Under the pieces are notes generated by a model. That model worked only from the letters and a program-made list of their open reading frames with translations. It did not search any database and had not been told where the DNA came from. Shown in pieces: positions 1 through 64,000 of a stretch of 64,000 nucleotides of DNA. Position numbers and translations under genes: made by a program. The DNA lies in the IMG/VR virus record IMGVR_UViG_3300021399_000005, positions 102,805-166,804 of that record. One strand, given 5' to 3'. Source of the stretch: a virus. Its lineage: Duplodnaviria > Caudoviricetes. Within the stretch, counting starts at the first letter, position 1. Each line of letters begins with the position of its first letter.

Positions 1-4
1 AAAC

Positions 5-31
5 AAATAAAAGCCCTCCAAGACGGAGGGC
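5..31 (-). terminator. Intrinsic terminator downstream of tmRNA
   Basis: Minus strand GCCCTCC-gtctt-GGAGGGC followed by TTTTATTT. Confidence 0.8.
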
Positions 32-34
32 TGG

Positions 35-339
35 TAGTGGAGCTGGGGGAGATCGAATCCCCGTCTTAGCTAGATTATTATTATACTTTTCTTTATCCAC
101 AGCTTACTTAGATATGGTCTTTCACAAGTATATTATCTAAGAACTTTTACTTGCGGCAGCTCGTTTTGGTAACTCTTCTAAGCGGCGAGCGCACTTAAAG
201 AGAAATTATTGAATGAAAAGATATTTTTAATCTTTGAAAAAATGTTTTTAGCGTTTAATTTTAGGTTTGATGGTTCGGGTCATCACCCCGCTGCAAGCAT
301 AACCTCACCTATCTAATCGAATGCCAACTCTACAGCCCC
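35..339 (-). ncRNA. ssrA: tmRNA; tag peptide (A)AKNIFSKIKNIFSFNNFSLSALAA
   Basis: 5' GGGGCTG pairs with 3' CAGCTCC-A (G3.U70 Ala identity); T-arm GGGGA-TTCGATC-TCCCC; resume codon GCT at 252-250, open to TAG at 180-178, tag ends in ALAA. Confidence 0.93.
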
Positions 340-737
340 ATATAAACTTTTGCATATAATGCTGTTGTTTCTTGCTTTGTTGGAGTATCTCCAACAGGGA
401 GAAATTCAACATCTAAAACAATCTTTTTATGAGGAATAACTTTTTCACAACCATAAAAATCCCAATCTCCATATCTTGCATTCATTCCATAATTCCAAGA
501 AAAATAAGAATCATTAATTTTTAAAATTGTTGATCTATTATTCCAGCTTTTATAAAGGTCATATTCTTGACAAACATCAGCAACCAAAAAATTTTCATCG
601 ATAGTATCAAAAACTTCTAAAGGTTCATCTTCATCAGAAAGGATATTTTCATGGTCTTCATAGTTTAATAACATAGCATCGGCAATTTCTTCTCTAGTAG
701 CTTCATTATCAATAAGTTTTTGAATTGAGATTTGCAT
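330..737 (-). CDS. Hypothetical acidic protein; last 10 nt overlap the tmRNA 5' end
   Basis: 135-aa ORF with AAGGA SD upstream. Confidence 0.75.
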   Translation of the reverse strand: MQISIQKLIDNEATREEIADAMLLNYEDHENILSDEDEPLEVFDTIDENFLVADVCQEYDLYKSWNNRSTILKINDSYFSWNYGMNARYGDWDFYGCEKVIPHKKIVLDVEFLPVGDTPTKQETTALYAKVYMGL

Positions 738-759
738 ATTTTTATTCCTTTTCTTTTGT

Positions 760-834
760 GAGGGAGACCAAAGAGAATCGAACTCTTATTTAGACGGTCA
801 CAACGTCTCGCTCTACCATTGAACTATAGCCTCC
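760..834 (-). tRNA. tRNA-His(GUG)
   Basis: Anticodon arm AGACG-TT GTG AC-CGTCT; G-1 and C73. Confidence 0.9.
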
Positions 835-842
835 ATATAAAA

Positions 843-918
843 TGGTGGACAGTCCCAGTTACGCTCTGGGCTCTCTGGTGTTTCAGACCAGCGCTTTCAC
901 TAGATTAGCTTACTGTCC
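843..918 (-). tRNA. tRNA-Phe(GAA), atypical T-loop
   Basis: CTGGT-CT GAA AC-ACCAG; encoded CCA; T-loop AGCGTAA. Confidence 0.85.
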
Positions 919-1195
919 ATCAAAAAGTGAGGCCCAACCCTCACTGGCAGGATATATAACCCTGGAGTTCCCTCAGCTTTATTAAGTCCAGTATGACAAC
1001 ATTCACTACCGAGGTGGTGGAAAAAAAGAAAAAAGGTTAAGAACATTCTGCGGATCCCTGACGTTTTTATGTCCGAAATTTAAAGGGGCATGACTTCCTT
1101 TTAGGTACTGTTGCTGAAGCCTCATTCACTTCACCACTTGCGTTTGGCGTTCTACTTCGGTGGCCAATCCGATTAATATTCCTTTTTTCTGTTGT

Positions 1196-1279
1196 TAGTG
1201 CGGATAACAGGACTCGAACCTGTACGCACGAGGCATTAGTTTCTAAGACTAACATGGCTGCCAATTACATCATATCCGC
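1196..1279 (-). tRNA. tRNA-Leu(UAG)
   Basis: TTAGT-CT TAG AA-ACTAA; variable arm; TTCGAGT T-loop. Confidence 0.92.
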
Positions 1280-1469
1280 ATGTATAAAAACTTTCTTCAA
1301 CCCTGATTTACCTAGCCCACGTTACGATTTATCTAGGCGTTTCTGCAATTGGGTGCTATTATCCCTAGCGTTGAATTTTAGGGCACTTCCTGAGAGATCC
1401 TTGGGTATCTCCTTTAAAGATTCGCGGGTCTTTAAAGGTTCGCATTGAAAGCTTTTTTAAAAAATAAAA

Positions 1470-1543
1470 TGGCGGCCCCAATAGGAATCGAACCTATATT
1501 GTTTGAATCAAAATCAAATGTTTTACCATTAAACTATGGGGCT
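1470..1543 (-). tRNA. tRNA-Gln(UUG)
   Basis: TTTGA-TT TTG AT-TCAAA; ends GCCA. Confidence 0.9.
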
Positions 1544-1558
1544 ATAAACTTGGGATTT

Positions 1559-2302
1559 TTATAGAAGTTCCCATTCTTCATCAGAGTATTTTTGTATATC
1601 TTTTTTTGTTCTTGGTAAGCTAAATTTGTCACATCATTTTCTAATAGCGTTATCAGAAACATCATACTGTCTTCCAATTTCTAAAAAAGATTTAGTACGA
1701 ATTAAATTTTTTAATTCTTCTCTTGAAACTGGCATTTTTTCAAGAGAAATTACTGAATGTTTAGCGTTACATTCTTTGCATCTAATTGCTCCATAAGAAA
1801 TTTTTACTCCACAATCAACACAATGTGACTCTTTTCTTGAGAGTTTTTCTGAAACATTTTTTCCAGCAAAAGTATCTGTTTGTCTGTCACAGTTTGGACA
1901 AATTCAACGTAAGTTTTCTAACCTATCATCATGATTGTCTCCGTTAATATGGTCTAAAGTTAATGTCAACGGTTTTCCTTGTCATTCAGGAGGTAACCCA
2001 CAAATTGCACACTTATATTCAGAATAATTTCCCTTTAAATATCATCTACGAAGTGTTGCTTGCGTTGCAGTAGAATTTTTTATAAAAACATTTTCTTCTG
2101 TTCGTTTAATAGCACCTTTTGCAACCCCAGTAAAATGATTTGTACTAATTTTATATTCATCTAGTACTTTTTGAATGGTTTGAAAATTTGAGCCAATTGA
2201 TTTATACCCAAGTTTTCGTTGTAGTTCTCTCATTGAATGAGATTCTTTAACTAATTTTTCTAATTCTTCTTTAGAATATTGACGAACTAATGCAACTGTC
2301 AT
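1559..2302 (-). CDS. Free-standing HNH endonuclease with Zn-finger and C-terminal HTH (247 aa, 4 in-frame TGA=Trp)
   Basis: Reading TGA as W gives CAICG..PEWQGKPLTLTLDHINGDNHDDRLENLRWICPNC, colinear with the HNH at 7490-8002; ends TAA. Confidence 0.9.
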
Positions 2303-2386
2303 AATATAATCTCCCTTCTTCTTATATATTATAACAAATAATGCAAAAGAATGTCAATTTTCTGCCCAAAGATTTTAAACAAAATT

Positions 2387-2464
2387 TGGCGGTCCCGACG
2401 AGACTTGAACTCGCAACCTCCGCAGTGACAGTGCGGTACTCTCAACCAATTGCGCTACGAGACC
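2387..2464 (-). tRNA. tRNA-Asp(GUC)
   Basis: CCGCA-CT GTC AC-TGCGG; ends GCCA. Confidence 0.92.
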
Positions 2465-2600
2465 GTATATTGTGGCACCAGGCTTTAACGGGTCTAGCCA
2501 CTTTTCGTCCGGCTTTGACGATATCAAGCTACCGAATGATTGTTTCTACTTCACAATCAATAACACGGGTTTAAGAGGTTTTCCTTCCTCATGATGAACT

Positions 2601-2951
2601 TTAAATTTTGATTTCGTGGATTTTTAAGTTCATTTCTTTTGCATTTTTCAGCATGTTTTTCGAGCCTGGAGATGAACCGTTCCAAAACAGTATTAATGCA
2701 TCAGCATACTCTGCCATCTGTTTATTTCTGATTGGACCAGCTGCTCGTCCATATGTGTTCCAATCAGCAGGAAATCGTTTTACAGGCAATCCATTTTCCT
2801 TTGCATACCGTTCTCCGAGTTTATCAACGCCTTGAGCACATCCGGAAACAATCTCAATATTTGTCTGGTTGGAAAGGTAATGATTCAGAACGGATTTGAC
2901 AAAAGTATAATTCGTAAAATGTCTACTACCTGCAACAATAACTTTAAACAT
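2601..2951 (-). CDS. DUF2493 / YspA-like SLOG-family protein
   Basis: Start at MFKVIVAGSR after GAGGAG SD; motifs IVSGCAQGVD, AGPIRN, WNGSSPGS. Confidence 0.85.
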   Translation of the reverse strand: MFKVIVAGSRHFTNYTFVKSVLNHYLSNQTNIEIVSGCAQGVDKLGERYAKENGLPVKRFPADWNTYGRAAGPIRNKQMAEYADALILFWNGSSPGSKNMLKNAKEMNLKIHEIKI

Positions 2952-2973
2952 GCTCTTCTCCTCTAATAAAAAG

Positions 2974-3047
2974 TGACGCATACGGGATTCGAACCCATGA
3001 ATGCCGCCGTGAAAGGGCGGTGTGTTAAGCCACTTCACCAATGCGCC
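2974..3047 (-). tRNA. tRNA-Glu(UUC)
   Basis: CCGCC-CT TTC AC-GGCGG. Confidence 0.92.
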
Positions 3048-3050
3048 ATA

Positions 3051-3136
3051 TGGTGGGACGAGGTGGAGTTGCACCACCGGTGTATCTTACGTGGCGGTTT
3101 TACAGACCGCTGGAATCGCTGCTATCCTACCGTCCC
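3051..3136 (-). tRNA. tRNA-Tyr(GUA), atypical T-loop
   Basis: GCGGT-CT GTA AA-ACCGC; long variable arm; T-loop TGCAACT; CCA. Confidence 0.88.
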
Positions 3137-3154
3137 ATTTTTTTTATTTATAAT

Positions 3155-3238
3155 GTGCACCCAAGCAAGGAATCGAACCCTTTGTTGGCAGATTTGGAGT
3201 CTGCTGAAGACCCCAGTCTTCTTTGAAACTGCTCGGAT
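3155..3238 (-). tRNA. tRNA-Trp(CCA) with aberrant D-arm and acceptor/D linker
   Basis: GCAGA-CT CCA AA-TCTGC; G73; 6-bp D-stem GAAGAC/GTCTTC with TGGG loop; 9-10 nt linker after acceptor strand. Confidence 0.8.
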
Positions 3239-3241
3239 ATA

Positions 3242-3317
3242 TGGTGCCGACTAGAGGAATCGAACCCCCAACCTACTGATTACAGGTCAGTTGCTCTGCC
3301 AGTTGAGCTAAGTCGGC
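3242..3317 (-). tRNA. tRNA-Thr(UGU), C33
   Basis: ACTGA-CC TGT AA-TCAGT; acceptor GCCGACT/AGTCGGC; CCA. Confidence 0.9.
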
Positions 3318-3320
3318 ATT

Positions 3321-3429
3321 TGGTGGCGGTCTATTTAAGAACAATCACGCGCGACTAGAGATTTCTTGGTTGTTAGCAGTATCTATTTAGCTTTCATAGA
3401 CTTACCAACTACTGCATGTTCTGCCCGCC
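3321..3429 (-). ncRNA. Unknown 109-nt structured RNA with paired ends and ACCA 3' terminus
   Basis: GGCGG/CCGCC-ACCA terminal stem; nested AGAACA/TGTTCT, GCAGTA/TACTGC, TCTAT/ATAGA; no T-loop or anticodon arm. Confidence 0.6.
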
Positions 3430-3556
3430 ATATGTTTTAAGTCGCATATCGTTGCACGTTTATAAGGGAAAACATGCAAACCCAAGAGTCCTTTTATTTT
3501 ACGTCCTACACCTTATCGGACGGAAGGAAAGCTTTCCCTTTCCTTTTTACACATAT

Positions 3557-3585
3557 ATTATATCACAAAATTTTTATTTTGTCAA
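3557..3585 (-). promoter_or_regulatory. Sigma-A-type promoter for the downstream tRNA/tmRNA block
   Basis: TTGACA-N17-TATAAT with extended TG; -35 overlaps the TGA stop of the methyltransferase. Confidence 0.85.
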
Positions 3586-4463
3586 TATTTTTTTGCTTTT
3601 GCAACAATAGTACAAGTCATATATGGAAAAATTTCTTCATTTTTATCATTAAATACCCATACCTTTGTAGTAATAAACTTAGGATACTCTTCTTTGCTTT
3701 TGGCAAAAGAAATAATATCAAAGTTAGCTTCTTTAATTACTTTTGTCCAAGCATTTTCAGATAAAATACAAAATTTTTCATTAATTTCTCTGTGCCAGCT
3801 ATCTGCGCCCCAAGTCCATGTTGCAAAGAATTCTTGAATTAATTTAATAGAACATTTAATTTCATGGTCATTCAGAACAACATAACTGCCAAATTTATCC
3901 CTACCTTGAATATAGGGAAAATCTCTTACAAAACGTTTAAACCATCCAAAATCTTTGCGGGTTAAAAAATTAACTCTACAAGATGTCGGCATTTGAGCTT
4001 CTAAGCCATCTCTAATAATTAAGGTACCACCATTCGCCAAAAGCGCATTTGCGTCTTTTAAAGCATTTTCAATAGGAATTGAAGTGTATCTTGCGGCAGG
4101 TTCTGCATAAGAAGAAAATTCGTGCAGAACAGAAGAGAAAATAACACAGTCAAATTCAATTTTTAACTTTTCTTTAACTTCTTCTAATCCAATACAATAT
4201 ACTTCAAGTTGATGTGAGCGTGCAATCTCTACAGCTTTTGGATTTAAGTCAATGCCAATAACTCTCGCTTCTGGATTAACCTCTTTAATGATTTTCATTA
4301 AAGAGCCATCTGCGCAACCCACGTCTAGGATGGTCTTACAACCAAAAGTATAGAAAGGAATCATCTGCTTAGAGCTTGTAGAACAACTGTTCCTCATTCT
4401 GTTTAAATAAGTTGAATAATTTTCTTCGTTCTGATTTGCTAAATATTCCAATGTATTTGCCAT
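3582..4463 (-). CDS. Class I SAM-dependent methyltransferase
   Basis: Motif I ILDVGCADG, VIGIDLN, FDCVIFSSVLHE, LANGGTLIIRD. Confidence 0.88.
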   Translation of the reverse strand: MANTLEYLANQNEENYSTYLNRMRNSCSTSSKQMIPFYTFGCKTILDVGCADGSLMKIIKEVNPEARVIGIDLNPKAVEIARSHQLEVYCIGLEEVKEKLKIEFDCVIFSSVLHEFSSYAEPAARYTSIPIENALKDANALLANGGTLIIRDGLEAQMPTSCRVNFLTRKDFGWFKRFVRDFPYIQGRDKFGSYVVLNDHEIKCSIKLIQEFFATWTWGADSWHREINEKFCILSENAWTKVIKEANFDIISFAKSKEEYPKFITTKVWVFNDKNEEIFPYMTCTIVAKAKKY

Positions 4464-4524
4464 AGCTTAAGACTCCTTTCCTTTTTTCTATATATATTTT
4501 ACTATATATTTTTAAAATAATCAA

Positions 4525-5697
4525 TTAGGAGGCTTTAAAATTGTAAATTGGTTTTAGAATTTTTTCAATTCTAACAGTATCTTTAACTAATTCAATAATT
4601 TCTTCTGATGGTTTGTAAGCAAAAGGAGATTCATCTAAAGTTTCCTCAACAATAGAAGTAGAATAAATTCCTTCCATAGTGTTCTGGAAATCTTCTAAGT
4701 TTATTAACTCTTTTGCTTGTTTTCTTGACATAACTCTGCCTGCGCCATGCGGAGCAGAATTATTCCAATCTTCATTACCTAGACCTGTGCCCAGGATACA
4801 ACCATCGCGCATATTCAATGGAATTAAAACTCGTTCTCCGTAATGTGCGGAGATAGCACCTTTGCGCACGATTCCATCTTTAAAAGAAATGTAGTTATGA
4901 ATAGTTTCAAAAGAATCTATTCCTTCCCATCCCATAGCAAGACAAATAATTTCTCCTATTGCTTCTCTATTGATAGAAGCAAAGTTTTGACATATTTCCA
5001 TATCATGAAGATAATCTTTTCTATCTTGACCTTCTAAATAGCATAATTCTTTTGGGATGTTGACCACTGGAATTTGGGCCAAAGCATTTGAAATTTCCTT
5101 TTGTCTTCCTGCTGCTTTATATTCTCGAATCAATTCTTCTCTTGCGGATTTGTTATTTTGGCAGTTTTTTATAGCTAAATCTTGGTAGTAAGAAGCTACT
5201 TGGACTCCTAAATTTCTAGAGCCAGAATGAATTATTAAATAAATGTTACCGTCTTCGTCCTGATCCAGTTCAATGAAGTGGTTACCACCACCAAGAGAAC
5301 CTAAAGATCTTTCAAGCCAATCTACATCATGCAAATAAGAATAACATTTTAATTTGTGTAAAAAAGAAGTATCTGAAACAGGAATTTCATGAACATTACA
5401 TCCAGATGGAACATAAGTTCTAATTACTTCATCTAATTTTGCAAAATCTACTGCAAGAGGTCCAAGGTTAGCTGTAAGCATGCCGCAACCGATGTCCACT
5501 CCGACAACATTAGGAATAACTTTATCTGTCATGTTTGCGGTAAATCCAATAACTGTGCCTTTTCCAGCATGGCAGTCTGGCATTATTCTAATCTTGGAAT
5601 CGGAAAAAGCAGCTGATTCAGAAATTGCTTCAATTTGTTCTTTTGCTGTTTGTTCCAAAGTTTTTGCATATATCTTTAAATCTGACATTTTTATCAC
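4525..5697 (-). CDS. rtcB: RtcB-family RNA 2',3'-cyclic phosphate/3'-phosphate ligase
   Basis: MPDCHAG, GVDIGCG, LGSLGGGNHFIE, HSGSR, HNY, SAPHGAGR, DESPFAYK. Confidence 0.97.
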   Translation of the reverse strand: MIKMSDLKIYAKTLEQTAKEQIEAISESAAFSDSKIRIMPDCHAGKGTVIGFTANMTDKVIPNVVGVDIGCGMLTANLGPLAVDFAKLDEVIRTYVPSGCNVHEIPVSDTSFLHKLKCYSYLHDVDWLERSLGSLGGGNHFIELDQDEDGNIYLIIHSGSRNLGVQVASYYQDLAIKNCQNNKSAREELIREYKAAGRQKEISNALAQIPVVNIPKELCYLEGQDRKDYLHDMEICQNFASINREAIGEIICLAMGWEGIDSFETIHNYISFKDGIVRKGAISAHYGERVLIPLNMRDGCILGTGLGNEDWNNSAPHGAGRVMSRKQAKELINLEDFQNTMEGIYSTSIVEETLDESPFAYKPSEEIIELVKDTVRIEKILKPIYNFKAS

Positions 5698-5750
5698 CTC
5701 TTACATTATTATTATATAATAAATTATTATAAAAATCAAAAGAGAAAGAA

Positions 5751-5903
5751 TTATTCTTTCTCTTTTAAACGTTTTAATTCGTTTTCTAATTCCATAATTC
5801 TTGCAGCAGTCTTCTTATCTTCTTCATCTCTCATTTTCATATCAAGAATAATTAAAACAAGAGTAAAAAAACTAACTACAATCTGAACAAGAGCAAGTTC
5901 CAT
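5751..5903 (-). CDS. Small protein with N-terminal hydrophobic helix (50 aa)
   Basis: MELALVQIVVSFFTLVLIILD...; TAATG coupling to upstream gene. Confidence 0.6.
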   Translation of the reverse strand: MELALVQIVVSFFTLVLIILDMKMRDEEDKKTAARIMELENELKRLKEKE

Positions 5904-6130
5904 TAAAGACCAGCCTTTCTTCGTCTTTCTATTAGTTTTTCAGCAAGTTTTTCTGCTTCTTTATTACCAAGAGGATCATAATCTCCTCAACGAGCAATAG
6001 AATTTTCTAATTTACGAATTTTTCGCCTAACTTTTTTTAATGCGCCGGGGCAGGCGAAAGATTTCCCTTTGGCTAGAATGCGTTGCTCTCTAGCTCGTAA
6101 TTCCGCAAGTTTTAATTCTTTTTCTGTCAT
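5903..6130 (-). CDS. Small basic protein (75 aa if TGA at 5987-5989 is Trp)
   Basis: AAGGAG SD; read-through ends in a TAATG overlap with the next gene. Confidence 0.6.
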
Positions 6131-6151
6131 ATTATCTCCTTAAAAATAAAA

Positions 6152-6239
6152 TGGCGTTGATTGAGGGATTCGAACCCTCGGTACCGGATGGTACGGCAAC
6201 TTAGCAGGTTGCTGGTATAGACCGCTCACCCAAATCAAC
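6152..6239 (-). tRNA. tRNA-Ser(GCU)
   Basis: GCAAC-CT GCT AA-GTTGC; long variable arm; GCCA. Confidence 0.92.
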
Positions 6240-6246
6240 ATAAAAA

Positions 6247-6320
6247 TGGAGAGCTAGGTCAGATTCGAACTGACGTTAAGGCGGTTGCAGCGCCGTCCCT
6301 GGCCACTTGGGTACTAGCTC
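6247..6320 (-). tRNA. tRNA-Cys(GCA)
   Basis: GGCG-CT GCA AC-CGCC; U73; CCA. Confidence 0.9.
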
Positions 6321-6646
6321 ATTATTCCTAGCATTCTACTTTAACTTTAACTCTTGGAACTTTATATTCTTCTGAGCCATAGCCTCTTGTTTCAATTGAA
6401 CACTCTACTTGAACACTATCTTCTAATATGTCAAAATATTCTGCTACAATTTTTTTAATGTCTTTTTCATCTAATTCACAAATTTGTCTCATTAAAAATA
6501 CTCCTTAAAATTGGCGTTGAGCGGGGTCGTTTTCAACTCAATTTACGTCTAATTATTTTTAGTCGCCAGCGGCTATTATTTAAAGACCAACGACATCAAG
6601 TTTTTAGTTGCCTAGGACACGGGATGACTATAAACCTTTTGTAAAG

Positions 6647-6729
6647 CGCCGTGCACAGGATTCGAACCTGCAAAGCTTTTCAGCTCAACGGTTTTCAAGA
6701 CCGCTCCCTCACCAACCCGGACACACGGC
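6647..6729 (-). tRNA. tRNA-Ser(UGA)
   Basis: GCGGT-CT TGA AA-ACCGT; variable arm; G73. Confidence 0.9.
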
Positions 6730-6734
6730 ATAAG

Positions 6735-6809
6735 TGGACTGTGAGAGGCTCGAACTCCCGACCTGTCGCTTATGAGGCGATAGCTCTAACCAAACTGAGC
6801 TAACAGTCC
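6735..6809 (-). tRNA. tRNA with CAU anticodon (Ile2 or elongator Met)
   Basis: TCGC-CT CAT AA-GCGA; acceptor GGACTGT/ACAGTCC. Confidence 0.88.
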
Positions 6810-6816
6810 ATAAAAA

Positions 6817-7035
6817 CTATTTAAAAAGTTTTTTTCCTGTTTTAGGGTCTTTTATATATTCTCCATGAATTTTTGGTTCCCCATTTCTTTTTACAACAAC
6901 CTTTCCAAAACTTTTATTCTCTTGTTCTACAAGATTGTTCCAAAAATTATCAATATTTTCGGTATTTTTAAAAGTTTCTTCATCAAAATCAATTTCGACT
7001 TCTTTAGTTACACAATAAGTAAGAATACCTTTCAT
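6817..7035 (-). CDS. Hypothetical protein
   Basis: 72-aa ORF with AAGGA SD between tRNAs. Confidence 0.65.
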   Translation of the reverse strand: MKGILTYCVTKEVEIDFDEETFKNTENIDNFWNNLVEQENKSFGKVVVKRNGEPKIHGEYIKDPKTGKKLFK

Positions 7036-7057
7036 ATTTTTCCTTTCTTTAAAAAAG

Positions 7058-7130
7058 TAGGGGTTGACAGACTCGAACTGTCGACTTCCGATTTGTAAGA
7101 CCGATACTCTCCCAACTGAGCTAAACCCCT
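7058..7130 (-). tRNA. tRNA-Val(UAC)
   Basis: TCGGT-CT TAC AA-ATCGG. Confidence 0.9.
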
Positions 7131-7133
7131 ATT

Positions 7134-7249
7134 TGGTGGAGCCGGAAGGATTTGAACCTTCGTTTCTGGTGACGAACCAGCCTCTTGCCATGGATAGTTT
7201 TTCATAATGTTGTCATCATTATTACTCTCTATCTCCAGAAGATAGCCCC
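7134..7249 (-). ncRNA. tRNA-like RNA with Ala-type acceptor stem, canonical T-arm, CCA, giant D-arm and non-canonical anticodon arm
   Basis: GGGGCT/GGCTCC-ACCA (G3.U70, A73); T-arm GAAGG-TTCAAAT-CCTTC; about 60-nt nested stem replaces the D-arm; CTGGT-TCGTC-ACCAG hairpin. Confidence 0.7.
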
Positions 7250-7256
7250 ATTAAAA

Positions 7257-7332
7257 TGGAGAATATGGGATTCGAACCCATCTGTTTTCCTGTTTGCAGG
7301 ACAGGTAACCACCCCAAGCAGTTCCATTCCCC
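7257..7332 (-). tRNA. tRNA-Ala(UGC), C33
   Basis: CCTGT-CC TGC AA-ACAGG; G3.U70. Confidence 0.88.
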
Positions 7333-7392
7333 ATGTATAAAGTGTCAGAAGCGGGACTCGAACCCGCACGAGATTTTACCTCACGGGATTTT

Positions 7393-8163
7393 CTTACTAC
7401 TCTATATCACTATAGCCGCGGAAATCCGCGTTGTAGTCTGGACTATTTCTTAACCATAGCTTACGCCTTAGGTTGATGGTATATAGTCTCTACACATTTA
7501 TTTTGGGTTTAATATTCTTACCTCTATAAGTTTCAGTAGTTGCATGACAATTTGGACATAAATATCTAAGATTTTCTACTCTGTTATCATTATTATTTCC
7601 ATTAATATGGTCTATTTCCAATGCAATTTCAGTATTTAGCCAATGCCCATCACATCCACAGAATTGACATTTATATTCTATAACATTATGTCTTTCAACA
7701 TAACCTCTTAAAACTTTTTGTGTAACAGGACTGTTTTCACAAAATACTTCTTCAAGTTGATATTTTTCTTTATTTAAACTATCTCTTACAAGTCGTTCAT
7801 CAGTTTCTTTTGTTTTTCCTTTACTCCATAACTGACCTGTAAAATGTGAAATATCAATTCCAAATTCTGCAATTTTTTTCTTTAAAGTTTCTTGATTTCC
7901 TCCAGCTTGTTTTCTTCCCGCTTTTCTTAATACTTCAGCAAGTGAATAACTATCAGCACAAAGTTCTTCAAGCCACTCTTTAGTATATTTTTGTAATGCC
8001 ATATACTATCTCTCCTTTCATATAAATATGAAAAGTTCGTCTACCTTTTTATAAAGGTCTACCCAAAAATTTAGCTCGTCGTTGCCTCTACCTAAATAAA
8101 GGTTTTCGTCGAATTAGCCATCATTCACACTAGAAGTTTCCTATCTAGGTGCTCAAATTATCT
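7393..8163 (-). mobile_element. Group I self-splicing intron with internal HNH ORF
   Basis: P1 with U.G at the 5' splice site (CTT^AGA..TTTGAG); R element GTAGAGACTA; S element AAGAAATAGTCC; terminal omega-G at 7393. Confidence 0.9.
7490..8002 (-). CDS. Intron-encoded HNH homing endonuclease
   Basis: CQFCG..LEIDHINGNNNDNRVENLRYLCPNCH; own SD AAGGAG; stop overlaps the P7/R element. Confidence 0.92.
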   Translation of the reverse strand: MALQKYTKEWLEELCADSYSLAEVLRKAGRKQAGGNQETLKKKIAEFGIDISHFTGQLWSKGKTKETDERLVRDSLNKEKYQLEEVFCENSPVTQKVLRGYVERHNVIEYKCQFCGCDGHWLNTEIALEIDHINGNNNDNRVENLRYLCPNCHATTETYRGKNIKPKINV

Positions 8164-8201
8164 AAGTCCCGTATGCCTACCAGTTACATCATTCTGACAT
8201 G

Positions 8202-8275
8202 TGGAGCGGGTGAGGGGAGTCGAACCCCCGTTATCAGCTTGGAGGGCTGAAGCTCTACCGTTAAACTACACCCGC
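8202..8275 (-). tRNA. tRNA-Gly(UCC), C33
   Basis: TCAGC-CC TCC AA-GCTGA; acceptor GCGGGTG/CACCCGC; U73; CCA. Confidence 0.9.
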
Positions 8276-8280
8276 AGATT

Positions 8281-8357
8281 TGGCACTCCTTACAAGACTT
8301 GAACTCGTAACCTCCTGGTTCGTAGCCAGGCACTCTATCCAGTTGAGCTAAAGGAGT
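8281..8357 (-). tRNA. tRNA-Arg(ACG)
   Basis: CCTGG-CT ACG AA-CCAGG; GCCA. Confidence 0.92.
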
Positions 8358-8576
8358 ACGCGTACCGTTGCAGTGATTAACGAGATGCTATGCGGTTTTC
8401 CTGGGTTTCTTTCTCGTTTGATTAAAGTAGCTACTCTTTAATCAAAAATAGTACCTTGCTTTGCCTTCTTATTATGCGTTTGCCACAAAGCCCTATACCT
8501 GAGAACTCTCAGTCGAGGGTAGTTGAGGTACCAAACCAATGTTAACGCACGTAGTTTATTGTCTATTGCGGACCAG

Positions 8577-8650
8577 CGGCTCGTGTAGGATTCGAACCTA
8601 CGACCTGGTGGTTAACAGCCACTCGCTCTACCGGGCTGAGCTAACGAGCC
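8577..8650 (-). tRNA. tRNA-Asn(GUU)
   Basis: GTGG-CT GTT AA-CCAC; G73. Confidence 0.92.
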
Positions 8651-8748
8651 ATATGTGAATGGTGGTTCTACTTCCTTTCGACAGCACCACCGAACCGAGA
8701 AGATCTTCCTAGGCGTAGCTGCAGTCTACGTTATCCTAAGAATGGAAG

Positions 8749-8822
8749 TCGGGATGGCACGATTCGAACGTGTGATCCCCTGGTCCCAGGCCAGGTGCTC
8801 TACCAAACTAAGCTACATCCCG
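8749..8822 (-). tRNA. tRNA-Pro(UGG), C33
   Basis: CCTGG-CC TGG GA-CCAGG; C1-G72, A73. Confidence 0.88.
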
Positions 8823-9087
8823 ATATTTAGAGGTGTAAATTCCACCGCAGTGAGGCATACACCATGCCCGTTTGCAAACTCTCATTTTTTACCCCTGTCT
8901 CGTCGGCTAAGCACTTGTAAAAAACGCTACGTCCCAGAGGAGTCTTTTTTAATTCTTTTTGAAGGAGTGAAGATCTGAGAAGGCAGTCTCTCCAAGTCAA
9001 ACAATTCCTAAAGTTTTAAGTCTTGAGGTCACTGTTTTTGTAAAGACTAAAGCAGTTTAAAGACATGGTTTAGGTCTATGATGGTAG

Positions 9088-9159
9088 CGTCCCCACGAGG
9101 AGTCGAACCTCGATTGTGGGTTTAGAAGACCCAGGTACTATCCATTGTACTATGGAGAC
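9088..9159 (-). tRNA. tRNA-Arg(UCU)
   Basis: TGGGT-CT TCT AA-ACCCA. Confidence 0.9.
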
Positions 9160-9164
9160 ATAAA

Positions 9165-9242
9165 TGGTTCCGGGGACAGGACTCGAACCTGCATCCGCAC
9201 AGCTTATGAAACTGGCCATCTGCCTTTGATATGTACCCCGGT
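9165..9242 (-). tRNA. tRNA-Met(CAU), A1xA72 mismatch
   Basis: CAGT-TT CAT AA-GCTG; CCA. Confidence 0.85.
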
Positions 9243-9247
9243 ATATT

Positions 9248-9323
9248 TGGTGACTCGTGGGCGATTTGAACGCCCGACCCTCTGATTAAAAGTCAGATGC
9301 TCTACCAACTGAGCTAACGAGTC
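9248..9323 (-). tRNA. tRNA-Lys(UUU)
   Basis: TCTGA-CT TTT AA-TCAGA; CCA. Confidence 0.93.
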
Positions 9324-9391
9324 ATACAGAGAACGCATTGAGCGTTCCAAGAAACTCTGTCTACATTAGTAGACGAGCTAATAACTAAATA

Positions 9392-9469
9392 TGGTCAGGG
9401 TGAGAGGATTTGAACCTCCGACCTCTCGGTTCCAAGCCGAGCCCTCTACCAAACTGAGTCTACACCCTG
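9392..9469 (-). tRNA. tRNA-Pro(UGG), second copy (U33, A37)
   Basis: CTCGG-CT TGG AA-CCGAG; CCA. Confidence 0.9.
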
Positions 9470-9472
9470 ATA

Positions 9473-9549
9473 TGGTTCCAGAGGTGGGACTCGAACCCAC
9501 ATCCGCACGGTTTATGAGACCGGCCATCTTCCTTTGATTGTACTCTGGT
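9473..9549 (-). tRNA. tRNA-Met(CAU), paralog of 9165-9242
   Basis: CGGT-CT CAT AA-ACCG; CCA. Confidence 0.85.
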
Positions 9550-9557
9550 ATTTAAAA

Positions 9558-9632
9558 TGGTGAGAATGACAGGATTTGAACCTGTGGTCTTTCGGTTATC
9601 AGCCGAATGCTTTACCACTAAGCTACACTCTC
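9558..9632 (-). tRNA. tRNA-Ile(GAU)
   Basis: TTCGG-CT GAT AA-CCGAA; CCA. Confidence 0.92.
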
Positions 9633-9691
9633 ATTAAGACAGGCTAATATTTTAAGTCGCAGCCTGGTTTAATCGACTACACAGGAGGGAA

Positions 9692-10075
9692 TTAAATTTT
9701 AACGTTTTCCTCATATTTTCGGATACACATATCGGCAATTAAATCAATATTTGCGATTGCTTGCATCCAACAATCAATTTTCTGAAGCTCTTCAATAGAG
9801 CGAGGGAACGGGTCTCCAACAGCAATTTCATACTGAACCCTAGACCACTCTTGCCACTGAATAACCTTGCCTAACTGGTCTGCAAACTCTTTACGAGTTT
9901 TAATTCTACCTTCAACATAATCTTTAGTTAACTCAACAGCATTTCTATATACATTAGTGTTATTAAATATATTGAACATTTCTGCCCGTTTCGCATTTAT
10001 ATTCCAATTAACAACATAAAACTCAAATCCTAAATCATTGGGATAACCATTTTTCTTAAGTTCTAATGACATCAT
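9692..10075 (-). CDS. Hypothetical phage protein
   Basis: 127-aa ORF, GAGGT SD. Confidence 0.75.
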   Translation of the reverse strand: MMSLELKKNGYPNDLGFEFYVVNWNINAKRAEMFNIFNNTNVYRNAVELTKDYVEGRIKTRKEFADQLGKVIQWQEWSRVQYEIAVGDPFPRSIEELQKIDCWMQAIANIDLIADMCIRKYEENVKI

Positions 10076-10083
10076 ATTTACCT

Positions 10084-10374
10084 CTATTCTATTGGCACTA
10101 AGTCCATAATTTGTCTTCCAGTCTTTAATAAAGTAAAGAAGTCATAGGGTTCAATATCTTCACCAGATAAACGAGAGCCGCATTCATGGAACTCCCAATA
10201 GCCATCCTCGTCCTTTTTGAATGACCCTATTTCCCACTTATATTGATAATCCCAATCCCATTGGCAAATTTCTAATCCATCTGCAAGAGTTCCTTCCCTA
10301 GTTCCTTTATTGGTAAGAAAAGTTTTCGTGCAGAGTTCTAAATGACCTAATTGTAATAACGTCATTTTTATCAC
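10084..10374 (-). CDS. Hypothetical phage protein
   Basis: 96-aa ORF with own sigma-A promoter and SD. Confidence 0.72.
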   Translation of the reverse strand: MIKMTLLQLGHLELCTKTFLTNKGTREGTLADGLEICQWDWDYQYKWEIGSFKKDEDGYWEFHECGSRLSGEDIEPYDFFTLLKTGRQIMDLVPIE

Positions 10375-10423
10375 CTTTCCCTTTTTACATTATTATTATA
10401 TCACAGAATTTTTAAAAAGTCAA

Positions 10424-10921
10424 CTACTTTTTTAAAATTTTGATAATTTCTTCTGCTTTCTCTTTTGTGAGACCCTTAGTGCGCCAATCGGTTTTTACTA
10501 GATGGTCATCAATATCAAATTTTGCATAATCTGCAAAATATTCATCATCAACAACAGCCCAAGAAGTTGGAGCTGGTTCTAAGGTATCTACAACATGGCG
10601 AATGCCACACCCTCTGCCAGTTACCATTCCATCATAGGTTTTGTCGGTAACTTTTAAACCAACAGAAGTAAATCTTTTATCAATCTCGTTAGCAAAAATA
10701 TCTTGATTCTCTTTATGAATCTTATACCACTCTGCTTTCCAAGTTGAAGTTAGCCAAATTTCTGCTCCAGTTTCATTAATAATGTACTTAAGGTTTTGAA
10801 GTTTATCTTCATCTATTCCCAGATATTTATCTCCAATTTCTGGGTCTGGTATTAAATAAGGAGTTGACGCATCACAGTTCAAAACTCCGTCAATGTCTAG
10901 AAATAAAAGTCTTCGAATCAT
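10424..10921 (-). CDS. HAD-family phosphatase (HAD_SAK_2 / Swiss-army-knife RNA-repair type)
   Basis: LLFLDIDGVLN motif I, LTSTWK, RGCGI, WAVVDD, GLT near C-terminus. Confidence 0.82.
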   Translation of the reverse strand: MIRRLLFLDIDGVLNCDASTPYLIPDPEIGDKYLGIDEDKLQNLKYIINETGAEIWLTSTWKAEWYKIHKENQDIFANEIDKRFTSVGLKVTDKTYDGMVTGRGCGIRHVVDTLEPAPTSWAVVDDEYFADYAKFDIDDHLVKTDWRTKGLTKEKAEEIIKILKK

Positions 10922-11247
10922 TTGCGCACCTCCAATTTAAAAAAATAAGCGGGGTAAAATTTTTAAAAATTAAATTTTACCCCATATTATCTAAGCTCTC
11001 TCTACATGGAGATTAAAAAAAGATGGAAAACGAGAGAGGGAAATTTATTTATACTGTCTCTTAGAAAAACAGTCTTGAACTATTAGTGAGAAGCCGATGT
11101 ACCACGTCAAGGTTGTTCAATGCTCATCGGTACCAGGTTTTCACAAAAGTTGACCAGACTTCCTACCCATTTAATGTGGCGGCAATCCCACGTTGACAAA
11201 GCCTGTTGATAGGGTTACTAACCTGGTTGGTCAGGTGCGTAAAAGTT

Positions 11248-11321
11248 GCCTCAGGGTTGGACTTGAACCAACGACCTCTAGGTTATCAGCCTAGCGCTCA
11301 TACCCTCTGAGCTACCCGAGG
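11248..11321 (-). tRNA. tRNA-Ile(GAU)-like element embedded in a longer stem
   Basis: CTAGG-CT GAT AA-CCTAG; no CCA; C73; flanked by TGCGTAAAAG/CTTTTACGCA inverted repeat. Confidence 0.8.
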
Positions 11322-11622
11322 CCTTTTACGCAAAATTTGAACTTTGTTCTAGAAGCGTTCTTCTCCTAGCCAGTCTTTATATCCACCATATGGCTATCAG
11401 GGGACAGAATTCTGATTTTATAAAAAGAGGTTTCAACAGAAGCTATCTGTTATTTTTCCCTTTTTACATTATTATTATATAATAATTTTTTAAATTTGTA
11501 AAGATGAGAAGTTTTCGGCGCAATGGTGTTCTGCGCAAACCGTTTATTGTCATTTCTTTTTCCTTTTCTCTTTTTACATATTAATTATATAATAATTTTT
11601 CTAATTATTCAAGTTGGAGATC

Positions 11623-12141
11623 TTAAGGCCATTCCCCAAGAGGAGTACCTAAAGATTTCCCTGGTGTAGCTTCAACGTCTGTACAGTAATATACATTAGG
11701 CAAATCTTTAAAAATAATTTTGGCAATGTCTTGATAAAGAGTGGAACATAATCCATTTACATCACCTAAAGAATCGTTAAAGTACTGAACGACTTTGTTT
11801 TTAAATACAACATATGTTAAATCAGAAGCAAAAATACCTCCAATAACCTGTAAATAAGAAAAAGCCTCGTTTCCATCAAAAGCATCTAAGAATAGATTGC
11901 CTTTTGATTCTACAACTCGATTAGATGGGATAATGTTAATATTAAGTGTAACACCGCCAAAACTAACCTCTGTTTCAAGTATTTTCATTAACGCGTCTGC
12001 TTTCACAGGATTATCAATATAAAGAGTGATAATATAATTATCTTCATCATAAATAATTCTTACCTCTTGATCATATTTAAACATTTCATAAATCTCATTA
12101 TACCAAGTTGCCCAAGGTGGTGATAAATTAAGTTTTGCCAT
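11623..12141 (-). CDS. Hypothetical phage protein
   Basis: Start MAKLNLSPPW after GGAGG SD. Confidence 0.78.
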   Translation of the reverse strand: MAKLNLSPPWATWYNEIYEMFKYDQEVRIIYDEDNYIITLYIDNPVKADALMKILETEVSFGGVTLNINIIPSNRVVESKGNLFLDAFDGNEAFSYLQVIGGIFASDLTYVVFKNKVVQYFNDSLGDVNGLCSTLYQDIAKIIFKDLPNVYYCTDVEATPGKSLGTPLGEWP

Positions 12142-12152
12142 TAAAAAACCTC

Positions 12153-12359
12153 CTATTTTTCTTTCCAGCAGAAAAACCAAGACCAGCTGCCAAAATCAAC
12201 CCAGTTTACACCATCTTTATCTTGCCAACAACGAGTATAAAAAACTTCATAGTCTTTGTTTTTTAAGTATGGAAACATAATTTCTTTCCAAGGGTCACCT
12301 TCACAATTTCCCATAAAAATCATTTTATCGTGTCCATCTGTTAAAAATACTTCTTTCAT
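12153..12359 (-). CDS. Hypothetical protein
   Basis: 68-aa ORF, operon spacing. Confidence 0.7.
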   Translation of the reverse strand: MKEVFLTDGHDKMIFMGNCEGDPWKEIMFPYLKNKDYEVFYTRCWQDKDGVNWVDFGSWSWFFCWKEK

Positions 12360-12372
12360 ATTCTTACCCCTC

Positions 12373-12876
12373 TCACCAATTTTGTTTTAAAACTAAGTTT
12401 CCACCTTTGCACTTTTTGCAAGTACAAGAATCTAAGTTTTTTAAAGTTTTACACATGCGTTGATAATGTGCAACTACTTTATCACAAGTAGGACAGTAAA
12501 CTTCATAGCGTGAACGCCCTTTAATGTCGGCGGTTTGGATATAGATACCACCGCTCGCGCAATCAATTTTTTCGCAGATAGCCTTAAAGACTTTGTCATG
12601 CCCATGATTTTCTTTTGTGGTTTTTGTAACGTAGTAATGCGCCCATTCGTGTTTGATAGTTTCAATTACATCTTCATCTTGGGCACGTTCCAAAAATGAT
12701 TTAGAAAATTCCATTTTTTGAACATAATATTCTTCAGTACTAGGTCTAAAGGTATACATAACTCTTCCAAGAGTACGAGATAAACGTCCATTTATGTAAA
12801 TTGGACATGTGAATTTATCGTTCATTGATTCAGAAATCTTTTTACATTCTTCTGTTAATCTTTCTACTGTCCACAT
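12373..12876 (-). CDS. SprT-like zinc metalloprotease with Zn-ribbon
   Basis: RLSRTLG, TIKHEWAH (HExxH), HGHDKVFK, CPTC..CKKC. Confidence 0.88.
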   Translation of the reverse strand: MWTVERLTEECKKISESMNDKFTCPIYINGRLSRTLGRVMYTFRPSTEEYYVQKMEFSKSFLERAQDEDVIETIKHEWAHYYVTKTTKENHGHDKVFKAICEKIDCASGGIYIQTADIKGRSRYEVYCPTCDKVVAHYQRMCKTLKNLDSCTCKKCKGGNLVLKQNW

Positions 12877-12937
12877 ATCAAGGCTTTCCTTTCTTTTTAC
12901 ATTATTATTATATCACAAAAAAAATAAAAAGTCAATA

Positions 12938-15304
12938 TTAACTTCAATAAAAAATGTCTAAAAGGTCATCTTGAACTGAAAGTGGTTGTTGTTCATCTGC
13001 TGCTACATTAGCAATAAACCCTAAAGCATGAGTTCCTCTTTTATCAGACAAACCAGAAATACTCTTTCATGCTCATTGTCCATTAGTAGCTCCTCAAGCG
13101 GCTTCTTTTACAGTTAAACCATTTTTTAAGTCTGTTAAATCTAACAAAAATACCTTTAATGTATGTCTTGTTCTTAGTCTTAAATTAAAAGTATTTCCTT
13201 CTACTGGGAACCACATCGAAACTAAGGCAGGGTCAAAATCAGTATTTTTTGAATTTAGTCTATAATGAAGTGGAACCATTCTTGCGGTAAGTTTATTTTG
13301 TGCGGCGGAACTGGTTTCGTAAGCTACAGAAGCAGGAATTATTGGTTCTGTAACACCATTTCCTGAAGTAGAAGAAGCTTCAATTGTTGATTTTATAATA
13401 TAATCAACACAATTATTAACGTTTGTTTTTAAATTATAAAGACTGTTTGGTCCTAGATGAGGCAAGTGAACAGGGCCAGCCCCAGTAGTTTTAAAGAGAA
13501 TTTCTTTTACATCATCTGTGATAAAGCGACTAACAGAAAGGCTGAAATCTTTTGTCACATAGTATCCGTATGAACCGTGGTTTGGACTGTTGAAATCTCC
13601 AAGAAGTAAATCTCTTGTCTGGTATTGATGTGTAATAGTGTCAAAAGAAAAGCCGAATCTTAAAGGAAGTGGACAAGCATTTTCTTTTTTTGGATTCGGG
13701 CCTTCAAAATGCAAAATTCTATCCAATAAGAAAAATACATTGTTAATTTTACAATAGTAAGAAGAAAAATATTTTCCTTTTAAATTTTGAATATTAATAC
13801 CTCAAGCTTTTGAACCGCAAGAAACAGTAATTGCACCAAATGGAACATAGCTAGCATCTACCCCTTCTTCACAAGGAGTGTAAGAAACAGTTGATCATGG
13901 TGTTTTAGTTCCATCTCTTGTTAAAGCTGCATTTCCACCATCAACAGAAAGATTTTCAATTGAGACAGAAGAAACGTCACATCCTTCATCAAATAAAATA
14001 CAAGAGCCAATAATATTTTTAAAAAACAAAGAAGAAAAATGTAAGTTCTCACTTGGGTCTGTTACATTTGAACTTAATCCACTGGTATCTAGAATCAACT
14101 CTTTACCAAATACTAATGCAGCTTCACGTAATCACTGATCATTTCGGGTACCTTGAGGATATTCTCCAACACGAGAGTCTAAACAATAACCATATTGGAA
14201 TTTTAAACTAGAAAAATACGAATTTACACAAGAGGCCAAACGCAATCCTTCTCTTTGGAATCCTTTAAAAGTTAAGTTTTCAAAATTTCCATTTTTAACC
14301 CTTACAAGAGATAAAAGCGTTTTTAAAGGTGTAGCTTGCGCACTTAGCGGCACACTATCATTAACCAATTCCTCATTAAGGCCACTGGTAAAAGTTAAAT
14401 TTCTTAAACTAATATTTGAAAAATACGCATTTGCAGAACTTTCTAAACTTGAACCAACACCTCAAAGGAATTGGTCATCGTCAGTTTCTTTTTCGTAAGC
14501 AATAACAGTTCCAAGAGTTCTATTGGTAATGTCTAAATTTTGTCCTACTCCTTCGATAGTGATATTTTCTCCATTTAAAATTGTTGGATGGAAATAAAAT
14601 CTGCCGTTTCCGAATTGGAGGGTGATATTACCTTCTGCGCAAACTCTTGACAAAATTTTTGTATTATTCTCTGCTGCGCTACGGTCATTTGCTTTTCCTC
14701 CTAGTTGTAAAAAATTAAGATGGTCATCATGAATTAATACCATACAATTTTCATTTTCTGCTAACTGATGAACAAATATTCCATCAACTACAACATTAGT
14801 AGGGGGAGATACATAATAAATAGCTGAGCCACCATCATTAATATTATACCTGCCTAAAGTAATTATGTAGCTTCCAGCAAGAAGTTCTTTTTCTTTTTCT
14901 TGTGTCACTTCTTCACTACCTGGATTATAAACATTTAAAACTTCTTCAAAAGTAGGGAAAATTTTTACTGCACCAGAAGCCATAGTTTCTAAGGAGCTTT
15001 GAAAGCCTTCTACAGCTCCTTTTAAGCTTTCGAATGTGCTTGATATTTTTTGCATTTGAGTATTTACTATACTAGTAATTTGAATTATATCTACTTTTCC
15101 CTGTTCTTTTAAAGTATATAAAAATAATTGTCCATCATCAATAACAAAAGCAGAATTATTTATTGTTATTGCTTCCTGTTGTACAGCAGTATTGAAAGCT
15201 TCTTTTGATTGAAATAGGACAATTCTATAATCATCTTCTTGAAGGACGGGTTTAAAAGCAAGTTCTTTTCCGTCTATATATATTTTCGAAATACTACCAC
15301 TCAT
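12938..15304 (-). CDS. Tailspike/depolymerase-like beta-helix protein (788 aa, 8 in-frame TGA=Trp)
   Basis: Four ORF-track fragments share one frame, separated only by TGA; ITLGRYNINDGGSAIY, NFLQLGGKAND, LQFGNGRFYF resemble pectate-lyase-3-type spikes; ends TAA. Confidence 0.8.
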
Positions 15305-15365
15305 GATATTTTTTCGTCTCCTTTCTTGTTTTAAACAAATAAAAAAAGAGCAAGAGAGATTAATC

Positions 15366-15671
15366 TCAAATGCCCAATTTTTCCATCAGCATTTCAATGG
15401 TTTCTTGCTCTTCTGGAGAAATCATTTTTTCTTCTTTTGGCTTTGCTGGCGGAAAGCCCTCCCAAGGGGTTTCCTCAACTGGTTTCGCTGCTTGGATTTC
15501 AACCTTCGGACAAGTCAGCGCAATTGCAATCTGAACTTTTTCTCCCCCATCATCAGCCCAAACATACAATTTCTTTGACTCTTCCCCCACAAAATTGGTG
15601 CCAAAAGCTTCTTTAATAATTTTCGTTACGTTTTCTTTTGCTATCGATCCTCGCATAAATCCTCCCAACAT
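15366..15671 (-). CDS. Hypothetical phage protein
   Basis: About 96-101 aa ORF, SD GGAGG. Confidence 0.75.
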   Translation of the reverse strand: MLGGFMRGSIAKENVTKIIKEAFGTNFVGEESKKLYVWADDGGEKVQIAIALTCPKVEIQAAKPVEETPWEGFPPAKPKEEKMISPEEQETIEMLMEKLGI

Positions 15672-16888
15672 TCTCTACAATAATCGTTTATTCCATCTTT
15701 ATCATGATAAATAGTTACTTCATCTGAAAACATTGTGTTGCAGCAATCACAAATCCAAGTATAGTTATTAGTACAGTTGTAACAATAATCTTGCGCATCC
15801 CCGTTTTCATCAATTACAAGGCTAGTGTCTTCACGTGAGGAAATATCTCCACAAGAGCTGCAAAGACAATATTCATCATGGTTAAATAATTCATAATTTC
15901 TAATACATTCATCGCAGAAGAAAGAATCTTCTCTATAAATATCATCTCCGCACATTAGGCATGGAGTTGGACCGCCTAAGACAATAGGTTTAGGTTTTTT
16001 ATCCAACGGCATTCTCGTATGGATAGGATGCGGATAATAAGGGGATCTGCGCAAATCGTTATAAAGAAGGGCACTTTCGTGAGTTTTGAAGTACTTAGTC
16101 TTGTCTATAAGATCGTCACACCAGTCCTCGCGCAATCCCTTAAATAATTCCTTAGCTTTTTCTTCTACTATTGCTAAAAGATCGGGGCACTCAAAAGGAT
16201 ATTGTCTATTAATAACTGCAAAGTCCCCATCTTCATTAATATGAAACAAAACTCTCCAAGTTTTTGCGTACCAAGGAGTTCCATAGTTTGTCATGGTTGG
16301 TTCTTTTGAAGATAAATAACAAACAATAGTAGAATTATCTGTCATATAGGAAATATTCCCCGCTCTGTAATCTCCGTTTAAAGAATGGCAAGAATGGAAA
16401 GGTTCACTAATAGTTAAATAATCTAAAGGATGAACTGAAAAAGTTAAATATCCTTCAGTTTTTCCGTTTTGGATAAAAGTAGAAGCTTTCTGTTGGACTA
16501 AATCTAGAGAACGAGGATCGTCGATTACGTATTTTAAAGCCTTAGTAACTTTCATTCCCTTTAGATTTGGATGGCTGCGCCAGCTTTCAATAGAACAGAA
16601 GTTTGAACCTCTATTCAAATTTAGAAAGTCGTAAACATCCATTGCGGTGTCTCGGTCTATGAGGGATGCCGAATCATATCTCGCCCATTCTATCATTTTA
16701 TCCTGCCAAATTTTAGCTGGAGCGTCAATTTTTATATACTCTGGGAAAGTTATCCGTAATTTTCCGCCAAGTAATTTTTGCTTACGTTCTGCGCAAATAT
16801 CAATTAACTCTTGGATATACCCAAGAGAAGGCGAATTACCTCCTAGCTCTTGAGAATTAATTATGAGGGTTTCAAATTCTTCTCTCAT
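15641..16888 (-). CDS. Hypothetical protein with C-terminal multi-CxxC Zn-binding region
   Basis: 415 aa; repeated CxxC pairs in the last 100 aa. Confidence 0.8.
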   Translation of the reverse strand: MREEFETLIINSQELGGNSPSLGYIQELIDICAERKQKLLGGKLRITFPEYIKIDAPAKIWQDKMIEWARYDSASLIDRDTAMDVYDFLNLNRGSNFCSIESWRSHPNLKGMKVTKALKYVIDDPRSLDLVQQKASTFIQNGKTEGYLTFSVHPLDYLTISEPFHSCHSLNGDYRAGNISYMTDNSTIVCYLSSKEPTMTNYGTPWYAKTWRVLFHINEDGDFAVINRQYPFECPDLLAIVEEKAKELFKGLREDWCDDLIDKTKYFKTHESALLYNDLRRSPYYPHPIHTRMPLDKKPKPIVLGGPTPCLMCGDDIYREDSFFCDECIRNYELFNHDEYCLCSSCGDISSREDTSLVIDENGDAQDYCYNCTNNYTWICDCCNTMFSDEVTIYHDKDGINDYCRECWEDLCEDR

Positions 16889-17646
16889 TCGATTTCTCCT
16901 TTCTCAGCAAGTATCGAAGCCAACGTAAAAGCGTTAAAACAATATTTACATTTTCCTATAGCGCATTTCTGTTGACAACCCAGTCTACGTTTGGAGATCT
17001 CCGGATCGATTAAGCGCACAGGAACTGATTTATCTATATTACCATTCTTAATTAAAAGGGAGAAATCAGAAGTATAATTGGTTTCTCCAGAATAAATTCT
17101 AAATAGAGTTTCCTCTTGAGTAGTATTTACTCCGTCAAATTCAATAGTAGAAAGATAAGGTTCATATAAAGGAAGGTCTCTCGGCAAAATCCAAGAACCA
17201 TCAATACCATTTTTTCTTTCAAAACCATCAGAATAGGCTACATTTGCGGCTACTCGATATGGTACCTCTTTGGGCAAGTCTTTAAGGTAGAAGAAAGCAG
17301 GAGCCGCCAACTTAATATAAGAAACTCCAAGAGCTATTGCCGCATTTACTTCATAAGGAGTCTTTAAAGAATAACCAAAATAGAACTTGGCATTATGGGC
17401 TTTTGCTTCTTTTGCTGACTTAAAATTTGGTACAATTAAGTATAAACCTTTTTTTACTAATTTGGAGTATATCCTAAATTGTTCCCAATCTATTGGTTCG
17501 TCCTTAGGATTATCTATAAGGATTGCCGCATTAGGATATTTCTCTGCTATTGCGGGAACCTCATCGATTCTGCGCAAAGAGATTTTTATTTCATCTGCTT
17601 TTTCTAAATATGAATTAGAAAGGGTATAATGGACGCAGATTTTCAT
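16885..17646 (-). CDS. Hypothetical protein with C-terminal Cys cluster
   Basis: 253 aa; CQQKCAIGKCKYC; ATGA overlap with next gene. Confidence 0.78.
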   Translation of the reverse strand: MKICVHYTLSNSYLEKADEIKISLRRIDEVPAIAEKYPNAAILIDNPKDEPIDWEQFRIYSKLVKKGLYLIVPNFKSAKEAKAHNAKFYFGYSLKTPYEVNAAIALGVSYIKLAAPAFFYLKDLPKEVPYRVAANVAYSDGFERKNGIDGSWILPRDLPLYEPYLSTIEFDGVNTTQEETLFRIYSGETNYTSDFSLLIKNGNIDKSVPVRLIDPEISKRRLGCQQKCAIGKCKYCFNAFTLASILAEKGEIE

Positions 17647-18242
17647 ATCTTTTACACTTCCTTTCTTTTTCTATATATATTATATCATAAAAATAAAAAT
17701 TTTTCAAGTAGAAGATTTTTGTGGGGAGAATAAATTGTTCCCGTTTTAAAAACTAAAGCGGAAAAAATTCGGGAACAAGAGGGTTGAGTCTAGGTTTGGA
17801 GAGAAATATCCCGAATTTTTTTCTCTTAGGATTTTGAGATGGGATAAAGAGGCCAAAGGCTTGGTTTGGAGAGAAAGTTCACGATTTTTTTCCGTCCGTA
17901 ATATAAAATAAATCGTGAAAAAGAAGATAGGGGTCTAGATAAAAAGATCTCCAAAGCAGTGTTCGCGCAAATAAAAGTTTCTATTAAAGTAATGAGTTTT
18001 TCCATCAATTTTTGGGGTCTTATATTAATAGTATAAGGGGACGAAAATTAGTGGAAAAAGAGATTAAAAGTAATAGGAAGAAAAGCGAGTAATCAAAAGT
18101 ACCCCATTTTTTTCCGTCCGTATATATATTATTCTCTTACAGCCGGAAAAAAAAGGGGGCCTTTTGATTAAAAATTTTGGGTAAAATTAGTTAAAAGTTC
18201 ACAAAGAAATCTCAAGATATACGAAATAGAAAGGAGGATACT

Positions 18243-18941
18243 ATGGAAAAGTATAGTAGAGAAGAAATTGCGCAGTTGTATTTCAATACCTCGGCCAATA
18301 ACTTTTCAAGAAAGAAAGAGCGTTATTTAAACCATTTATCAGAGTATTATGAATGACATATGGAGGGGCGCAATTATGTTTTAGATAAAGAGTTAAAGCC
18401 TTGAGAACCTTTAAGAAGAGGTCGTCCTAAAACTGGAGATCAAATTCAAGAAGATTATATTAAAGCTCTCCATGAGATAGTAGATAACGACCCTGCGCAA
18501 AAGTTAAATTCTGGGGCGAATTTAACTAGAAACGCCAAAGCTAAGAATCCTAACCAAATTTGCACTAGATATAACCATCAGGAGGATACTATGAGTAGAT
18601 ATTTTTGTAAAGGTATTACCAAAGAATTCCCTATGTCTGAAAAAGTTTGGGTAAAGAAAAAGAACGATTTTGAGTATGAACTTTTGTCTGAGGAAGAACA
18701 GACTTATTTGACTGGTTTGATTGTGGATAGATACCCGGATAATAAGATTTCTTTATTATCGGTTGATGAATTGATGGCGTATAACCAAAAAGAGATTTCA
18801 AAAAAGGAATTGAATAAGAAAATTTCTGAACGTATTGAGGAAGAAAGTCGAAACTTTTATACTTGTATTATTAAAAAGTTTAAAGACAAGTATGGATTTA
18901 TTCCTATCAGAGCGAAGAATTTAGAAGCGAGTGCGTTTTAG
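18243..18941 (+). CDS. Putative DNA-binding/replication-associated protein (232 aa, 2 TGA=Trp)
   Basis: Strong SD AAAGGAGG before ATG 18243, in frame with the 18591 fragment across two TGA; RRGRPK AT-hook-like motif; lone plus-strand gene between non-coding repeat regions. Confidence 0.7.
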
Positions 18942-19194
18942 AATTTAAATTATTAGGGGGATACTAAAAGATAGGGGTATTGAGAAATGAAAAACCTTAT
19001 TATAGGGGGTGTTGAGTATTATATGGGGGTATTGAGGAAAGGGGTGCCCAACCGGACCCTGTCTTGGAGCCCTTTTCAGATCGAATCGGTTCGTATCAAA
19101 ATATCCCCTTAACTTTTCAAAATCTCGTTTTAAAAATCCCAAAATCCAATCAAAAACCTCCCCCTTCCTTCCCAAAGCAAGAGAGGCCAGCAGA

Positions 19195-19395
19195 GTTTAG
19201 TTTCTATTAAAGCTCCATGAGCGTAGCGAATGAGCGTAATAGAAACTAAACGATAGGGGGACCCGATTTTAATGAGCGTAGCGAATTAAAAACGGGGGGC
19301 GAAGCCCCTAAAGAGAGAACGAAGTTCTCTCTAGAATAATATATTTAATTAAAGTTGTGAGCGAAGCGAACTACGTAATTAAATATATTATTCCT
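19195..19395 (+). other. Cluster of five DNA hairpins with GCG(T/A)AGC / CGAAG loops; origin- or priming-signal-like
   Basis: GTTTAGTTTCTATTA/TAATAGAAACTAAAC and GAATAATATATTTAATTA/TAATTAAATATATTATTC arms; GAGCG(T/A)AGCGAA x3; GGGGCGAAGCCCC; GAGAGAACGAAGTTCTCTC. Confidence 0.55.
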
Positions 19396-19976
19396 CTTAA
19401 AAGTAATCAAAAGTTCACATTTTTTGCGCCCTAAGCCCCCCTTGCCTCTATATATAATGAAAGTTTGTGTGATATACTTGAACAAAACTGCCCAAAATTT
19501 TAAAAAAACTACTAAAAAAGTAGCCCCTATATATAAAAATATAGGGTTTTTTTTATATTATATCACATTTTTTATAAAAAGTCAACAGAAAATTTAAAAA
19601 AATTCCTAGTTTTCTCTCAAAAACTAGGCAAAAACCTATCTTTTATACGGGATACAGAACCGGATACCTGGCCAATAGAAAGGGGTACCTTTAAAAATAG
19701 GGGGATCCATTTCAAAAAACGGATTCAAAATCCTGGAACTAAAAGGGAAAATGAAACGAAAAACTGAAATCAAAAATGTGAGACGAAAAAGTGGCCAAAG
19801 CGTGGCTGGGCGAACACGTTAGTACCTGGGTTGTAACGAGAAGAGCGACTTAAGAAAAGGATGAATGCGCCAGGGCCGTTTTGGAGATCGTCAGATCGGG
19901 GTCCGCGCATTTTTACTTTCTTCTCTTGTTCGGAACCGTAGGTTCCTCACAAAAAAACGCCCTTATGGGCGTTTTT

Positions 19977-20330
19977 CTAGTCTTCTTCCTCTACTTCGTC
20001 TTCTGCTAACTGGTAGAAAGTTACACGCTTCTCAACAATCTTTTCTACATTACCAGCTTCTACTGCTACCTTCATAGCAGGAGCTAATTTCTGAGTAGTT
20101 ACATCTAACATGTCAGCTAAATCCTTTGCACGGTACTTAACTCCAGCTTCCATAACTTCTACAGCACGGTCAGCTAACTCTAACTTTGCAGTGTTTACAC
20201 GAGGCTTGCGCGCAGTTGCTCGCTTCTCTTGTGCGGCCTTTAATGCGATTAATTTTTCCTTAACTTCCTCATCCTGTACGGCCTCAATTGCTAATGCTAA
20301 TGCAGCTACATAAGTCATCTTCTGTTCCAT
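19977..20330 (-). CDS. Winged-helix protein, paralog 1 of 5
   Basis: KMTY..AL..AI, RKPRVN, YR..DLA.ML.V.TQKL.PA, VEKRV..Y. Confidence 0.8.
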   Translation of the reverse strand: MEQKMTYVAALALAIEAVQDEEVKEKLIALKAAQEKRATARKPRVNTAKLELADRAVEVMEAGVKYRAKDLADMLDVTTQKLAPAMKVAVEAGNVEKIVEKRVTFYQLAEDEVEEED

Positions 20331-20618
20331 AAGTTTCACCTGTTTTTTAACCTTTCTTTTTTCCTTATTTCTATATATATTATACATTATTTTTTTGCTA
20401 TTGTCCAATAAAAAAAATCTATTACAAAATCATTCCATCTAAAAATTTTTTAGAACCTTTTGGGAAACCAAGGGAAGGCCAAAGTGCGCAGTTGCGAAAT
20501 TAAAAAAGGGCCAAAGCGTGCCACTTTTGAAAACGCCGCGCCCCGGAGCTGGCCCCCGGCCGCGCGGCGCCAAACGCTCTTTTAGTTACTTAAATATAAA
20601 GGTATAAAAAAAAGAAGC

Positions 20619-20963
20619 TTATTCAGCTTCTTGCGCAGTGTAGAATGCTACACGTTTTACGACTTCTTTTACAACACGGCCGTCACCCAACAACAGGCCC
20701 ATAGCCGGAGTCAATTTTTGAGTAGATACGCCCAGCATTTTAGCCAAATCAGCCACTCGGTAAGCAACACCTTTTTCCATGATGTCATAAGCTTTTTCAG
20801 CCAACTCGATTTTAGCAGTGTTTACACGTGGTTTACGTTTCTGCGCTTTGCGGTCAAGCTGGTCTTTAAGTGCCTGAAGTTTCATACCTACTTCAGTATC
20901 CATGCCAACATGGCCAATAGCAACGTCAAGAGCATCAGCATAAGTCATTTTGATTTCAGTCAT
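20619..20963 (-). CDS. Winged-helix protein, paralog 2
   Basis: Same motifs as 19977-20330. Confidence 0.8.
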   Translation of the reverse strand: MTEIKMTYADALDVAIGHVGMDTEVGMKLQALKDQLDRKAQKRKPRVNTAKIELAEKAYDIMEKGVAYRVADLAKMLGVSTQKLTPAMGLLLGDGRVVKEVVKRVAFYTAQEAE

Positions 20964-21300
20964 ACATTTCACCTTTTACCTTTCTTTAGGATTTCCTATC
21001 CTTTTTACACTTATATTATATAATAATTTTTTGAATTTGTCTAATACTTAAAAGCTATAGCAAATTATTTCCTATATCAAAAAAGTATATCAAATTTGGA
21101 ATTAGTTTAGGGCGCTAAAGGACTTTTGGGAAACTGCGCGAAGGCCTAAAGCGGGACGTAACCGGTAGCAAAAATCTGAAAATCATATGAAAATCAGATT
21201 CGCTCCGCCTTCCAGCTCTCCGAGCGCAGGCGGAGCGCCAAATCATATGAAAATCCTATTTTCGCAAACATAATAAAAAAAGGGATATATTATCCCTTTC

Positions 21301-21660
21301 CTATGCTTTTGGCTTGCGATGCGCAGTTAATTTCAGAGTGTACTCTTTACCATTGTAACCAAAGTTAATTTCGGTTTCAGTTTTTACATTTGCAATTTCG
21401 GCAATTTGCTCAAGTGCCGGAAGAATCTGTTCAATAATGAACTTTTTATCCTCATCAACCTTGCGCTCTTTAACAGCTTTTTTACGTTCCTTTCCTTTTG
21501 GTTTCAGCTGTTGCTTAAGTACTGCTTTTGTACCCTCATCAAGAGTAGTGTTCTTTTCCTTGTCAATTTCAAGGTCATCTAAGTACATTTGTTCAGCTTC
21601 TTCACGGGTCAAGCCCAGCGCCATGTTAGCTTTAATCATATCTTCTTTTGTGCGTGCCAT
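21301..21660 (-). CDS. Hypothetical basic protein
   Basis: 119 aa; own promoter and AAGGTG SD. Confidence 0.75.
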   Translation of the reverse strand: MARTKEDMIKANMALGLTREEAEQMYLDDLEIDKEKNTTLDEGTKAVLKQQLKPKGKERKKAVKERKVDEDKKFIIEQILPALEQIAEIANVKTETEINFGYNGKEYTLKLTAHRKPKA

Positions 21661-21958
21661 GTTATCACCTTTCCTTTTCTATAAATATTGTATCAGATTT
21701 TTATGGGTCTGTCAATATCTTTTTTTATTTTCCTTTCCCTTTATCTATAAATATTATATCATATTTTAAAAATTTTGTCAACAACAAATTTATTTTTTTG
21801 ATTTTTGGGAAAATCAGCTAGAAAAGTGACATGCATAATGTCAATATGAAAATCATATGAACATCACAAACAACAAACTCGTCGCCCTTGCAGCAAAGCG
21901 CCCGCAAGGGCGACGCCAAAGGCTATGGGAAAAGGATAGGATTTTCCTATCCCTATTC

Positions 21959-22300
21959 CTATTCGGTTACCAACTGGTACTTAGCAACACGCTTTTCGAT
22001 AGCCTTAGCAACGGCACCGTTTTCAACGGCTACCCCTAAAGCTGGGGTTAACTTCTGAGTAGATACCCCTAAAATCTTAGCTAATTCAGCTGTACGGTAA
22101 GCAACCCCAGGCTCCATAATAGCCACTACCTTTTCAGCCAATTCAGCCTTTTCCTTGTTCACACGTGGCTTGCGATTTTCAGCCTTATGAGCTAACTGCT
22201 CCTTTAATGCAATTAACTTTTCTCCAACTGGGGTTTCAGCTCCAACTGCTTCAATAGCGTTCTCCAATGCAATTGCGTAAGTCATCTTAGTTTCTGTCAT
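21959..22300 (-). CDS. Winged-helix protein, paralog 3
   Basis: Same motifs as 19977-20330. Confidence 0.8.
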   Translation of the reverse strand: MTETKMTYAIALENAIEAVGAETPVGEKLIALKEQLAHKAENRKPRVNKEKAELAEKVVAIMEPGVAYRTAELAKILGVSTQKLTPALGVAVENGAVAKAIEKRVAKYQLVTE

Positions 22301-22695
22301 AGTTATCACCTTTTACCTTTCTTTCTTGGGATTTCCTTTCCCTTTTTACATCTTTATTATACTATGAATTTTTTTATTTGTCAACAGGTTTTTTTATTTT
22401 TTTGATTTCTGTTTTTTTACTTCCTTTCCCTATTGACACTTATATTATATATTATTTTTTTAAAATTGTCGAATACTTGTAAACTATATCTAGACCTTCT
22501 GCTATATAAAAAAGCTATATCTGATTTTCATATGATTTTGGGATAAGCATAAAAAAGGTCATTTGTCAAGTGTTTTTTTCAAAAATTTTTTAAAAGTTAG
22601 TCTTGACAAACCCGGCAGCCCTGCGCCCCTACGCAACATTTATGATTGCGCAGGGCTGCCGCCGACGGCATACAAAAAAAATAGTCCATTTTGGA

Positions 22696-22896
22696 CTATT
22701 GTATAATCTCATCTATGACTGCATAATTGTAATATTCCCAGTAAAGCTTTTCAAGTTGGCTTTCATCTCCCTCTAAATACTCATTAAGAAGATACTTCTT
22801 TAATTTTCGTTCTGCTTGTTCATAATCATTAGCAAAAACTTGAATAAGTCTAGCGTTTTCCATGCAATAGAAGAAAAAGATTCCCATTTTTATCAC
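22696..22896 (-). CDS. Small acidic early protein (family A)
   Basis: Own promoter and SD; FFF..QVFANDYEQA motif. Confidence 0.68.
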   Translation of the reverse strand: MIKMGIFFFYCMENARLIQVFANDYEQAERKLKKYLLNEYLEGDESQLEKLYWEYYNYAVIDEIIQ

Positions 22897-22957
22897 CTTT
22901 TCACCTTTCTTTTTACATTATTATTCTATCATAAGGGGTTGATTTTGTCAACCCCTT

Positions 22958-23647
22958 TTAATCAATTCTATTCTTTTGTACTTTCATCCAACAGGAATAT
23001 TTTAAACCATAATCGCAAGAGCCTTTGAAGTGTTTTTTAATATACTTAAAGATTTCTGATTCATCCAAAGCGTCATTTAATGCCGTATGACATTCAATAT
23101 AAGCAACATCATTTGTAATGTATCTATACATTGTTTCAGCACTTGTGGAAATATTTCCCTTTTCTGAAATGCAACCATTTTCATATGCCCATTGAACAAA
23201 TTGAGCAGTCTGTCCAACAGTATTACAAGCTAAGTTCCATAAGCAGAGTAATTTTTTCTTTTCAATTTTTGAAATTGTCTTTTGAGAATGACAGAAGAAT
23301 TCTTCACTATATTTAATAGCTTTAATATCAAATTGAAGATTGTATGCGCCAATACAGGATACATTATGTTTGCGCACATCAAACCATAACTCTTTTAAGA
23401 TTTCGCTAAAGTTTAAAACCATTTCTTGTTTACGAGCTTTTGCATAGTCTTTTTTGTAGCCTTGGTAGAAGTCGGAAGTGTCTAAAATCCACTTCCCGTT
23501 GACATGTAATTCTTTTACTAAGAATCGTTTTTTACAAACGATTTCACCTTTTGATAAAACTACATATCCTAAATCGTGTACAAGTGGGGAACCAAACGTT
23601 CCGATTGTTTCAGTGTCTAAAATCATAATATTTCTTGGTGTTCTCAT
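22958..23647 (-). CDS. DEDDh 3'-5' exonuclease
   Basis: ExoI ILDTET, ExoII AYNLQFD, ExoIII HTALND. Confidence 0.88.
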   Translation of the reverse strand: MRTPRNIMILDTETIGTFGSPLVHDLGYVVLSKGEIVCKKRFLVKELHVNGKWILDTSDFYQGYKKDYAKARKQEMVLNFSEILKELWFDVRKHNVSCIGAYNLQFDIKAIKYSEEFFCHSQKTISKIEKKKLLCLWNLACNTVGQTAQFVQWAYENGCISEKGNISTSAETMYRYITNDVAYIECHTALNDALDESEIFKYIKKHFKGSCDYGLKYSCWMKVQKNRID

Positions 23648-23709
23648 TTTTCTTATCTCCTTTAACTGTCTATATTGTATCATGGAAGGGTTGAGATGTC
23701 AACCCTTTT

Positions 23710-23943
23710 TTAATTAAAAATTATATCTTTTTCATTGTATTCGTAAACATGATAGAAATAAATAAGGCTTGAATCGCTTGTGATTTTGCTCACAACCTCA
23801 TAGTCCGGATTCTCAACTCCATCTTGTTTAAGCAAGTCAAGATTTTTTTCAAAAGCGATATGAAATGCGCCATTATAAATATAACATAAATCATCTGTTA
23901 ATTCTACATCACCGTAGACGTCTTCAATATACACACCAAACAT
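23710..23943 (-). CDS. Small acidic early protein
   Basis: Promoter plus GGAGGT SD. Confidence 0.7.
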   Translation of the reverse strand: MFGVYIEDVYGDVELTDDLCYIYNGAFHIAFEKNLDLLKQDGVENPDYEVVSKITSDSSLIYFYHVYEYNEKDIIFN

Positions 23944-24217
23944 TTTGTGTACCTCCTTTATCTGATTCTATAATAAGGGATAATTAAAAAAATGTCAACA
24001 AAAAATTTCGATAAGCACAAAACTTTTATTTGTCAAGCATTATTTTTGGGAAGCACAAAAATTCTTTTTGTCAAGGTCCAATTTGGACTAAAAATGCTGA
24101 AAGGTTAGTGTTGACAAACTCGCCGCCTTGACGTGAAAAAGCGTGCGTCAAGGCGGCGCCCAACGCAAGCTAAAGATTTCTGATTTTCATATGAAGAGGG
24201 GAAGTTCCCCTCTCCGA

Positions 24218-24550
24218 TTAGACTAAGCGATACAGAGCTACACGCTTTTCGATATGCTTTTCAATCTGTCCACCCTCAACGGCAACAGTCATAGCTGGAG
24301 TTAATTTCTGTGTAGACACGTCAAGCATTTTAGCAAGTTCAGCAACACGGTAGTCAGTGTTAGGTTCCATAACCTCAACTACCTTTTCGGCAAGGTCAAG
24401 TTTTGCCTGATTTACACGAGGTTTACGGTTAGCTGATTTGTGCGCTAACTGTTCTTTAAGAGCAGTTAATTTTTCCTTAACCTCTGCGTTGTCAACTGCG
24501 TTGATTGCGTTTTCTAAAGCTACTGCGTAAGTCATTTTTTCGTTTGTCAT
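24218..24550 (-). CDS. Winged-helix protein, paralog 4
   Basis: Same motifs as 19977-20330. Confidence 0.8.
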   Translation of the reverse strand: MTNEKMTYAVALENAINAVDNAEVKEKLTALKEQLAHKSANRKPRVNQAKLDLAEKVVEVMEPNTDYRVAELAKMLDVSTQKLTPAMTVAVEGGQIEKHIEKRVALYRLV

Positions 24551-25062
24551 AATTTTATCACCTTTTACCTTTCCTTTTGTGTCTTTATTATAACACTTTA
24601 TTTTTCTTTTGTAAAGAGGAAATTTATATTTTTTTCAGTGGGATTTTTCTTTATTTCCCTTTCCTTTTTACAATATAATTATATACTATTTTTTTAAAAC
24701 TGTCTAATACTTAAAAAGTATAGGAAAGCTTTTCATATATCAAAAAAGTATAGCAAAGGGTTTTAGGATTTTCATATGAATAAAAAAAATCAAGTTAGTC
24801 TTGACAAACTATTGGTGGATGTGGTACAATAAAATTTCGGCGTCCAGTCGTATAATGCGCTCGACTGGACGCCGACAAATAAAAAAAATAGTCCGAAATT
24901 GGACTAAATTAAGATTTTTTCGTTTTTCTTGAGGTAATTTCTAAAGCACGTTCAAATCCTTTCCTATATGCTTCTTTAATAGAATCGTCAACAGTGCAAT
25001 CTTTATTGAAATAGTTTCTGATTACAATGGCTTTTTTCTTTTCATATAATTTATTTTTCATT

Positions 25063-25314
25063 TTATTTTCCTCCTCTTTCTGATTCTATTATACCACTTT
25101 TTATTAAGCTGTCAAGCAAATTTTCTGAAAATTTACTTTCAAAATTTTCAAATTCTCCGGCATTAAAAGCTATAATTTCCATCACTGTTCTAATACCATA
25201 CATAAAATTGATATTACCATTTAAAGCATCATATTTTCCACAAAACAGTGGAGTTTGTTTTAAATTTTCTAACACAATTTGATAAGCTTTTTTTGTTTCT
25301 TTTCTATTAGCCAT
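25063..25314 (-). CDS. Hypothetical early protein
   Basis: Start MANRK after promoter and GAGGA SD. Confidence 0.7.
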   Translation of the reverse strand: MANRKETKKAYQIVLENLKQTPLFCGKYDALNGNINFMYGIRTVMEIIAFNAGEFENFESKFSENLLDSLIKSGIIESERGGK

Positions 25315-25526
25315 ATATGTTTTCCTCTTCTTTCTGATTATATTATATGCTATTATATTAAAATTGTCAACTAATTTTAGGAAAAAAGTTAAAAAATATT
25401 TTTTTAAAAAAGTCTTGACAAAAGAGTATGAATGTGATACAATGTAGATTTCGGTTGGTCTGCGCAAAGAGGCGACCGCAGACCAACCGCCAATCATATG
25501 AAAAAGGGTAGCCCCTTTTGGGCTAC

Positions 25527-25865
25527 CTATTCTGCTTTCAGCTGGTACTTAGCTACTCGCTTTTCAACGATTTTTTCAACAGTACCCTTTTCAACTGCGA
25601 CCTTTAAGGCTGGCGCAAGTTTCTGAGTGCTCACCTCAAGGATTTCAGCAAGCTCGGAAGTACGGTACGCTACTCCAACCTCCATAATTTCAGTTACCTT
25701 TTCAGCTAAATCTAACTTAGCTTGGTTGATTCTCGGTTTGCGAGTTCCAGCTTTATGCGCTAACTGTTCCTGAAGGGCTACTAATTTCATTCCTGTTTCA
25801 GTATCACGTCCTACTGCCTCAATTGCCTGTTCTAAAGCTACGTTGTAAGTTAATTTGTTTTCCAT
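25527..25865 (-). CDS. Winged-helix protein, paralog 5
   Basis: Same motifs as 19977-20330. Confidence 0.8.
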   Translation of the reverse strand: MENKLTYNVALEQAIEAVGRDTETGMKLVALQEQLAHKAGTRKPRINQAKLDLAEKVTEIMEVGVAYRTSELAEILEVSTQKLAPALKVAVEKGTVEKIVEKRVAKYQLKAE

Positions 25866-26439
25866 GTCATCACCTTTTAACCTTTCCTTATTGACATCTT
25901 TATTTTAACAGATTTTTTAGAGTCTGTCAACTCTTTTTTTTAAAATTTTTCGATTGCGCAATCTATGCTTTTTTCTTTTTTAACCATGTGGAACAGAGTT
26001 TTTTCTTTTCATGGGCTTTCATCTTAGGCAGAAAGCAACCTCTGAAAATGTCCTTATATTTATAGAGGCTTCGGCTTTTCAGTTGCCCATCCCTCATTTT
26101 GCGTAGAAAAGAGTTTTAATTTTTCGATTCACCCACCACTCTCATAGAATCTCTGTTTCATGGGGCATGACTCCCAGCGTGGAACTGTCTTTTATCCTTT
26201 CGGTCTTGTTTTTACCCAAGTAACTCTTTTTACATCTTTAGTATAACAGATTTTTTCAAATCTGTCAATACTTTTTTTTTGAAAGTTTTTTCCATTTTTT
26301 TGGTTTAATTCTTTTTAGGGATAGAAACCTCACGAGCGTGAAAACTTTCAAACACTCGTTTCAGAACCCTTTCAGAGTTTCCTCTGATTACATAATTAGT
26401 ATAGCAGATTTTTTATCTCTTGTCAATACTAATTATCTA

Positions 26440-26519
26440 ATCAAAGGGGAAAGGGATGAAAGGAGGAGGAAAATTCCCTTTCCCGTATCTAAAGGTTAGT
26501 AATTTTCTTTTCTTTTTAC
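26440..26519 (-). ncRNA. Candidate sRNA with anti-Shine-Dalgarno loop (copy 1)
   Basis: TTGACA-N17-TATAAT at 26554-26526; no ORF; stem GGGAAAGGGA/TCCCTTTCCC with loop TTTTCCTCCTCCTTT. Confidence 0.6.
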
Positions 26520-26911
26520 ATCTTTATTATACTTGATTCTTTTTTATTTGTCAAGTATTTTTTAAAGATTTTTTTGTAAGGAGCTTTTTCTATTTCTCTT
26601 TACATTATAAGTATATCAGATTTTTTAAAATCTGTCAATACTTTTTTTAGAAATCTTTCAGAGGATTTTTTATCTCTCTTCCTTATTTCTATATAAATTA
26701 TATACTAATTTTTTATAAAAATCAATAGGGAATTTCACATAAGCATAAAAAAATTTGTTTGTCAAGAGGGAATTTTGGGAAGCATAATTTTTTTATTTGT
26801 CAATAGCCATTTTGGTCTAAAATTGGTAGGAAGTTAGTCTTGACAAATTCGCTCCCCTGGCATAAAATGCGTGCGCCAGGGGAGCGCCAAGCGCAAGTAG
26901 TCCAAAATAGA

Positions 26912-27097
26912 CTAATAATCTTCATCTGGCTCAATTAAATAGCAAGTTTTCATTTCTTCATTTCTTGTGAATCTAAAGGTAATTTCTTCAATCATAACTT
27001 CACAAAAGGGTTCGCTTTCACCATTGATAAGGATTTCTTCATCTTGTTTTAATGTTTCTAATACTTCAATCAACTCCCTTACTTTCATTTTATCCAC
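26912..27097 (-). CDS. Small acidic early protein
   Basis: Promoter and SD; similar to 28145-28330 (ELIxxL..D.E). Confidence 0.65.
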   Translation of the reverse strand: MDKMKVRELIEVLETLKQDEEILINGESEPFCEVMIEEITFRFTRNEEMKTCYLIEPDEDY

Positions 27098-27146
27098 CTC
27101 TCTTTACATTCTTATATTACCATATGGGTTGACTTCTGTCAACCCA

Positions 27147-27359
27147 TTATTTTAAAATTTTTCTAATTGTTAATTCTGTGTAGCAGTCATAAAAAACGTC
27201 TTTAGCTTCATCTTCATCATAGCCTTCTTTTTCCATTAAATATTCAATCATTTTGTCACTTGCCGTTGAACGATTTTCAGCCATAATGACAACAACCTCA
27301 TCCTCTCTAAAAGAATCTCTGTCTAAAAATAAATATTGATGTAATTCGTCTCCCCACAT
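27147..27359 (-). CDS. Small acidic early protein (family A)
   Basis: YLFLD..VIMAENRSTA. Confidence 0.68.
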   Translation of the reverse strand: MWGDELHQYLFLDRDSFREDEVVVIMAENRSTASDKMIEYLMEKEGYDEDEAKDVFYDCYTELTIRKILK

Positions 27360-27419
27360 TGTTTTTATTTCCTTTCTTTTCTGATTATATTCTACTATAA
27401 AGATTAGACTTTGTCAACC

Positions 27420-27617
27420 TTATTCTAAAACTTTTTTAAGTTTTAATTCTCTATAATACCAATCAAACCAACCTTTTTGATGTTCCATAGCTTCTTTAGT
27501 CCATCCTTCATCTGCTAAAGAGTAAATGAGTTTATTTTTAGCTTCGTCTAATGTATCAGCATAAACGATATAAAATTCATCTTCGGATTCTTCATCTAAA
27601 AATACATAGTTATTCAT
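27420..27617 (-). CDS. Small acidic early protein (family A)
   Basis: YVFLD..IVYADTLDEA. Confidence 0.68.
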   Translation of the reverse strand: MNNYVFLDEESEDEFYIVYADTLDEAKNKLIYSLADEGWTKEAMEHQKGWFDWYYRELKLKKVLE

Positions 27618-27641
27618 TTTTATTACCTCTTTTATTATATT

Positions 27642-27854
27642 TTAATCAATTTTTTTAAAATCAACTGGAATAAATTCTTTCACGTAAATATTATTATCTA
27701 TTTTTTCGTGATGGTGGTATCCTAAATGTTTTTCTAAAAAATTTGTTTTATCAATATATTCAAAGAATTTTTGTTTTGCTTCTCGATAATTTTCAGCTTC
27801 TAACATATAACCTGCAGTTTCATATTCACGAATTAAGAAAAAATATTGATTCAT
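27642..27854 (-). CDS. Small early protein (family A)
   Basis: Start MNQYFF after GAGGT SD; MLEAENYREA. Confidence 0.65.
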   Translation of the reverse strand: MNQYFFLIREYETAGYMLEAENYREAKQKFFEYIDKTNFLEKHLGYHHHEKIDNNIYVKEFIPVDFKKID

Positions 27855-28144
27855 TTTATTTACCTCTTTTTCCTTCTCTTTTATCACATAACCAAAAAAT
27901 GAAATCATGAACATACCCGAATATATATAAAATAGCAAATAATGCGAACATAAGTAAAACGATTATTTCATCCATTGTGTATTTACCTTTCCTTTTCTGA
28001 TTATATTTTATCATGGAAGGGGCTGAAAGTCAACCCCTTTTTAGAAATTTTGATTTAAGAACATGTATTTTTTCATTTCAATCTTTTGTGTTTTAATTGT
28101 CATTATAATAAATACTAAAAGTAATGTCCTCATTTTATCACCTC

Positions 28145-28330
28145 TTATTCAAAGATTATTCCTTCAATCATAAGAATCGTTTCTCTTTTTGTGTTGGATA
28201 AATCTCTTGTTGAAATAAGATAAATATCTTCTTCTGTAAGTGGAATTTTCATATAATCTATATCTCTAGTATAAACCTCTGCGTCTAATGGCATAGTTTG
28301 CAAAATATTAATTAATTCTTTATTTGTCAT
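28145..28330 (-). CDS. Small early protein
   Basis: Start MTNKELINIL after AAGGAG SD. Confidence 0.65.
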   Translation of the reverse strand: MTNKELINILQTMPLDAEVYTRDIDYMKIPLTEEDIYLISTRDLSNTKRETILMIEGIIFE

Positions 28331-28404
28331 ATTGTTTCTCCTTTTTTCTATAATTATTCTATCATTTTTCTGTTGAGGTGTCAAGGGGAAATTTTCATTT
28401 CCCC

Positions 28405-28572
28405 TTAGTAGGTATCATATCCCCACATTTCAGCAACCTCATCGGTATCAGTGCAAATGTAAGAGAAATCGCGCAAGCCGTTTTCTAATGCGATATGAAC
28501 AGCTTCGTGGATATCCTCAGCCTGTACATAGAAAGTATAACCGTCTTCAGTTTCAAATAAGTAATTCATCAT
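28405..28572 (-). CDS. Small acidic early protein (family A, 55 aa)
   Basis: MMNYLFETEDGYTFYVQAEDIHEA; promoter and SD; not in ORF track. Confidence 0.65.
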   Translation of the reverse strand: MMNYLFETEDGYTFYVQAEDIHEAVHIALENGLRDFSYICTDTDEVAEMWGYDTY

Positions 28573-28789
28573 TTTAAGTTCCTCGCTTTCCTTATTTCTG
28601 ATTAAATTATAAGCTATTCTTTTAAATTTGTCAACTAATTTCGGGAAAAAAGTTTAAAAAATTTTTGTTGAAAAAAGTCTTGACAAAAAGCTGAAAATGT
28701 GATATAATTAAAAAACGCTGACCTTGCGGCTGGACGATAGCAAGAGGTTGCCGCAAGGTCAGCGGCAACGCAAGCAAGTTTATTTTGGA

Positions 28790-29011
28790 CTAATCATCTG
28801 AAAATTTTTCTTCGTAGATATGGTAGTAATCATTATAGGTATCTTTTGTTAACTCGGCAATCACTTCATCAGAAACTTCTTCTTCACCAGTTTCATTAAA
28901 ATAAATTTCAGTATTTCCATCAATGCAGAAATCCCAAGCTTTTTGATAGTCTTTAAAGAAAATGAAGAACCCAAGGTCTAAACCACTATGAACCATATAA
29001 AATTTTTCCAT
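28790..29011 (-). CDS. Small acidic early protein
   Basis: Start MEKFY after AAGGTG SD. Confidence 0.65.
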   Translation of the reverse strand: MEKFYMVHSGLDLGFFIFFKDYQKAWDFCIDGNTEIYFNETGEEEVSDEVIAELTKDTYNDYYHIYEEKFSDD

Positions 29012-29073
29012 TTTTATCACCTTTCCTTTTCTATAATTATTATAGCAGATGGTAAGGGGTTTTGCAACCCCTT

Positions 29074-29319
29074 TTACCAAATTTCAGTAATTAATTTATC
29101 GTGGTCTATTCTTACAAGTTTAATCAGTGTTCTACGAGCTTGTTTCAATTCGTCTTTTGTTATTTCCTCAACGATTTCAGCAGTTTGAGGGTTAATTTCA
29201 AGAATTTCTTTGTCGTCCGGGATAGTGTCATCCAAATCAGCAATTAATGCCCAGGTTGCAAAAATGGCTCTTTTATCTCTTGCGTTAAAATTTACTTCAG
29301 TTCTAGTTGTGATGTCCAT
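29074..29319 (-). CDS. Small acidic early protein
   Basis: Promoter and SD; weak similarity to 29384-29635. Confidence 0.68.
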   Translation of the reverse strand: MDITTRTEVNFNARDKRAIFATWALIADLDDTIPDDKEILEINPQTAEIVEEITKDELKQARRTLIKLVRIDHDKLITEIW

Positions 29320-29383
29320 TATTTTTTCCTCTCTTTCCTTATCTGTATAAATTATACTATATTGAGAGGGGTTTTGTCAACCC

Positions 29384-29635
29384 CTATTTCTCAACAATTT
29401 GAATTTTATTATCATCAAAAATAAATTCCGTTAAATCTTCTAAAAATCCTCCTACCGTTTCAAGATTTCTCATATCCATTGTTCTTTTTTCATTATTAAC
29501 GCTTTGAATATAGTGATGGTAATAGTCCCAATCACAAATGTCCTCACAAAAATCTATCATGAGTTTATATACGGTACGAATAGCTTGAACCTCTTCTGTT
29601 GAAAGTGTAACAATTGTAACTGTTTCTTTTGTCAT
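29384..29635 (-). CDS. Small acidic early protein
   Basis: Promoter and SD. Confidence 0.68.
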   Translation of the reverse strand: MTKETVTIVTLSTEEVQAIRTVYKLMIDFCEDICDWDYYHHYIQSVNNEKRTMDMRNLETVGGFLEDLTEFIFDDNKIQIVEK

Positions 29636-29825
29636 AAATTTTTTTCCTCTACTTTCCTTATTTCTATATAAATTATATATTATTTTTTAATAGTTGTCAA
29701 ATAGAAATTTTGGGAAAGCACAAAATTTTTTGTTTGTCAAGAAAAAATTTAAAAAAATGTCGTGGAAGTTAGTCTTGACAAACTCGTTCCCTGTGCCAAG
29801 GACGCGCGCACAGGGAACGCCAAAT

Positions 29826-29902
29826 AAAAAAGCAGGAGCCTTGCCCAAAGGAGGAGGAAAAATGGCAAGCCCTGCGTTAGAAATTTTCTATATCCTTTTT
29901 AC
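29826..29902 (-). ncRNA. Candidate sRNA with anti-Shine-Dalgarno loop (copy 2)
   Basis: TTGACA-N17-TATAAT at 29937-29909; stem GCAGG..CTTGCC/GGCAAG..CCTGC, loop TTTTTCCTCCTCCTTT, then U-tract. Confidence 0.62.
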
Positions 29903-29933
29903 ATTTTTATTATACAATATTTTTTTTCTTTTG

Positions 29934-30152
29934 TCAATCAATAATTTCAATATTTTTACTAAAAATCATTCTACCTTCAGTTACATTTTCTTCTATAATA
30001 TCTTCAATAAGGGTACAACAATTTTCATCTTCATCTTCAAAATCATATTCTTTATAATTTTCATCCCAGAAATAAACAAATTCTCCAAATTTAACTTTTT
30101 TTGGCGGATTTTCATTTTTTACCATTTCTAATAATTCAAAGTAACTAATCAT
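29934..30152 (-). CDS. Small acidic early protein (tandem paralog of 30202-30420)
   Basis: MISYFELLEM...KNIEIID; TGA stop overlaps next TTGACA. Confidence 0.7.
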   Translation of the reverse strand: MISYFELLEMVKNENPPKKVKFGEFVYFWDENYKEYDFEDEDENCCTLIEDIIEENVTEGRMIFSKNIEIID

Positions 30153-30201
30153 ATTCTTTACCTCTTTTCTGCCTTTATTATACAATATCTTTTTTCTTTT
30201 G

Positions 30202-30420
30202 TCAATCAATAATTTCAATAATATTTTTAGTTATTAATTCAATAGGGTCAAATTCTCTTGAAACATCGCCAAGCAAAGAATAAGACTCATAAGGCTCATG
30301 TTCTCTACCCTTCCGAAAGTATCCATTGTCCCATCGATATACAGAATCGTTATAAAAAACTCTTTCCGGCTGAGTTCCCTTTTCTTCCATTTCTAATAAT
30401 TCAAGATATGTTACCATCAT
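30202..30420 (-). CDS. Small acidic early protein
   Basis: MVTYLELLEM...KNIIEIID; TGA stop overlaps next TTGACA. Confidence 0.7.
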   Translation of the reverse strand: MMVTYLELLEMEEKGTQPERVFYNDSVYRWDNGYFRKGREHEPYESYSLLGDVSREFDPIELITKNIIEIID

Positions 30421-30481
30421 TTTTTTTACCTCTTTTCTGATTATATTATATAAAAATAAAAGAGATTTGTCAATCTCTTTT

Positions 30482-30949
30482 TTATATAATTTTGCTTTGT
30501 TTTAATTCGTTTAATCTATCAATTAAGTTTTCTTCTGTTGGGTTGATGGTATGTCCCATTTTCCAACCTTTTCTAATTTTATCATTATCATCTACTAAAA
30601 TTTGATAACCACCGTTTTTTCTAGTGCAATTTGCTTTTGTAGTTCCATACTTTACTAAATGGATTTCATCATATGGAAACTCATATTTTTCTAACCAATT
30701 TAATTTTGCAACTCTAACGGCATTGTCATAATCTTTTGTAGCGTTTTTTGCAAGCCATGTTGTAATGGCTATTTTCCACCCCTTTTTCTTTAATTCTACT
30801 AAAACGTTCTTTAAAGCTTTCATATCCCATAAAGGTTCACATACTTCATAAGGTCTAGTATTTTCGTTTTCTAAATCATTCAGCCATCCATCTACACCAT
30901 AGAAATTATTTAAAGTTCCATCCATATCAAATACTAAAGTTTTATTCAT
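30482..30949 (-). CDS. HAD-superfamily hydrolase (5'(3')-nucleotidase-like)
   Basis: LVFDMDGTL motif I, KLNWL, ILVDDN motif IV. Confidence 0.82.
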   Translation of the reverse strand: MNKTLVFDMDGTLNNFYGVDGWLNDLENENTRPYEVCEPLWDMKALKNVLVELKKKGWKIAITTWLAKNATKDYDNAVRVAKLNWLEKYEFPYDEIHLVKYGTTKANCTRKNGGYQILVDDNDKIRKGWKMGHTINPTEENLIDRLNELKQSKII

Positions 30950-31187
30950 TGTTATGTCCTCCTCTTTATCTGTCTATATTATAGCAGTTACATAATAAGA
31001 AGTCAACAGAAACCGTATGTAACTTTTATGTAACTAGTTAGCTGTGACTAACAGGAAAAAGTGCGAACTTTGGCAATAGACCGTTTTGGACTAAAAATTT
31101 GGTAAAAATTAGCCTTGACAAACTCGCCCCCTTCAGCTGACATGGGCGTGAAGGGGGCGCCAAACAAAAAAGAGCCTTGGCAGACTC

Positions 31188-31472
31188 TTAAATGTCATAT
31201 GAAGTAGCACCCCAGCAAACTGAGCAGTCAGAGAAATGATACCATTCATACATGTCAGAACAATCACACTCAATTGATTCATGCTTAAGAAGCTCTTTAG
31301 CGCAGTAGATTTTTGTATAATCTACATCACGATATTTTTCACCCCAGTCTTCATCGAAACCAATGAAATCGTTGGTGTCAATGTAGACCATTGTAAATCC
31401 ACGCTGAGGAACGATTCGCCATTCAACATCCTTACCTAACCATTTCAGCATTTCTTTGATTTCTTTTAACAT
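31188..31472 (-). CDS. Hypothetical early protein
   Basis: Promoter and GGAGG SD. Confidence 0.7.
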   Translation of the reverse strand: MLKEIKEMLKWLGKDVEWRIVPQRGFTMVYIDTNDFIGFDEDWGEKYRDVDYTKIYCAKELLKHESIECDCSDMYEWYHFSDCSVCWGATSYDI

Positions 31473-31553
31473 ATTGTTTTCCTCCTTTGGAGCTTAGCTC
31501 CTTTATCTGATTATATTATAGTTGAAGATTAGGAAAAAGTCAAGGACTTTTTC

Positions 31554-31700
31554 CTAAAACTTTTCAACCTGAATGATGTTGTCTTCTACGTATTCAGTTC
31601 CGTAAATGTCACAAAGCAGCTCCCAAGCAGTTTCAACGCAAATGGCTTGAATAATTTCAGCTGTTCCATCCGTTGTATCTAAGAAATAAAAGTTTGTCAT
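31554..31700 (-). CDS. Small acidic early protein (family A, 48 aa)
   Basis: MTNFYFLDTTDGTAEIIQAICVETA; promoter and AAGGAG SD. Confidence 0.6.
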   Translation of the reverse strand: MTNFYFLDTTDGTAEIIQAICVETAWELLCDIYGTEYVEDNIIQVEKF

Positions 31701-31769
31701 GCTGTGTTCTCCTTATCCTTTTTACATCTTTATTATATACTAGATTTCTTCTATTGTCAACAAGAAATT

Positions 31770-32018
31770 TTAATCTTCTTGTTCAATTACATAAAAGTAA
31801 GCGATTTGTGTCCAATCAATTTCACGACCATTCCACAGAGTGCTTGGTTTTTCAATGTTTAATCTTTCACATTCAGTTTGAACATGTTCAAAAGTTTCAT
31901 AAGTTAGATAAGCTAAAAATTCATCACATGCTGTCTCCCATTGAGTGCCTTTATTATAAACTGTTGGTTCTACTGTCTTGTAGCAAACTGCTCTGATAAG
32001 TTCCTTTTGTTTTTTCAT
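31770..32018 (-). CDS. Hypothetical early protein
   Basis: Promoter and SD. Confidence 0.68.
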   Translation of the reverse strand: MKKQKELIRAVCYKTVEPTVYNKGTQWETACDEFLAYLTYETFEHVQTECERLNIEKPSTLWNGREIDWTQIAYFYVIEQED

Positions 32019-32324
32019 TGTCTTGTCCCTCTTTCTGATTATAATATATCATTGACTTTGTCTTTTGTCAACAAAATTTTGGGATTTTTTTATAAAAAAT
32101 TTTTTACAAAAAAGTCTTGACAAAAGTTGCCGGGATGTGATATACTTTAAATTCGCCCCAGCTGCTTTGGTCGTGGCACAAAGATCCCCGCAGCTGGGGC
32201 GGCAAACCTTATTATAACATGAAATCAAAATTTTGTCAAGCATTTTTTAAAAATTTTTTCATTTTAAATTTTTCCTTTTTCTATCTTTAGTATATCACAA
32301 AAATAAGAGGGTGTCAACCCTCTT

Positions 32325-32579
32325 TTAATCAAAATCTGCATAATTTATTTGTTTATCGTAATCTGTTACCTCTAAATTTTTTAATTCAGTAAACATGTCT
32401 TGATTTTCAAGCAAGAAGTCATATACCATATCTTCTTGATTACTAGACCATTTTTCAGGATTGAGGGGAATACGTTTCTTTAACTCTTTATTTATTTTTT
32501 TAATTAAATTTGGAGTAATTTCAAGTTCAAGGTGTTTTGTAACAGTGGTTATGTCTTCTCTAATGATGTGGAATTTCAT
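32325..32579 (-). CDS. Hypothetical early protein
   Basis: Promoter and AAGGAG SD. Confidence 0.68.
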   Translation of the reverse strand: MKFHIIREDITTVTKHLELEITPNLIKKINKELKKRIPLNPEKWSSNQEDMVYDFLLENQDMFTELKNLEVTDYDKQINYADFD

Positions 32580-32634
32580 TTTAAAATCTCCTTTTCTTTT
32601 TACATCTTTATTATACGGATTTCATTTCAAAATG

Positions 32635-32817
32635 TCAATAGTCTTTTCCATATTTTTTTAAAATTATACCATTTAAAATTAAAATAAATGAAATCAAAAT
32701 CAAAAATGGAATACTTTTCAATGAAAAATCATTCACACAAGCTAAGAAAAATAAAATAAGAATAGATACTGTTTCAATGGTTAGTTGGATTGATGGTCTT
32801 AAAAAACGTCTTTTCAT
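32635..32817 (-). CDS. Small membrane protein (2 TM)
   Basis: Two hydrophobic stretches; AAGGAG SD. Confidence 0.62.
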   Translation of the reverse strand: MKRRFLRPSIQLTIETVSILILFFLACVNDFSLKSIPFLILISFILILNGIILKKYGKDY

Positions 32818-32892
32818 TTTATGGGGTCTCCTTCTTTTTACATTTATATTATATCATTTTTTTATACGGATATCAATAAAAAAACTGAGATA

Positions 32893-33132
32893 TTATCTCA
32901 GTACATAGAATAGATTTAAAGCAACCATTGCTAAATTTAAACAAATCAAATTAATACGGGAGCCCGTTAAACTATAACATAAACTAATTAAACAGCCTGT
33001 GAGAAACAGATAATTCATGTTATGTCCGGTGATAATACCAATTGCGCAGATGATATAAATTAAGCTAATTAAATCGTTTAATTCAAAGTGATATTTTTTG
33101 TTCAATTCAAATTTTTCTTTTAAGTTTTTCAT
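32893..33132 (-). CDS. Small membrane protein (3 TM)
   Basis: Hydrophobic; GAGGAG SD. Confidence 0.65.
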   Translation of the reverse strand: MKNLKEKFELNKKYHFELNDLISLIYIICAIGIITGHNMNYLFLTGCLISLCYSLTGSRINLICLNLAMVALNLFYVLR

Positions 33133-33497
33133 TTTTCTTTTCTCCTCTTGGGGTTTCTTTTCTTACCCCTCTTTCTGATTATATTATACGGGATACTGTT
33201 GTAAAAGTCAAGTAAAAAAGTCTCAAGAAGAGACTTTTTTAAATTCTTGTTTTAGTAATTTTAAAATTTTTAATTGTGAAATCAAATGTTTTTTGAATTC
33301 TTTTTAATTCAACCAGGGCTTCAATCTCATTAGTGAAAACCATTTTCATTATTTCTGTTGTTTCAAAAAATTCTATTTCTAATTTATATATTGATACGGT
33401 CATAGTCTTAACCTTCCTTTTCTAACTATATTATACCATACCATTTTCAAAAATCAATATCAAAAACCCCTTTTTTAGGGGTCTATTTTATTTTTCT

Positions 33498-33719
33498 TTA
33501 ATTTAATTCTACGGGCTTGCGGTTAAACCAAAATGCCAAGTCAATTGCTTTGTCAAGGTTCCTTAAATATCTATTCAATGCTACTTGACGTCTTCCCATT
33601 TCACCAGCTTTGTTCTCGTTGCCGTGCGCCAAATACCACTGCTCAGCCATGAATAATCCTTCTCTATAAGTGCATTGTAATGTCCAATAATCCTTCTTAA
33701 ATTGTTCAGATGTTTTCAT
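33498..33719 (-). CDS. Hypothetical early protein
   Basis: Promoter and GAGGAGG SD. Confidence 0.68.
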   Translation of the reverse strand: MKTSEQFKKDYWTLQCTYREGLFMAEQWYLAHGNENKAGEMGRRQVALNRYLRNLDKAIDLAFWFNRKPVELN

Positions 33720-33790
33720 ATGGGGTTCCTCCTCTTTCCCTTTATCTGATTAAATTATATATCATCCATTTAAAAAAGTCAATCACTTTT

Positions 33791-34066
33791 TAGTCCAAGT
33801 TGGTCTATTTTAAAACTTTTTTGGTTAGTTATGACTAACTGTTAAAAAGTTACTTTTTCTTACAATTAGTTAAGGCTAACTAACCATTTAGTTAAGGTAA
33901 TTAATGGTTAGCCTTGACTAACTAAAAAGTGAAGGTTAGTCTTGACAAACTGGTTTAGACCATATTGGTCTAAGTTAGTTGCAACTAACTATTTTAGGAA
34001 AGTTAGTCTTGACTAACTCTTTAGCTTGTGATAGACCAAATTGGTCTAAGGTTAGCCTTGACTAAC
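33791..34066 (+). repeat. Dense cluster of two palindrome families: GTTAG-N6-C(T/A)AAC and TAG(A/T)CC-N5-GG(A/T)CTA
   Basis: At least 6 copies of the first and 3 of the second within 280 bp; further copies dispersed 22.6-31.1 kb. Confidence 0.8.
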
Positions 34067-34166
34067 TCGGCGGCGCGCGAGTCCTCACCCAATGCAGAGG
34101 CCTCCGCCGCGCCGCCGACGCATGGCCAATAAGTGCACTCTCTAGCTTTGAAGAGAAGAAGAAGAC

Positions 34167-34385
34167 TTAGTCTTCTTCTTCAAAGAATTCAAGAATGTCT
34201 TCAGCAAGTTGACAACCTTCTTCAATTGCTTGAAGATAAGCGTTGCCATACATTTGCTCTGCATAGTCGTTGCCAAAGTATAAGTCAATCAATCTGTGTT
34301 CATAGTGAAAGTGTGCGTTTAAGTCATAGTTGTTGTCATCTGTCATCGCCAATAAAGCTTTTGCATAGTTCTCTGTTAGTGTCAT
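34167..34385 (-). CDS. Very acidic small early protein
   Basis: GAGGAG SD; D/E rich. Confidence 0.7.
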   Translation of the reverse strand: MTLTENYAKALLAMTDDNNYDLNAHFHYEHRLIDLYFGNDYAEQMYGNAYLQAIEEGCQLAEDILEFFEEED

Positions 34386-34436
34386 TTTCTGTGTCTCCTC
34401 TTTCTTTCTATTGTACCCAAGATTTAAGATTTGAGC

Positions 34437-34871
34437 TTAAGCCCAAATCTTAAAATTGTTTACTACTTGATTGTATCGTGTTTCTACACCATGAGCAACA
34501 AGCCAATGATATAATGCAAGTGTTGCTTCAGCATCATAGCGTGGGTCATGAGCTTTAACCAATGTGATACCTGCCCATTTGCAAACATCTCCAAGCTTTA
34601 AAGATGGTTTACCATTCTTGTTAAGCTTCTTTTGTGTGTCTTTATAAGTGCTGATTCTTACAAATCTAACAAACATCTCATAGACATCAATGTATTTAAC
34701 AGTGTTTCTATCAATGCCTAACTTGTGCAAATCTACCATAATATTGTAACCTACTAATACAACATCATTATGGCTTTTAACATAAGCGTTAAACTCGTTA
34801 ACGTCTCTTGTGATTGTACTATAGAATAAACCTCTGTTATATTCATAGTCTAGTGTGATTAAGTGTTTCAT
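34437..34871 (-). CDS. Short DEDDh exonuclease-like protein
   Basis: LDYE, VGYNIMVD, AHDPRYDA. Confidence 0.75.
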   Translation of the reverse strand: MKHLITLDYEYNRGLFYSTITRDVNEFNAYVKSHNDVVLVGYNIMVDLHKLGIDRNTVKYIDVYEMFVRFVRISTYKDTQKKLNKNGKPSLKLGDVCKWAGITLVKAHDPRYDAEATLALYHWLVAHGVETRYNQVVNNFKIWA

Positions 34872-34961
34872 AATTGCCTCCTCTTTAAGCCTTTATAGAA
34901 CGTCTTTATGTAAAGCGTTCTAACCAATGACAAGCTTGTTATGTCTTGTCATTGGTTAGAA

Positions 34962-34977
34962 TGTTTCACGTGAAACA
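34962..34977. promoter_or_regulatory. parS: Perfect parS (ParB/Spo0J-binding) palindrome
   Basis: TGTTTCACGTGAAACA, intergenic, 16/16 match to the widespread bacterial consensus. Confidence 0.88.
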
Positions 34978-34983
34978 TTCCTT

Positions 34984-35163
34984 TTAATAAAGCTCATCTA
35001 CCCATCTATTGATATGGTAGCAGTAACCGATTTCTTCATGGTTAGTACCATTCAAGTCATCGATATAAGCAATGATTAATGTGATTAAATCAGTATGAAC
35101 GTTTGCGTTTTTTCCGTTCCATTGATTGAATTGTTCTAATGCCTTTTGATATAAGTTTGTCAT
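34984..35163 (-). CDS. First gene of the leftward early module, hypothetical
   Basis: TTGCAT-N17-TATAAT promoter and GAGGT SD. Confidence 0.65.
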   Translation of the reverse strand: MTNLYQKALEQFNQWNGKNANVHTDLITLIIAYIDDLNGTNHEEIGYCYHINRWVDELY

Positions 35164-35517
35164 GATTTTTACCTCTTGCTTTTTATTAAAGCTTCCTTTC
35201 ACTTATTATTATACTCAAACAGTCATACAATGCAAGCGTTTTTATGCAATTTGTTAAAAAAATTTTTCTAAATTTTACGGGACTGTTTTTTTATTGCGTT
35301 GTCATAAAAAATATAATACGTATGTAGATTTTATATTTTATGGGCGGGTATATTTTGGGATGTCATATTTTTTTTAGAACGATTGGGAATCGCCACGTAT
35401 TCTCTTCGACTCAAATTACATTTGAGCCTGATAACGATCTATTTATAATCTCCAACCTTTTCTAAACCCCTAACTCTTAAAATTTTTGTTATAATATTTT
35501 TGAAAGAGAGGCCAAAA

Positions 35518-36561
35518 ATGTTAAAACTTGACTATACAATAGACTCTCCAGAAGAAAGAAGGGACTTGGTTTCTAGGATTTTAGAAGAAAACCCCAACCC
35601 CAATAGATACTATCTGGAGATACTAGCAAATTACATAATAACAGCAGTAGAAAAAAAAGAACGTCAAACTTTAGCAGAAAACCGTCTCGCAACAATAAGA
35701 AAAAACGAAACCTCCTTTGAAGGATTAGCCGCTCAATTTGAGAATGGCGAAGATGGCATCTATAATCTCGCTGAATCAAATCGCCACGCAATCCTTCATC
35801 CTACACCTAAAATAACTAAAAAAGACTTAGAAGATATTCCAGAGTTGCGCGAAACGCAAAAATCAATAGCTTTCTGAGATGATATGGTAAAAAAATCCGA
35901 GGGAATAGACAAATTCATAGCTAAGAAAGCTCTTATTGCAACGAGAAAAGATCAGTTCGATATAAAGATGGCGTTTAAACCTGTTATTCAATCTAACCAT
36001 AAAGTGCGCTCGACGCACGATATTCCTTTAGATGAGGAAGTCTTGGTAACTCCCCAAGGCATAACCGCGCATGGAGTTTCCCTTTTAAATCCAAAAGTAT
36101 GCTCCGCCATCCTCTGCAACTATTCTCAAGCAGTAGAATCAGCTTACGGCAGACCAGAATCCGATCTTTGACTTCTTCTCTTGGACTTTGATAACGTGGC
36201 CGGACTCGCTTTAGAGCCCCATCCACTCTACTACCGATTAGTAGAACTCAAAGTTGACGGCAAGCGCAACTCAGAAATTCAATCTGCTCTTGAAGAAGAA
36301 TTTGGAATCCATTATTCTGTAGAATATATCTCTTCTCTTTGGCGAAAAAAAATTCCAGCAATTATTGCCTCAAAAGCAGAAGACCTATACCTGGACTGAT
36401 ATTACCTAAACGAAAAAAAAGGTACATATAAAAAATGTTCTCGTTGTGGGCAAATTAAATTAGCAATACCTAAGTACTTTTCAAAGAATAAAACGGCAAA
36501 GGATGGACTTTATTCCATCTGTAAAGAATGCCGCAACAAAAAAGGAAAAGGAGGAAAATAA
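35518..36561 (+). CDS. HTH plus C-terminal Zn-finger protein upstream of terminase (347 aa, 3 TGA=Trp)
   Basis: Fragments in one frame joined by TGA; sigma-region-4-like helix ([14 protein letters not shown]); CSRC..CKEC; ends TAA. Confidence 0.8.
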
Positions 36562-36562
36562 A

Positions 36563-37804
36563 ATGCCGATAAAGGAAAAACATTTTTGCCCTAAGTGCGG
36601 TCGGACCCTCGCAGAGGACAAGTTTTACAAATCTCGCAATCTGGAAAAATATCCAACAGGGCGTTTGACAGAATGTAAAGATTGTTTAACTCGGCATGTT
36701 GACAACTGAGATTCCAGAACTTTTCTCTGGATTCTTCAAGAAGCTGATGTGCCGTATGTCCCTTCGGAGTGGAACCAGCTCTTGGCTAAGTACGGCAAAG
36801 ACCCGCGCAAAGTAACTGGGGTAACTATTTTAGGGAGATATTTGGCGAAAATGAATCTTAACCAGTATAAAGAATGGCGCTGGGCAGATACCGAATATAT
36901 CCAACAAATTACAAATAACAAAATAATAGAAACTATGCGCGCACAGGATGCAACTCAACAAGAGATAGACGCGGAATTGCAGAAAAGAAAACTGGATATT
37001 CCAGAGGGAGATTTGCGCGAAGCCGCTGGGATACCGGACGATGGCGAGATAGCTCCGGCCATCCTGGAGAAGCCCGCTGCATTCCAAGAACAAGATACTA
37101 TTTCTCTTGTGGCGCCAGAGCCAGAAGAAGATTTTGGTTTAACAGAAGATGACATAAAATATTTGCGGACTAAGTGGGGTCCCGCTTATAAACAATCTGA
37201 ATGAATTCAAATGGAAAGATTATGGAATGACATGATGGATTCTTATGACATTCAAACAGCGGGACATTTAGATACCTTAAAGAAACTTTGTAAGACCTCA
37301 TTAAAAATGGATCAACTTATTGACATGTCTGATGTCGAAGGATTTCAGAAAATGAGCAAAGCATATAATGATTTAATGAAGTCTGGAAATTTTCAAGCCA
37401 TTCAAAATAAAGAAAGAGAAGAAGATGGTATTGATTCTGTCTCTGAGATTGTTGCTCTTGCGGAATCCTATGGTTACATACCAAGGTTTTACGTTGATGG
37501 GCCTCAAGACAAGGTGGATAGAGTTCTTCAAGATATGCAAAGCTATACTAAAAATTTAGTAGACTCTGAGGGAGCACTTTCTGATATGCTTGAACAGGCT
37601 ATTAATCAGATTATTAAAGATAAAGAAAACGAAGCTTCTACTGACACTGAAGCAGATGATTTAGAAGCAGAATTATTTGGAGATGATGGTGGCGAACATC
37701 TCTTAACAGATAAAGATTTTTCGGATTTTAGGGATTTTGAAGATAGATTGCGCGAAGAGGATGATAAGTACATGGACGCGCTCACGAGAGGAGACGCAGC
37801 ATAA
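36563..37804 (+). CDS. Zn-finger protein, putative terminase small subunit (413 aa, 2 TGA=Trp)
   Basis: GGAGG SD; CPKC..CKDC; TAATG coupling to terminase. Confidence 0.7.
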
Positions 37805-39603
37805 TGGCACTACAGGACATTCTCGAACAAGATTTAGAATCTAAAATTTCAGATAATTTAATAAACTTAACAAAATCCGCAAAGTCAAGAAGAAAAATGG
37901 GCTTGTCTAAAGAACGTTTAGATCAAGCTATGCCGGTTATTCGTCAGTATATTGCCTATTGGCGAGAATATCCAGATATGTTTATAGATTTTATGCAGAC
38001 TGGCGCAGACGGGGAAATTCCAGCCAATGGATTGCACTTGTTCTTCTATCAACGAGTATTCCTTCGTGCCGCTGCTCGTTATAAGTACGTATACATGACA
38101 TTCCCCAGAGCGTATTCGAAGTCGTTCCTTACCGTACTAGTTCAGATGGTGCGTTGTATCTTATACCCAGATGCAAAACTCTTCGTAACCTCGGGAGGGA
38201 AAGAACAGAGTGCATCAATTATGAAAGAAAAAGTTCAGGAAATTTGTACTCTTATTCCAGCCTTTAATAGAGAATTAGTTAGAAAAAGAGGAGATTCAAA
38301 TTCCACAAAAGAAGGAAAAGACTATGCTCACTACCAGTTTAAAGGAGGAGCTTTTTTTGATAATATTGCGGCAAGAGAATCTTCCAGAGGTAGACGTAGA
38401 ACTGGTGGAACAATAGAAGAGTGCGTTGGCGTAGATGGAGAAATTTTAAATACAGTCATTTTGCCAACCATGAATATATCCAGAAGGGCAAGAGATGGTT
38501 CTGTTCACCCAGAAGAAGTTGTAAACAAGAGCCAAATTTATATTACTACAGCTGGGTGGCGAAGCACGTTTGCGTATGACAAACTAATTCAGCTTCTAGT
38601 ATGAATGGTGTCTGAACCTGGTAAAGCTATTGTTCTAGGTGGAACATGGCGTATTCCAGTTTTATCAAAACTTCTTGATAAGAACTTCGTAAGAGATTTA
38701 AAACAAGATGGTACGTATAATGAAGCTTCTTTTGGTCGAGAATATGAAAGTATTTGGTCAGGTTCTTCTGAAGACGCATTTTTTAGTGGAGAAGCTTTTG
38801 ATAGATGTAGAACAATAAAAATGCCAGAATATGAACACTCTGGAAGAAGTTCTTCTTCAGCTTATTATGTTTTAGGTTGTGATGTTGGAAGAAAAGGCTG
38901 TGACACCGTTATTACTGTCATAAAAGTTACTCCTCAAACCGTTGGGCCAGCTATTAAAAAACTTGTAAATATAGAAACATTGTCTGATGCGCATTTTGAA
39001 GACCAGGCAAAACGACTAAAAGATTTATATTATAAATATAAAGCAAGAATGATTGCGCTCGACGGTAATGGTCTGGGCATAGGCTTGCTTGATTATATGG
39101 TAAAGAGACAAATTGATCCTGACACAGGTCAAATTTGACCAGATTTTGGGGTTGCAAATGATGATGAAGGCTTTTATAGAAAATATAAAACAGACATAAC
39201 TGAGCATGATGCAATTTATGTTATAAAAGCCAATGCGGCTTTAAATACTGAAGCGCATACAAACTTACAGGTACAAATCTCATCTGGAAAATTGCAAGTT
39301 CTAATTGATGAAAGAATTGCTAAAGCAAAATTATTAAATGAGAAAAAAGGTCAAGCAATGACTTCAGAAGAAAGGGCAGAATATTTAAAACCATTTACCT
39401 TAACTTCTATATTAAAAGAGGAACTTTTAAACCTTCGAGAAGAAAATGAGGGAATTAATATCATTTTAAAAAGAGCAAACAGAAGAATTGAAAAAGATAA
39501 GGTTTCAAGCTTAGAATATGGATTATATTACATAAAACAAGAAGAAGATAATAAAAAGAGAAAAAAGAAATTCAATGCAGCTGAATGGAATTTCTTTAAC
39601 TAG
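37804..39603 (+). CDS. terL: Terminase large subunit (599 aa, 2 TGA=Trp)
   Basis: Walker A-like PRAYSKSF, SRGRR, YITTAG, FGREYES, nuclease motifs GCDVGR, LDGNGLG, KDKVSSL. Confidence 0.92.
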
Positions 39604-39620
39604 AAGAGAGGAGGAGTTTT

Positions 39621-39977
39621 ATGAGAGCATCAAAGGCAGAGATAAAGATAGAAGAAATTCTTCAAATGAATGGTTTAACATTTAAAGAAGAAGTATCTTT
39701 TGAAGGCTTAAACAGTGAAAATGGGCGACCTCTTCGCTTTGACTTTGTTATATTTGATGATGATGGTAACATTGATTTTATCATTGAATATCAAGGTATA
39801 CAACATTATGAACCAAGAAGTAAATTTGGAGGAAAAAAGGGTCTCTTTCAGCAACAGCATAATGACAAAAAGAAAAGAAGATTTTGTCAAATGAATGGTC
39901 TTAATTTAATTGAAATTCCTTATACTGATGAAAACTTGATTTCTTATGATTATATTATGCACAGAGCTGGTTATTAG
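39621..39977 (+). CDS. PD-(D/E)XK / Vsr-like endonuclease (DUF2726-like)
   Basis: LRFDF..IIEYQGIQHY..DKKK..LIEIPY. Confidence 0.8.
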   Translation: MRASKAEIKIEEILQMNGLTFKEEVSFEGLNSENGRPLRFDFVIFDDDGNIDFIIEYQGIQHYEPRSKFGGKKGLFQQQHNDKKKRRFCQMNGLNLIEIPYTDENLISYDYIMHRAGY

Positions 39978-39985
39978 GAGGGTTT

Positions 39986-41614
39986 ATGACAAGACAGGAA
40001 AGTATTCATGAAATGGGTTTTGACATGAACGACAACTCTAAAACCGAATATGGAAAGATTAAGGTCGGTGTTAAGACCCTTGAAGATGCGATATTGGATA
40101 TAGGATGATATAACAAATATCGTAGATATAATAGAAGTGCGCAATGGGCGCGTAGAGATGTTGTTGTTCGCGCATTAGCTTCTGGAGATGTAGAAGAGAT
40201 GCGGGAAATTTCTCGTTGGTTTTATAAAAACAGTGGTATTTATCAAAAAGTTGTAAATTATGCTGCAACAATGTTCAGATATGATTGGTATGTTTCTCCA
40301 GAAATATATGATGATTCATATTTTGAAGAAGAGAAAAAAGAGGATAAAGTTCGTCAAGAATTTTCAAAACTTTTAAATTATTTAGATAATTCATACATAA
40401 AAAGAGTGTGTGGGCAGATTGCTTTAAATGTAATTAGAGATGGCGTGTATTATGGTATCATGATTGAAGGAAAAGAGGGCATTATTTTCCAGGAACTTCC
40501 TGCAAGATATTGCCGCAGTCGTTTTATGGTAAATAACCTACCTGCTATTGAATTTAATATGAGATATTTTGATGATGTTTTTCATGATGTTGGATACAGA
40601 ATGAAAGTATTAAAAATGTTTCCTAAAGATATTCAAAGAGGATATTTACTATATAAACAAGGAAAATTGCCAAGTGAAGAATGGCTTGATGGATATGGGT
40701 CTTGGTACCTCCTTGAAACAGGAAGCGCAATCAAACTTTCTCTTGGTGGAAATGGAAATGAATTACCATTATTTATAAATGCAATTCCTTCGATTATTGA
40801 TTTAGATGCTGCGCAAGATTTAGATTATAGAAAACAAATGCAAGATTTATTAACTATAATTATTCAAAAATTGCCAAGAGATAAAAATGGTGATTTGATT
40901 TTTGATGTTGATGAAGCAAGAGATATACATAATAATGCGGTTTCAATGTTAAAGCATGCGGTTGGTGTTGATGTGCTGACTACATTCGCGGATATTGACT
41001 CTATTGACTTGTCAGACTCAACAGTTTCATCAACGGCAGATAATCTTCAAAAATCTGAAAGAACTGTTTATAATAATTTAGGTGTTGCTCAAAATTTATT
41101 TAATGCAGAAGGTCAATTGTCTATTGAAAAATCTATCTTGAATGATGAAGGTTCTCTTCGAGATTTAGTGTTGCAGTTTGAAATTATTTTTGATACAATT
41201 GTACAGAGAAGAAGCCCGAAAAAGAATAAATACAAGTTTAGATTTTATATGTTAATGACAACTCAATATAATTATAAAGAGTTGGCAGATAAATATAAAG
41301 CACAAGTACAAACAGGTTATTCAAAAATTCTGCCTCAAATTGCGCTTGGGCATTCACAAAGTTCAATTATCAATACTGCTTACTTTGAAAACTTCGTATT
41401 ACATTTGAGCAGTGTTATGGTACCACCAATGATGTCTTCTACATTGAGTTCAGAAGATATTGCAAATTTGGGCAAAATTAATAAAAGTGAAGGATTGGGT
41501 TCTTCAAAAGAAGTAGCAGGAGAAAATGGAAGTGAAAGCCAAGTTGGTAGACCTTCGCTTCCAGAAGATCAACTTTCAGAAAAATCTATTGCAAATAGAG
41601 AGTCTGAAGGATAG
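39986..41614 (+). CDS. Portal protein (542 aa, single TGA=Trp at codon 41)
   Basis: GGAGG SD before ATG 39986, in frame with 40199 fragment; position after terminase; C-terminal GRP motif. Confidence 0.82.
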
Positions 41615-41622
41615 GAGGCTTT

Positions 41623-42876
41623 ATGAAACATACTAGTATAAAATTAGATAGCCCTTGTGAGTTTGTAAATGTTTCTCCGTTAAATCCATTAATTTCAAAA
41701 TGTCAAATAAAAGTTTGCTATGTGGGTGAAGACCCAAATAGAAACGGTACAATTATTACAAAGGAAGTTGCGGCAGAGATGGCAAATTCTCTGCCTGGCT
41801 CTCCCATTGTAGGTTTCTTTTCAGAAGAAAAAGACGATTTTGAAGGACATGAAAAAGAAATTGAAATTACCGAAGATGGTGAACTTAAATTTGCAGAATT
41901 GACAAAACCTTATGGCTTTGTTGATATAAATGCAAAAGTTTGATTTCAAAAGTTTGCAGATGATGGAGTTGAACATGAATATTTAATGACTGAAGGATAT
42001 TTGTGGACAGGCCAATATCCAGAAGTTGAAAGGGTTCTTGGCGGAAACAATGGACAATCAATGGAATTAGATTCTAATTCTATAAAAGGAACTTGGGTAA
42101 AAGTGTATAATGAAAATACGCAATTTTTCATTATAAACGAGGCAGTAATCTCAAAACTTTGTATTTTAGGTGAAGATATAGAACCTTGTTTTGAGGGAGC
42201 CTCTATAAAAACAGAGTTTTCTTTTGGTGAAGAATTCAACCAAAATCTTTTGGCGTTAATTCAAGCCGTAAAAGAATATCAAATGGAAGGAGGAGTAATA
42301 GTGCCAGAACAAGAAAAAGAAGTTCTTGATGAAACTAAAGTAGAAGAAACTCCTATTGAAGAAGAAGTAATCGAAACAGAAGAAGAAAAAGTAGAAGAAA
42401 CTCCTGAAGTAGAAGTGGAAGAAGAAAAAGTTGAAGAGGACGAAAAAGTTCAATATAATTTAGAAGAAATTGAAGAATATGTAGAACTAATGGGAAAATA
42501 TCAAGCTTTAGAACAAGAAATTGAAAATTTAAAAGTAGAAAAAGAAACTTTAGAAAATCAAGTTAATGAATTATCTGCGTTTAAATTAAAAATTGACAGA
42601 GAGCAAAAAGAAAAAATGATTAAAGAAGAGTTCTATATGTTATCAGATAAAGATAAAGAAGATGTTATTCAGAACATTGACAAGTATTCTTTAGATGAGA
42701 TTGAATCTAAGTTATCCGTGATTTGTGTTCGTAACAAAGTTAGTTTTAGCTTTGACGAAGATACAAACGATGGCGTTGTATCATATTCAGTAGATAATTA
42801 TAACGCTAGTGAAGATTTAATCCCAGGATGGATTAAAGCAGTAAAAGAAAGAAAGGGAGGCAAAACTAATGGCTAA
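41623..42876 (+). CDS. Prohead protease/scaffold (417 aa, 1 TGA=Trp)
   Basis: NRNG, PIVG, GQSMEL, LCILG..PCFEGA; Glu-rich coiled-coil C-terminus. Confidence 0.82.
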
Positions 42877-43567
42877 AGAGAAAAAAAGTACATTAGCATA
42901 CGTTGAACTAGGATATGGTCAGGTTGAACCAAACCATTTATCTGCGCAAAGAACTGGTCAGGTATATGCACAATTACCTGCTGACCCAAATATCAACATT
43001 TTAGAAAATGGTCAATTTGTAAAGTATGACTATGCTAATGGAGTTTGTAATTTTACAGGAGCAGGCGAATGGATGCTTGTATTTAATGAAGTAAAAGTTT
43101 ATCATGATTTTGAAAGCGATGCTGATTTCGCCATGAAAAAAGATGACTATGTAGCTCGTTTATATAGTCCAACAGATGGAGAAATTAAAACTTTCCAAAC
43201 TCGTTACTACGGTGGAAAAGATGCTGCTGGTGCAGACATTGAAAAAGTTACAAGAGGAGATGATCCTTACGTAATCGACTATACTGAAGATCCATTTAAA
43301 ACTGCTATTCCAAGTAGAGATGGACAACCAATGCCAACAGGTACTACAATGGTTCCAAGAGTATTAAAAACTAATGTTGGTGATATTTATACAACTAATA
43401 CTATTGATGAAACAACATTAGCTGTTAATAATATCTTAGTTCCACGCGCTGCAGATGGTGTTTTAGTAAAAGCTGGAGAAAACCCAACTGGTATGCAATG
43501 GAAAGTTGTTAAAGTTTACACAATGCCAGATATGCAAAAAGGCGTAAAATTACAGAGAATTGCGTAG
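42869..43567 (+). CDS. Virion structural protein (head decoration-like)
   Basis: Between scaffold and capsid; strongly biased codons; no TGA. Confidence 0.65.
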   Translation: MAKEKKSTLAYVELGYGQVEPNHLSAQRTGQVYAQLPADPNINILENGQFVKYDYANGVCNFTGAGEWMLVFNEVKVYHDFESDADFAMKKDDYVARLYSPTDGEIKTFQTRYYGGKDAAGADIEKVTRGDDPYVIDYTEDPFKTAIPSRDGQPMPTGTTMVPRVLKTNVGDIYTTNTIDETTLAVNNILVPRAADGVLVKAGENPTGMQWKVVKVYTMPDMQKGVKLQRIA

Positions 43568-43585
43568 AGAAAGGAGAGAAGAGAG

Positions 43586-44677
43586 ATGCTAGAAGTAAAA
43601 GAATTAGGAAAATTAATGAAAATTGTTGCGAATGCAGACCGCTCCGCTCCTGTTGCTTATAACTATGGTAATGACACTTTTAGTTATGAGGAATTAAGTG
43701 ACACTCTTCGTGACGAATTAAATGAATATGTGGGAACTCCTCAGTTATATAGAGAAAATAAAAACTTGGTATTCTCTTTAATTGAAGAAACAATTGATGA
43801 AGTTCTTCCAAAAACAGTTTCTGCTAAATATGCAGATTTTGCTGAAGTGCGCACATTCGCTCAGGGCGATCGTCCAATCTTCCGTAGAAAATTAAATAAC
43901 TTAAGCCGTGCACGTGCTAAACAGTTCGTTACTCGTGTAGGTTTAGCAGGTATTTATGAAGTATTTAAACTTGGTAAAAACACTGAAAGCTTTGAAGTTC
44001 GTACTTCTGCTGTTGGTGCAGCTGCACAGATTGGATTTGAAGAATACTTAGATGGCAGAGTTGATTTTGCTGAATTAACTCAAATCGTCATGGAAGGTAT
44101 TGACGAATTAATCTTCAAAGAAATGGGTGCTGCTTTAAATGCTTCTATTAATCAGTTACCAGCTGCTAACAGAGTTTCATCTGCTGGTTTTGACGAAAAT
44201 GCATTTGATCAGTTATTAATTAAGGCTGAAGCTTATGGAGTACCTACTATCTATTGTACTTATGAGTTTGCGTTAAAATTAGTACCACAGGACGCTTGGA
44301 GATATACAGAAGCAATGAAAGATGAACTGTATCGTACAGGACGTTTAGCTGGATATAAAGGTCATAATGTTGTAATCTTACCGCAAGGATTTACAGATGA
44401 AACAATGACTACTAAAGCTGTTGACCCATCTTACTGCTGGATTATTCCAACTGGTGCAGATACAAAACCTATTAAAGTTGCATTTGAAGGTGGAACTTTA
44501 GTAAAAGATGATGTAGACACTAATTCTGACTGGAGCCATGACATCCATGTTTATAAAAAGGTCGGAGTAGTTTGCATGATGAGTAATGCAATCTCTGTTT
44601 ATAGAGATACTTCATTAACTACAGACGCTACTAAGTGGAACTTAAAAGATACAGTAACTAACACTGTAAATGCGTAG
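43586..44677 (+). CDS. Major capsid protein
   Basis: 363 aa, position, highly biased codons, strong SD, followed by terminator; no in-frame TGA. Confidence 0.85.
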   Translation: MLEVKELGKLMKIVANADRSAPVAYNYGNDTFSYEELSDTLRDELNEYVGTPQLYRENKNLVFSLIEETIDEVLPKTVSAKYADFAEVRTFAQGDRPIFRRKLNNLSRARAKQFVTRVGLAGIYEVFKLGKNTESFEVRTSAVGAAAQIGFEEYLDGRVDFAELTQIVMEGIDELIFKEMGAALNASINQLPAANRVSSAGFDENAFDQLLIKAEAYGVPTIYCTYEFALKLVPQDAWRYTEAMKDELYRTGRLAGYKGHNVVILPQGFTDETMTTKAVDPSYCWIIPTGADTKPIKVAFEGGTLVKDDVDTNSDWSHDIHVYKKVGVVCMMSNAISVYRDTSLTTDATKWNLKDTVTNTVNA

Positions 44678-44683
44678 TTTTTA

Positions 44684-44720
44684 AAAAGGAAGGGGTTTTT
44701 CTTCTCCTTCCTTATTTTTT
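44684..44720 (+). terminator. Intrinsic terminator after capsid gene
   Basis: AAGGAAGGGG..CTCCTTCCTT then ATTTTTT. Confidence 0.7.
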
Positions 44721-44743
44721 AAGAGAAAAAGGAGATATTAAAA

Positions 44744-45307
44744 ATGGAAAAAGATAGAATTGTTTCGGTAACTAACCGTAGCGCCGGTGCGCTTGTTTAT
44801 TCAATTGATGGAACCAACACTAGAAGACAGTTTACCATTGGAGAAACTAAAAAAATTCCGTATTCAGAGATTGAAGCATTATCTTGGCAACCTGGCGGAT
44901 TAAAATTAATTGCAGAGTATCTTGTTATTAAAGATGAAGAAGCTTTACAAACTTTATCAGAAGATCAAAATATGCAAATAGAACCAGAATATGCTTTAGA
45001 CGAAAAAGGAATTAGAGAATTAATGGAGAATGGTTCTCTTGAAGAATGGCAAGATTTTTTAGACTTTGCGCCAGAAGGAGCTAAAGATATTGCTAAAGAA
45101 CTTGCGGTTGCAATGCCTTTAAATGATTATAATAAAAGACAAGCATTAAAGAATCAGCTTGGTTTTGATGTTGATAGAGCGATTGAAAATAATAAAGATG
45201 ATGAACCTGTTGCAGAGAAAGCTGCTCCTCAAAGAAGAACTGCAACAACAGAAACAAAAACAACTCGTAGATACAATAAGGTTGTAAAGAAAACAGAAGA
45301 AGAATAA
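44744..45307 (+). CDS. Hypothetical head-associated protein
   Basis: 187 aa, SD AAGGAG. Confidence 0.75.
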   Translation: MEKDRIVSVTNRSAGALVYSIDGTNTRRQFTIGETKKIPYSEIEALSWQPGGLKLIAEYLVIKDEEALQTLSEDQNMQIEPEYALDEKGIRELMENGSLEEWQDFLDFAPEGAKDIAKELAVAMPLNDYNKRQALKNQLGFDVDRAIENNKDDEPVAEKAAPQRRTATTETKTTRRYNKVVKKTEEE

Positions 45308-45322
45308 AAAGGAGGTTTGCCG

Positions 45323-45946
45323 ATGGGAACATCCTTTACTGAAGTATATAACGCTTTCTTGAGTAAAATTACAGATGATTTATATTTAGAACTAACACCA
45401 GAAGACACTTTAAAAGATTTGCGATCCCTTCTTATCAATGCTTTACCTGGGTTTGAATTTCCTCGTAAGATTATAGACGATTATGAAATCAGCACAGTTA
45501 TTGTACCTGAAAGTGAGGTCGTAGATGGCCAAGACTTTGTCATTGGGCTTGTGTGGCATGAGCTTGATGAAAATGGATTGGAGATTGAAAATGGTGTTGA
45601 TGTCCAATATGATGATGAAGGAAATCAAATTCCTTTGGTATATGTAGAACGTTCTGCTTTTGTTGCTGATTTAACAAAAGAAGAAATTAATATTCTTGCG
45701 CTTTTAATGAAAATAGGATGGCTACAAAGGCAAGTAACTTCAATTGAAAATACACGAATGAAGTTTAGTGGAAGCGATTTTAAAATGACTTCCCAGGCAA
45801 ACCATCTTGCAAAACTTTTAAATTTATTGTCTGAATGTCATAGAGAATCTCATCATATGCAACGTCTTTATAAGAGAAGACGATTAGATGATGAGGGTAA
45901 AATTGAACCAAACTGGGACGTTTTAAGGGTTAGTGTTTTTGATTAA
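45323..45946 (+). CDS. Putative head-tail adaptor
   Basis: Position; DFKMTSQANHL motif. Confidence 0.6.
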   Translation: MGTSFTEVYNAFLSKITDDLYLELTPEDTLKDLRSLLINALPGFEFPRKIIDDYEISTVIVPESEVVDGQDFVIGLVWHELDENGLEIENGVDVQYDDEGNQIPLVYVERSAFVADLTKEEINILALLMKIGWLQRQVTSIENTRMKFSGSDFKMTSQANHLAKLLNLLSECHRESHHMQRLYKRRRLDDEGKIEPNWDVLRVSVFD

Positions 45947-46244
45947 GTATCCAATAGATATTAGTAAAGAGACTTTAGAGTCTGATAAGAAAAGGCTAAC
46001 AAACCAGTTGTGGAAATTAATTCCTATGAGAGAAAATGGAGAAGATTGAAAAAGCCAATTAACAACTGTAATTATAGAAATTGTAGGATTAAATGAAATT
46101 TTAAATAATGGAGATAAATATTTAATATTATTATCTAAACTTGAAGGGTTACTACATAAAGATGTTCAATTTTTATATTATAGAAAAACTGTTTTTGAGG
46201 CTATTTCATTACTAGGAGAATTGTTAAATAATGTCGAAAAGTAG
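45933..46244 (+). CDS. Hypothetical protein (103 aa, 1 TGA=Trp)
   Basis: Open frame fills the gap between neighbours only if TGA is sense. Confidence 0.65.
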
Positions 46245-47208
46245 TTCTCAATTTCAAGCAATAAATTTAATGAGCGCACGTTTGAATTGGCAAGGCGGGG
46301 CCAAACAGCAAGACCGCATGATAAAAGATAAAAGGTGAACGTTTGATAGAGCTGTAAAATATTCTTATCAAGCTGCAGAAATTACGAAAACAGAAAGCGA
46401 AGATTTAACCAAAGCTCCTGCATTAATGAACTCAAACAAAAATAAACCTGATTATGATGAAAAAATTCTTTCTGTTGGATTTGAATATGATTATAAACCA
46501 GGTGATGTTTTTGATTGAGTAAATACGGGAACTAGATGATTAATTCTTTTAAGAGAATTAACAGAACTCGCCTACTTTAGAGGAGAAGTTAGACGATGTA
46601 ATTATTATATAAAATGGTTGGATGAAAACCACCAAGAACATAAAATTTACTGCGCTGTGCGCGGTCCAGTAGAGACTAAAATCAATTATCTTCAAAAGGG
46701 GGGCGTGAGTGTAGACACTCCAAATCACTCTCTTTTTATTTATATGACAAAAACAGAGGATACTTTAAAATTCTTTAGAAGATATTCAAAGTTTTATCTA
46801 GGAAATATAGATATGGGAGATAAAAATACTTGCTGAAGAGTTGAAGCTACTGATACAATTAGTATGCCAGGAGTTTTATCTATTAATGCTGTTGAATATT
46901 TTGCTAATGAGACAGAAGATACAGATGAAATTGCGGGTGGATTAATTGTTCAACCTGTTGACCCGAATGAGGGGAAAACAGAGCTTATTCAGGGAGAAAC
47001 TTTTATCAGACCTAAAATGACATATACTTATAAATATACTGGAGGAGAATCTGTTGGCCCTTGAGTTGTTGATTCAAGAGCACCTATTGATTACACTATA
47101 AAAGGAAGAACCATAACTTTAAAATGACCTTTATCTTATAGTGGTCAATTTGTAATAAGATTTGGAGACCATGCAGAGAAGACAATTGTTGTAGAGTCTT
47201 TATTTTAA
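46231..47208 (+). CDS. Putative head-closure/neck protein (325 aa, about 6 TGA=Trp)
   Basis: One frame from ATG 46231 to TAA 47208; GDVFDW..TGTRW, CWRV. Confidence 0.68.
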
Positions 47209-47229
47209 GAGTAAAAGGAGTTAAACTTT

Positions 47230-47820
47230 ATGAAGATTGAAAATTATAAAGTTCCAAAATCAAGTTTTTTTTCAGTTAATAAAGATTTGTCAATTATTGT
47301 TGACTGAATGTTAAAGAATAAAAATTTAAAGAAGCTTTTGTATTATACTTCAAAAGATGCGCTTAAAAGAGAGCCTCTTTCTGAAGAAGAATCTTTAAAA
47401 TTAATAAATAAAAATATAAAAATTGTACCTAAGATATATATAGATAAAGAAGTTTTAACTTATGTTATTATTGGAATGGATAATTTTGTTACTAATGGAG
47501 AAAATCCTCAATTTAGAGACAATGTTATTACCTTTGATATTATTTGTCATTTTGATCAATGACCTTTAGAAGACTTTGATTTAAGACCATATAGAATTGC
47601 AGCAGAGATAGATTCTATGTTGGCTGAAATTAAGCTAACTGGAATTGGAAGAACAGAATTTTTAGGGTGTAATCAACTTGTTTTAAGTGATGAGTTTGCG
47701 GGATTAACATTAATGTATTATGTTTATCATGGCGGAGAAGATAAAAAAATTGCGCCAAACCCTGAAAAAGAAGAGTCTTTTATTGAAGATTTTAATGAAC
47801 TGTTTAATAATTCTAAATAA
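47230..47820 (+). CDS. Putative tail-completion/terminator protein (196 aa, 2 TGA=Trp)
   Basis: AAGGAG SD; FDIICHFDQW..LRPYRIA. Confidence 0.68.
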
Positions 47821-48555
47821 ATGGAATTAGATATTTTTACTCTTTTTTCTGGAGCAGATATACCAGTGCCAGAAATTTCTGCTGCAATACATCAACCAAC
47901 ATTAATGGAGATTGGTTTTGTTGGAGAAAAACGTTTTTTATCTGGTGCGCAATGTTTTTTAATTAATAAAAATATGTTGTTGTCAAATCCAGAGATTCCA
48001 AAAGAGGCTTTGGGTCAAATAGATAACTTTTCATTGTTTTTAGATGTGCTACAACAAAAAGAGATTAAAGAACAAGTTGAAACTTTTTTATATTTAATTT
48101 TTCCTAAATGTACTCAAATAATTTTTACTCCAAGGGCATTATTATTAAAACAAGATGCCGAAAATATCATGATAGATGAAGGAAATTTTGAAGTTCTTCA
48201 AGATATAATAAGAAAAATTTTTAGACTTGATTTGGCTGGTGCAGATGATTTTAACCCCTCAAATGAAGAGGCTGCCAAAATTGCGGCAAAGCTAAAAAGG
48301 GGAAGAGAGCGAGTCGCTGCGCAGAAAAGAGCTGAAAACGGTGGAGAAGGAAGCCTTTTTAGCACATATCTTTCTTCTATGGCTGTTGCCTTACACATGC
48401 CTCTTGGGGAGCTTATGAAATTAACAATCTTTCAAATAAATGACCTTGTTGAACGATATCAGCTTTGATACGCATCAGACTTAGATGTGCGTGTTCGTTT
48501 AGCAGGGGGCAAACCAGATTCTCAACCTGAGAACTGAATGAAAAATATTCATTAA
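47821..48555 (+). CDS. Hypothetical tail-associated protein (244 aa, 2 TGA=Trp)
   Basis: Extends past TGA 48466 to TAA 48555, abutting the SD of the next gene. Confidence 0.68.
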
Positions 48556-48572
48556 TAGAAGGAGGAAAACTT

Positions 48573-49607
48573 ATGAAATATGGTGTTCGTGAGATTTGCG
48601 AAGTTGTATTACGCGCCAAAGGTACTCAAAAAGTAGGTAATAGAACTTTCTTTAAAAATGAACCAGTTCTTTTCTTTGATACTTTAAAAACTTCTAGTTT
48701 AGAAGGAGCTGCAACAACTGTTTACGCTACTGGTGGAGTTGGTAACTCTCGTTTAGTAGCTTGGGAAGGTGAACGTACTGTAACTTTCACAATGGAAGAT
48801 GCTTTAATCTCTCCGGAAAGTTTCATGGTTTTAACAGGTGCTGGCTTAGTTGACGCAAGTGAAGATGAAGTAATTTATCAACATGTAATTGAAACAACTG
48901 ATGAATTTACTAGACCTACAACAGTAGCAGAAGGTTCTGAAGGCAGTTCTACTATGACTGTATACGTTTCTCAGAATCCTTTCTTACCAACAGATAAGAG
49001 AGATAATTTTGCTTATGTAATGTTATATAAAGATGGTGAAATTGCTAGTGAACCATTCATTCCTGTTCACAATCAAACAGCAACAGATGGAGTTTATAAT
49101 TATGATTCTCATACTCCAGTTACAGAAGGCCCTTACAAAGGAAAATATGCAATGACTATTGATGCCCATGAATGTTATGTTAAATCTGGTGATTCAAATT
49201 ATACTCCAGAAAGCATCGTAGACATTATGTCAACTGCAGATACAATCGTTGTGGATTATTATGTAGCACGTACTTCTGGAGGAAAACAGATTAATATCAC
49301 TCCAGATAAATTTGGTGGAAACTACTACTTAGAAGCTTCTACTTTATTCCGTGATACAAATGGTATCGATCATCCTGCTGAATTTATTATTCCTAACTGT
49401 AAAATTCAGTCTAACTTTACATTTACAATGGCAAGTTCTGGAGATCCAAGTACCTTTACATTTACAATGGACGCATTCCCAGATTTCACAAGATTTGATA
49501 AAGATAAAAAAGTCTTAGCTGCTTTACAAATCTTTGATACTGCAGAAAGTATTGGTTTACATAGAGATGCTACTATTTCTGCAAGTCCACACAGTGATGC
49601 AGACTAG
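48573..49607 (+). CDS. Major tail (tube) protein
   Basis: Position, biased codons, FTFTMASSGDPSTFTFTMD, terminator after; no TGA. Confidence 0.78.
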   Translation: MKYGVREICEVVLRAKGTQKVGNRTFFKNEPVLFFDTLKTSSLEGAATTVYATGGVGNSRLVAWEGERTVTFTMEDALISPESFMVLTGAGLVDASEDEVIYQHVIETTDEFTRPTTVAEGSEGSSTMTVYVSQNPFLPTDKRDNFAYVMLYKDGEIASEPFIPVHNQTATDGVYNYDSHTPVTEGPYKGKYAMTIDAHECYVKSGDSNYTPESIVDIMSTADTIVVDYYVARTSGGKQINITPDKFGGNYYLEASTLFRDTNGIDHPAEFIIPNCKIQSNFTFTMASSGDPSTFTFTMDAFPDFTRFDKDKKVLAALQIFDTAESIGLHRDATISASPHSDAD

Positions 49608-49676
49608 TTTTTAATTTAAAGAGGAAAGTTATTTTATAGCTTTCCTCTTATTTTTTTTAGGTGAAAGGAGGTGCCT

Positions 49677-51254
49677 ATGGCACATAATCAAATTGGAGAT
49701 TATATTCACTCAAATTATTGGAATTATCAAAGATGAGGATTAAATAAAGTTCAACAAGCAAAAAATCCGGTAAGTCCAACTGTTATAGCTGCAGCACAGA
49801 GGATGCTTCTTCGACAAGAAGTAAATAGAATTAGAGGAAGGGTATCTCAAGGTGTTTTAGATAAATTAGAACGTACCGTAAACTCTTATTTTAGGCGAAG
49901 AGAAAATTCTTCAGTTCAAATTGAAGAAGAAGGCGGACTTTCTTTAGATAAAATTGAAGAAATTCTTCAAAGAGCAATTGGAAGTTCTGCTATAGATTTT
50001 GATAGATTAGTAGGATCTGGCATGACGCAAGGTGGGTTTAGTTCTTTTAGAGAAAGTTTAAAAGCTAGTAATTTAGAAGATACTTATACAATGAATTTAG
50101 CAAAATATAGAAAAGTTCAGGACAGCTCAAAAAGAAGAGTTTCTGTTATTATCAGAAAAGTTAATAATTTAATTTCTATTATGAATTTAATAGCTTCTAA
50201 TGGCTTTGCTTCTTATATGTCTCAAAGTAAGAAAAATGAGTTTATACAAAATGTTCAAAGATTAGAAGCAGAAAAACAAAGTTTAATTGAGACTGCTGGT
50301 GGAACAAATAAACTTGTTTCAGCGAAAGAAACTGAAGACATTATTAGAGTTATAAATAAATCAATAAAACTTTTAAAAGATGAAAGGTCAAATGTAATAA
50401 CAGGCTATTTAGGAGAAATGATTGTTTATTTAATGGTGTGAGCAGAGGCTCATAAAGCTGATGAAGTAACTGATCAACTTATAGACAGTTTTGTTCAAGG
50501 TTTAAAAGAAAAAGTTATTAATCAATCTACAACAAAAAATGTTTTAAAATCTTCTAACTTTTCTACAAATATTTTACTAAATGAGGAAACTGTAAATAGA
50601 CAACGAGCAGATGGAAATACAAAAATTGTAAGAGAAGACGAATTCTCTGCAATAGCAACAAAAGACCTTGTAGATATGTCTTTTTATTCTGATATAGATA
50701 ATCAAAAATATAATTTATCTATAAAAAATGTTAATTTACATAGTGGTTTTAATGTTGGTATTCGTTCTGGATCTAATATTTTAATGTTAATTCAAGATTA
50801 TGGATTGTTTGTTAATCATATGCTAAATGTACTTGCTAATGTAAAAGATGACCCGATTTCTCCTGGTGGAGGAGATATAGTTGCTATGCAGAATGCTCTT
50901 AAATTAACCATTTTTTTAAGAGCTTTAATTGGTGGAATTCATATTGAAGGTGGAAAGAAATCAGAAGTAGCAGATTTTTTTGTTATTCGAGATAATAGCA
51001 ATTCAGGAAATGAGTTTCAATTTTTTTATGTTGGAGATATTCTTAGTCAAGTAGAGAATAATATTTCTTTATTAGAAATTTCTGGACTTCCTGTTTCTTC
51101 AAGTGATTTAAGTTTTTCTGTTGCAAATACTTGAGTTGGACCTGAAGACGATCCGAGCTATTTATCGGCAAATAAACGTATTACTAATTTAATAAATTAT
51201 TTGAAATCAATTTCTTATAAGGTACAATTAAAACCAGAAATGTTTTTAAAATAA
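49677..51254 (+). CDS. Hypothetical protein (525 aa, 3 TGA=Trp)
   Basis: AAGGAGG SD; fragments 49803 and 50676 in the same frame; GYLGE..KD..D..SIKN may be a degenerate PD-(D/E)XK motif. Confidence 0.7.
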
Positions 51255-51291
51255 AAAATTTTGGTATAATAAAAATAGGAGGTTTTTAAAT

Positions 51292-51804
51292 ATGAATTAT
51301 TCAAACTTAAAAACAAACATCGAAACAAAACCTATTACAATTGAGTTTAATGATAATACTATTGAAATTAAAAAATATATTCCAATAGAAGATGAAATAA
51401 ATTTAATTGAAACAGTATTAAATGAATCTATGACAGAACAACATTATTACAATCCATTAACATTAAAAATGTTATTTGGTTTGCATATTCTTTATAATTT
51501 TACAAACATTGAATTTTCAGAAGAGGATAAAGCGAACCCAACTAAACTTTATGATGAAGTTAGGGCAACTGGACTCTTACAAGCTGTATTAAACGAAATT
51601 TTAGAAGAAGTAGATATTCTCTATGAGGATTTAATGGAAACTGTTGAGTCTGTTTATAGTTATTTAAATTCTGTTTATGGTACTGTTGAAAATATGCAAA
51701 AAGGTGTTGACGATTTAGATTTTGATATTCAAAAAATGGTTAACGATGTAAAAGACCCAGAACAACTTGCTTTCTTAAAGGAAGTCTTGAACAAAATGGG
51801 TTAA
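51292..51804 (+). CDS. Putative tail assembly chaperone
   Basis: Acidic 170 aa directly upstream of tape measure. Confidence 0.6.
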   Translation: MNYSNLKTNIETKPITIEFNDNTIEIKKYIPIEDEINLIETVLNESMTEQHYYNPLTLKMLFGLHILYNFTNIEFSEEDKANPTKLYDEVRATGLLQAVLNEILEEVDILYEDLMETVESVYSYLNSVYGTVENMQKGVDDLDFDIQKMVNDVKDPEQLAFLKEVLNKMG

Positions 51805-51915
51805 TCTTATTCCCTGTTTTTTAAACTATAATAAGAATAGGAAAAACGAAAGGCTTTTCTCTTTTCTGGAGAAAAGCCTTTTTGTTATATCTGAGAGAAA
51901 GGAGAAAAATTATAA

Positions 51916-54900
51916 ATGGCACAAAGAGTTAATATTCAATTGGGTATTCAGGCTGATACTGGTCAGGCGAGATCGCAAATTCAACAACTACAAAAAGATT
52001 TGTCGGCTTTAACCCAAATAAAATTTCAAGATGGGTCATTAATTCCTGGATTAGATCCAAAATCTCTTGGTGAAGCAAACGTACAGATAACACAATTAAA
52101 AAATGCTTTAAATAGTGCGTTTAATACAAAAACAGGAAAACTTGATTTAGGGCAGTTTCAAGCCAGTTTACAAAAATCTAATTTAGATATTAATACTTTA
52201 AAATCAACTTTTCAGTCTCTTGGGCCAGCTGGGACTACTGCTTTTGCAGATTTAGCTAAAGCGGTGGCAAGTGCGGAAGCACCAGTCCTTAGAGTTGGTG
52301 ATGGAATTCGAAAATTCATGACCACTTTTGCGAATAGTGCAAGATATATGGTTGCAACAAGAGCTTTAAATACTTTTGTTGGTTCTATACAGAATGCTCT
52401 TAATTATGCACAAGATTTAAATAAATCATTAAATAATATAGCAATTGTTACTGGTGCATCAACAGATAAGATGGCTGAATTTGCTGCTCAGGCAAATAAA
52501 GCTGCTCAAAGATTGTCAGTTACTACGACCGGATACACTGATGCGGCATTGATTTATTATCAACAAGGTTTAAATGACCAAGAGGTTGCTGCAAGAACGG
52601 AAGCTACAATGAAGATGTCAAATGTAACAGGAGAAAGTGCGCAAGAAGTTTCTTCTTATATGACAGCGATTTGGAATAACTTCTATGATGGTTCTGAATC
52701 TATTGAATCATTCACTGATAAAATTACTGCATTAGGTGCTGCTACGGCTTCTAGCTCCGCTGAAATTGCAGGAGGTTTACAACAATTTGCTGCAGTAGCC
52801 AATACCGTTGGTTTAAGCTATGATTATGCAGCTACAGCTTTAGCTACTATTGTTGCGCAAACAAGACAGTCTGAATCTACTGTTGGTAATGGTTTAAGAA
52901 CTTTATTCTCTCGTATGCAAGGTTTAAAACTTGATGGAGAAACTGAAGACGGTGTTACATTAAATAAATATTCTCAAGCTTTAGCAGATGTTGGAGTTAA
53001 TGCTCTTGATGCTTCTGGTGAATTGAGAGATATGGATGATATTTTAAGTGATTTAGGTGCCAAATGAGAAACACTGTCTAAGGCTCAACAAGTTGCATTA
53101 GCACAGACTGTTGGTGGTGTTCGTCAATATACTACTTTAGTTGCGTTAATGGACAATTGGGGAGAATTTCAAGAGAATTTGTCAGTTGCGCAAGGGGCTG
53201 AAGGAACTTTACAGCGACAACAAGAAATTTATGAACGCTCTTGGGAAGCTTCTAGAAAGCGTGTTCAAGCAGCTGCGCAATCTATTTATCAAGATATAAT
53301 AGACGATAAATTTTTTATTAGTTTAAATGACTTGTTTGCTGGTTTCTTAAAAACGATAGACCAAGTTATAAAAGGCCTTGGTGGTGTTAAAGGGGTTTTA
53401 TCTGCCGTTTCAGCTATTGCCTTTACTTTATTTAATGGTCAAATAGCAAACAAGGTAGATAGATTTGTCATTTCTTTAAGCAATTTATACCATCCAGAAA
53501 ATATAGATAAGTTTAAGCAAGAATACTTAGGAGCCTTCAAGGATTTTGTTGGAAATACTGGAGATGAAGCTTTAGATAAAATGACTTCTAATTATGCTAC
53601 AAATGCATTAAATTCTGAATTAGAATTGAAGTCAAAAATACTTGCATTAAGTAAAAATTTATCACAAGAAAATCAAGAAATTGCAAATAACATATATAAA
53701 CAAGTTGAAGCTGCACAAGATCTTGTTATTGTAGAATCAAAAGCTTTACAAGAAACAGAACGACAAGGATCTGGAAAAGTCACTACTGGAATTCAAGCAT
53801 CCGTTTTAGAAAAAGTTTTAACAAACAAGCAGGTTAGAGAGTCAATGGATGCTAGTCTTTTAGATGTTGATATTAATGCGGCATCTTTAAGAGAAGCAAA
53901 AACTTTCTTAAAACAAAATAATACAATGAACGCTTTTATAAATTCCGTAGATAGCATGGTTAGTGGGGTGTCTGCAGATAATTTAAAAGAAGTTCAACAG
54001 GTTCTTTTAGGAATTCAAGAAACTACAAAAGATGATATTCGAGTTACAGAAGACTTCAAAAAAATCTGGGGGGAAATGGCAAATGCCAAAGGCCCAGAAG
54101 AAATGAACAGTAAACTCGAAGAACTTAATAATTATATAATTAAAACTTTTGGTGAGCAAGATGGAGGTGCTTTAAAAAATAGACTTGCCAACTTAATAGA
54201 AGGCATTCCAGTTGAAGCATTAACAGGAAAAACAAAGAAAATTATTGAACAGCTACAAAATGAACTTAATCAGAATACGAAACAAGCGCAAGCAGTAGCT
54301 GCAGCAGAAATAGAAAAGGTTTCTGGAAATGCTGCTATAAAGACGTTTGGCGATAATGTAGATACTTTTGGTCAAAAAGTTTCTAATTTTGCTAGAAACG
54401 CATCTTCTATGGCAATGCAAATTAATGGCATTAGAGGTGCTATAGCTGCTTTAAATGATAAAGATATTGCTCCATGAGAAAGATTTACTAGAGTAATATC
54501 TGGATTTGGAATGACTTTTGGGTCAAATGGAATAGGTACACAGTTTGTTCAAGGAATTGGAAAATTTAGAACTTCTTTTAAAGAAAATTCTTCTTTTGAG
54601 AATTTATTTATTGGACAACAAGGTAATACTATAAATGATTGGCAAAAACAAGGTTATTTTGATACTACCTTTTTCAATGATAATTATCAACGAGAAATTT
54701 ATAAAAAAGCAGGAAAAAGCTTAGGACTTAATGATAATCAATTATGAGGCAATTCTTTTCAAGCTAGTAAGCAAATGAATAGTTGATTATCTAATCCAGC
54801 TTTATCGGAAGATTTAAAAAATCAAATAAAATTATCTCAACAAATAAGCGGTTTAACAGATGAGAATAGACAAAAGTTTTTTCAACTTGCAAAAGATTAT

Positions 54901-57900
54901 AATACAGCTTTACAATCTGGGGATACTAAAGCACTTAAAAATTTAGCGGGAGAGTTTGAAAAACTCGGTTTTAATGTTGGAAATGCATCTGGAAAATTAG
55001 GAGCTTTTGGTTCTGCTTTAAAATCAGCTTTTGCTGGGCTTGCAGCGCAAGTTGCAATTATGGCTGCCTTGGCAGCAACTGTTTGATTAGTTCAAAAGGC
55101 TTATGAAGCTTGGTACGCAACCACTGAAAAAGGTCAAATTGAACAATATAATAATAAAATTGAAAATTTAACCAATACTATTGATAGTCTAAAAACTTCT
55201 GCTGAAAATGCCGCTAGTTCGATTGAAAAGGTTAATGAAGCAACAAAACAAATTCATTCTATTGATAATGCAGTTGGGAACACTTTAAAAGACGGAAGTC
55301 TTGAATTAACTAATCAAATATTAGAATCAAATCAAAATTTAAGGGATGTTTTAGATGAAGCTGGACTATGAGATAATGAATTTGCAAAAATTACAATAGA
55401 TGAAAAAGGATTGTATCATCTTGATAACGCTCAAGAAGTTCAACAAGAATTATTGAGACAACAAGAAGAATCTTATGAAAAAGCAGAATATCTTGAATAT
55501 CAAAGAAAAAAGACTTTACAAGAACAAAATGCGGTTATGGCTGCATATGAAGCTGGGGATGCTTCTTTTGTTGATTATAAAGTTGAATATAATGAAAAGG
55601 GAGATATAACTTCTTCTAATTATCAAAACAGTGCTGATGCAAATAAAAGCTTTGTTTCTACTGTTGAAAGCTTAATAGATGTAGCGGATTCGCTTAGCAA
55701 AGATGTTGATTTTCAGAAAGAGTATGGGGAAGTTACTGGTTTACAAGATTTACAAAGTGTTATTAACAAAGCTTTAGAAAATGGTAAAGATGATGACCTG
55801 AGAAGTACTTTAGAAGCCTTAGGTTTAGATTCAACAATTGTTGAAAAGTTGTTTAACCAAGATAATGCAGTAGAATTATGAGATAAGATTTTTGCAGTAG
55901 AAACTGCTGTTCGTGAAATGGGAACAACAGACGCAGAAGAAATTTCTCAGGCAAGGGCTTTTTTAAAAGCAGCTGGAATAGAATACGACCCAACAAAACT
56001 AACAGCAGAAAGAGCAAAAGAAATAAATCAATTTATAGGAGAAGGCTCAGAAGATCTTACTGCTGAACAGAGAAAGGAAATTCTTGAAAGGGCGAATCTT
56101 CTTTCTGGAGCAAACGCCTCTGATTTCCTTGAAAAAGTTTCAGATCCAAATTTTAATGCAACTAATTTTGTATTAAACAATCAATCACCTTCTGCAAGAA
56201 AAGCTTTTGTTGAGATGTGAGCAAACTCAAAACAATTAGAAAAAACAGATACGGGATGAATGGTAGACGGCAAAGCCATGACCGTAGATGAAATTTTAAA
56301 CGATAGTTCTAGAGTGTTTGAAATGGGAGAGGATTGAGACCAAGTTCTTTCTTATTATTATAGACAAGGCTATGCTGCAAGTTTGAAAAATACTGATTCA
56401 ACCTTTGGTCTTTCTTCTGATGAATTTAATGATTTACTTGTTTCAGAAAAGAATAAGCCTGCTTCTAGTTCAGATTGAGTAGAAGGAACTCGTATTCAAG
56501 CTAATGAAATATTGAATTTAAATGGTGAAGATCCAGAAGCACAAAAAGCTAGAGATATTTTTAATAATCAAATACAAGAGGAAGTAGAAAATTTAAGACA
56601 GTTAGAGGAGTATACCAGTTATTCAGATGAAGCTTTAGAAGTTTTGGCTCTAGATACTGCAATAGCCTCAGATGCTTTTGAAGAACTTTCACAGAATGCA
56701 GAATCTTGATTTAAAAAAATAGAAAAAGGTGGTTCTTCTGGAGCTAAGGCGCTTCAAAGTTTATCAGATTGTTTATTAAGAGTTACTGGTTTATATGATG
56801 ATTTTGAGAATGCTGGTATACATATAGATGAAGAGTTTGCTGATTTTGTAGATAGGAATCAAGACCTTGCAAAGGCTGCAGCGAATGGAGATGTAGATGC
56901 AATAAAAGAATTACACAATGCAGCAGGTCGATTAGCATTTGATAAGGTAGCTGGAAGTAATGTTGAGGGAATTTCAGATGAAGATCGACAAGCTCTTATT
57001 GGTGAATTTACCACTTTACAAGAGGATATTCAGGCTGAATTAGATAAAGGAATAAAGATTGGTTCTGAAGTTACAGTTGATCCACAATTTTATAATAGAT
57101 TAAATGCCATTGTTTCTAGTTCAGCAAGCACTATTGAGCAAGCAAATGCTATTTTAGGCTCTTTAAATTTAGATGCAGGTGATTTTGATTTAATAGAAGA
57201 AACAATGCCTGCAAGTAATAAATTTTCTCTTAAAGTTGGTGGAAAAGAAATTTTTAGCGGTGAATATGAAGCTTCTGCAACTGTATATCACCCTGTTCCA
57301 AAAGGGTCTGCTAAAGAATATGCTAAAAGTAAGGCTGGTGGACAAAGTAAATATATTTCTAAAGATACAAATGATGCACAAGCTGCAACAAATACAACAG
57401 CTTTTAATAACGAAGTTGCAAAATTAAACTCAATGGCAGGGATGTCTTCGCAAGATCGTCAAACAGCAACTAACGCTTTAGCAAAACAATATGGTATGGT
57501 TGTTAACGAAAAAGCATCTGAGAAATATTGAATGAATAATCTCTTTAAAGACGGTTCGATGTCAGATGATTATGCTAAATATTTAGCAGACAACTATGGT
57601 GATAAAATTTCTTTTACTGACCCATCTGCTCCAGGTGGTCTTGGTGGCGGAGGCACTGGCTCCGGTGGAGGAGGCGGAGGTGGAGGCTCTGGCTCCGGTG
57701 GAAAAGAGCGTGAGCAAAAAGCCTACGAAGATGAAATTGAACGTTATCACTACCTTTTAAAAACAATAGATACAGTTAATAAGAAATATGATGAATTAGA
57801 AAATGCTCGTAAAAAAGCCTATGGTACTGATGAAATTGAGATAATGGATCAAGAGATTGAAAACCTTCAACAACAAATAGGCTTACAAAAGCAATATCTT

Positions 57901-60414
57901 GATGCAATTTCACAAGATTATTTATCAGATAGGGCTGCAATTGCCGCATATGGTGCGCAGTTCGACGAAAACGGTAATATAATAAATTATGAAGAGATTT
58001 ATAGACGTCAAATAGATTTAGTTAATTCTGCGGCCGGGGACGATGAGGCGGCAGACAAAGCCTATGAGCAATTTAAAAAAGTCCTTGAACAATATGAAAA
58101 AACAAATGAGCTTTTACAAGATACTAAATTATCATATCAAGAATTGTTAGATAAAGCTGCTGAACTTAACCTTGAAAAAATCACAGTTTCTGTTGAATAT
58201 AATGTAGCTATTTCAGATAGAGATAGAAAATATCTTGAATGATTAGCTGACAACATGGGAGACAGCATTGATAAAACAGCTGATAAAATTGCCAATTTAT
58301 CTAAACAAATGGAAACATATGTTCAAGATGCTCAAACTTATGGAGAAGGTATAAACGCAATCCTTGACCAAGTTGGTGAAGCAGGTCTTTTAGAAAAAAT
58401 AATAAATCAAAATTTAACAAAAGAACAATTTAAAGAATTAGGTTTAACTACTCAGCAAATTAAGCAAATTGAAGACTATAAAGATAAGCTAATGGAAACT
58501 CAACAAGCAGAAAGAGAATTAGCAAAAACTGCTGTTGAAGAAGTAACAACAGCTTTCTCTGACTGAAATGAAGAAGTTTCCGACTCTATTGATAGAATTA
58601 CCTCTTTAAACGACAGTTTAGAGAAATATAGAGATATAATTGGTTTATTGGATGAAGATATTATTGGTTCAACAAAAGCTTTAAATGATGAAATTGATGC
58701 GGCTGAACGTCAAAATAACCTAAAAGCGATTGAAGGTCAACAAAGAAAATATGAGCAAGCTCAACAAAACTTTGAAAGATTAAATGCTCTTTATAAAGAT
58801 GCGCAAGATAAGGATAATCAAGTTGCAATTGACGTTTTAAAAGATAGCGTTAAGGAGGCTGAAGAAGCTGTTATTCAAGCCCATCAAGATATGCTTGAAG
58901 CCACATCAAATGCATTAGATGCTCTTGAAAAACAATGAGAAGCTTCAATGGAAAGAATTTCTAAAGAGTTTGCAAAAAATATGACTGGTCTAAATGACAT
59001 TTCTTACTTTAAAGATATGTATGATAGACAAAAAGAAATGTCGGATTGATATTTAGACGATTATGAAAAATATTATAATCTAAATAAGCTTGTGACTCAA
59101 ATAAATAAAGACCTAGGAGATAACTCCTCGTTAGTTGTATCTAGCAAATTAAATGGTCTTTTAGGAAAAATAAATGGCTCTTTAGCAGAAGGAGCACAAA
59201 TTTCAGAAGCTACTGTTGGATATTATCAAAAAGAGCTAGAGTTAATTGAGGCTCAAATGGCGCTGGAGGCTGCGCGTAACGCCAAATCTGTTGTCCGCAT
59301 GGTTAGAGATAATGAAGGTAATATGAGTTATGTCTATACCGCAGATTCTGATGCTATTGAATCAGCAGAAGAAAATTATCAAGAAAAATGATATAATTTA
59401 ATGCAATATACAACAGAACAACAAGATGAACTGCAAGAAAAAATGATTTCTTCTATGGAAGATTTTATTGACAGAGCGGTTGAAGCAGCAGAAAAATTTG
59501 GAATTGGAACAGAAGCCTTTAACAGAGAATTGGGAAATATTCAACAAGACTTTACAGACCTTTTTGATTATCTTGCTGGTGAAATGGATAATGCTGATGG
59601 TATGTTTAGTCATTTACAAAATAATTGGTGAAAAGAATTAGAAGAAGGTCTTCAAAAGACTGTTGCGCTAGAACCAGATTTTAAAACTACTTTTGGAAAA
59701 ACCATATTGGGCCAATTACTTGGTACTGAAGATACTGAAGATTGAATTAATTTAATGAACAGTGGAACTAATAAAGCATTGTCTCAAATTTATGATAATG
59801 GACAAACTTATGTTCAAAATCAAGATGCTGTTTTACAAGCTGCAAACTCTTCATTAGAGTCTGTTATAGATGACACAAGTATTGGAGTTTCTGAAAATCA
59901 AGAGATGGCTAATGAAGAAATGCAAAAATTAGATGAAACTTTAACTAATGGAGAAAAGGTTCTTGGAGATGCCGCAGATTCATTAAAGGCTTTTGGAGAT
60001 AAATGAAATGGCCAAATGACGGCAATGACTGCTACAACAGATGCCTTGGTAAAGAGTTTAAATAATTATTTCAATGCACTTTCAAAAATTAATGATATTT
60101 CTTCTTCAAGTAATCCATTTGATTTTTCAACTATGGTTCCTTCTTTTGAGCAGGAACTTGAAGAAATGAAAGATATGCCATATTCACAATTAGATTTATC
60201 TGAAATTTCTCCTCAATTAGTTTCTGCGCCAAGCATGATTTCAGATGTTTCAACGTCTGGGTTAACAGCACTTTTAAGTTTAGTTCCTTCAGGAGAACTT
60301 GACCAAAATGTGCAAATAAATGCTACATTCCCTAATGTGGTGAATCATAGAGAGATTGAATTAGCGTTAAATAATTTAATTCTTTCCGCAAGTCAATACG
60401 CTAATAGAAAGTAA
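51916..60414 (+). CDS. Tail tape measure protein (2832 aa, about 21 TGA=Trp)
   Basis: All fragments share one frame separated by TGA; TP901-type core (IVAQTRQSESTVGNGLRTLFSR); Gly-rich linker 57630-57700; ends TAA plus terminator. Confidence 0.9.
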
Positions 60415-60443
60415 AAGCCAGTTAAAACTGGCTTTTCTTTTTT
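60415..60443 (+). terminator. Intrinsic terminator after tape measure gene
   Basis: AAGCCAGTT-AA-AACTGGCTT then TTCTTTTTT. Confidence 0.75.
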
Positions 60444-60499
60444 GGTCATTTTAAAATAATTTGATATAATATTTTTGAAAAAGAGAAAAAGGAGGCAGT

Positions 60500-63400
60500 G
60501 TGATGGCAAGTGGAATTATCTACGATGATAATATATCTAAACAAGGCGCAGAGTCCCTTATGGCAGAACGTATAAATGAAAATATTAATCAAGCAATAGA
60601 TATTATCGTTTCAAAAAAACTTGAAGGCTTAGCTTTTGACAAAACAGAAATTTGTTTAATTGAAAAAGCTGACAAAAACACAGAAGAATACACTGTCAAT
60701 AATGGCTCAATTTCATATACAGCAAGAGCAAAAAAAGGCGAATATAAAGAAGGGCAACAAGTTTATGTTCAAATTCCTAATAATGATTATGACAATATAA
60801 AAACTATTACTGGGATTTACGCTGACCCTAGTTTAAATATGGATAATTATTATATAAATATTTTTGACTCTTTTATTGATGCAACAGGAAATATTTTTGA
60901 TAATGAAAATATAATTGATAGTAATGTAAAAAAAGAGATTGCTCCATCTCTTGTTGCGAATTGAGGAGATAGAAAAAAATATATTTTAGGAAATGAAAAT
61001 GATTTTGTAATTTTTAAAAGACCTATTGATTACGATATTTTTGCTTTTTCTTTTGGATTAAATACAAGACTTTATAATGTTACTTCTGGAACTTATGGTA
61101 TAGTAGTTGAATTAAAAATTGGTTCAGATGTTTATAAATTTAAAAAACAAACCAATAGAGAAAATGGTTATTCAGATTTTTCTGGAAATCCTTATGTTTA
61201 TAGTTCATACGTTACGCAACAATTTAAGATGGACATAAGTAGTAATAGAGAGGCCCTTGGGGCAGACAACACAAAAATTTCAAGACCTGTTGAAGGAATT
61301 AGAATTTATGTTTTTCAAGATGATGACTTTGTTACAAAAAATGGAAGACTTGAATATGAAGAAAATGTTACCCCTGCGGCGAACATATTATTCAATAATT
61401 TTCAAATTGATTTTGGTTTTCCTCCTATTGCAGAAGACGGGGTTGTTGATAAAATATATTTATCTACTCCTGATAGTCCATATTACACTAGAACAAATAT
61501 AGATGAAAGCTTTTCCCGTAGAATAAGATTAAATTGAGTCCATATTTTTAATAAAACAGAAGAAGGTGGAACTTCTATTCCAATGGTTTTAAACTCTAAG
61601 GAAGATTTTAATACTTATAGATTAACTGACCATTTGACAAAATTAAGAATTTCTTGATACGAATGAAAAGAAGTGGCTTCTGAAGAAGCGGATAGTAATA
61701 CTGGAAAGTTTTGGAAAAAGCTTTCGTCTATTTATTGAACTGCAATAGAAGATGGGTTATTGGATGAAAATTCTTGACTTACAATAGATGGTGATGTTGA
61801 AGATCCTTTTACCTTTCAGACAACTATAGAACCTAATACAAATAGCGCAACTTATAAAGTTTTTATTGAGTATGGACAGGGTATTTCTTTAGATGGACAA
61901 GAAGAAGATACAAGTCGCATTTCTACAGTTGAAAGCGAAGAAATAACTTTTTATGCAACAGTTCCAAAAAGAGAAGGATTGAGAGCAAAAGACTTAATTG
62001 AAGGCTTGTCTTTAAGTGTTGATGATGGAACAAAAGGACAGTATTATCTTTATGATCAGGCTACAAATCAATTATTTTCATCAATTGAAAAAAGTCGAAT
62101 TAGAAAAATATATGCAGAATATCATCCGGCAGAACAAGAAGAACGGTCAGTAGATTTTCCTATTGGAAGTATGATTTATTGAAAAGTTCCTAAATCAGAT
62201 ACGCAACTAAATTTTCTTCTTTCTCAAGAATCTTGAGAAAAAGATATAGAGAAAAAAGAATTAGAGAAAGTTTTTGGAGAAGAAGATGCCAATTCAGATA
62301 AATATACTTTTTGAAAACAAGAAGTAGTGGAAAAAAAAGTAAAAAAAGTCTATCTTCAATATACTATTAAAGATGAATATGCAAAAACACAAACTGAAAA
62401 TTCAGTAGAGTGTAAATTAATAAATGAAAACGGGGAACAAGTTTGTGGAGGAAGGATGAATTTTTTCTTTAGTTTTTTACCTCCATCAAGGACAATTATT
62501 GACCCCTATTGAGGAGAAACATATATTTTAAAAGTTTCTGGAAATGGAACTTCTAATAGAGGAGAAATTCTTGCTGCTTTAGAAACAAATTTAAAAAATT
62601 CAGAAGCTTTACCAGTTGGTGGGTATCTAGCCTCAGAAGTGAACTATAGATATGCTACAAAAGTTGGTGTAAGAATATATGACTATTCAGGAAATTCTCT
62701 TTTTACAACAGAAGACAAAAGTTTTTCTAATATTAATAAAGTTTTATCTAATGTTACTGTTCAAATGGGGAATATTTATGATAAAGAAATGAATTTTTCT
62801 GTTGTTGGTGGAAGTGCTCCTATTGTTAAAATAGGAGGAAGTAATGAATTAATAACTGATGATAAAGCATATGCAAAAATTGAAGGGCAAACTACAAGTA
62901 CTGATACAGGAACAAATTTAATTTTTTATGACAATGAATTATATTATATTAGTCCTCTTGGTAAAAAAACAGGAGGGCCAGAAGAAGGAACTTCAGCACC
63001 TTGATTATATGCTGGAGATTTAGAAAATACTTGTCCAGAAGTAATAAATTTTAAACTTGAAAGACCAGATGGCGAGAAAGTATCAGCTTCTTTCCCAGTA
63101 CATTTTTTTAGAACTAATTTTGATTTTACCAAAATTAAAACAAAGGGTAATATTATTGATTGTAATTATAATTTGTTAAGTGGTGCAGATTTAGTTGTTT
63201 ATGATGAAAATGGTGCGCTTATGTCTGGAACGTCTAATCCATATGAATTAGGTGTTTCTAATAGTAGTGCATTAGTCACTTGAAAAGTTTTTTATATTAA
63301 AAAAAGTTCTAACTCTACTTATGTAAGTGAAGATGGTAGTAAATATTTTTCTTTTGTTGGAGGATATCTTCAACATAATTCTGAATCTTTGCCAATTGAA

Positions 63401-64000: not shown

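What the first reader, a model, noticed from the sequence alone, without database searches (positions are those of the whole stretch)
3242..8822. Four family-box tRNAs replace the invariant U33 with C
Seen: anticodon loops CC-TGT-AA (Thr), CC-TGC-AA (Ala), CC-TCC-AA (Gly) and CC-TGG-GA (Pro), each in an otherwise well-formed tRNA with correct acceptor identity; a second Pro(UGG) keeps U33. Four independent occurrences confined to U34 four-codon boxes argue against sequencing error. Established: U33 forms the U-turn, and anticodon-loop changes in phage tRNAs can evade host anticodon nucleases. Inference: nuclease evasion, altered superwobble, or C-to-U editing substrates.
Basis: partly seen in the sequence, partly recalled or inferred. 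Interest (0 to 1): 0.75.

Follow-up and report, generated by a model that had tools for sequence, protein, structure and literature searches.

The report
Phage tRNAs with C33 loops
Four transfer-RNA genes of an uncultured 167-kb gut phage carry C instead of the almost universal U just before the anticodon; the swap is recent in this lineage, recurs independently in many phage tRNA sets but hardly ever in cellular tRNAs, and may shield the tRNAs from a host enzyme, though that is untested.

Summary
tRNA-Thr(UGU), Ala(UGC), Gly(UCC) and Pro(UGG) have 7-nt anticodon loops with C32-C33. ARAGORN and Infernal agree on this, and a second assembly of another strain (99.7% identical) has the same four bases.

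The state is derived: orthologous Thr and Gly tRNAs in the nearest diverged relatives have U33.

Four of about 27 tRNAs is well above the 1-2% C33 I measured in other viral-contig tRNAs (p about 0.0003-0.002).

C33 is not peculiar to this phage:
- It recurs independently in related gut phages, mostly in U34 family-box tRNAs.
- It is the majority state of one tRNA-Pro(UGG) anticodon arm in viral contigs (27 C : 10 U) but not in cellular genomes (5 : 18).
- It occurs in tRNA-Lys(UUU) of E. coli lambdoid prophages.
- It occurs in published Val tRNAs of cluster C1 mycobacteriophages.

RtcB and other RNA-repair genes lie inside the tRNA array.

Best reading (about 40%): C33 removes a U33-dependent contact or cleavage site for a host anticodon-loop enzyme. 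The main rival (about 33%) is a tolerated, near-neutral variant.

This scan has already reported C33-rich phage tRNA sets on many other genomes. I found no paper that names the phenomenon.

The parts
3242..3317 (-). tRNA-Thr(UGU), loop CC-UGU-AA, C33 = + strand G at 3285, CCA encoded
   Evidence: 66.3 bits. The orthologue in L164 (5 differences in 76 nt) and those in L466, L468, L470 and L473 have U33.
7256..7333 (-). tRNA-Ala(UGC), loop CC-UGC-AA, C33 = + strand G at 7299; G3.U70 and A73 present; unusual D arm; no CCA encoded
   Evidence: 32.4 bits. The same odd-D-arm Ala family has C33 in L325, L328, L334 and L335, and U33 in L341.
8202..8275 (-). tRNA-Gly(UCC), loop CC-UCC-AA, C33 = + strand G at 8244, CCA encoded
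   Evidence: 61.8 bits. Orthologues with the same arm in L468, L470, L472, L473 and L474 have U33. Unrelated Gly(UCC) genes in L325 and L466 have C33.
8748..8822 (-). tRNA-Pro(UGG), loop CC-UGG-GA, C33 = + strand G at 8789, no CCA encoded
   Evidence: 56.9 bits. The same 17-nt arm with C33 is the majority state in viral contigs.
9392..9469 (-). Second tRNA-Pro(UGG), loop CU-UGG-AA: U33 but A37 instead of the usual G37
762..11322 (-). tRNA array: 24 ARAGORN tRNAs plus further Rfam and intron-split ones, about one tRNA per codon box; the tmRNA at 35-339 lies just outside these coordinates
4525..5697 (-). RtcB RNA ligase, which seals 2',3'-cyclic-phosphate/3'-phosphate and 5'-OH ends, inside the tRNA array
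   Evidence: Pfam PF01139, E = 2.2e-58; NCBIfam RtcB family.
3558..4463 (-). Class I SAM-dependent methyltransferase next to RtcB; substrate unknown
   Evidence: There is no sequence match to solved Hen1 structures. The RtcB-methyltransferase pair is conserved in L161-L164.
10424..10921 (-). HAD domain of the 'Swiss Army Knife' RNA-repair proteins
   Evidence: Pfam PF18143, E = 1.6e-21.

Best explanation
The four genes encode working elongator tRNAs in which U33 has recently been replaced by C. U33 is the nucleotide whose 2'-OH and base flank the 33/34 phosphodiester. I propose that C33 is kept because it removes a contact or cleavage determinant for a host enzyme that acts on the anticodon loop of the corresponding host tRNAs. 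The likeliest candidate is a metal-independent, uridine-preferring anticodon nuclease that cuts at or beside U33-U34.

On this reading the phage's own tRNAs keep translating while host tRNAs are attacked, and RtcB in the same array repairs what is still cut.

Shown here: the C33 genes are real, derived, recurrent and phage-enriched, and RNA-repair genes lie among them. Inferred: the tRNAs are expressed and charged, a host enzyme depends on U33, and C33 blocks it.
For: 1. Real and derived. Two strains carry all four C33. Orthologous Thr and Gly tRNAs of the nearest diverged relatives have U33.

2. Convergent. C33 arose separately in Gly(UCC) at least three times, in Ala(UGC) at least twice, and in Val(UAC), in related gut phages.

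3. Phage-specific. For one tRNA-Pro(UGG) arm, unique sequences are 27 C: 10 U in viral contigs against 5 C: 18 U in cellular genomes (odds ratio 9.7, p = 0.00016).
   - The cellular C33 copies lie in dense tRNA arrays or on a phage-like contig.
   - C33 and U33 Pro tRNAs are intermixed (nearest-neighbour concordance 37/60), so C33 has many origins.

4. Not GC pressure. This phage is 34% G+C. Among loci with the Pro arm, those with C33 are not richer in G+C than those with U33.

5. Not decay. Thr, Gly and Pro score 57-66 bits, which is typical for the array.

6. Context. RtcB, HAD_SAK_2 and a methyltransferase lie inside the array. RtcB's substrates are the ends left by HEPN- and colicin-type anticodon nucleases (established knowledge).

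7. Precedents for cutting at 33/34.
   - PrrC cuts tRNA-Lys 5' of the wobble base (established knowledge; PMC10264068).
   - LshCas13a cuts tRNAs mainly at the first anticodon nucleotide, with a preference for U (PMC11042736).

8. Precedents for phage tRNAs that resist host tRNases. T5 tRNA-Lys escapes AriB through two substitutions (PMC12409363).

9. C33 is compatible with function. The natural C33 of yeast tRNA-Leu(GAG) barely affects decoding (bioRxiv 10.64898/2026.02.20.707122).
Against: - No nuclease, host or cleavage site is known for this phage.
- Only 4 of about 14 U34 tRNAs carry C33. Lys(UUU), Glu(UUC), Gln(UUG), Ser(UGA), Val(UAC) and Leu(UAG) keep U33.
- Along close phage tRNA pairs, position 33 changes at about half the mean per-site rate (5 events against a mean of 9.2). 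There is therefore no sign of accelerated, arms-race turnover.
- Phage tRNAs also depart from other 'invariant' positions, about 7-14% at the crude indices for positions 8 and 14, which points to generally looser constraint.
- Close relatives with the same RtcB-methyltransferase pair have U33 in Thr.
- Expression and charging are not shown.
Confidence: 0.4

Rival explanations
1. Tolerated near-neutral variant. Phage tRNAs work beside a full host set for one short infection, so selection on U33 is weak. The transition U to C keeps a pyrimidine and a usable loop, and C33 alleles drift in and out without any target enzyme.
For: - Position 33 changes at an ordinary rate among close phage tRNAs.
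- U33/C33 differ between near-identical orthologues: window against L164 for Thr, L325 against L341 for Ala, L474 against L473 for Val.
- Other conserved positions are also looser in phage tRNAs.
- Nearly all non-U33 cases are C (96 C against 9 A or G), as expected from a transition with a mild cost.
- Yeast C33 is nearly neutral.
- An RNA contig of a relative lacks 41 nt of the C33 tRNA-Pro.
Against: - Drift starting from U33 should not make C33 the majority state, yet it is 27:10 for the Pro arm in viral contigs.
- In a 34% G+C genome the mutational bias runs against T to C.
- Drift does not predict enrichment in one anticodon class.
- Drift does not predict clustering of several C33 genes in the same phages: 10.2% of bystanders in C33-Pro loci against 2.1% elsewhere.
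Confidence: 0.33
2. Decoding adaptation. C33 reshapes the U-turn so that a single tRNA with U34, possibly unmodified, reads all four codons of its box better or with fewer frameshifts. This would suit a phage that carries one tRNA per box and reads UGA as Trp.
For: - In this phage and its relatives C33 is concentrated in U34 family-box tRNAs: 13/80 against 4/199, p = 3e-5; independent subset 6/68 against 4/183, p = 0.027.
- The array has one U34 tRNA per box, as in Mollicutes.
- The neighbouring position 32 is known to tune four-way reading by tRNA-Gly(UCC) (established knowledge: Lustig et al. 1993).
Against: - Val(UAC), Leu(UAG) and Ser(UGA) of the same phage keep U33.
- Orthologues in relatives with the same recoded lifestyle have U33.
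- In other phages C33 is frequent with G34 and C34 anticodons.
- No published decoding effect of C33 was found.
Confidence: 0.15
3. Self-marking. The phage itself destroys host tRNAs of these four kinds with an enzyme that needs U33, and C33 marks its own copies as exempt.
For: The phage has a complete tRNA set, its own genetic code and nucleases within the array, such as the HNH at 1559-2302. These would allow a takeover of translation. There is no direct evidence.
Against: - No tRNase was recognised among the eight array ORFs scanned.
- Relatives with U33 orthologues share the same gene neighbourhood.
Confidence: 0.05
4. C33 is a substrate for C-to-U editing, or is a sequencing or assembly error, so the mature tRNA has U33 after all.
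For: None. In gut metagenomes the look-alike tRNA-Gly contigs with A (= U33) at 8244 are more abundant, but they are short pieces from other organisms.
Against: - Two assemblies from different strains agree.
- A bovine-gut contig covering 6242-9304 appears to keep G at 8244, judged from depth arithmetic.
- No deaminase was seen next to the tRNAs.
- No bacterial or phage C33 editing is known (my knowledge).
Confidence: 0.04

Closest known systems
Nuclease-insensitive phage tRNAs (hypothesis of van den Berg et al. 2023, eLife, PMC10264068)
   Same: These are phage-encoded tRNAs whose anticodon loops differ from host-type loops, proposed to escape VapC, PrrC and colicin D/E5-type enzymes. Their supplementary table already holds C33 genes: Val(GAC), loop UC-GAC-AC, in 144 of 161 cluster C1 mycobacteriophages, and Val(CAC), loop UC-CAC-AC, in 142 of 161. 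I read both from the listed sequences.
   Different: The paper never mentions position 33, U33 or C33. It treats loop changes case by case against known cleavage sites. Here the change is always at the U-turn nucleotide, in other isoacceptors, in a low-GC gut phage of unknown host.
Phage T5 tRNA-Lys(UUU), Thr(UGU) and Asn(GUU) that neutralise the PARIS nuclease AriB (PMC12409363)
   Same: This is experimental proof that one or two substitutions in a phage tRNA anticodon arm give resistance to a host tRNase. tRNA-Thr(UGU) is among the targets.
   Different: AriB cuts between 40 and 41 in the stem, and the resistance changes are U39A and A41C, not position 33.
tRNA repair against anticodon nucleases (T4 Pnk/Rnl1 against PrrC; RtcB-type repair)
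   Same: An RNA ligase gene sits with the phage tRNAs. PrrC cuts between U33 and the wobble base and leaves ends that RtcB can seal.
   Different: Here repair (RtcB) and a possible genetic immunisation (C33) occur together. The T4 system uses Pnkp and Rnl1, and T4 has no tRNA-Lys of its own.
Natural C33 tRNAs of eukaryotes: cytoplasmic initiator tRNA-Met, and S. cerevisiae tRNA-Leu(GAG)
   Same: C33 sits in an otherwise normal 7-nt loop, and the yeast elongator works almost as well as its U33 version (bioRxiv 10.64898/2026.02.20.707122).
   Different: These are single, fixed, cellular genes. They are not a recurrent and variable feature of mobile tRNA sets.
tRNA-Lys(UUU) with C32-C33 in the Ile-Lys-Thr-Gly cluster of E. 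coli/Shigella lambdoid prophages
   Same: It is a phage-borne tRNA with loop CC-UUU-AA, lying between the antiterminator Q and the lysis genes. PGAP annotates it as tRNA-Lys. It covers at least 80% of the query in 342 of 5,426 complete E. coli genomes. Its isoacceptor is the substrate of PrrC, which cuts at 33/34.
   Different: The host, isoacceptor and phage type differ, and the discriminator is U73 rather than A73, so charging by LysRS is uncertain. I found no study of it.

Membership tests
tRNA (Rfam RF00005) | Cloverleaf scoring above the family's gathering score (29 bits) | tested here: met
   Thr 66.3, Gly 61.8, Pro 56.9, Ala 32.4 bits.
tRNA (Rfam RF00005) | 7-nt anticodon loop on a 5-bp stem with U at position 33 | tested here: not met
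   The loop and stem are canonical, but position 33 is C in all four. This is the finding itself. U33 is a near-invariant, not a formal requirement.
tRNA (Rfam RF00005) | Acceptor-stem identity elements that match the anticodon | tested here: met
   Read. Ala: G3.U70 and A73. Gly: G1-C72, C2-G71, G3-C70, U73. Pro: C1-G72, A73. Thr: G1-C72, C2-G71. The rules come from established E. coli identity sets.
Nuclease-insensitive phage tRNAs | Encoded by a phage | tested here: met
   The record is a 166.8-kb virus with direct terminal repeats. All tRNAs lie in one array.
Nuclease-insensitive phage tRNAs | Anticodon loop differs from the host's cognate tRNA at or next to a nuclease site | tested here: inconclusive
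   The host is unknown. Orthologues in relatives, and cellular tRNAs with the same arms, have U33. Position 33 borders the PrrC and Cas13a cut.
Nuclease-insensitive phage tRNAs | Demonstrated resistance to a host tRNase and rescue of infection | not testable with these tools
   Needs cleavage assays and phage genetics.
RtcB RNA-repair module | RtcB ligase domain | tested here: met
   PF01139, E = 2.2e-58. Homologues are 60% identical or more across phages and cells.
Pnkp/Hen1-type repair with 2'-O-methylation of the junction | Hen1 methyltransferase | tested here: not met
   The neighbouring methyltransferase matches only generic class I SAM-dependent methyltransferase models and has no solved Hen1 among its PDB sequence hits.

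The most novel reading that the evidence does not exclude
U33-to-C33 is a convergent, selected immunity mark of phage and mobile-array tRNAs against a still unidentified class of host enzymes that need the U33-N34 step. In this gut phage group the enzyme would be one that attacks the U34 family-box tRNAs (Thr, Ala, Gly, Pro, Val). A uridine-specific HEPN nuclease such as the Cas13 effectors common in rumen Firmicutes and Prevotella is one candidate. RtcB would serve as second-line repair. The E. coli prophage tRNA-Lys(UUU) with C33 would be the same trick against PrrC.
Probability: 0.3. Interest if true: 0.8.

Novelty: new variant of a known kind. Interest (0 to 1): 0.6.

Why it matters
U33 is among the most conserved nucleotides in biology. 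A class of natural, apparently functional elongator tRNAs that drop it, repeatedly and almost only on phages and mobile tRNA arrays, raises two questions: what U33 is really needed for, and what in the host makes losing it worthwhile.

If C33 blocks an anticodon-loop nuclease, it would be a simple sequence marker for predicting phage counter-defence. It would also be a one-base design rule for nuclease-resistant tRNAs, and a handle for finding the unknown host enzymes.

The E. coli prophage tRNA-Lys(UUU) with C33 makes the question directly testable in a laboratory strain.

Tried and rejected
- **Close relatives in GenBank phages.** Megablast of the array found only short tRNA matches.
- **RtcB-based relatives in IMG/VR.** These were too distant (47-50% identity) to show the ancestry of C33.
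- **Read-level check.**
  - One read-laying run on four runs gave only contigs.
  - The sole listed variant at a C33 site (8244, G>A) comes from short look-alike tRNA contigs of other organisms.
  - The state of the phage's own contig had to be inferred from depths.
  - The listing was truncated, so sites 3285, 7299 and 8789 are not documented either way, and RNA contigs cannot show editing.
- **Hen1 idea.** I considered that the methyltransferase next to RtcB is Hen1, which would seal and methylate the cut. There is no sequence support.
- **Cultured phages with homologous tRNA-Pro** (XacN1, Atu_ph07, Atuin, Whirlwind). They have 1 C33 in 80 tRNAs, so they give no cultured model for the Pro case.
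- **BLAST of an actinobacterial array Val/Asp pair.** It found no mycobacteriophage. The published table served instead.
- **Accelerated turnover at position 33.** Not found: 5 changes against a mean of 9.2 per site.
- **GC pressure as the cause.** Rejected for the Pro arm and for this 34% G+C phage.
- **Native C33 in a bacterium** (sponge-symbiont MAG AqS3, with Thr, Ala and Pro all C33). The contig carries Dam methylase, a holin-like ORF and small unknown ORFs, and the genome has 58 tRNAs, so it is probably phage DNA in the bin. This is not proven.
- **Literature.** Four searches for C33/U33 together with phage, tRNA arrays or anticodon nucleases found no description of the phenomenon.

Full report
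**1. What is there**

The window is the last 64 kb of a 166,804-bp IMG/VR virus record with direct terminal repeats. It has 33.9% G+C. Earlier notes say the phage reads TGA as Trp, and several array ORFs are open only under code 4.

All its tRNA genes lie on the minus strand between 762 and 11322: 24 by ARAGORN, 23 plus a tmRNA by Rfam. The set is close to one tRNA per codon box, with U34 in every four-codon box except Arg.

Four genes have a 5-bp anticodon stem and a 7-nt loop with C at position 33:
- Thr(UGU): CC-UGU-AA
- Ala(UGC): CC-UGC-AA
- Gly(UCC): CC-UCC-AA
- Pro(UGG): CC-UGG-GA

A second Pro(UGG) has CU-UGG-AA.

Infernal aligns each C to the U33 column of RF00005 with posterior probability near 1. 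Thr, Gly and Pro score 57-66 bits, typical for this array. Ala scores 32 bits because of an unusual D arm, but it keeps G3.U70 and A73.

**2. Not an error, and more than chance**

An ENA assembly of another strain carries all four C33. That strain, L161, is 99.74% identical over 12.5 kb, with 31 mismatches and a 770-bp indel.

The phage or close relatives are present in cattle, goat and other animal-gut runs from eight studies. In one bovine run a 3.3-kb contig with 27 differences spans Ala, Gly and Pro. By depth arithmetic it keeps the C33 base of Gly. The competing U33 signal comes from short tRNA-only contigs of other organisms.

As a background, bystander tRNAs of viral loci fetched through the Thr and Gly arms have C33 in 11 of 516 unique sequences (2.1%). 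Without variants of one E. coli prophage gene the figure is 1.2%. Four or more in 27 then has p = 0.0003-0.002.

**3. History in this lineage**

The nearest diverged relative is L164, with 90.5% DNA identity and 86% RtcB identity. Its Thr(UGU) is orthologous, with five differences in 76 nt, one of which is U33.

I reached a wider set of TGA-recoded gut phages through the homing endonuclease of the tRNA-Leu intron (L466-L475). These have Thr and Gly genes with the same anticodon arms and U33. C33 in Thr and Gly is therefore derived and recent.

The Ala gene belongs to a distinctive family with the same odd D arm. That family has C33 in four other viral contigs (L325, L328, L334, L335) and U33 in one (L341), which is otherwise identical to L325.

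**4. Recurrence in relatives**

In the group of 20 related loci (281 unique tRNAs), C33 appears in:
- Ala(UGC), in two unrelated gene bodies
- Gly(UCC), in three unrelated bodies
- Val(UAC), with three different stems
- Thr(UGU) and Pro(UGG)
- singly in Asn(GUU), Cys(GCA) and Leu(CAA)

C33 is found in 13 of 80 U34 family-box tRNAs and 4 of 199 others (p = 3e-5). After removing the window, which generated the hypothesis, and the Ala genes picked by my search pattern, the counts are 6 of 68 against 4 of 183 (p = 0.027). Shared ancestry inflates both tests.

**5. Recurrence beyond the group**

I scanned IMG/VR for each anticodon arm with N at position 33:

| Arm | U33 | C33 |
|---|---|---|
| Thr | 119 | 2 |
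| Gly | 137 | 2 |
| Ala | 10 | 5 |
| Pro | 14 | 40 |

The Pro counts include some non-tRNA matches.

Counting unique ARAGORN tRNA-Pro genes with that arm gives 27 C: 10 U in viral contigs and 5 C: 18 U in one-genome-per-species cellular contigs (odds ratio 9.7, p = 0.00016).

The cellular C33 copies lie in places that are not ordinary chromosomal tRNA loci:
- Three are in 8-kb stretches with about 30 tRNAs each (L359, L410, L447).
- One is on a MAG contig with Dam methylase and a holin-like ORF (L401). Its Thr(UGU), Ala(UGC) and Pro(UGG) all have C33, three of the four kinds seen in the window.

C33 and U33 Pro tRNAs are intermixed by sequence. Nearest-neighbour concordance is 37 of 60. Several viral C33 genes are closest to cellular U33 genes, at up to 91% identity outside the arm. 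The change has therefore happened many times.

Phages whose Pro has C33 also have more C33 in other tRNAs: 29 of 283 against 11 of 516, and up to 8 of 18 in one locus. In those phages C33 is common with G34 and C34 anticodons as well, so the family-box restriction is not general.

Two named examples:
- **E. coli prophages.** A tRNA-Lys(UUU) with loop CC-UUU-AA sits in an Ile-Lys-Thr-Gly cluster between Q and the lysis genes of lambdoid prophages. It covers at least 80% of the query in 342 of 5,426 complete E. coli genomes.
- **Mycobacteriophages.** Val(GAC) and Val(CAC) in 88-89% of 161 cluster C1 mycobacteriophages have C33, read from the published table.

Four cultured jumbo or actinophages had only 1 C33 in 80 tRNAs.

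**6. Selection or tolerance?**

For selection:
- C33 has many independent origins.
- It is the majority state in one phage tRNA family.
- It clusters within phages.
- It shows class bias in this group.
- GC does not explain it. This phage is AT-rich, and Pro-arm loci with C33 are not GC-richer than those with U33.
- The genes are otherwise intact.

For tolerance:
- I took minimum-spanning-tree edges between close phage tRNAs: 175 edges with 697 differences. Position 33 changed 5 times against a mean of 9.2 per site, like position 32 (4 changes). It is not invariant, but it is not a hotspot.
- Crude indices for positions 8 and 14 also deviate in 7-14% of phage tRNAs, against 2-4% in a small cellular sample. 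Misregistered 5' ends inflate these figures.
- Non-U33 is almost always C, as expected for a mildly deleterious transition.
- The natural C33 of yeast tRNA-Leu(GAG) is nearly neutral.

I cannot decide between the two readings with sequence data alone.

**7. Mechanism proposed**

RtcB (E = 2.2e-58), a HAD domain of the 'Swiss Army Knife' RNA-repair proteins and a SAM methyltransferase sit among the tRNAs. The RtcB-methyltransferase pair is conserved in relatives.

RtcB seals 2',3'-cyclic-phosphate and 5'-OH ends, the products of HEPN- and colicin-type anticodon nucleases (established knowledge). This suggests that this phage's tRNAs or its host's tRNAs are cut during infection.

Two such enzymes cut exactly at the 33/34 step. 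PrrC does so in tRNA-Lys. LshCas13a cuts 'mainly at first anticodon nucleotides' with a preference for uridine.

In Thr(UGU), Ala(UGC), Gly(UCC), Pro(UGG) and Val(UAC), U33-U34 is the only UU step of the loop, and C33 removes it. In Lys(UUU), Glu(UUC) and Gln(UUG) the anticodon itself stays U-rich, so C33 would not help. That fits which tRNAs carry C33 here. It does not explain why Ser(UGA), Leu(UAG) and this phage's own Val(UAC) keep U33.

This is inference. No enzyme, host or cleavage was observed.

**8. Comparison with what is known**

The general idea that phage tRNAs carry anticodon-loop changes to escape host tRNases was published in 2023 (PMC10264068). It has experimental support for T5 tRNAs against PARIS (PMC12409363).

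That literature does not mention position 33. Four full-text searches found no description of C33 in phage tRNAs.

Other agents of this scan have reported C33-rich phage tRNA sets on many other genomes and reached similar readings. Those notes are not independent evidence. The phage-versus-cell contrast and the mycobacteriophage example were re-tested here.

I file the finding as a new variant of a known kind. It is a further, low-GC, gut-phage instance. Its added features are that C33 is demonstrably derived, biased to U34 family-box tRNAs, and embedded in an RNA-repair module.

Noticed in passing
window 9392-9469 (-): The second tRNA-Pro(UGG) keeps U33 but has A37 (loop CU-UGG-AA). tRNA-Pro normally has G37, the TrmD m1G37 site that prevents +1 frameshifting. 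Neither of the phage's two Pro tRNAs therefore has a standard loop.
   Followed up: no
window 8769-8811: A 589-nt contig from a gut metatranscriptome run (X17, depth 64, 8 differences in 414 nt) joins 8769 to 8811. It skips 41 nt, nucleotides 13-53 of the C33 tRNA-Pro. This is either a relative with a deleted gene or a reverse-transcription jump on the tRNA.
   Followed up: no
L161 12551-13321, against window 3138-3140: The 99.7% identical strain has about 770 bp extra between tRNA-Thr and tRNA-Tyr, holding a 146-aa ORF (12852-13292). The window has none of it. This looks like a mobile insertion in the tRNA array.
   Followed up: no
L476 6048-6357 (E. coli NZ_CP065613.1 651365-651674); also L004, L134, L145: A lambdoid prophage tRNA cluster Ile-Lys-Thr-Gly lies between antiterminator Q and the holin. 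Lys(UUU) has C32-C33, a wholly different anticodon stem from host tRNA-Lys, and U73. Lys(UUU) and Thr(UGU) are targets of PARIS, and Lys(UUU) is the target of PrrC.
   Followed up: partly
window 7256-7333; L325 6177-6255; L334 2957-3035; L341 1364-1441: A conserved phage tRNA-Ala(UGC) family has an unusual D arm (GGGACUGC.AGG.GUGGUCA) and an identical anticodon arm in at least three phage lineages, some TGA-recoded and one TAG-recoded.
   Followed up: partly
L325 5558-5653; L341 747-842; L466 7687-7782; L470 7590-7685; L471 8446-8541: Related gut phages carry a 96-nt tRNA with anticodon UCA that ARAGORN calls tRNA-SeC. It is probably the UGA-reading tRNA of these recoded phages, with a long variable arm.
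   Followed up: no
L401 4476-6802 (MAG Gammaproteobacteria AqS3, scaffold_40): Thr(UGU), Ala(UGC) and Pro(UGG) all have C32-C33 on one 20.8-kb contig of a sponge-symbiont MAG, next to SurE, Dam methylase and a holin-like ORF. These are three of the four tRNA kinds seen in the window, in an unrelated element.
   Followed up: partly
L360 4870-4944 and L421 1809-1883 (Sporomusa chromosomes): A tRNA-Cys(GCA)-like gene has A33 and loop UA-GCA-AG in two Sporomusa species. It is a cellular non-U33 tRNA of unknown role.
   Followed up: no

Follow-up and report, generated by a model that had tools for sequence, protein, structure and literature searches.

What does a gene do that carries the alanine-accepting half of a tRNA and no anticodon? 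A caudoviricete phage (IMG/VR record IMGVR_UViG_3300021399_000005) has such a gene in its tRNA array, between tRNA-Ala(UGC) and tRNA-Val(UAC). A preliminary description, made from the sequence without database searches, took it for an alanine-acceptor tRNA mimic with a giant D-arm and no proper anticodon loop, and offered three ideas on its role: a codon-independent alanine donor, a ribosome-rescue mimic or a decoy for tRNA-targeting toxins. The window, i.e. the whole stretch of 64,000 nt that was analysed here, is the final 64 kb of a complete virus record of 166,804 bp with direct terminal repeats and a GC content of about 30–39%. The coordinates of all features are collected in Table 1.

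The tRNA array and its other genes

The minus-strand tRNA array fills the first 11.3 kb of the window. ARAGORN finds 24 tRNAs in it, which cover 18 amino acids, and none elsewhere in the genome; an encoded CCA end, as in the element, is present in 13 of the 24. In addition, a tRNA-Phe(GAA) missed by ARAGORN is recognized by Rfam with 45 bits, and an aberrant tRNA-like candidate with a CCA anticodon (Trp) was noticed by eye only, as it is called by neither program. A group I intron (weak Rfam match, 19.7 bits) interrupts the tRNA-Leu(UAA) and carries an open reading frame of 170 aa for an HNH endonuclease. In the related contig L029 this tRNA is continuous; the window differs from that contig by an insertion of ∼770 nt, which is placed precisely at the anticodon. 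Thus, the presence of the intron is variable within the clade.

Genes for an RtcB ligase, an adjoining SAM methyltransferase, and a HAD_SAK_2 phosphatase are interleaved with the tRNAs. RtcB and the methyltransferase also stand side by side in two short related contigs that were reached via RtcB. The phage further encodes a complete one-piece tmRNA of its own, which ARAGORN misses. It has a long tag of 24 aa whose frame ends with ...ALAA-stop, it lacks an encoded CCA (...CUCCA-CUA-CCAG) and it is immediately followed by a terminator hairpin. A gene for SmpB was not found in the phage. A second candidate for a non-tRNA RNA comprises 109 nt and is located 3 nt before a tRNA-Thr; it starts with GGCGG, ends with CCGCC-ACCA, is devoid of a T-arm and folds with a z-score of −1.5. 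A near-consensus promoter (TTGACA-17-TATAAT) is found upstream of this candidate.

Between the 116-nt element and the neighboring tRNAs we could find neither a promoter nor a terminator, so that co-transcription with the neighbors is a safe inference. The 5′ end of the element is preceded by a spacer ending in AAU, as is the case for most tRNAs of the array.

Table 1. Positions of the element, its parts, the neighboring genes and the related RNAs. Positions refer to the window unless a contig is named; nt i of the element is window position 7250−i.
Feature	Position	Strand	Remarks
Phage tmRNA, one-piece, complete	35–339	minus	Rfam RF00023, 64.7 bits, model positions 1–374
tRNA-Phe(GAA)	846–918	minus	
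Trp(CCA) tRNA-like candidate	3155–3238	minus	
Candidate RNA of 109 nt	3321–3429	minus	
Promoter upstream of the 109-nt candidate	about 3583–3555	minus	
RtcB, methyltransferase, HAD_SAK_2 phosphatase	3582–5697 and 10424–10921	minus	interleaved with tRNAs
tRNA-Val(UAC), downstream neighbor	7058–7130	minus	starts 3 nt past the CCA of the element
Whole element, tRNA-like RNA gene, 116 nt	7134–7249	minus	from sequence and fold
Acceptor 3′ strand CGGCUCC, A73, encoded CCA	7134–7144	minus	nt 106–112, nt 113, nt 114–116
T-arm GAAGG-UUCAAAU-CCUUC	7145–7161	minus	nt 89–105
Hairpin CUGGU-UCGUC-ACCAG	7166–7180	minus	nt 70–84; anticodon-arm position, 5-nt loop
Proposed insertion of 57 nt	7177–7233	minus	nt 17–73; putative; direct repeat CUGG on either side
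Long nested hairpin (UCUU/AAGA, GAUAG/CUAUC, AUAAUG/CAUUAU)	7183–7242	minus	nt 8–67; apical loop AUGACAA
Four in-frame stop codons, UAA UAA UGA UGA	7213–7224	minus	nt 26–37; apical hairpin
Acceptor 5′ strand GGGGCUA	7243–7249	minus	nt 1–7; holds G3 of G3.U70; invariant in L029
tRNA-Ala(UGC), upstream neighbor	7257–7332	minus	spacer UUUUAAU (7 nt) between discriminator and element
tRNA-Leu(UAA)	7343–8198	minus	
Group I intron of tRNA-Leu(UAA)	about 7393–8162	minus	
HNH endonuclease reading frame	7490–8002	minus	
Second run of four stops, UAA UAA UGA UAA	7584–7595	minus	group I intron/HNH region
Uninterrupted tRNA-Leu of the related contig	L029:1158–1243		
TLD-only (tRNA-like domain only) tmRNA-like RNAs of IMG/VR phages (53–110 nt)	L059:8358–8410		
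	L060:6818–6879		
	L063:820–881		
	L066:4373–4442		
	L069:623–692		
	L009:558–633		
	L008:381–490		
	L022:5122–5196		

Structure of the element

The primary features that had been listed for the element, namely the length of 116 nt, the GGGG 5′ end, G3.U70, A73, the encoded CCA, and the T-arm, are all present on the minus strand. The acceptor stem consists of the six pairs G1-C72, G2-C71, G3.U70, G4-C69, C5-G68, and U6.G67, whereas the seventh position (A7/C66) is unpaired, and it is completed by the discriminator A and the CCA end. The T-arm, with 5 bp and a 7-nt loop of the type UUCRANY, immediately precedes the acceptor 3′ strand. With a single T-arm and a single CCA end the element cannot be read as a "two-headed" alanine RNA, and we have dismissed this reading.

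The fold of minimum free energy (−30.3 kcal/mol) dominates the ensemble and contains all helices named in Table 1, among them the nested helices and the 5-nt loop noted before. The pair probabilities are highest for the T-arm (∼1.0) and for the acceptor (nt 1–7 with nt 107–112, 0.86–1.0), followed by the hairpin with the 5-nt loop (0.88), the helices GAUAG/CUAUC and AUAAUG/CAUUAU (∼0.8), and UCUU/AAGA (∼0.6). As CCAG (nt 81–84) can pair with either copy of CUGG (nt 12–15 or nt 70–73), there is an alternative fold in which the ACCAG strand pairs with UUCUGG of nt 10–15 (−27.9 kcal/mol, probability 0.1). The helices of ∼60 nt in place of a D-arm are therefore seen as they had been described; what was missed at that time is that the same region can also be read as an insertion of 57 nt in a core resembling a mini-tmRNA (see below).

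The total folding energy is ordinary (z = −1.5; 14 of 200 shuffled sequences fold equally well). The case for more than a chance structure thus rests on other observations, namely the compensatory conservation of the T-stem (see below), the AAU spacer, and a strict scan for T-arms in 13 kb of the array, which outside the annotated tRNAs returned only the element and the 3′ exon of the tRNA-Leu. We conclude that the 116-nt element is a real gene with a correctly placed tRNA-specific top half.

The element is not a decoding tRNA

ARAGORN does not call the element by default or when introns are permitted, and relaxed thresholds yield spurious calls only. Likewise, Rfam does not call it at the gathering thresholds and does not give a tRNA match; the tRNA model RF00005 stays below 23 bits and is outscored by the tmRNA model of the same clan. 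A D-arm and a 7-nt anticodon loop are both lacking in the fold, and the loop at the anticodon-arm position has 5 nt. One could nevertheless consider a tRNA which decodes in spite of an intron or aberrant arms, for example, one with alanine identity, a GAC anticodon and a giant variable region. In fact a cloverleaf can be drawn with a D-arm-like pairing UUCU/AGAG and a 6-bp stem that exposes GAC in a 7-nt loop (constrained fold −24.1 kcal/mol). However, this structure lies 6 kcal/mol above the minimum, its D-stem has a probability of ∼0 and its variable region would have 42 nt, and we have rejected it. Moreover, tRNAs for both amino acids in question, Val and Ala, immediately adjoin the element, and we consider a decoding function to be extremely improbable. 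Nor would the element be needed for decoding, as it stands next to tRNA-Ala and tRNA-Val in an array that covers 18 amino acids and, in addition, Phe, the intron-split Leu(UAA) and the unvalidated Trp(CCA).

Bacterial Y RNAs contain a tRNA-like module and are often encoded beside rtcB. The RtcB gene of the phage is located 1.4 kb downstream of the element, and a YrlA-type tRNA mimic working together with a Ro protein would suit this neighborhood. But a TROVE/Ro protein was not found in the phage, the YrlA model (RF02553) gives weak matches to ordinary tRNAs only and none to the element, and the topology is the opposite one, since the ends of the element are at an acceptor with CCA. A Y RNA is therefore the explanation to which we give hardly any weight.

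Taken together, the sequence, the failure as a tRNA and the conservation described below support the earlier view of the element as a tRNA mimic that has no decoding anticodon and whose acceptor shows alanine identity.

Relation to tmRNA and the proposed 57-nt insertion

The sole Rfam match of the element is to tmRNA and it is below the threshold: 23.4 bits compared to the gathering cut-off of 47 (E 2e-7 in a search of 801 nt with permissive thresholds). The cut-off of RF00023 is also missed by the tmRNA of mycobacteriophage DS6A (43.2 bits) and by an RNA of an IMG/VR phage (L009, 46.0 bits). The preliminary description had stated that matching an established Rfam family would speak against it. 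The check on tmRNA, YrlA, and tRNA returned this one sub-threshold match, so that the element cannot simply be assigned to any curated family.

The Rfam alignment covers the 3′ 51 nt only (positions 7134–7184), where the role of the 5′ acceptor strand falls to an internal GAGGCUG. An internal start at nt 66 as placed by Infernal would give a minihelix of 51 nt with −20.2 instead of −30.3 kcal/mol and an ensemble probability of ∼0, and we have discarded it. We take the match of 23.4 bits as a probable sign of tmRNA-like ends and not of an internal start. An alanine tRNA with CCA might match the tmRNA model about as well as the element does.

The likeness of the ends can be followed in the sequence. 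The Rfam tmRNA consensus begins with GGGGguGAucuGGaUUCG and ends with ACG, the T-arm and CCacCUCCACCA. The first 16 nt of the element (GGGGCUAUCUUCUGGA) match the start of the consensus and its 3′ part, i.e. ACG, the T-arm and CCGGCUCCACCA, matches the end. In the region analogous to the D-loop, UCUGGA follows the acceptor and is continued by GAUAG; the 3′ side, where a tmRNA would have xGAC ahead of the T-stem, reads GAAAC. The hallmark motif GG-(A)UUCGAC is not found behind the real 5′ end. The expected continuation appears only past the proposed insert, as UUCGUC at nt 74–79.

A direct repeat of CUGG (nt 12–15 and 70–73) flanks nt 17–73. When these 57 nt are left out, 59 nt remain in the order acceptor, short hairpin, and T-arm, and a near-equivalent construct of 58 nt (nt 1–15 joined to nt 74–116) folds in just this way with −21.1 kcal/mol. 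From this arrangement we infer that the element may be a mini-tmRNA-like alanine acceptor that carries a 57-nt insertion. An orthologue of the element free of the insert was not found, and the phage genome contains no second copy of nt 17–73. With a single copy only, an origin of the insert from a repeat or a mobile element within the phage genome was dismissed.

The features of a standard tmRNA are not present in the element. Neither pseudoknots nor a resume codon with a tag frame could be found, only the run of four stop codons, and the tmRNA mode of ARAGORN gave no credible result. A split tmRNA with the mRNA-like part elsewhere is excluded because the tmRNA of the phage is in one piece and complete.

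Conservation and distribution

Homologues were reached through the neighboring small proteins and led to seven Logan contigs. Six of them (L030–L035) contain identical copies of the element. The copy in the seventh, L029, is 93% identical, lies at the same position between Ala and Val and is set apart by seven substitutions and a one-base insertion. Four of these differences affect the long hairpin, all within its internal loops, and four the T-arm. The T-arm of L029 reads GGAGG-UUCGAAU-CCUCU, that is, one A-U pair is replaced by G-C in a compensatory double change, one G-C pair by G-U, and one base of the loop is changed. All 33 of the 33 predicted pairs are kept. In simulations matched to L029 in their numbers of transitions and transversions, every pair survived with p 0.075, and with p 0.009 when in addition at least one compensatory pair was demanded. 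The changes in L029 thus support selection on the T-arm; they say little on the other five of the six helices, which are invariant between the two distinct sequences. Covariation among homologues, to which the first account had looked for a check, is accordingly seen in the T-stem and not beyond.

Elsewhere the element was not encountered. A blastn search against 50,697 GenBank phage records returned only matches of T-arm length. Exact patterns of 25 and 19 nt gave nothing or chance matches in IMG/VR, and a tmRNA-like 5′ pattern gave one unrelated match. In whole records with RtcB homologues (47–50% protein identity) the best score of a single-sequence covariance model (R1), which picks up mostly ordinary tRNAs, was only 17 bits. 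Among four contigs from JGI metagenomes that were anchored on the neighboring tRNA-Ala none contains the element (one of them stops short of the site), and contigs with HAD_SAK_2 homologues (50–60% identity) do not contain a long tRNA-like element of the Ala type. As no copy was found in GenBank phages, IMG/VR, JGI contigs, or in the RtcB- or HAD_SAK_2-sharing phages searched, the element appears to be specific to one narrow clade.

This distribution is one of the points which could speak for a relic, in which a mini-tmRNA-like gene or a copy of a tRNA-Ala was broken by the 57-nt insertion and is now neutral, though still harmlessly processed within the tRNA precursor. Furthermore, conservation of the element (93% identity) does not exceed that of the 665 nt around it (95.3%), the insert is bounded by the direct repeat CUGG and the z-score of the fold is just −1.5. 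On the contrary, the acceptor, A73, and CCA are intact, every predicted pair is present in both variants, the three substitutions in the T-stem all preserve pairing, two of them as the double compensatory change, and the other four changes are all found in loops. We therefore regard a relic as unlikely, without denying it some weight.

The second feature that invites a separate explanation is the run UAA UAA UGA UGA. Such runs of four in-frame stops are rare: the phage genome has 12 of them in 333,608 positions, and they arise in 0.1% of the shuffled elements, although this count was made after the run had been noticed. One further run, with UAA as the last codon, lies ∼350 nt upstream of the element. 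If the element were a stop-only mini-tmRNA, the ribosome would resume on these stops after the transfer of alanine and release the stalled protein with at most a few added residues and without a degradation tag. The phage would then recycle stalled ribosomes without tagging its own proteins for degradation. The insert stands at the place of the mRNA-like domain, the run is unchanged in L029, and tmRNAs with tags of two amino acids are on record (PMC11915505). Yet a pseudoknot and a recognizable context of a resume codon are missing. In L029 the inserted base is located just upstream of the stops and shifts all frames counted from the 5′ side, and the rarity of the run is partly due to base pairing, as it overlaps a stem. 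We consider this mode of action to be very unlikely.

Possible role of the element

Our preferred reading, which we hold tentatively and would not yet call probable, is that the element is a non-decoding tRNA-like RNA gene and an enlarged relative of the tag-less, TLD-only mini-tmRNAs of phages. A G3.U70 acceptor helix suffices for charging by AlaRS, as is the case for tmRNA and for minihelices, and RNase P requires the stack of acceptor and T-arm only. The element would be transcribed together with the neighboring tRNAs, cut by RNase P at G1, trimmed to CCA, and alanylated by the AlaRS of the host. As it does not read codons, it would have to act via proteins which recognize the top half of a tRNA. 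By analogy with the DS6A-type RNA the most likely target would be the host SmpB (with EF-Tu), and the element might modulate or block trans-translation of the host; the 57-nt insert would then be an added hairpin domain.

Of the three roles proposed at the outset, a ribosome-rescue mimic would fit best, because the ends of the element agree with the tmRNA consensus, the sole Rfam match is to tmRNA (below the threshold) and a tag-less phage tmRNA has been published. Nevertheless, the complete tmRNA of the phage, the lack of a phage SmpB and the interrupted region analogous to the D-loop weigh against SmpB and trans-translation as the target. Other points speak against an enlarged mini-tmRNA relative altogether, namely the tmRNA score far under the gathering cut-off, the UUCGUC motif that appears only past the proposed insert, the extra hairpin before the T-arm, the existence of just one diverged homologue, conservation no higher than that of the flanks, and the absence of the element from the phages searched that share RtcB or HAD_SAK_2 homologues at 47–60% identity.

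The gene neighborhood suggests another possibility, namely a stable RNA of the array with a different role, either as a decoy or sponge for host defence enzymes directed at the acceptor ends or anticodon loops of tRNAs or as a ligand of the RNA-repair proteins of the phage. The array holds RtcB, the methyltransferase, and the HAD_SAK_2 phosphatase, and the apical loop AUGACAA resembles an anticodon loop with GAC, in which the places of U33 and A37 are likewise taken by U and A. A precedent for small RNAs among phage tRNAs is provided by T4, whose tRNA region encodes two stable non-tRNA RNAs, RNA C of 139 nt and RNA D of 119 nt (PMC3014915, PMC9697503); RNA C contains a T-arm-like hairpin, CCGGG-UUCGAAU-CCCGG. 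But the similarity of the element to RNAs of T4 or of GenBank phages does not extend past the T-arm, a defence system or binding partner was not identified, and the argument is entirely contextual. For these reasons we think that a decoy or repair ligand is rather improbable, on a par with a relic.

Returning to an enlarged relative of the mini-tmRNAs, phage RNAs which consist of just the alanine-accepting half of a tRNA or tmRNA seem to be widespread and are almost unstudied. Candidate roles for them are titration of SmpB, rescue without tagging, and decoys for defence nucleases. What is unusual in the present case is the large extra hairpin domain and the coexistence with a complete phage tmRNA and a set of RNA-repair genes. 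This coexistence argues against a simple loss of tmRNA.

Comparison with known RNAs

With T4 RNA C and RNA D the element shares the position of a non-tRNA RNA beside tRNAs in a phage cluster, and with 116 nt it is close to their size range of 119–139 nt. Unlike the element, the T4 RNAs have neither an acceptor stem with G3.U70 nor an encoded CCA, and the folds differ. A homology in sequence to RNA C or RNA D was not detected (blastn, 50,697 phage records).

Standard one-piece tmRNAs (RF00023), including the copy of the phage itself, resemble the element in their acceptor with alanine identity, in the T-arm, and in a start of the type GGGGCU...UCUGGA at the 5′ end. In contrast to them, the element is without pseudoknots, without a resume codon and tag frame and without the P2 helix that joins the 5′ and 3′ flanks by the T-arm. 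From any tmRNA it is distinguished by the extra hairpin and a linker of 12 nt, which separate the long helix from the T-arm.

The closest published counterpart is the tmRNA of mycobacteriophage DS6A, which is tag-less and was described as "little more than the TLD" (PMC4131195; PMC11915505). The preliminary description was not aware that this kind of RNA is known. tmRNAs without a coding sequence also occur in jakobid mitochondria and in plastids of Mallomonadaceae (PMC4131195, PMC11915505), and a similar molecule consisting of the TLD only inhibited the tmRNA of E. coli according to the citation of Mao et al. 2009 in PMC4131195, which is the sole hint at a function in print. We located the DS6A RNA as a sequence of 83 nt with 3′ end CUA. 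Both RNAs are encoded by a phage, have an acceptor with G3.U70 that ends in ...GGCUCCA, a canonical T-arm and xAC ahead of the T-stem, lack an anticodon arm and a tag frame, and match the Rfam tmRNA model below its threshold. Unlike the DS6A RNA, the element has 116 instead of 83 nt (the plastid forms have ∼65 nt), and the match is weaker (23.4 compared to 43.2 bits). Its motif of the UCGAC type reads UUCGUC and is split from the 5′ GG by the 57-nt insert. In addition, it has the extra hairpin before the T-arm, it encodes CCA where DS6A ends with CUA, and it is located inside the tRNA array of a phage with a full tmRNA.

Shorter RNAs of this kind were also recovered by pattern scans of IMG/VR. 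These scans fixed the end sequences, so that the likeness at the ends is partly by construction. The RNAs (Table 1) have 53–110 nt, are unannotated, come from unrelated phages, and score 29–46 bits against the Rfam tmRNA model, all below the cut-off; some of them are located within tRNA arrays. Among them are an RNA of 76 nt (46 bits), a family of 110 nt (34 bits), and an RNA of 75 nt (32 bits) from within the tRNA array of a 210-kb phage; further ones have 53–70 nt, several with GAC motifs on both sides. In an alignment only the ends align, which cannot separate a tRNA-Ala from a mini-tmRNA. The RNAs of 53–76 nt (L059, L060, L063, L066, L069, L009, and L022) are built from acceptor, short hairpin, T-arm, and ACCA as the element is apart from its insert, and the one of L059 is similar also in its CUGG...CCAG hairpin and its AAGG/CCUU T-stem. 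The long inserted hairpin is present in none of them, and a homology of the middle part is not demonstrable. Thus, alanine-acceptor phage RNAs without an anticodon are already known in a shorter form, and the element, for which support from comparison is very slight, would be an enlarged, atypical member of this group, which it extends only modestly.

Follow-up and report, generated by a model that had tools for sequence, protein, structure and literature searches.

A hairpin-centred junction unit that may close early mini-operons in uncultured gut phages of Clostridia

What is the role of a run of GC-rich hairpins that punctuates the AT-rich early region of an uncultured tailed phage? The locus lies in a window of 64,000 nt (positions 102,805 to 166,804 of the IMG/VR record IMGVR_UViG_3300021399_000005), for which an earlier note had described at least 13 such elements with arms of 8–15 bp and loops of 9–30 nt. 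All 166,804 bp of the genome were scanned for hairpins and each element was checked, which bore out the count and the arms: 13 perfect Watson-Crick hairpins stand between 20534 and 34118 (Table 1), with stems of 8–15 bp (67–100% GC) and folding energies of −22 to −33 kcal/mol, and the long loops are equally real, at 11–30 nt rather than 9–30. The 5' arm starts with CG in 11/13 and with TCG in 2/13, and a CCAA-like 3' flank is present in 10/13. The same scan found no comparable CG-started hairpin elsewhere in the 167-kb genome, whose remaining GC-rich perfect hairpins of at least 8 bp are just four short terminator-type stems. With a filter of 70% GC and loops of 9–30 nt, 11 hairpins pass within 20.4–34.2 kb, versus 0 in each of 30 shuffles. 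A 12-mer box, AGTCTTGACAAA, occurs there in 8 exact copies, all on the + strand and confined to the hairpin region. Minus-strand ORFs of 41–64 aa cross several hairpins and are read as putative chance frames in GC-rich DNA.

The hairpin structure is under selection. Compared with a 96%-identical sister phage (G001), from which the region differs by 3.8% on average, the stems carry 0/314 substitutions and the loops 4/215, and the 30-nt flank on the promoter side carries 3/390 versus 22/390 in the other flank; units without a promoter are as conserved as the others. Stem sequences differ among all units. A covariance model, a check that the earlier note had proposed, showed that pairing is kept through double changes: in the 10-sequence seed 99.2% of cells pair and both sides have changed in 9/13 pairs, and the model alignment of 60 sequences has 96.3% pairing and 188 double changes. 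The non-Watson-Crick cells comprise 12 G.T and 12 A.C, so that neither strand's RNA is favoured. The claim of a real, structure-defined family tied to + strand (antisense) promoters stands.

All credible genes of the hairpin region are on the minus strand. Followed in gene direction, a junction consists of the last gene, an ordinary terminator (T1), the GC hairpin and a backward sigma-A promoter, beyond which lie the forward promoters of the following operon. That the hairpins lie beyond separate terminators was recovered in most cases, T1 standing between gene end and hairpin; so were the promoters antisense to all genes, four of them complete and just before hairpins and a further one with its −10 inside the loop of hairpin 8. 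The four units with a full + promoter form class B, one of them being flanked by promoters on both sides; in six further units the hairpin abuts a −35-like box only (class A), and three lack any box (class C). Boxes of the form GTTAG-N6-CTAAC number 6 in the window versus 0.03 expected, and the class A boxes are this palindrome with one mismatch. The possibility that class A represents a promoter split by an extrudable hairpin was ruled out, as no −10 lies past the hairpin at a sensible spacing.

Table 1. Hairpins, promoters, terminators and boxes of the early region, in window positions; stems in bp, loops in nt.
Feature	Position	Strand	Stem/loop	Setting
GC hairpin 1	20534..20569		8/20	Class C, no box or promoter; follows terminator 20612-20632 of winged-helix (wHTH) paralogue 20619-20972
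GC hairpin 2	21201..21237		10/17	Class C; 16-nt direct repeat on each side, containing TCATATGA; same position taken by full promoter-hairpin units in L181 and L184
GC hairpin 3	21880..21915		12/12	Class C
GC hairpin 4	22613..22661		14/21	Class A; box 22596-22611 directly upstream
GC hairpin 5	24121..24158		13/12	Class A; box 24104-24119
GC hairpin 6	24837..24875		14/11	Class B; 6-7 nt past −10 of + promoter 24801-24830; model R1 score 48.3 bits
GC hairpin 7	25452..25489		13/12	Class B; 8 nt past −10 of + promoter 25415-25443; model R1 score 62.7 bits
GC hairpin 8	26850..26886		12/13	Class A; box 26833-26848; loop holds −10-like hexamer 17 nt past −35 (promoter 26840-26868)
GC hairpin 9	28716..28764		15/19	Class B; 7 nt past −10 of + promoter 28680-28708
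GC hairpin 10	29785..29819		12/11	Class A; box 29768-29783
GC hairpin 11	31125..31159		11/13	Class A; box 31108-31123; same position taken by class B units beside 155-aa gene in L181, L184 and L188
GC hairpin 12	32154..32201		12/24	Between convergent promoters, + 32117-32146 and − 32211-32239
GC hairpin 13	34067..34118		11/30	Abuts last of palindromic-box cluster; same box-plus-hairpin arrangement in relatives
Antisense sigma-A-type promoter, extended −10	24801..24830	+		11/12
Antisense sigma-A-type promoter, extended −10	25415..25443	+		11/12
Antisense sigma-A-type promoter, extended −10	28680..28708	+		12/12 consensus
Antisense sigma-A-type promoter, extended −10	32117..32146	+		11/12
Sense-strand consensus promoter	32211..32239	−		Predicted start also at base of hairpin 12
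Ordinary intrinsic terminator T1	22680..22700	−		Between gene end and GC hairpin
Other T1 terminators	20612-20632, 21276-21302, 24889-24906, 25507-25527, 31170-31189, 34158-34181			
Five operator-like GTTAG-N6-CTAAC palindromic boxes	33824..34066			Cluster ends at hairpin 13

The same anatomy recurs in relatives, where the standard form is a perfect opposite-strand sigma-A promoter with the hairpin starting 7–8 nt past the −10, a spacing found in 34/58 non-redundant units. A promoter-only pattern search retrieved 28 viral contigs, 26 of them carrying the hairpin, plus 16 Clostridia MAG contigs. At 35 phage or MAG loci taken together, the minority (antisense) strand carries 69 of the consensus promoters that have a hairpin and the majority strand 14, versus 88 and 524 for plain promoters at the same loci; one relative (L181) has at least 11 hairpin units with a perfect backward promoter in 12 kb and a hairpin at 0/28 forward promoters. 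No ORF with a ribosome site follows the hairpin-bearing promoters. The architecture of the junctions is kept though of about 45 early ORFs just 4 recur in relatives. Few units or none were detected in the close relatives L182, L185, L187 and Phass-1, the last being the nearest deposited phage (TAG-recoded), with no clear array. A loose box-gap-CCAA pattern returned at least 114 matches in IMG/VR, all attributable to chance, with 2 weak stems among 80 loci inspected. As judged from these sequences, many uncultured gut phages of Clostridia appear to close their early mini-operons with this junction unit.

The explanation that we favour, tentatively and with a little less than even confidence, is a two-way junction: on the antisense side the hairpin would cap a stable RNA, in sense read-through it would fold too, and the early operons would thereby be insulated and damped. 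The hairpin would form the core of the unit that closes each minus-strand early mini-operon. Because it begins at the transcription start of the backward promoter, the backward non-coding transcript would begin with a stem-loop of great stability, which may protect this ribosome-free antisense RNA from 5'-end-dependent decay in Firmicutes; being perfectly palindromic, the stem would fold as well in sense transcripts that escape T1. Early operons would then stay closed units, with a stable antisense transcript running against each from its 3' end, and early expression might be damped or limited in time by convergent transcription and by pairing with the mRNA 3' region. Anatomy, conservation, strand bias and spacing are observations; the production, stability and action of these antisense RNAs we infer. 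Stabilisation of RNA by 5'-end stem-loops is established (review PMC3997798 and references therein), and in ermC, the aprE leader and ompA a stable stem-loop lies a few nucleotides from the transcript start, as is predicted here; those, however, are leaders of single coding mRNAs, whereas the present hairpins are a repeated family on predicted antisense transcripts.

Which RNAs should be expected? The earlier note had envisaged an array of small hairpin RNAs, and part of this idea survives. Since the hairpin lies at the antisense transcript start in nearly every unit of the relatives, hairpin-led RNAs are a fair prediction; short self-contained RNAs usually are not, as the neighbouring terminator works in one direction. 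On the promoter strand, a T-rich tail (at least 5 T in the 9 nt past the reversed T1) occurs in just 7/48 units, unit 25452 of the window among them, which rules out T1 as a bidirectional terminator that defines short RNAs. The lambda OOP RNA (pO-oop-tO) and the 3'-overlapping antisense RNAs of Firmicute type I toxin–antitoxin loci are single short transcripts, each with a terminator of its own. The junction units resemble them in having a promoter beyond the gene 3' end that points back and would give an RNA complementary to the mRNA 3' region, but differ in standing at every operon end, in starting with a GC hairpin and in mostly lacking an own-strand terminator (present in those 7/48), and with it a discrete short RNA.

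Several features limit the two-way junction. The backward promoter is intact in 4–5 window units; six have a −35-like box within an operator-like palindrome and three have no promoter remnant. Full conservation of the 9/13 units that lack a usable −10 means that antisense RNA cannot account for everything in this phage, and the hairpin must also work without a promoter of its own. In L188 the stem starts just 2–4 nt past the −10, so that the transcript would miss part of the 5' arm, and as forward and backward promoters are of the same type, they offer no obvious timing switch. A bolder extension, which we hold to be improbable, would make the unit a clade-wide device in which each early mini-operon is paired with a long-lived, hairpin-capped antisense RNA from a perfect host promoter; by outlasting unstable early mRNAs, the antisense RNA would serve as a timer that shuts off host-takeover genes, part of the array in this phage having been rewired from promoter control to an operator bound by an expanded winged-helix family. 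Five paralogous winged-helix genes lie within the array, with homologues found in the sister phage only.

If the backward promoters fire as predicted, many uncultured gut phages spend a dozen host promoters, as strong as such promoters can be, on non-coding transcripts directed against their own early genes. The two-way junction would then be a general means by which Firmicute phages control or insulate their early genes, and its units would serve synthetic biology as compact insulator parts of diverse sequence; should the hairpins be no more than back-up insulators, they are an ordinary variant of promoter/terminator cassettes. The module is easily recognised by its consensus promoter, GGAA(A/T)TT-type start region and GC palindrome, and in phage contigs from metagenomes it points to early regions, to the orientation of genes and to probable Clostridia hosts.

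A plainer account, which we consider rather improbable, is that the hairpin, aided by RNA polymerase at the backward promoter or by a box-bound protein, only blocks leakage between operons, the backward RNA being a by-product. The hairpin's position, always after T1 and before the promoters of the next operon, is what an insulator would call for; promoter-less window hairpins are conserved like the rest, the sense-strand tails of classes A and C, if only moderately T-rich, are T-richer than those of class B, and the stem-loops of the PeSL (promoter-early stem-loop) cassettes of T4-type myoviruses have been shown to terminate (PMC2839356). The hairpins nonetheless make poor intrinsic terminators, with loops of 11–30 nt where short ones are typical. 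Standard units are T-rich before and A-rich after the hairpin on both strands, the reverse of an intrinsic terminator, and where an immediate U-tract would be expected the sense tail opens with A residues, with T at about 3 of 8 nt. These reversed flanks also leave any action on sense read-through, including that supposed for the two-way junction, unexplained by the canonical rule. Pure insulation, moreover, needs neither the sharp 7–8 nt spacing to the −10 nor a perfect backward-promoter consensus.

PeSL cassettes (Arbiol et al. 2010, PMC2839356; Comeau et al. 2014, PMC4122927) are the closest published system, an analogy that the earlier note had drawn, and by this comparison the junction unit is a variant of known promoter/stem-loop cassettes. 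Both are short and intergenic, combine a near-perfect host-type promoter (11–12/12 in the four + promoters here, perfect in relatives) with a stem-loop, and are repeated many times in a variable early region beside ORFans; the PeSL stem-loop, placed between −35 and −10, overlapping a box or just before the start, recalls classes A and B. The PeSL promoter, however, drives the next gene in the forward direction and is followed by a ribosome site, whereas the hairpin-bearing promoter here is backward and geneless (69 antisense versus 14 over the 35 loci), the forward promoters of the next gene are separate and an ordinary terminator precedes the hairpin. PeSL stem-loops are small (G-run/C-run) and lie inside the promoter, in contrast to the stems of 8–15 bp with long loops seen here, and their hosts are Gram-negative bacteria rather than Clostridia.

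PeSL elements also mark gene-replacement boundaries between close relatives. Could the palindromes likewise act as DNA, as hairpins, cruciforms or recombination-prone motifs that shuffle early-gene cassettes, perhaps bound by the winged-helix paralogues? The perfect stems with wobble favouring neither strand, the AT-rich flanks, the operator-like palindromes that abut hairpins beside five such paralogues, and the turnover of early ORFs between conserved junctions are consistent with such a role, which we nevertheless judge quite unlikely. Among about 10 mosaic boundaries in the one genome pair compared (with G001), one block starts at 28762, the 3' edge of hairpin 28716-28764, and another at 22681, about 20 nt beyond hairpin 22613-22661 and at its terminator; six are at forward promoters. 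Two breakpoints thus lie at or near hairpin 3' edges, and sense promoters account for most. Central spacers of 11–30 nt disfavour cruciform extrusion from duplex DNA, and stems that differ between units offer no homology for recombination. The search that the earlier note had suggested for a tyrosine recombinase or HUH enzyme found no PF00589 protein in the 167-kb genome (14/14 controls positive), nor any Y1 transposase (PF01797) or serine recombinase. Integron attC sites are similarly structure-defined, sequence-variable and placed after gene ends, but have imperfect stems with extrahelical bases and R''/L''-L'/R' boxes (GTTRRRY core), whereas here 13/13 stems are perfect, the flanks are AAACT/CCAA-like and non-complementary, the genome has no integrase and every gene has its own promoter. 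The suggestion of attC-like or HUH site-specific recombination is therefore abandoned. REP/BIME and IS200/IS605-type hairpins were ruled out by the lack of PF01797 and by stems that are perfect and all different in sequence. Nothing identifies the flanked genes as the anti-defence cassettes once supposed: they are ORFans, apart from one nucleotidase-like and one exonuclease-like protein.

Least probable, and in our view very doubtful, are trans-acting RNAs, stable 5'-triphosphate hairpins that titrate a host RNase, RNA-binding protein or defence sensor: the many copies behind the strongest possible promoters and the apical features semi-conserved on the promoter strand (inner stems ending GCG or TGC, loops ending in an AGCGC-like run) would suit them, but a promoter-strand terminator to define a short RNA is usually lacking, the loop motif is missing from short-loop units of G003, G004 and L188, 9/13 window units have no promoter, and Rfam gave no family match in 19–36 kb, only three chance-level miRNA rows (E 0.06–0.33).

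Hairpin promoters of the N4 type have stems of 5–7 bp and loops of 3 nt, and were rejected on these sizes. A tRNA-like minihelix with a CCA end was also set aside: ARAGORN found nothing, a CCA stands after only about 70% of stems (a smaller share in L181), and the loops do not resemble T-loops. The loop motif may resemble the CS-6 box of ssoA single-strand origins, yet the promoter that precedes the hairpin is a duplex one rather than folded. The loops also show a modest excess of GC tetranucleotide palindromes (18/57 versus 10.3 ± 2.4).

The window forms the final 64 kb of a phage record of 166,804 bp. A scan of the whole genome recovered 13 perfect GC-rich hairpins with stems of 8–15 bp, loops of 11–30 nt and folding energies of -22 to -33 kcal/mol; outside these, just four short terminator-type GC stems were detected, and shuffled sequence yielded zero such hairpins. 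The array of at least 13 elements described in an earlier note is thus confirmed, with the same range of stems and a narrower range of loops than the 9–30 nt given there. Credible ORFs of the surrounding early region (~19.5–35 kb) are all short, lie on the minus strand and have ribosome sites, and between 19500 and 33800 (15 kb) they are driven by ~43 near-consensus sigma-A-type promoters. A conserved element resembling TTCCCAAAA lies ahead of the -35 in many of these promoters, and several early operons have two or three promoters in tandem. The encoded proteins are almost all ORFans, the exceptions being a 155-aa nucleotidase-like and two exonuclease-like proteins.

Read along the genes, each unit runs from the gene end through an ordinary minus-strand intrinsic terminator with its T-run (T1) and a 0–40 nt spacer to the GC hairpin and a class-specific part, an order that bears out the proposed placement past gene ends and separate terminators. 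The hairpin adjoins a -35-like box in class A, behind a full + strand promoter in class B and alone in class C (see table); the class B promoters are the four previously claimed to lie just before hairpins. Class A spacing leaves no room for a -10, the sole exception being unit 26850, whose loop does contain a -10-like hexamer, correctly spaced from the box. Eight exact copies of a box, AGTCTTGACAAA, are present on the + strand only and are confined to the hairpin region. A degenerate hairpin with a 7-bp outer stem and a long loop (19880–19930) is possibly a decayed 14th element.

Coordinates of junction units, associated motifs, genes and frames, and block boundaries
Feature	Position(s)	Strand	Remarks
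Class A units	22613, 24121, 26850, 29785, 31125, 34067		stem directly after, or ≤4 nt from, the end of a -35-like box
Class B units	24837, 25452, 28716, 32154	+ (promoter)	full promoter, extended -10 ending 6–8 nt before stem
Class B unit 32154	32154	minus (second promoter)	second consensus promoter on opposite side
Class C units	20534, 21201, 21880		without any box
TAG(A/T)CC-N5-GG(A/T)CTA	22682–22698, 26898–26914, 31077–31093, 33791–33807, 33956–33972, 34032–34048		17-bp palindrome
Paralogous ~115-aa genes	19977–20339, 20619–20972, 21959–22309, 24218–24550, 25527–25865	minus	five winged-helix paralogues
Frames of 41–64 aa	21115–21246, 20439–20573, 26800–26934, 28631–28777, 31038–31163, 32049–32243	minus	cross six hairpins
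Block boundary	28762		vs sister phage; 3' edge of hairpin 28716–28764
Block boundary	22681		vs sister phage; ~20 nt past hairpin 22613–22661, at its terminator

Across the hairpin region the phage is collinear with its sister phage G001 at about 96% identity. Substitutions amount to 3.8% of the whole region, 0/314 positions in the stems, 4/215 in the loops, 3/390 in the 30 nt flank on the promoter or box side and 22/390 in the opposite 30 nt flank, and the nine hairpins of classes A and C, taken by themselves, show 0 changes where ~8 were expected. These counts place both the hairpins and the flanks to their left under purifying selection, the promoter-less units included. The earlier description of different sequences with preserved pairing also held up. 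In a seed alignment of 10 sequences of equal geometry, picked from perfect stems, 99.2% of cells pair, and both sides changed in 9 of 13 pairs with no one-sided changes. A covariance model built from this seed found 64 units, on a single strand within each locus, whose alignment has 96.3% of cells pairing (somewhat inflated by aligning to the model itself) and 188 double changes. Non-Watson-Crick cells are equally G.T and A.C (12 each), which shows no preference for the RNA of either strand; pairing is thus maintained in the two strands alike or at the level of DNA.

Twenty-one related loci were retrieved by way of the 155-aa gene. The relatives share homologues of only four of ~45 early ORFs, the order of which is conserved, while the junction architecture persists. 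Units are nearly all class B in L181, L184, L186, L188 and G004, with a perfect promoter followed by a GGAA(A/T)TT-type start region, the GC stem, a CCAA/A-run and the reversed T1. L181 carries at least 11 class B units in 12 kb, every one closing a minus-strand mini-operon; its 28 forward (sense) promoters are all without a hairpin. The junction next to the 155-aa gene is class B or two-sided in L181, L184 and L188 and class A here and in G003; that after a 119-aa gene is class B in L181 and L184 and class C in the phage under study. Because relatives have class B at the same positions, classes A and C look like derived forms. A search with promoter and start region, the hairpin being left out of the query, retrieved 28 viral contigs (GC 32–48%, up to 402 kb), 26 of them with the hairpin, as well as 16 Clostridia-binned contigs (Eubacteriales, Acutalibacteraceae, Ruminococcaceae, Lachnospiraceae). 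The junction module is real and widespread, with a putative function.

In 34 of 58 non-redundant units the stem starts 7–8 nt after the -10, a spacing that would place it at the 5' end of a backward (antisense) transcript. A stem at this position is a known stabiliser of RNA against 5'-end-dependent decay (PMC3997798). The backward RNA would thus be stabilised; the forward mRNAs, protected by ribosomes, have no such stem. Consensus promoters in 35 loci divide into 69 on the minority and 14 on the majority strand when a hairpin is present, versus 88 and 524 without one. Three features, namely that the palindrome is perfect, that there is no wobble bias and that promoter-less units are conserved, indicate a further action of the stem on the sense strand or in DNA, and for this reason a two-way junction, with its RNA steps predicted, is tentatively favoured. 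Pure insulation between operons is a possible but less probable account. The canonical terminator was rejected, as standard units are T-rich before and A-rich after the hairpin on both strands and have long loops.

A role in DNA or recombination is improbable. Of ~10 block boundaries against the sister phage, six lie ≤15 nt from forward promoters, clearly above chance (about 1e-3), and of ~16 breakpoints two lie ≤20 nt from a hairpin 3' edge, mildly above chance (P about 0.025; both values are rough binomial estimates). Two breakpoints thus lie at or near hairpins and most at forward promoters, a pattern that agrees with a general shuffling at conserved regulatory motifs, as in PeSL cassettes, and does not fit hairpin-specific recombination. 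The attC-like sites suggested earlier were rejected, together with REP and IS200-type sites, since the genome encodes neither a recombinase nor a Y1 transposase and the stems, all perfect, do not resemble one another. PeSL cassettes are the closest published kind (PMC2839356, PMC4122927); the units described here differ from them in how the hairpin-bearing promoter is oriented, in having a separate T1 and in the large size of the hairpin. A literature search found no publication describing this junction module. The block most diverged from the sister phage (29942–30439) holds two adjacent 72-aa ORFs (29934–30152, 30202–30420), each with its own consensus promoter, and sister-phage insertions of 296 and 590 bp both lie at forward promoters (30964, 31510).

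Least probable are trans-acting hairpin RNAs: the stem does fall at the predicted backward 5' end, in keeping with the hairpin-RNA array of the earlier note, but short self-contained RNAs are not indicated, since T1 is one-directional (on the promoter strand, an A-run before T1 in 36/48 units and a T-rich tail in 7/48) and predicted backward transcripts would mostly continue into the operon, unit 25452 being an exception in the window. The hairpin has no match in Rfam.

The class A box is a palindrome, GTTAG-N6-CTAAC with one mismatch. Exact copies number 6 in the window against 0.03 expected, the sixth at 31037–31052 and five within a 240-bp cluster (33824–34066) that is interleaved with TAGACC...GGTCTA palindromes and terminates at hairpin 13 (34067–34118). 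The cluster lies where the early module has its upstream end and is possibly an array of operators or a hub resembling an origin. Boxes of this type also adjoin the GC hairpin in relatives G003, L184, L186, L187 and L192–L199. The sequence-conserved TAG(A/T)CC-N5-GG(A/T)CTA palindrome occurs 6 times (0.23 expected), some copies doubling as minus-strand terminators and others lying beside forward -35 boxes. A further palindromic motif, TTCATATGA, has 10 copies near hairpins (21183–31203; 1.3 expected in the window), and a 16-nt direct repeat containing it lies on both sides of hairpin 21201–21237. Candidate binders of the palindromic boxes are the five ~115-aa paralogues (55–59% identical), each comprising a long helix and a C-terminal winged helix that weakly matches the folds of ArsR/SmtB/MarR-type repressors and the minimal Z-alpha fold. 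Neither Pfam nor PHROG gave a match for them, and homologues were found only in the sister phage. Each gene is followed by a terminator and, in four of five cases, an intact GC hairpin, the degenerate one following the fifth.

The portal protein shares 35% identity with its counterpart in gut phage Phass-1 and 27% with those of Enterococcus schiekviruses. The 64-kb window holds 24 tRNA genes, and the 127-bp terminal repeat of the record looks like an assembly overlap. The 41–64 aa frames that cross hairpins mostly have TTG starts and weak ribosome sites, and probably stay open by chance because the DNA is GC-rich.

Follow-up and report, generated by a model that had tools for sequence, protein, structure and literature searches.

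Two probable small RNAs of a rumen phage that may mask ribosome-binding sites with the same loop on unrelated stems

Two loci in the early module of a 167-kb rumen phage (genome 166,804 bp), here called S1 and S2, each consist of a consensus promoter followed by about 80 nt without an open reading frame, and both are predicted to fold into a hairpin that presents the same 15 nt, UUUUCCUCCUCCUUU, in an open loop. S1 and S2 are probably small RNAs (sRNAs) that mask ribosome-binding sites. For the explanation as a whole, namely two paralogous sRNAs of about 80 nt whose anti-Shine-Dalgarno (anti-SD) loop represses translation in trans, we estimate a probability of roughly 45%. The window referred to below is the whole stretch of 64,000 nt that was analysed, and its relevant features are as follows.

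26526..26554, minus strand: S1 promoter, TTGACA-17-TATAAT, 12/12 (-35 box 26554-26549, -10 box 26531-26526)
26439..26519, minus strand: predicted S1 RNA, about 80 nt, no ORF; start site placed from the position of the -10 box
26447..26484, minus strand: S1 hairpin, 10-bp stem (26484-26475 with 26456-26447), -16.2 kcal/mol when folded alone
26474-26457, minus strand: S1 loop AUUUUCCUCCUCCUUUCA, 18 nt, from the computed fold
29909..29937, minus strand: S2 promoter, TTGACA-17-TATAAT, 12/12 (-35 box 29937-29932, -10 box 29914-29909)
29822..29902, minus strand: predicted S2 RNA, about 80 nt, no ORF; presumed start site
29832..29875, minus strand: S2 hairpin, 12 bp with two bulges (29875-29864 with 29845-29832), -16.4 kcal/mol
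29863-29846, minus strand: S2 loop AUUUUUCCUCCUCCUUUG, 18 nt, from the computed fold
29822..29831, minus strand: S2 terminator U-tract UUUUUUAUUU, read from the sequence
29755..29819, minus strand: remainder of the cassette beyond S2, a GC-rich hairpin (29819-29787) and the boundary box AGTTTGTCAAGACTAAC, given for context only

Anatomy of the two units

The 15-mer TTTTCCTCCTCCTTT lies at 26459-26473 in S1 and at 29847-29861 in S2. There are two copies of UUUUCCUCCUCCUUU per 166.8-kb genome, both on the minus strand, and a scan of all 166,804 bp with at most 1 mismatch returned the S1 and S2 copies only. With at most 2 mismatches the window contains five matches, against 0.39 expected from shuffles. 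Both units lie on the strand of the early genes. The earlier note had claimed, for the two loci, a consensus promoter followed by some 80 nt without an ORF, and this is borne out: 12 of 12 promoter box positions agree with the consensus in each case, and neither unit holds an AUG or an SD-led ORF. The promoter type itself is credible because 28 of the 39 promoters of this type in the early module sit 24-50 nt ahead of an SD-led ORF. We also noticed that the S2 promoter overlaps the stop codon of a 72-aa gene (30152..29934), that S1 is surrounded by a zone of about 950 nt with several other gene-less promoters, among them a degenerate copy of the 29700 promoter with its leader, and that recombination is frequent at the promoter repeats, as seen at joints in metagenome sequences.

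The S1 stem is formed by GGGAAAGGGA and UCCCUUUCCC (10 bp) and the S2 stem by GCAGGGCUUGCC and GGCAAGGCUCCUGC (12 bp, two bulges), giving hairpins of 38 and 44 nt, respectively, with an 18-nt loop in each, about 45 nt downstream of the promoter. Computing both folds confirmed what had been described at first sight, a 15-nt loop common to two hairpins with unrelated stems. The chance of the 15 loop bases all being unpaired is predicted at 0.95 in S1 and 0.80 in S2. As a null set we used 195 occurrences of the same 15-mer elsewhere (112 in IMG/VR and 83 in prokaryote genomes); only 2 of the 195 lie inside a hairpin of -10 kcal/mol or better and none inside one of -14 or better, while on the same scale the S1 and S2 copies reach -15.1 and -16.1 kcal/mol. 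The 2 in 112 IMG/VR occurrences are at most a hint that phages are enriched for loop display of this motif. The z-scores of the full-RNA folds are modest (-0.7). Ordinary terminators of the early module have loops of 3-6 nt, compared with 18 nt in S1 and S2.

The S1 leader, AUGUAAAAAG..AGAAAAUUACUAAC, is homologous to that of S2. With aligned leaders, an identical loop and 4 of the 5 loop-proximal base pairs changed on both sides, the two units appear to be paralogues in which the stem has been replaced.

The two hairpins differ in what follows them. That of S2 runs into U6AU3 and forms a clear intrinsic terminator, with a GC-rich stem of 12 bp at -16 kcal/mol followed by the U-run expected of rho-independent termination. 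S1 ends in a weak tail, CUUUGAUU, with only 4 U in 8 positions, and reads as a poor terminator; since it has no proper U-tract and another promoter lies within the next 20 nt, its 3' end is uncertain. S2 is also part of a repeated cassette, whose elements are a T hairpin, a U-tract that ends in TTGG, a GC hairpin and a AGTTTGTCAAGAC box. S2 fills the T slot here, whereas plain terminators fill it at 31189-31170, where TTTTGTTTGG comes next, and at 22700-22680. Because it occupies the terminator slot, S2 should also end the upstream mRNAs, and it is in fact the first terminator after the genes 30949..30482, 30420..30202 and 30152..29934.

Conservation and distribution

The S2 hairpin carries no substitution in 45 positions in either of two metagenome variants (L179 and L187), while the flanks differ at 23 of 106 and 15 of 103 positions, respectively, a divergence of 15-22% (Fisher p = 1e-4 and 3e-3). 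The sole loop change in these variants is one added CCU (CCUCCUCCUCC), which lengthens the complementarity. In the first of the two (L179), the S2 unit stands between other genes and retains its promoter. Contigs from four ruminant gut runs cover both sites, and among the best-supported variant positions listed none falls in either hairpin, with 186 further variant positions beyond those listed. None of the sequencing runs listed for this DNA is an RNA run. As S2 stands where other cassettes have a plain terminator, its conservation could partly reflect termination alone.

Among 21 related phage records, TTCCTCCTCC is found in G001, which has both units, in G005, which has an analogue, and in G008, whose matches were rejected as units since they are complements of real SDs. 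The search of related phages for the loop on other stems that the earlier note had proposed thus yielded one analogue, in the cousin G005, where the hairpin in the terminator slot carries UUCCUCCU with UCCUCCUUU directly ahead; the other side of the result is that 18 of the 21 records are without the motif. A scan of the relatives for hairpins with pyrimidine loops gave no further analogue. In IMG/VR, the pattern GAAAATTNCTAAC..TTCCTCCTCC was matched only by a 95% relative and by three chance matches in unrelated DNA, and the promoter-leader-loop pattern by the same 95% relative only. No GenBank phage was matched in a megablast of 25500-31000. As far as these searches reach, the element appears to be confined to this phage species and its close kin, with one analogue in a cousin.

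Proposed mechanism and alternatives

Lytic phages of Gram-positive hosts seize transcription and degrade host mRNA. In the mechanism that we favour, host sigma-A RNA polymerase would transcribe S1 and S2 from their consensus early promoters at the onset of infection, and each RNA would carry, after an unstructured A-rich leader, one stable hairpin with UUUUCCUCCUCCUUU in its 18-nt open loop. This 15-mer contains CCUCCUUU(C), the 3' tail of Firmicute 16S rRNA. The loop would pair with SD regions of the AAAGGAGG(AGG)AAAA type, and through such pairing S1 and S2 would compete with 30S subunits for ribosome-binding sites on mRNAs of the host or of the phage. The expected outcome is translational repression in trans, as for LhrC, RNAIII, RsaE and the cuckoo RNAs. 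Acting as an intrinsic terminator of the upstream early genes, S2 would in addition leave the same loop at the 3' end of their mRNAs.

Both units have the general features of trans-acting sRNA genes, that is, an own promoter, no ORF, a 3' structure and a conserved seed. Their anatomy matches that of SD-occluding sRNAs of Firmicutes, and to this extent the earlier proposal of an SD-occluding pair is supported; its link to late genes, built on strong late SDs and a brake on late expression, is not. Late TIRs are no more complementary to the loop than early ones, with mean predicted loop-TIR duplex energies of -12.7 kcal/mol (late) and -12.5 kcal/mol (early) and contiguous loop matches of at least 8 nt in 5 of 19 late and 8 of 36 early TIRs. 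Since phage TIRs of both kinds pair with the loop to the same extent, the comparison singles out no class of target. A search of the phage genome for possible loop partners encoded by the phage itself, bS21 and CsrA, found neither.

A related reading, which we regard as quite improbable, is that S1 and S2 are decoys that imitate the 16S 3' tail, made in bulk at the start of infection and soaking up the strongest extended SDs of the host. Among their targets could be the internal SD behind the +1 frameshift that release factor 2 synthesis requires; translation would then be tilted toward phage messages, and a TGA-recoded phage would be helped to read UGA as Trp. A high-GC phage (L024) also has this 15-mer in an 18-nt loop, and two other unrelated phages (L042 and L018) have it in loops. 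If decoys they are, the module would be a convergent one and widespread among phages rather than a single case.

The place of S2 in the T slot, where plain terminators stand in other cassettes, leads to a different view, in which S2 and, less strongly, S1 are terminator or cassette-boundary elements only, left after the loss of small genes from promoter-gene-terminator cassettes, with the short transcripts as by-products and the loop kept for a cause other than SD pairing, for example a protein-binding site or shared descent. The leaders do resemble gene leaders with a decayed SD (compare those after the 32638 and 31760 promoters), and the gene-less promoters around S1, as well as the frequent recombination at these repeats, fit such a history. 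Neutral decay, however, leaves unexplained why an identical 15-mer sits on two fully replaced and still perfectly paired stems, or why the hairpin is free of substitutions beside flanks that diverge by 15-22%. Moreover, the 18-nt loop weakens a terminator, against the 3-6 nt of other local terminators, and plain terminators in the T slot are without a promoter of their own, whereas S2 retains one in a different gene context. We therefore hold it to be unlikely that the two units mark boundaries and nothing else, with an appreciable chance of its being right; should the loop prove inert, the case would still document the punctuation of early-gene cassettes in this phage.

Since S2 is the first terminator after three early genes, its loop might also fold back on the SD of the same mRNA, shutting off translation and triggering decay as in the icaR mRNA, and thus limit how long early genes are expressed. 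Pairing of this kind between 5' and 3' UTRs is documented for S. aureus icaR (PMC3868564), and 8 contiguous pairs are possible between the loop and the SD of gene 30949 (GAGGAGGA). This cis action has in our view a slim chance only: the two genes nearest S2 have SDs of the GAGGUAAA type that pair poorly (about -7 to -10 kcal/mol), there is no gene within about 350 nt upstream of S1, the dedicated promoters of both units yield the loop without any mRNA, and in the L179 variant the upstream gene differs while the unit is unchanged. It is highly improbable that the plus strand is the functional one, with loops that would read AAAGGAGGAGGAAAA and present an SD to a small ORF or act as a GGA-rich sponge for a CsrA-type protein. 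The purine loop of S2 is indeed followed by an ATG and an open frame of 89 codons, and the module does contain plus-strand promoter-like sites that have an extended -10, such as 28680-28708. That frame, however, is an F/I-rich shadow of a minus-strand gene and measures 89, 35, 39 and 27 codons in four strains, with frameshifts; the purine tract of S1 is not followed by a start codon, no plus-strand promoter lies directly upstream of either site (a TTGACA box at 29774 is without a -10 box), the U-tract is on the minus strand, and the phage genome yielded no CsrA homologue.

Three further candidates were considered and set aside. Lack of conservation of the frame led us to reject a plus-strand ORF or type I toxin, and a cis antiterminator formed by leader and loop was dropped because pairing of AAAGGA with UCCUUU is possible only in S2 and not in S1. 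The mirror-symmetric pyrimidine tract is too short to make H-DNA or a triplex likely.

Comparison with known systems

A cmscan of 20000-36000 against Rfam (E<=1) returned only two matches to microRNA families, far below their gathering scores. In the literature searched we found no experimental case in which an RNA made by a phage competes with the ribosome for SD sites; masking of SDs by sRNAs is a known bacterial strategy that has rarely been described in phages. The S1/S2 pair offers a clean test case for it, with short genes, perfect promoters, an invariant loop and a natural stem-swap control.

Several cellular regulators use a comparable principle. In RNAIII, RsaE/RoxS and SprD, as summarised in PMC4132741 and PMC4615179, C-rich hairpin loops, including that of the RNAIII terminator, seed the pairing with SDs; these RNAs belong to other sequence families with short UCCC seeds, in contrast to the 15-nt pyrimidine tract of S1 and S2, and they are cellular regulators with specific regulons whereas S1 and S2 are phage-borne. 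The icaR mRNA of S. aureus (PMC3868564) has an anti-SD, UCCCCUG, in its 3' UTR near the terminator, much as S2 would lie at the 3' end of the upstream mRNAs, but its action is in cis, on the 5' UTR of the same mRNA, while S1 and S2 have promoters of their own and S1 is without an upstream gene.

A further likeness is found in LhrC1-5 of Listeria monocytogenes, whose loops block the translation of lapB mRNA by binding its SD region, with Hfq being dispensable (PMC4132741). LhrC is likewise a multicopy family of sibling sRNAs of the Firmicute type, with a CU-rich CUCCC...UUUU motif in its loops, including the terminator loop, and thereby provides a precedent for the binding of an SD by a CU-rich terminator loop (PMC4132741). 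The LhrC RNAs differ in being chromosomal, controlled by LisRK, 111-114 nt long and equipped with three redundant UCCC sites (loop A, a single-stranded linker and the terminator loop). S1 and S2 are phage-borne and about 80 nt long, and three CU-rich UCCC sites are found in neither; their leaders are free of UCCC and each RNA has one such site, in the loop only, where the core CCUCCUCC is embedded in a full 15-mer that resembles the 16S tail.

The architecture is also shared with the cuckoo RNAs (CcsR1-4 and alpha-r14), in which an identical anti-SD-like loop motif, CCUCCUCCC, is combined with stems that are free to vary, in hairpins of 24-50 nt with loops of 9-27 nt (PMC4615179). S1 and S2 have the same loop on unrelated stems, and their hairpin and loop sizes are within these ranges. 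The cuckoo RNAs differ by carrying 2-4 adjacent hairpins per RNA, against one hairpin per transcript and two separate genes here; a GC hairpin does come after S2, but past the U-tract and without an anti-SD loop. The loop motif is not the same either, as S1 and S2 have CCUCCUCC followed by UUU, which agrees at 8 of 9 positions and ends in UUU rather than C. The cuckoo RNAs are confined to alphaproteobacteria, whereas S1 and S2 gave no match to their Rfam models (E<=1) and have Firmicute-type promoters and SDs, which points to a Firmicute-like host.

Two predicted RNAs with a common loop

Two predicted RNAs of about 80 nt on the minus strand, S1 (26439..26519) and S2 (29822..29902), each combine a promoter, a leader and a hairpin, and the 18-nt loop of both contains the same 15-mer, TTTTCCTCCTCCTTT (minus strand, 26459-26473 and 29847-29861). 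In the most likely reading, at a probability of roughly 45%, they would be an early phage sRNA pair with a 16S-tail-like anti-Shine-Dalgarno (anti-SD) loop, a function that we infer, and S2 would at the same time serve as terminator of an operon. The parts of the two units are as follows.

26554-26549 and 26531-26526, minus: S1 promoter, -35 and -10 boxes
near 26519, minus: predicted start of S1, followed by a 35-nt A-rich leader
26484-26475, minus: S1 stem, 5′ arm GGGAAAGGGA
26474-26457, minus: S1 18-nt loop AUUUUCCUCCUCCUUUCA
26456-26447, minus: S1 stem, 3′ arm UCCCUUUCCC
3′ of the S1 stem, minus: S1 tail CUUUGAUU
29937-29932 and 29914-29909, minus: S2 promoter, -35 and -10 boxes; the -35 box overlaps the stop codon (TGA) of gene 30152..29934
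near 29902, minus: predicted start of S2, followed by a 27-nt leader
29875-29864 paired with 29845-29832, minus: S2 12-bp stem with two bulges
29863-29846, minus: S2 18-nt loop AUUUUUCCUCCUCCUUUG
3′ of the S2 stem, minus: S2 U-tract UUUUUUAUUU

The earlier note had described two promoter-led, ORF-free units with 15 loop nt in common on unrelated stems, and the coordinates, the folds, the lack of an AUG or an SD-led frame in either RNA and a chance control all bear this out. The 15-mer has no further copy in the whole genome, even with one mismatch, and its predicted probability of being entirely unpaired is 0.95 in S1 and 0.80 in S2. For the control, further sites with this 15-mer were taken from IMG/VR contigs (112) and prokaryote genomes (83), and each was folded while the motif was kept unpaired; only two of them (L024 and L042, both phage contigs) lie within a hairpin of -10 kcal/mol or lower and none reaches -14 kcal/mol, on a score that gives -15.1 kcal/mol for S1 and -16.1 kcal/mol for S2. 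Most occurrences elsewhere are the complement of an opposite-strand gene's SD or lie within ORFs. With such rarity in the control and two of two copies loop-displayed in one genome, the display is therefore beyond chance.

An alignment of S1 and S2 runs from the -10 box through a common initial transcribed sequence ATGTAAAAAG and a box AGAAAATTNCTAAC, and resumes in the loop. The stems have nothing in common (of the five base pairs nearest the loop, four differ on both sides), yet each pairs perfectly or almost so. Both leaders look like those of neighbouring genes minus the SD, as seen after promoters 32638 and 31760, which suggests that the units probably derive from gene cassettes.

The same 15-mer also lies in intergenic hairpin loops of the unrelated phage contigs L018, L024 (IMGVR_UViG_3300044996_000325) and L042 (IMGVR_UViG_3300010413_000033). 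The loop in L024, a high-GC contig, is 18 nt long (AUUUUCCUCCUCCUUUUG) and differs very little from the S1 and S2 loops, and in L042 the motif is nested in a long terminator-like stem along with a second CCUCCUU.

Read on the plus strand, the loop becomes a purine tract that resembles an SD, and at S2 an ATG follows it. We rejected a plus-strand coding or toxin reading, since no start codon follows the purine tract at S1, the S2 frame measures 89, 35, 39 and 27 codons in four strains, with frameshifts, and neither unit has a plus-strand promoter immediately before it.

Conservation in related phages and metagenomes

Both units are present in G001, a 95%-identical relative (loci L115 and L145), and a metagenome scan added four more contigs, with L237 matching S2 and L241 matching S1. 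Two contigs, L179 and L187, carry S2 variants with one additional CCU in the loop (CCUCCUCCUCC). The L179 unit has another promoter sequence (TTGACA-16-TACAAT), another downstream GC hairpin and different genes on both sides; despite these altered surroundings all 45 hairpin positions are unchanged, against 23/106 substitutions in promoter, leader, U-tract and GC hairpin (Fisher p = 1.3e-4). For L187 the corresponding figures are 0/45 and 15/103 (Fisher p = 3.1e-3).

The earlier note had proposed a search of related phages for the loop on other stems. Among 21 related phage records, found via the neighbouring 155-aa gene, TTCCTCCTCC occurs in a non-SD context only in G001 and in G005, another relative, where it is part of a hairpin in the terminator slot, GCAGAGCCGG-uuccuccu-CCGGCUCUGC, with UCCUCCUUU just before it. 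A broader scan of these relatives for pyrimidine-loop hairpins gave nothing further. The conserved hairpin and the few relatives with the motif point to an element that is real and under constraint, but narrow in distribution.

The early module and its boundary cassettes

The IMG/VR virus record (166,804 bp, direct terminal repeats, the window being its final 64 kb) encodes 24 tRNA genes. GenBank phages offer only remote relatives of its portal protein: a phage contig from human faeces is 52% identical and gut phage Phass-1 35%. Near-identical DNA is found in gut metagenomes of cattle, goats and sheep. A module of small early genes occupies the minus strand at 19-36 kb of the window. Scanning this strand for TTGACA-16/18-TATAAT with at least 11/12 positions matched gave 39 promoter-type sites, 28 of them 24-50 nt upstream of an SD and start codon of an ORF of at least 30 codons, which gives the promoter model a firm footing in this genome.

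The initial transcribed sequence AAAGATGTAAAAAG is conserved after at least eight early promoters (e.g., 32638, 31760, 29937, 26554, 26268, 22384), where the predicted +1 coincides with or adjoins a start-stop pair (AUG-UAA); a minimal, leaderless ORF may thus stand at the head of many early RNAs. Plus-strand promoter-like sites of the form AGTCTTGACAAA-17/18-TGTGxTAYAAT (extended -10) lie within the module at 24798-24830, 25412-25443, 28677-28708 and 32114-32146, each with a GC-rich hairpin within ~8 nt downstream, and could drive antisense RNAs against early genes.

A closer look at the module qualifies the claim that S1 and S2 are stand-alone sRNAs: each has its own promoter, but S2 is embedded in one copy of a boundary cassette that punctuates the module. 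On the minus strand this cassette runs from a terminator hairpin and a U-tract ending in TTGG through a GC-rich hairpin of variable sequence, a box AGTTTGTCAAGACTAAC and a TTAGACC..GGTCTAA palindrome to the next promoter. S2 fills the terminator slot at 29875-29832, and from this position it is predicted to end the upstream genes 30949, 30420 and 30152 as well. This placement, together with the gene-like leaders, agrees with the main alternative, that both units are relics of boundaries or terminators, their loop kept for another reason, as does the setting of S1 in an ORF-poor zone of ~950 nt (25950-26900, minus strand). That zone holds five or six consensus promoters (26725, 26638, 26554, 26426, 26268), four or five of them, besides that of S1, without genes, and one repeats the 29700 promoter and leader (gene 29635) in degenerate form. 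S1 lacks a convincing U-tract, and the next promoter lies within 20 nt downstream of it. We nevertheless consider the relic explanation rather unlikely. At 31189-31170 and 22700-22680 the same slot contains a plain hairpin whose loop measures 3 or 4 nt and which lacks its own promoter, whereas S2 has a dedicated promoter, its 27-nt leader and an 18-nt loop.

Several further features were observed in these regions. GCUCCUU is present in the short unit 3′ of the 26638 promoter. The promoter at 26268-26240 (minus) drives ~285 nt up to the next promoter (25945-26234), with a 44-codon ATG frame lacking an SD (26097..25963) as sole ORF; this stretch is kept in metagenome contig L241, which has a second, diverged copy immediately upstream of the S1 promoter. 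The stretch has no Rfam match and a fold z-score of only -0.56, and may represent either an ncRNA of larger size or a gene for a small basic protein whose start shifts. Near-palindromic boxes of the GTTAGTCTTGACTAAC and TTAGACCAAT.TGGTCTAA types cluster at 33900-34070, an early-module boundary, and recur as single copies in each boundary cassette; they resemble operator sites for a regulator of the phage. At 32324-32305, 27124-27147 and 22930-22955 (minus), terminator and promoter are compactly fused: the downstream promoter has its -35 TTGACA inside the hairpin of the terminator before it, in the loop or an arm. Metagenome contigs also join distant promoter repeats; one joint, among others, links the promoters of S1 and S2 (26531 to 29922, sequencing run X20) with 3.4 kb skipped. 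The supporting flanks are short (~25 nt), and the joints weakly suggest cassette shuffling or deletion via recombination at these repeats.

Candidate targets

The loop was compared with the translation-initiation regions (TIRs) of all SD-led ORFs of the phage genome, called with TGA read through.

Loop complementarity in early-module and late plus-strand genes
Mean duplex energy, loop-TIR: early -12.5 kcal/mol; late -12.7 kcal/mol
Contiguous match of at least 8 nt: early 8/36; late 5/19
GGAGG in TIR: early 8/36; late 10/19

The statement that late genes carry strong SDs is thus a fair one. A brake specific to late genes finds no support in the duplex energies or contiguous matches, and the loop would not separate the two gene classes. 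The best phage match, with 11 contiguous pairs at -22 kcal/mol, is to an early 50-aa gene (25061..24909), followed by genes starting at 36563, 48573 and 31472 with 10 pairs each; a Pfam search of genes 25061, 36563 and 31472 gave no match. No bS21 or CsrA gene, as a hint of a protein partner, was found in the phage genome.

Comparison with known systems

Rfam gave no match for S1 or S2, and our literature search found no experimentally characterised phage sRNA of the anti-SD-loop type. The sibling LhrC sRNAs of Listeria bind the lapB SD through CU-rich loops, that of the terminator included (PMC4132741), and the cuckoo / CcsR family presents the same CCUCCUCCC loop on freely varying stems (PMC4615179). 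A third close mechanistic precedent, as summarised in the same two papers, is the UCCC-loop sRNAs of staphylococci (PMC4132741, PMC4615179). Cuckoo / CcsR RNAs have two to four hairpins and a different motif ending, whereas S1 and S2 have one hairpin each, and unlike all three groups they are of phage origin. On paper, S1 and S2 would act in the same mode as LhrC, cuckoo / CcsR and the UCCC-loop sRNAs, as members of none of them.
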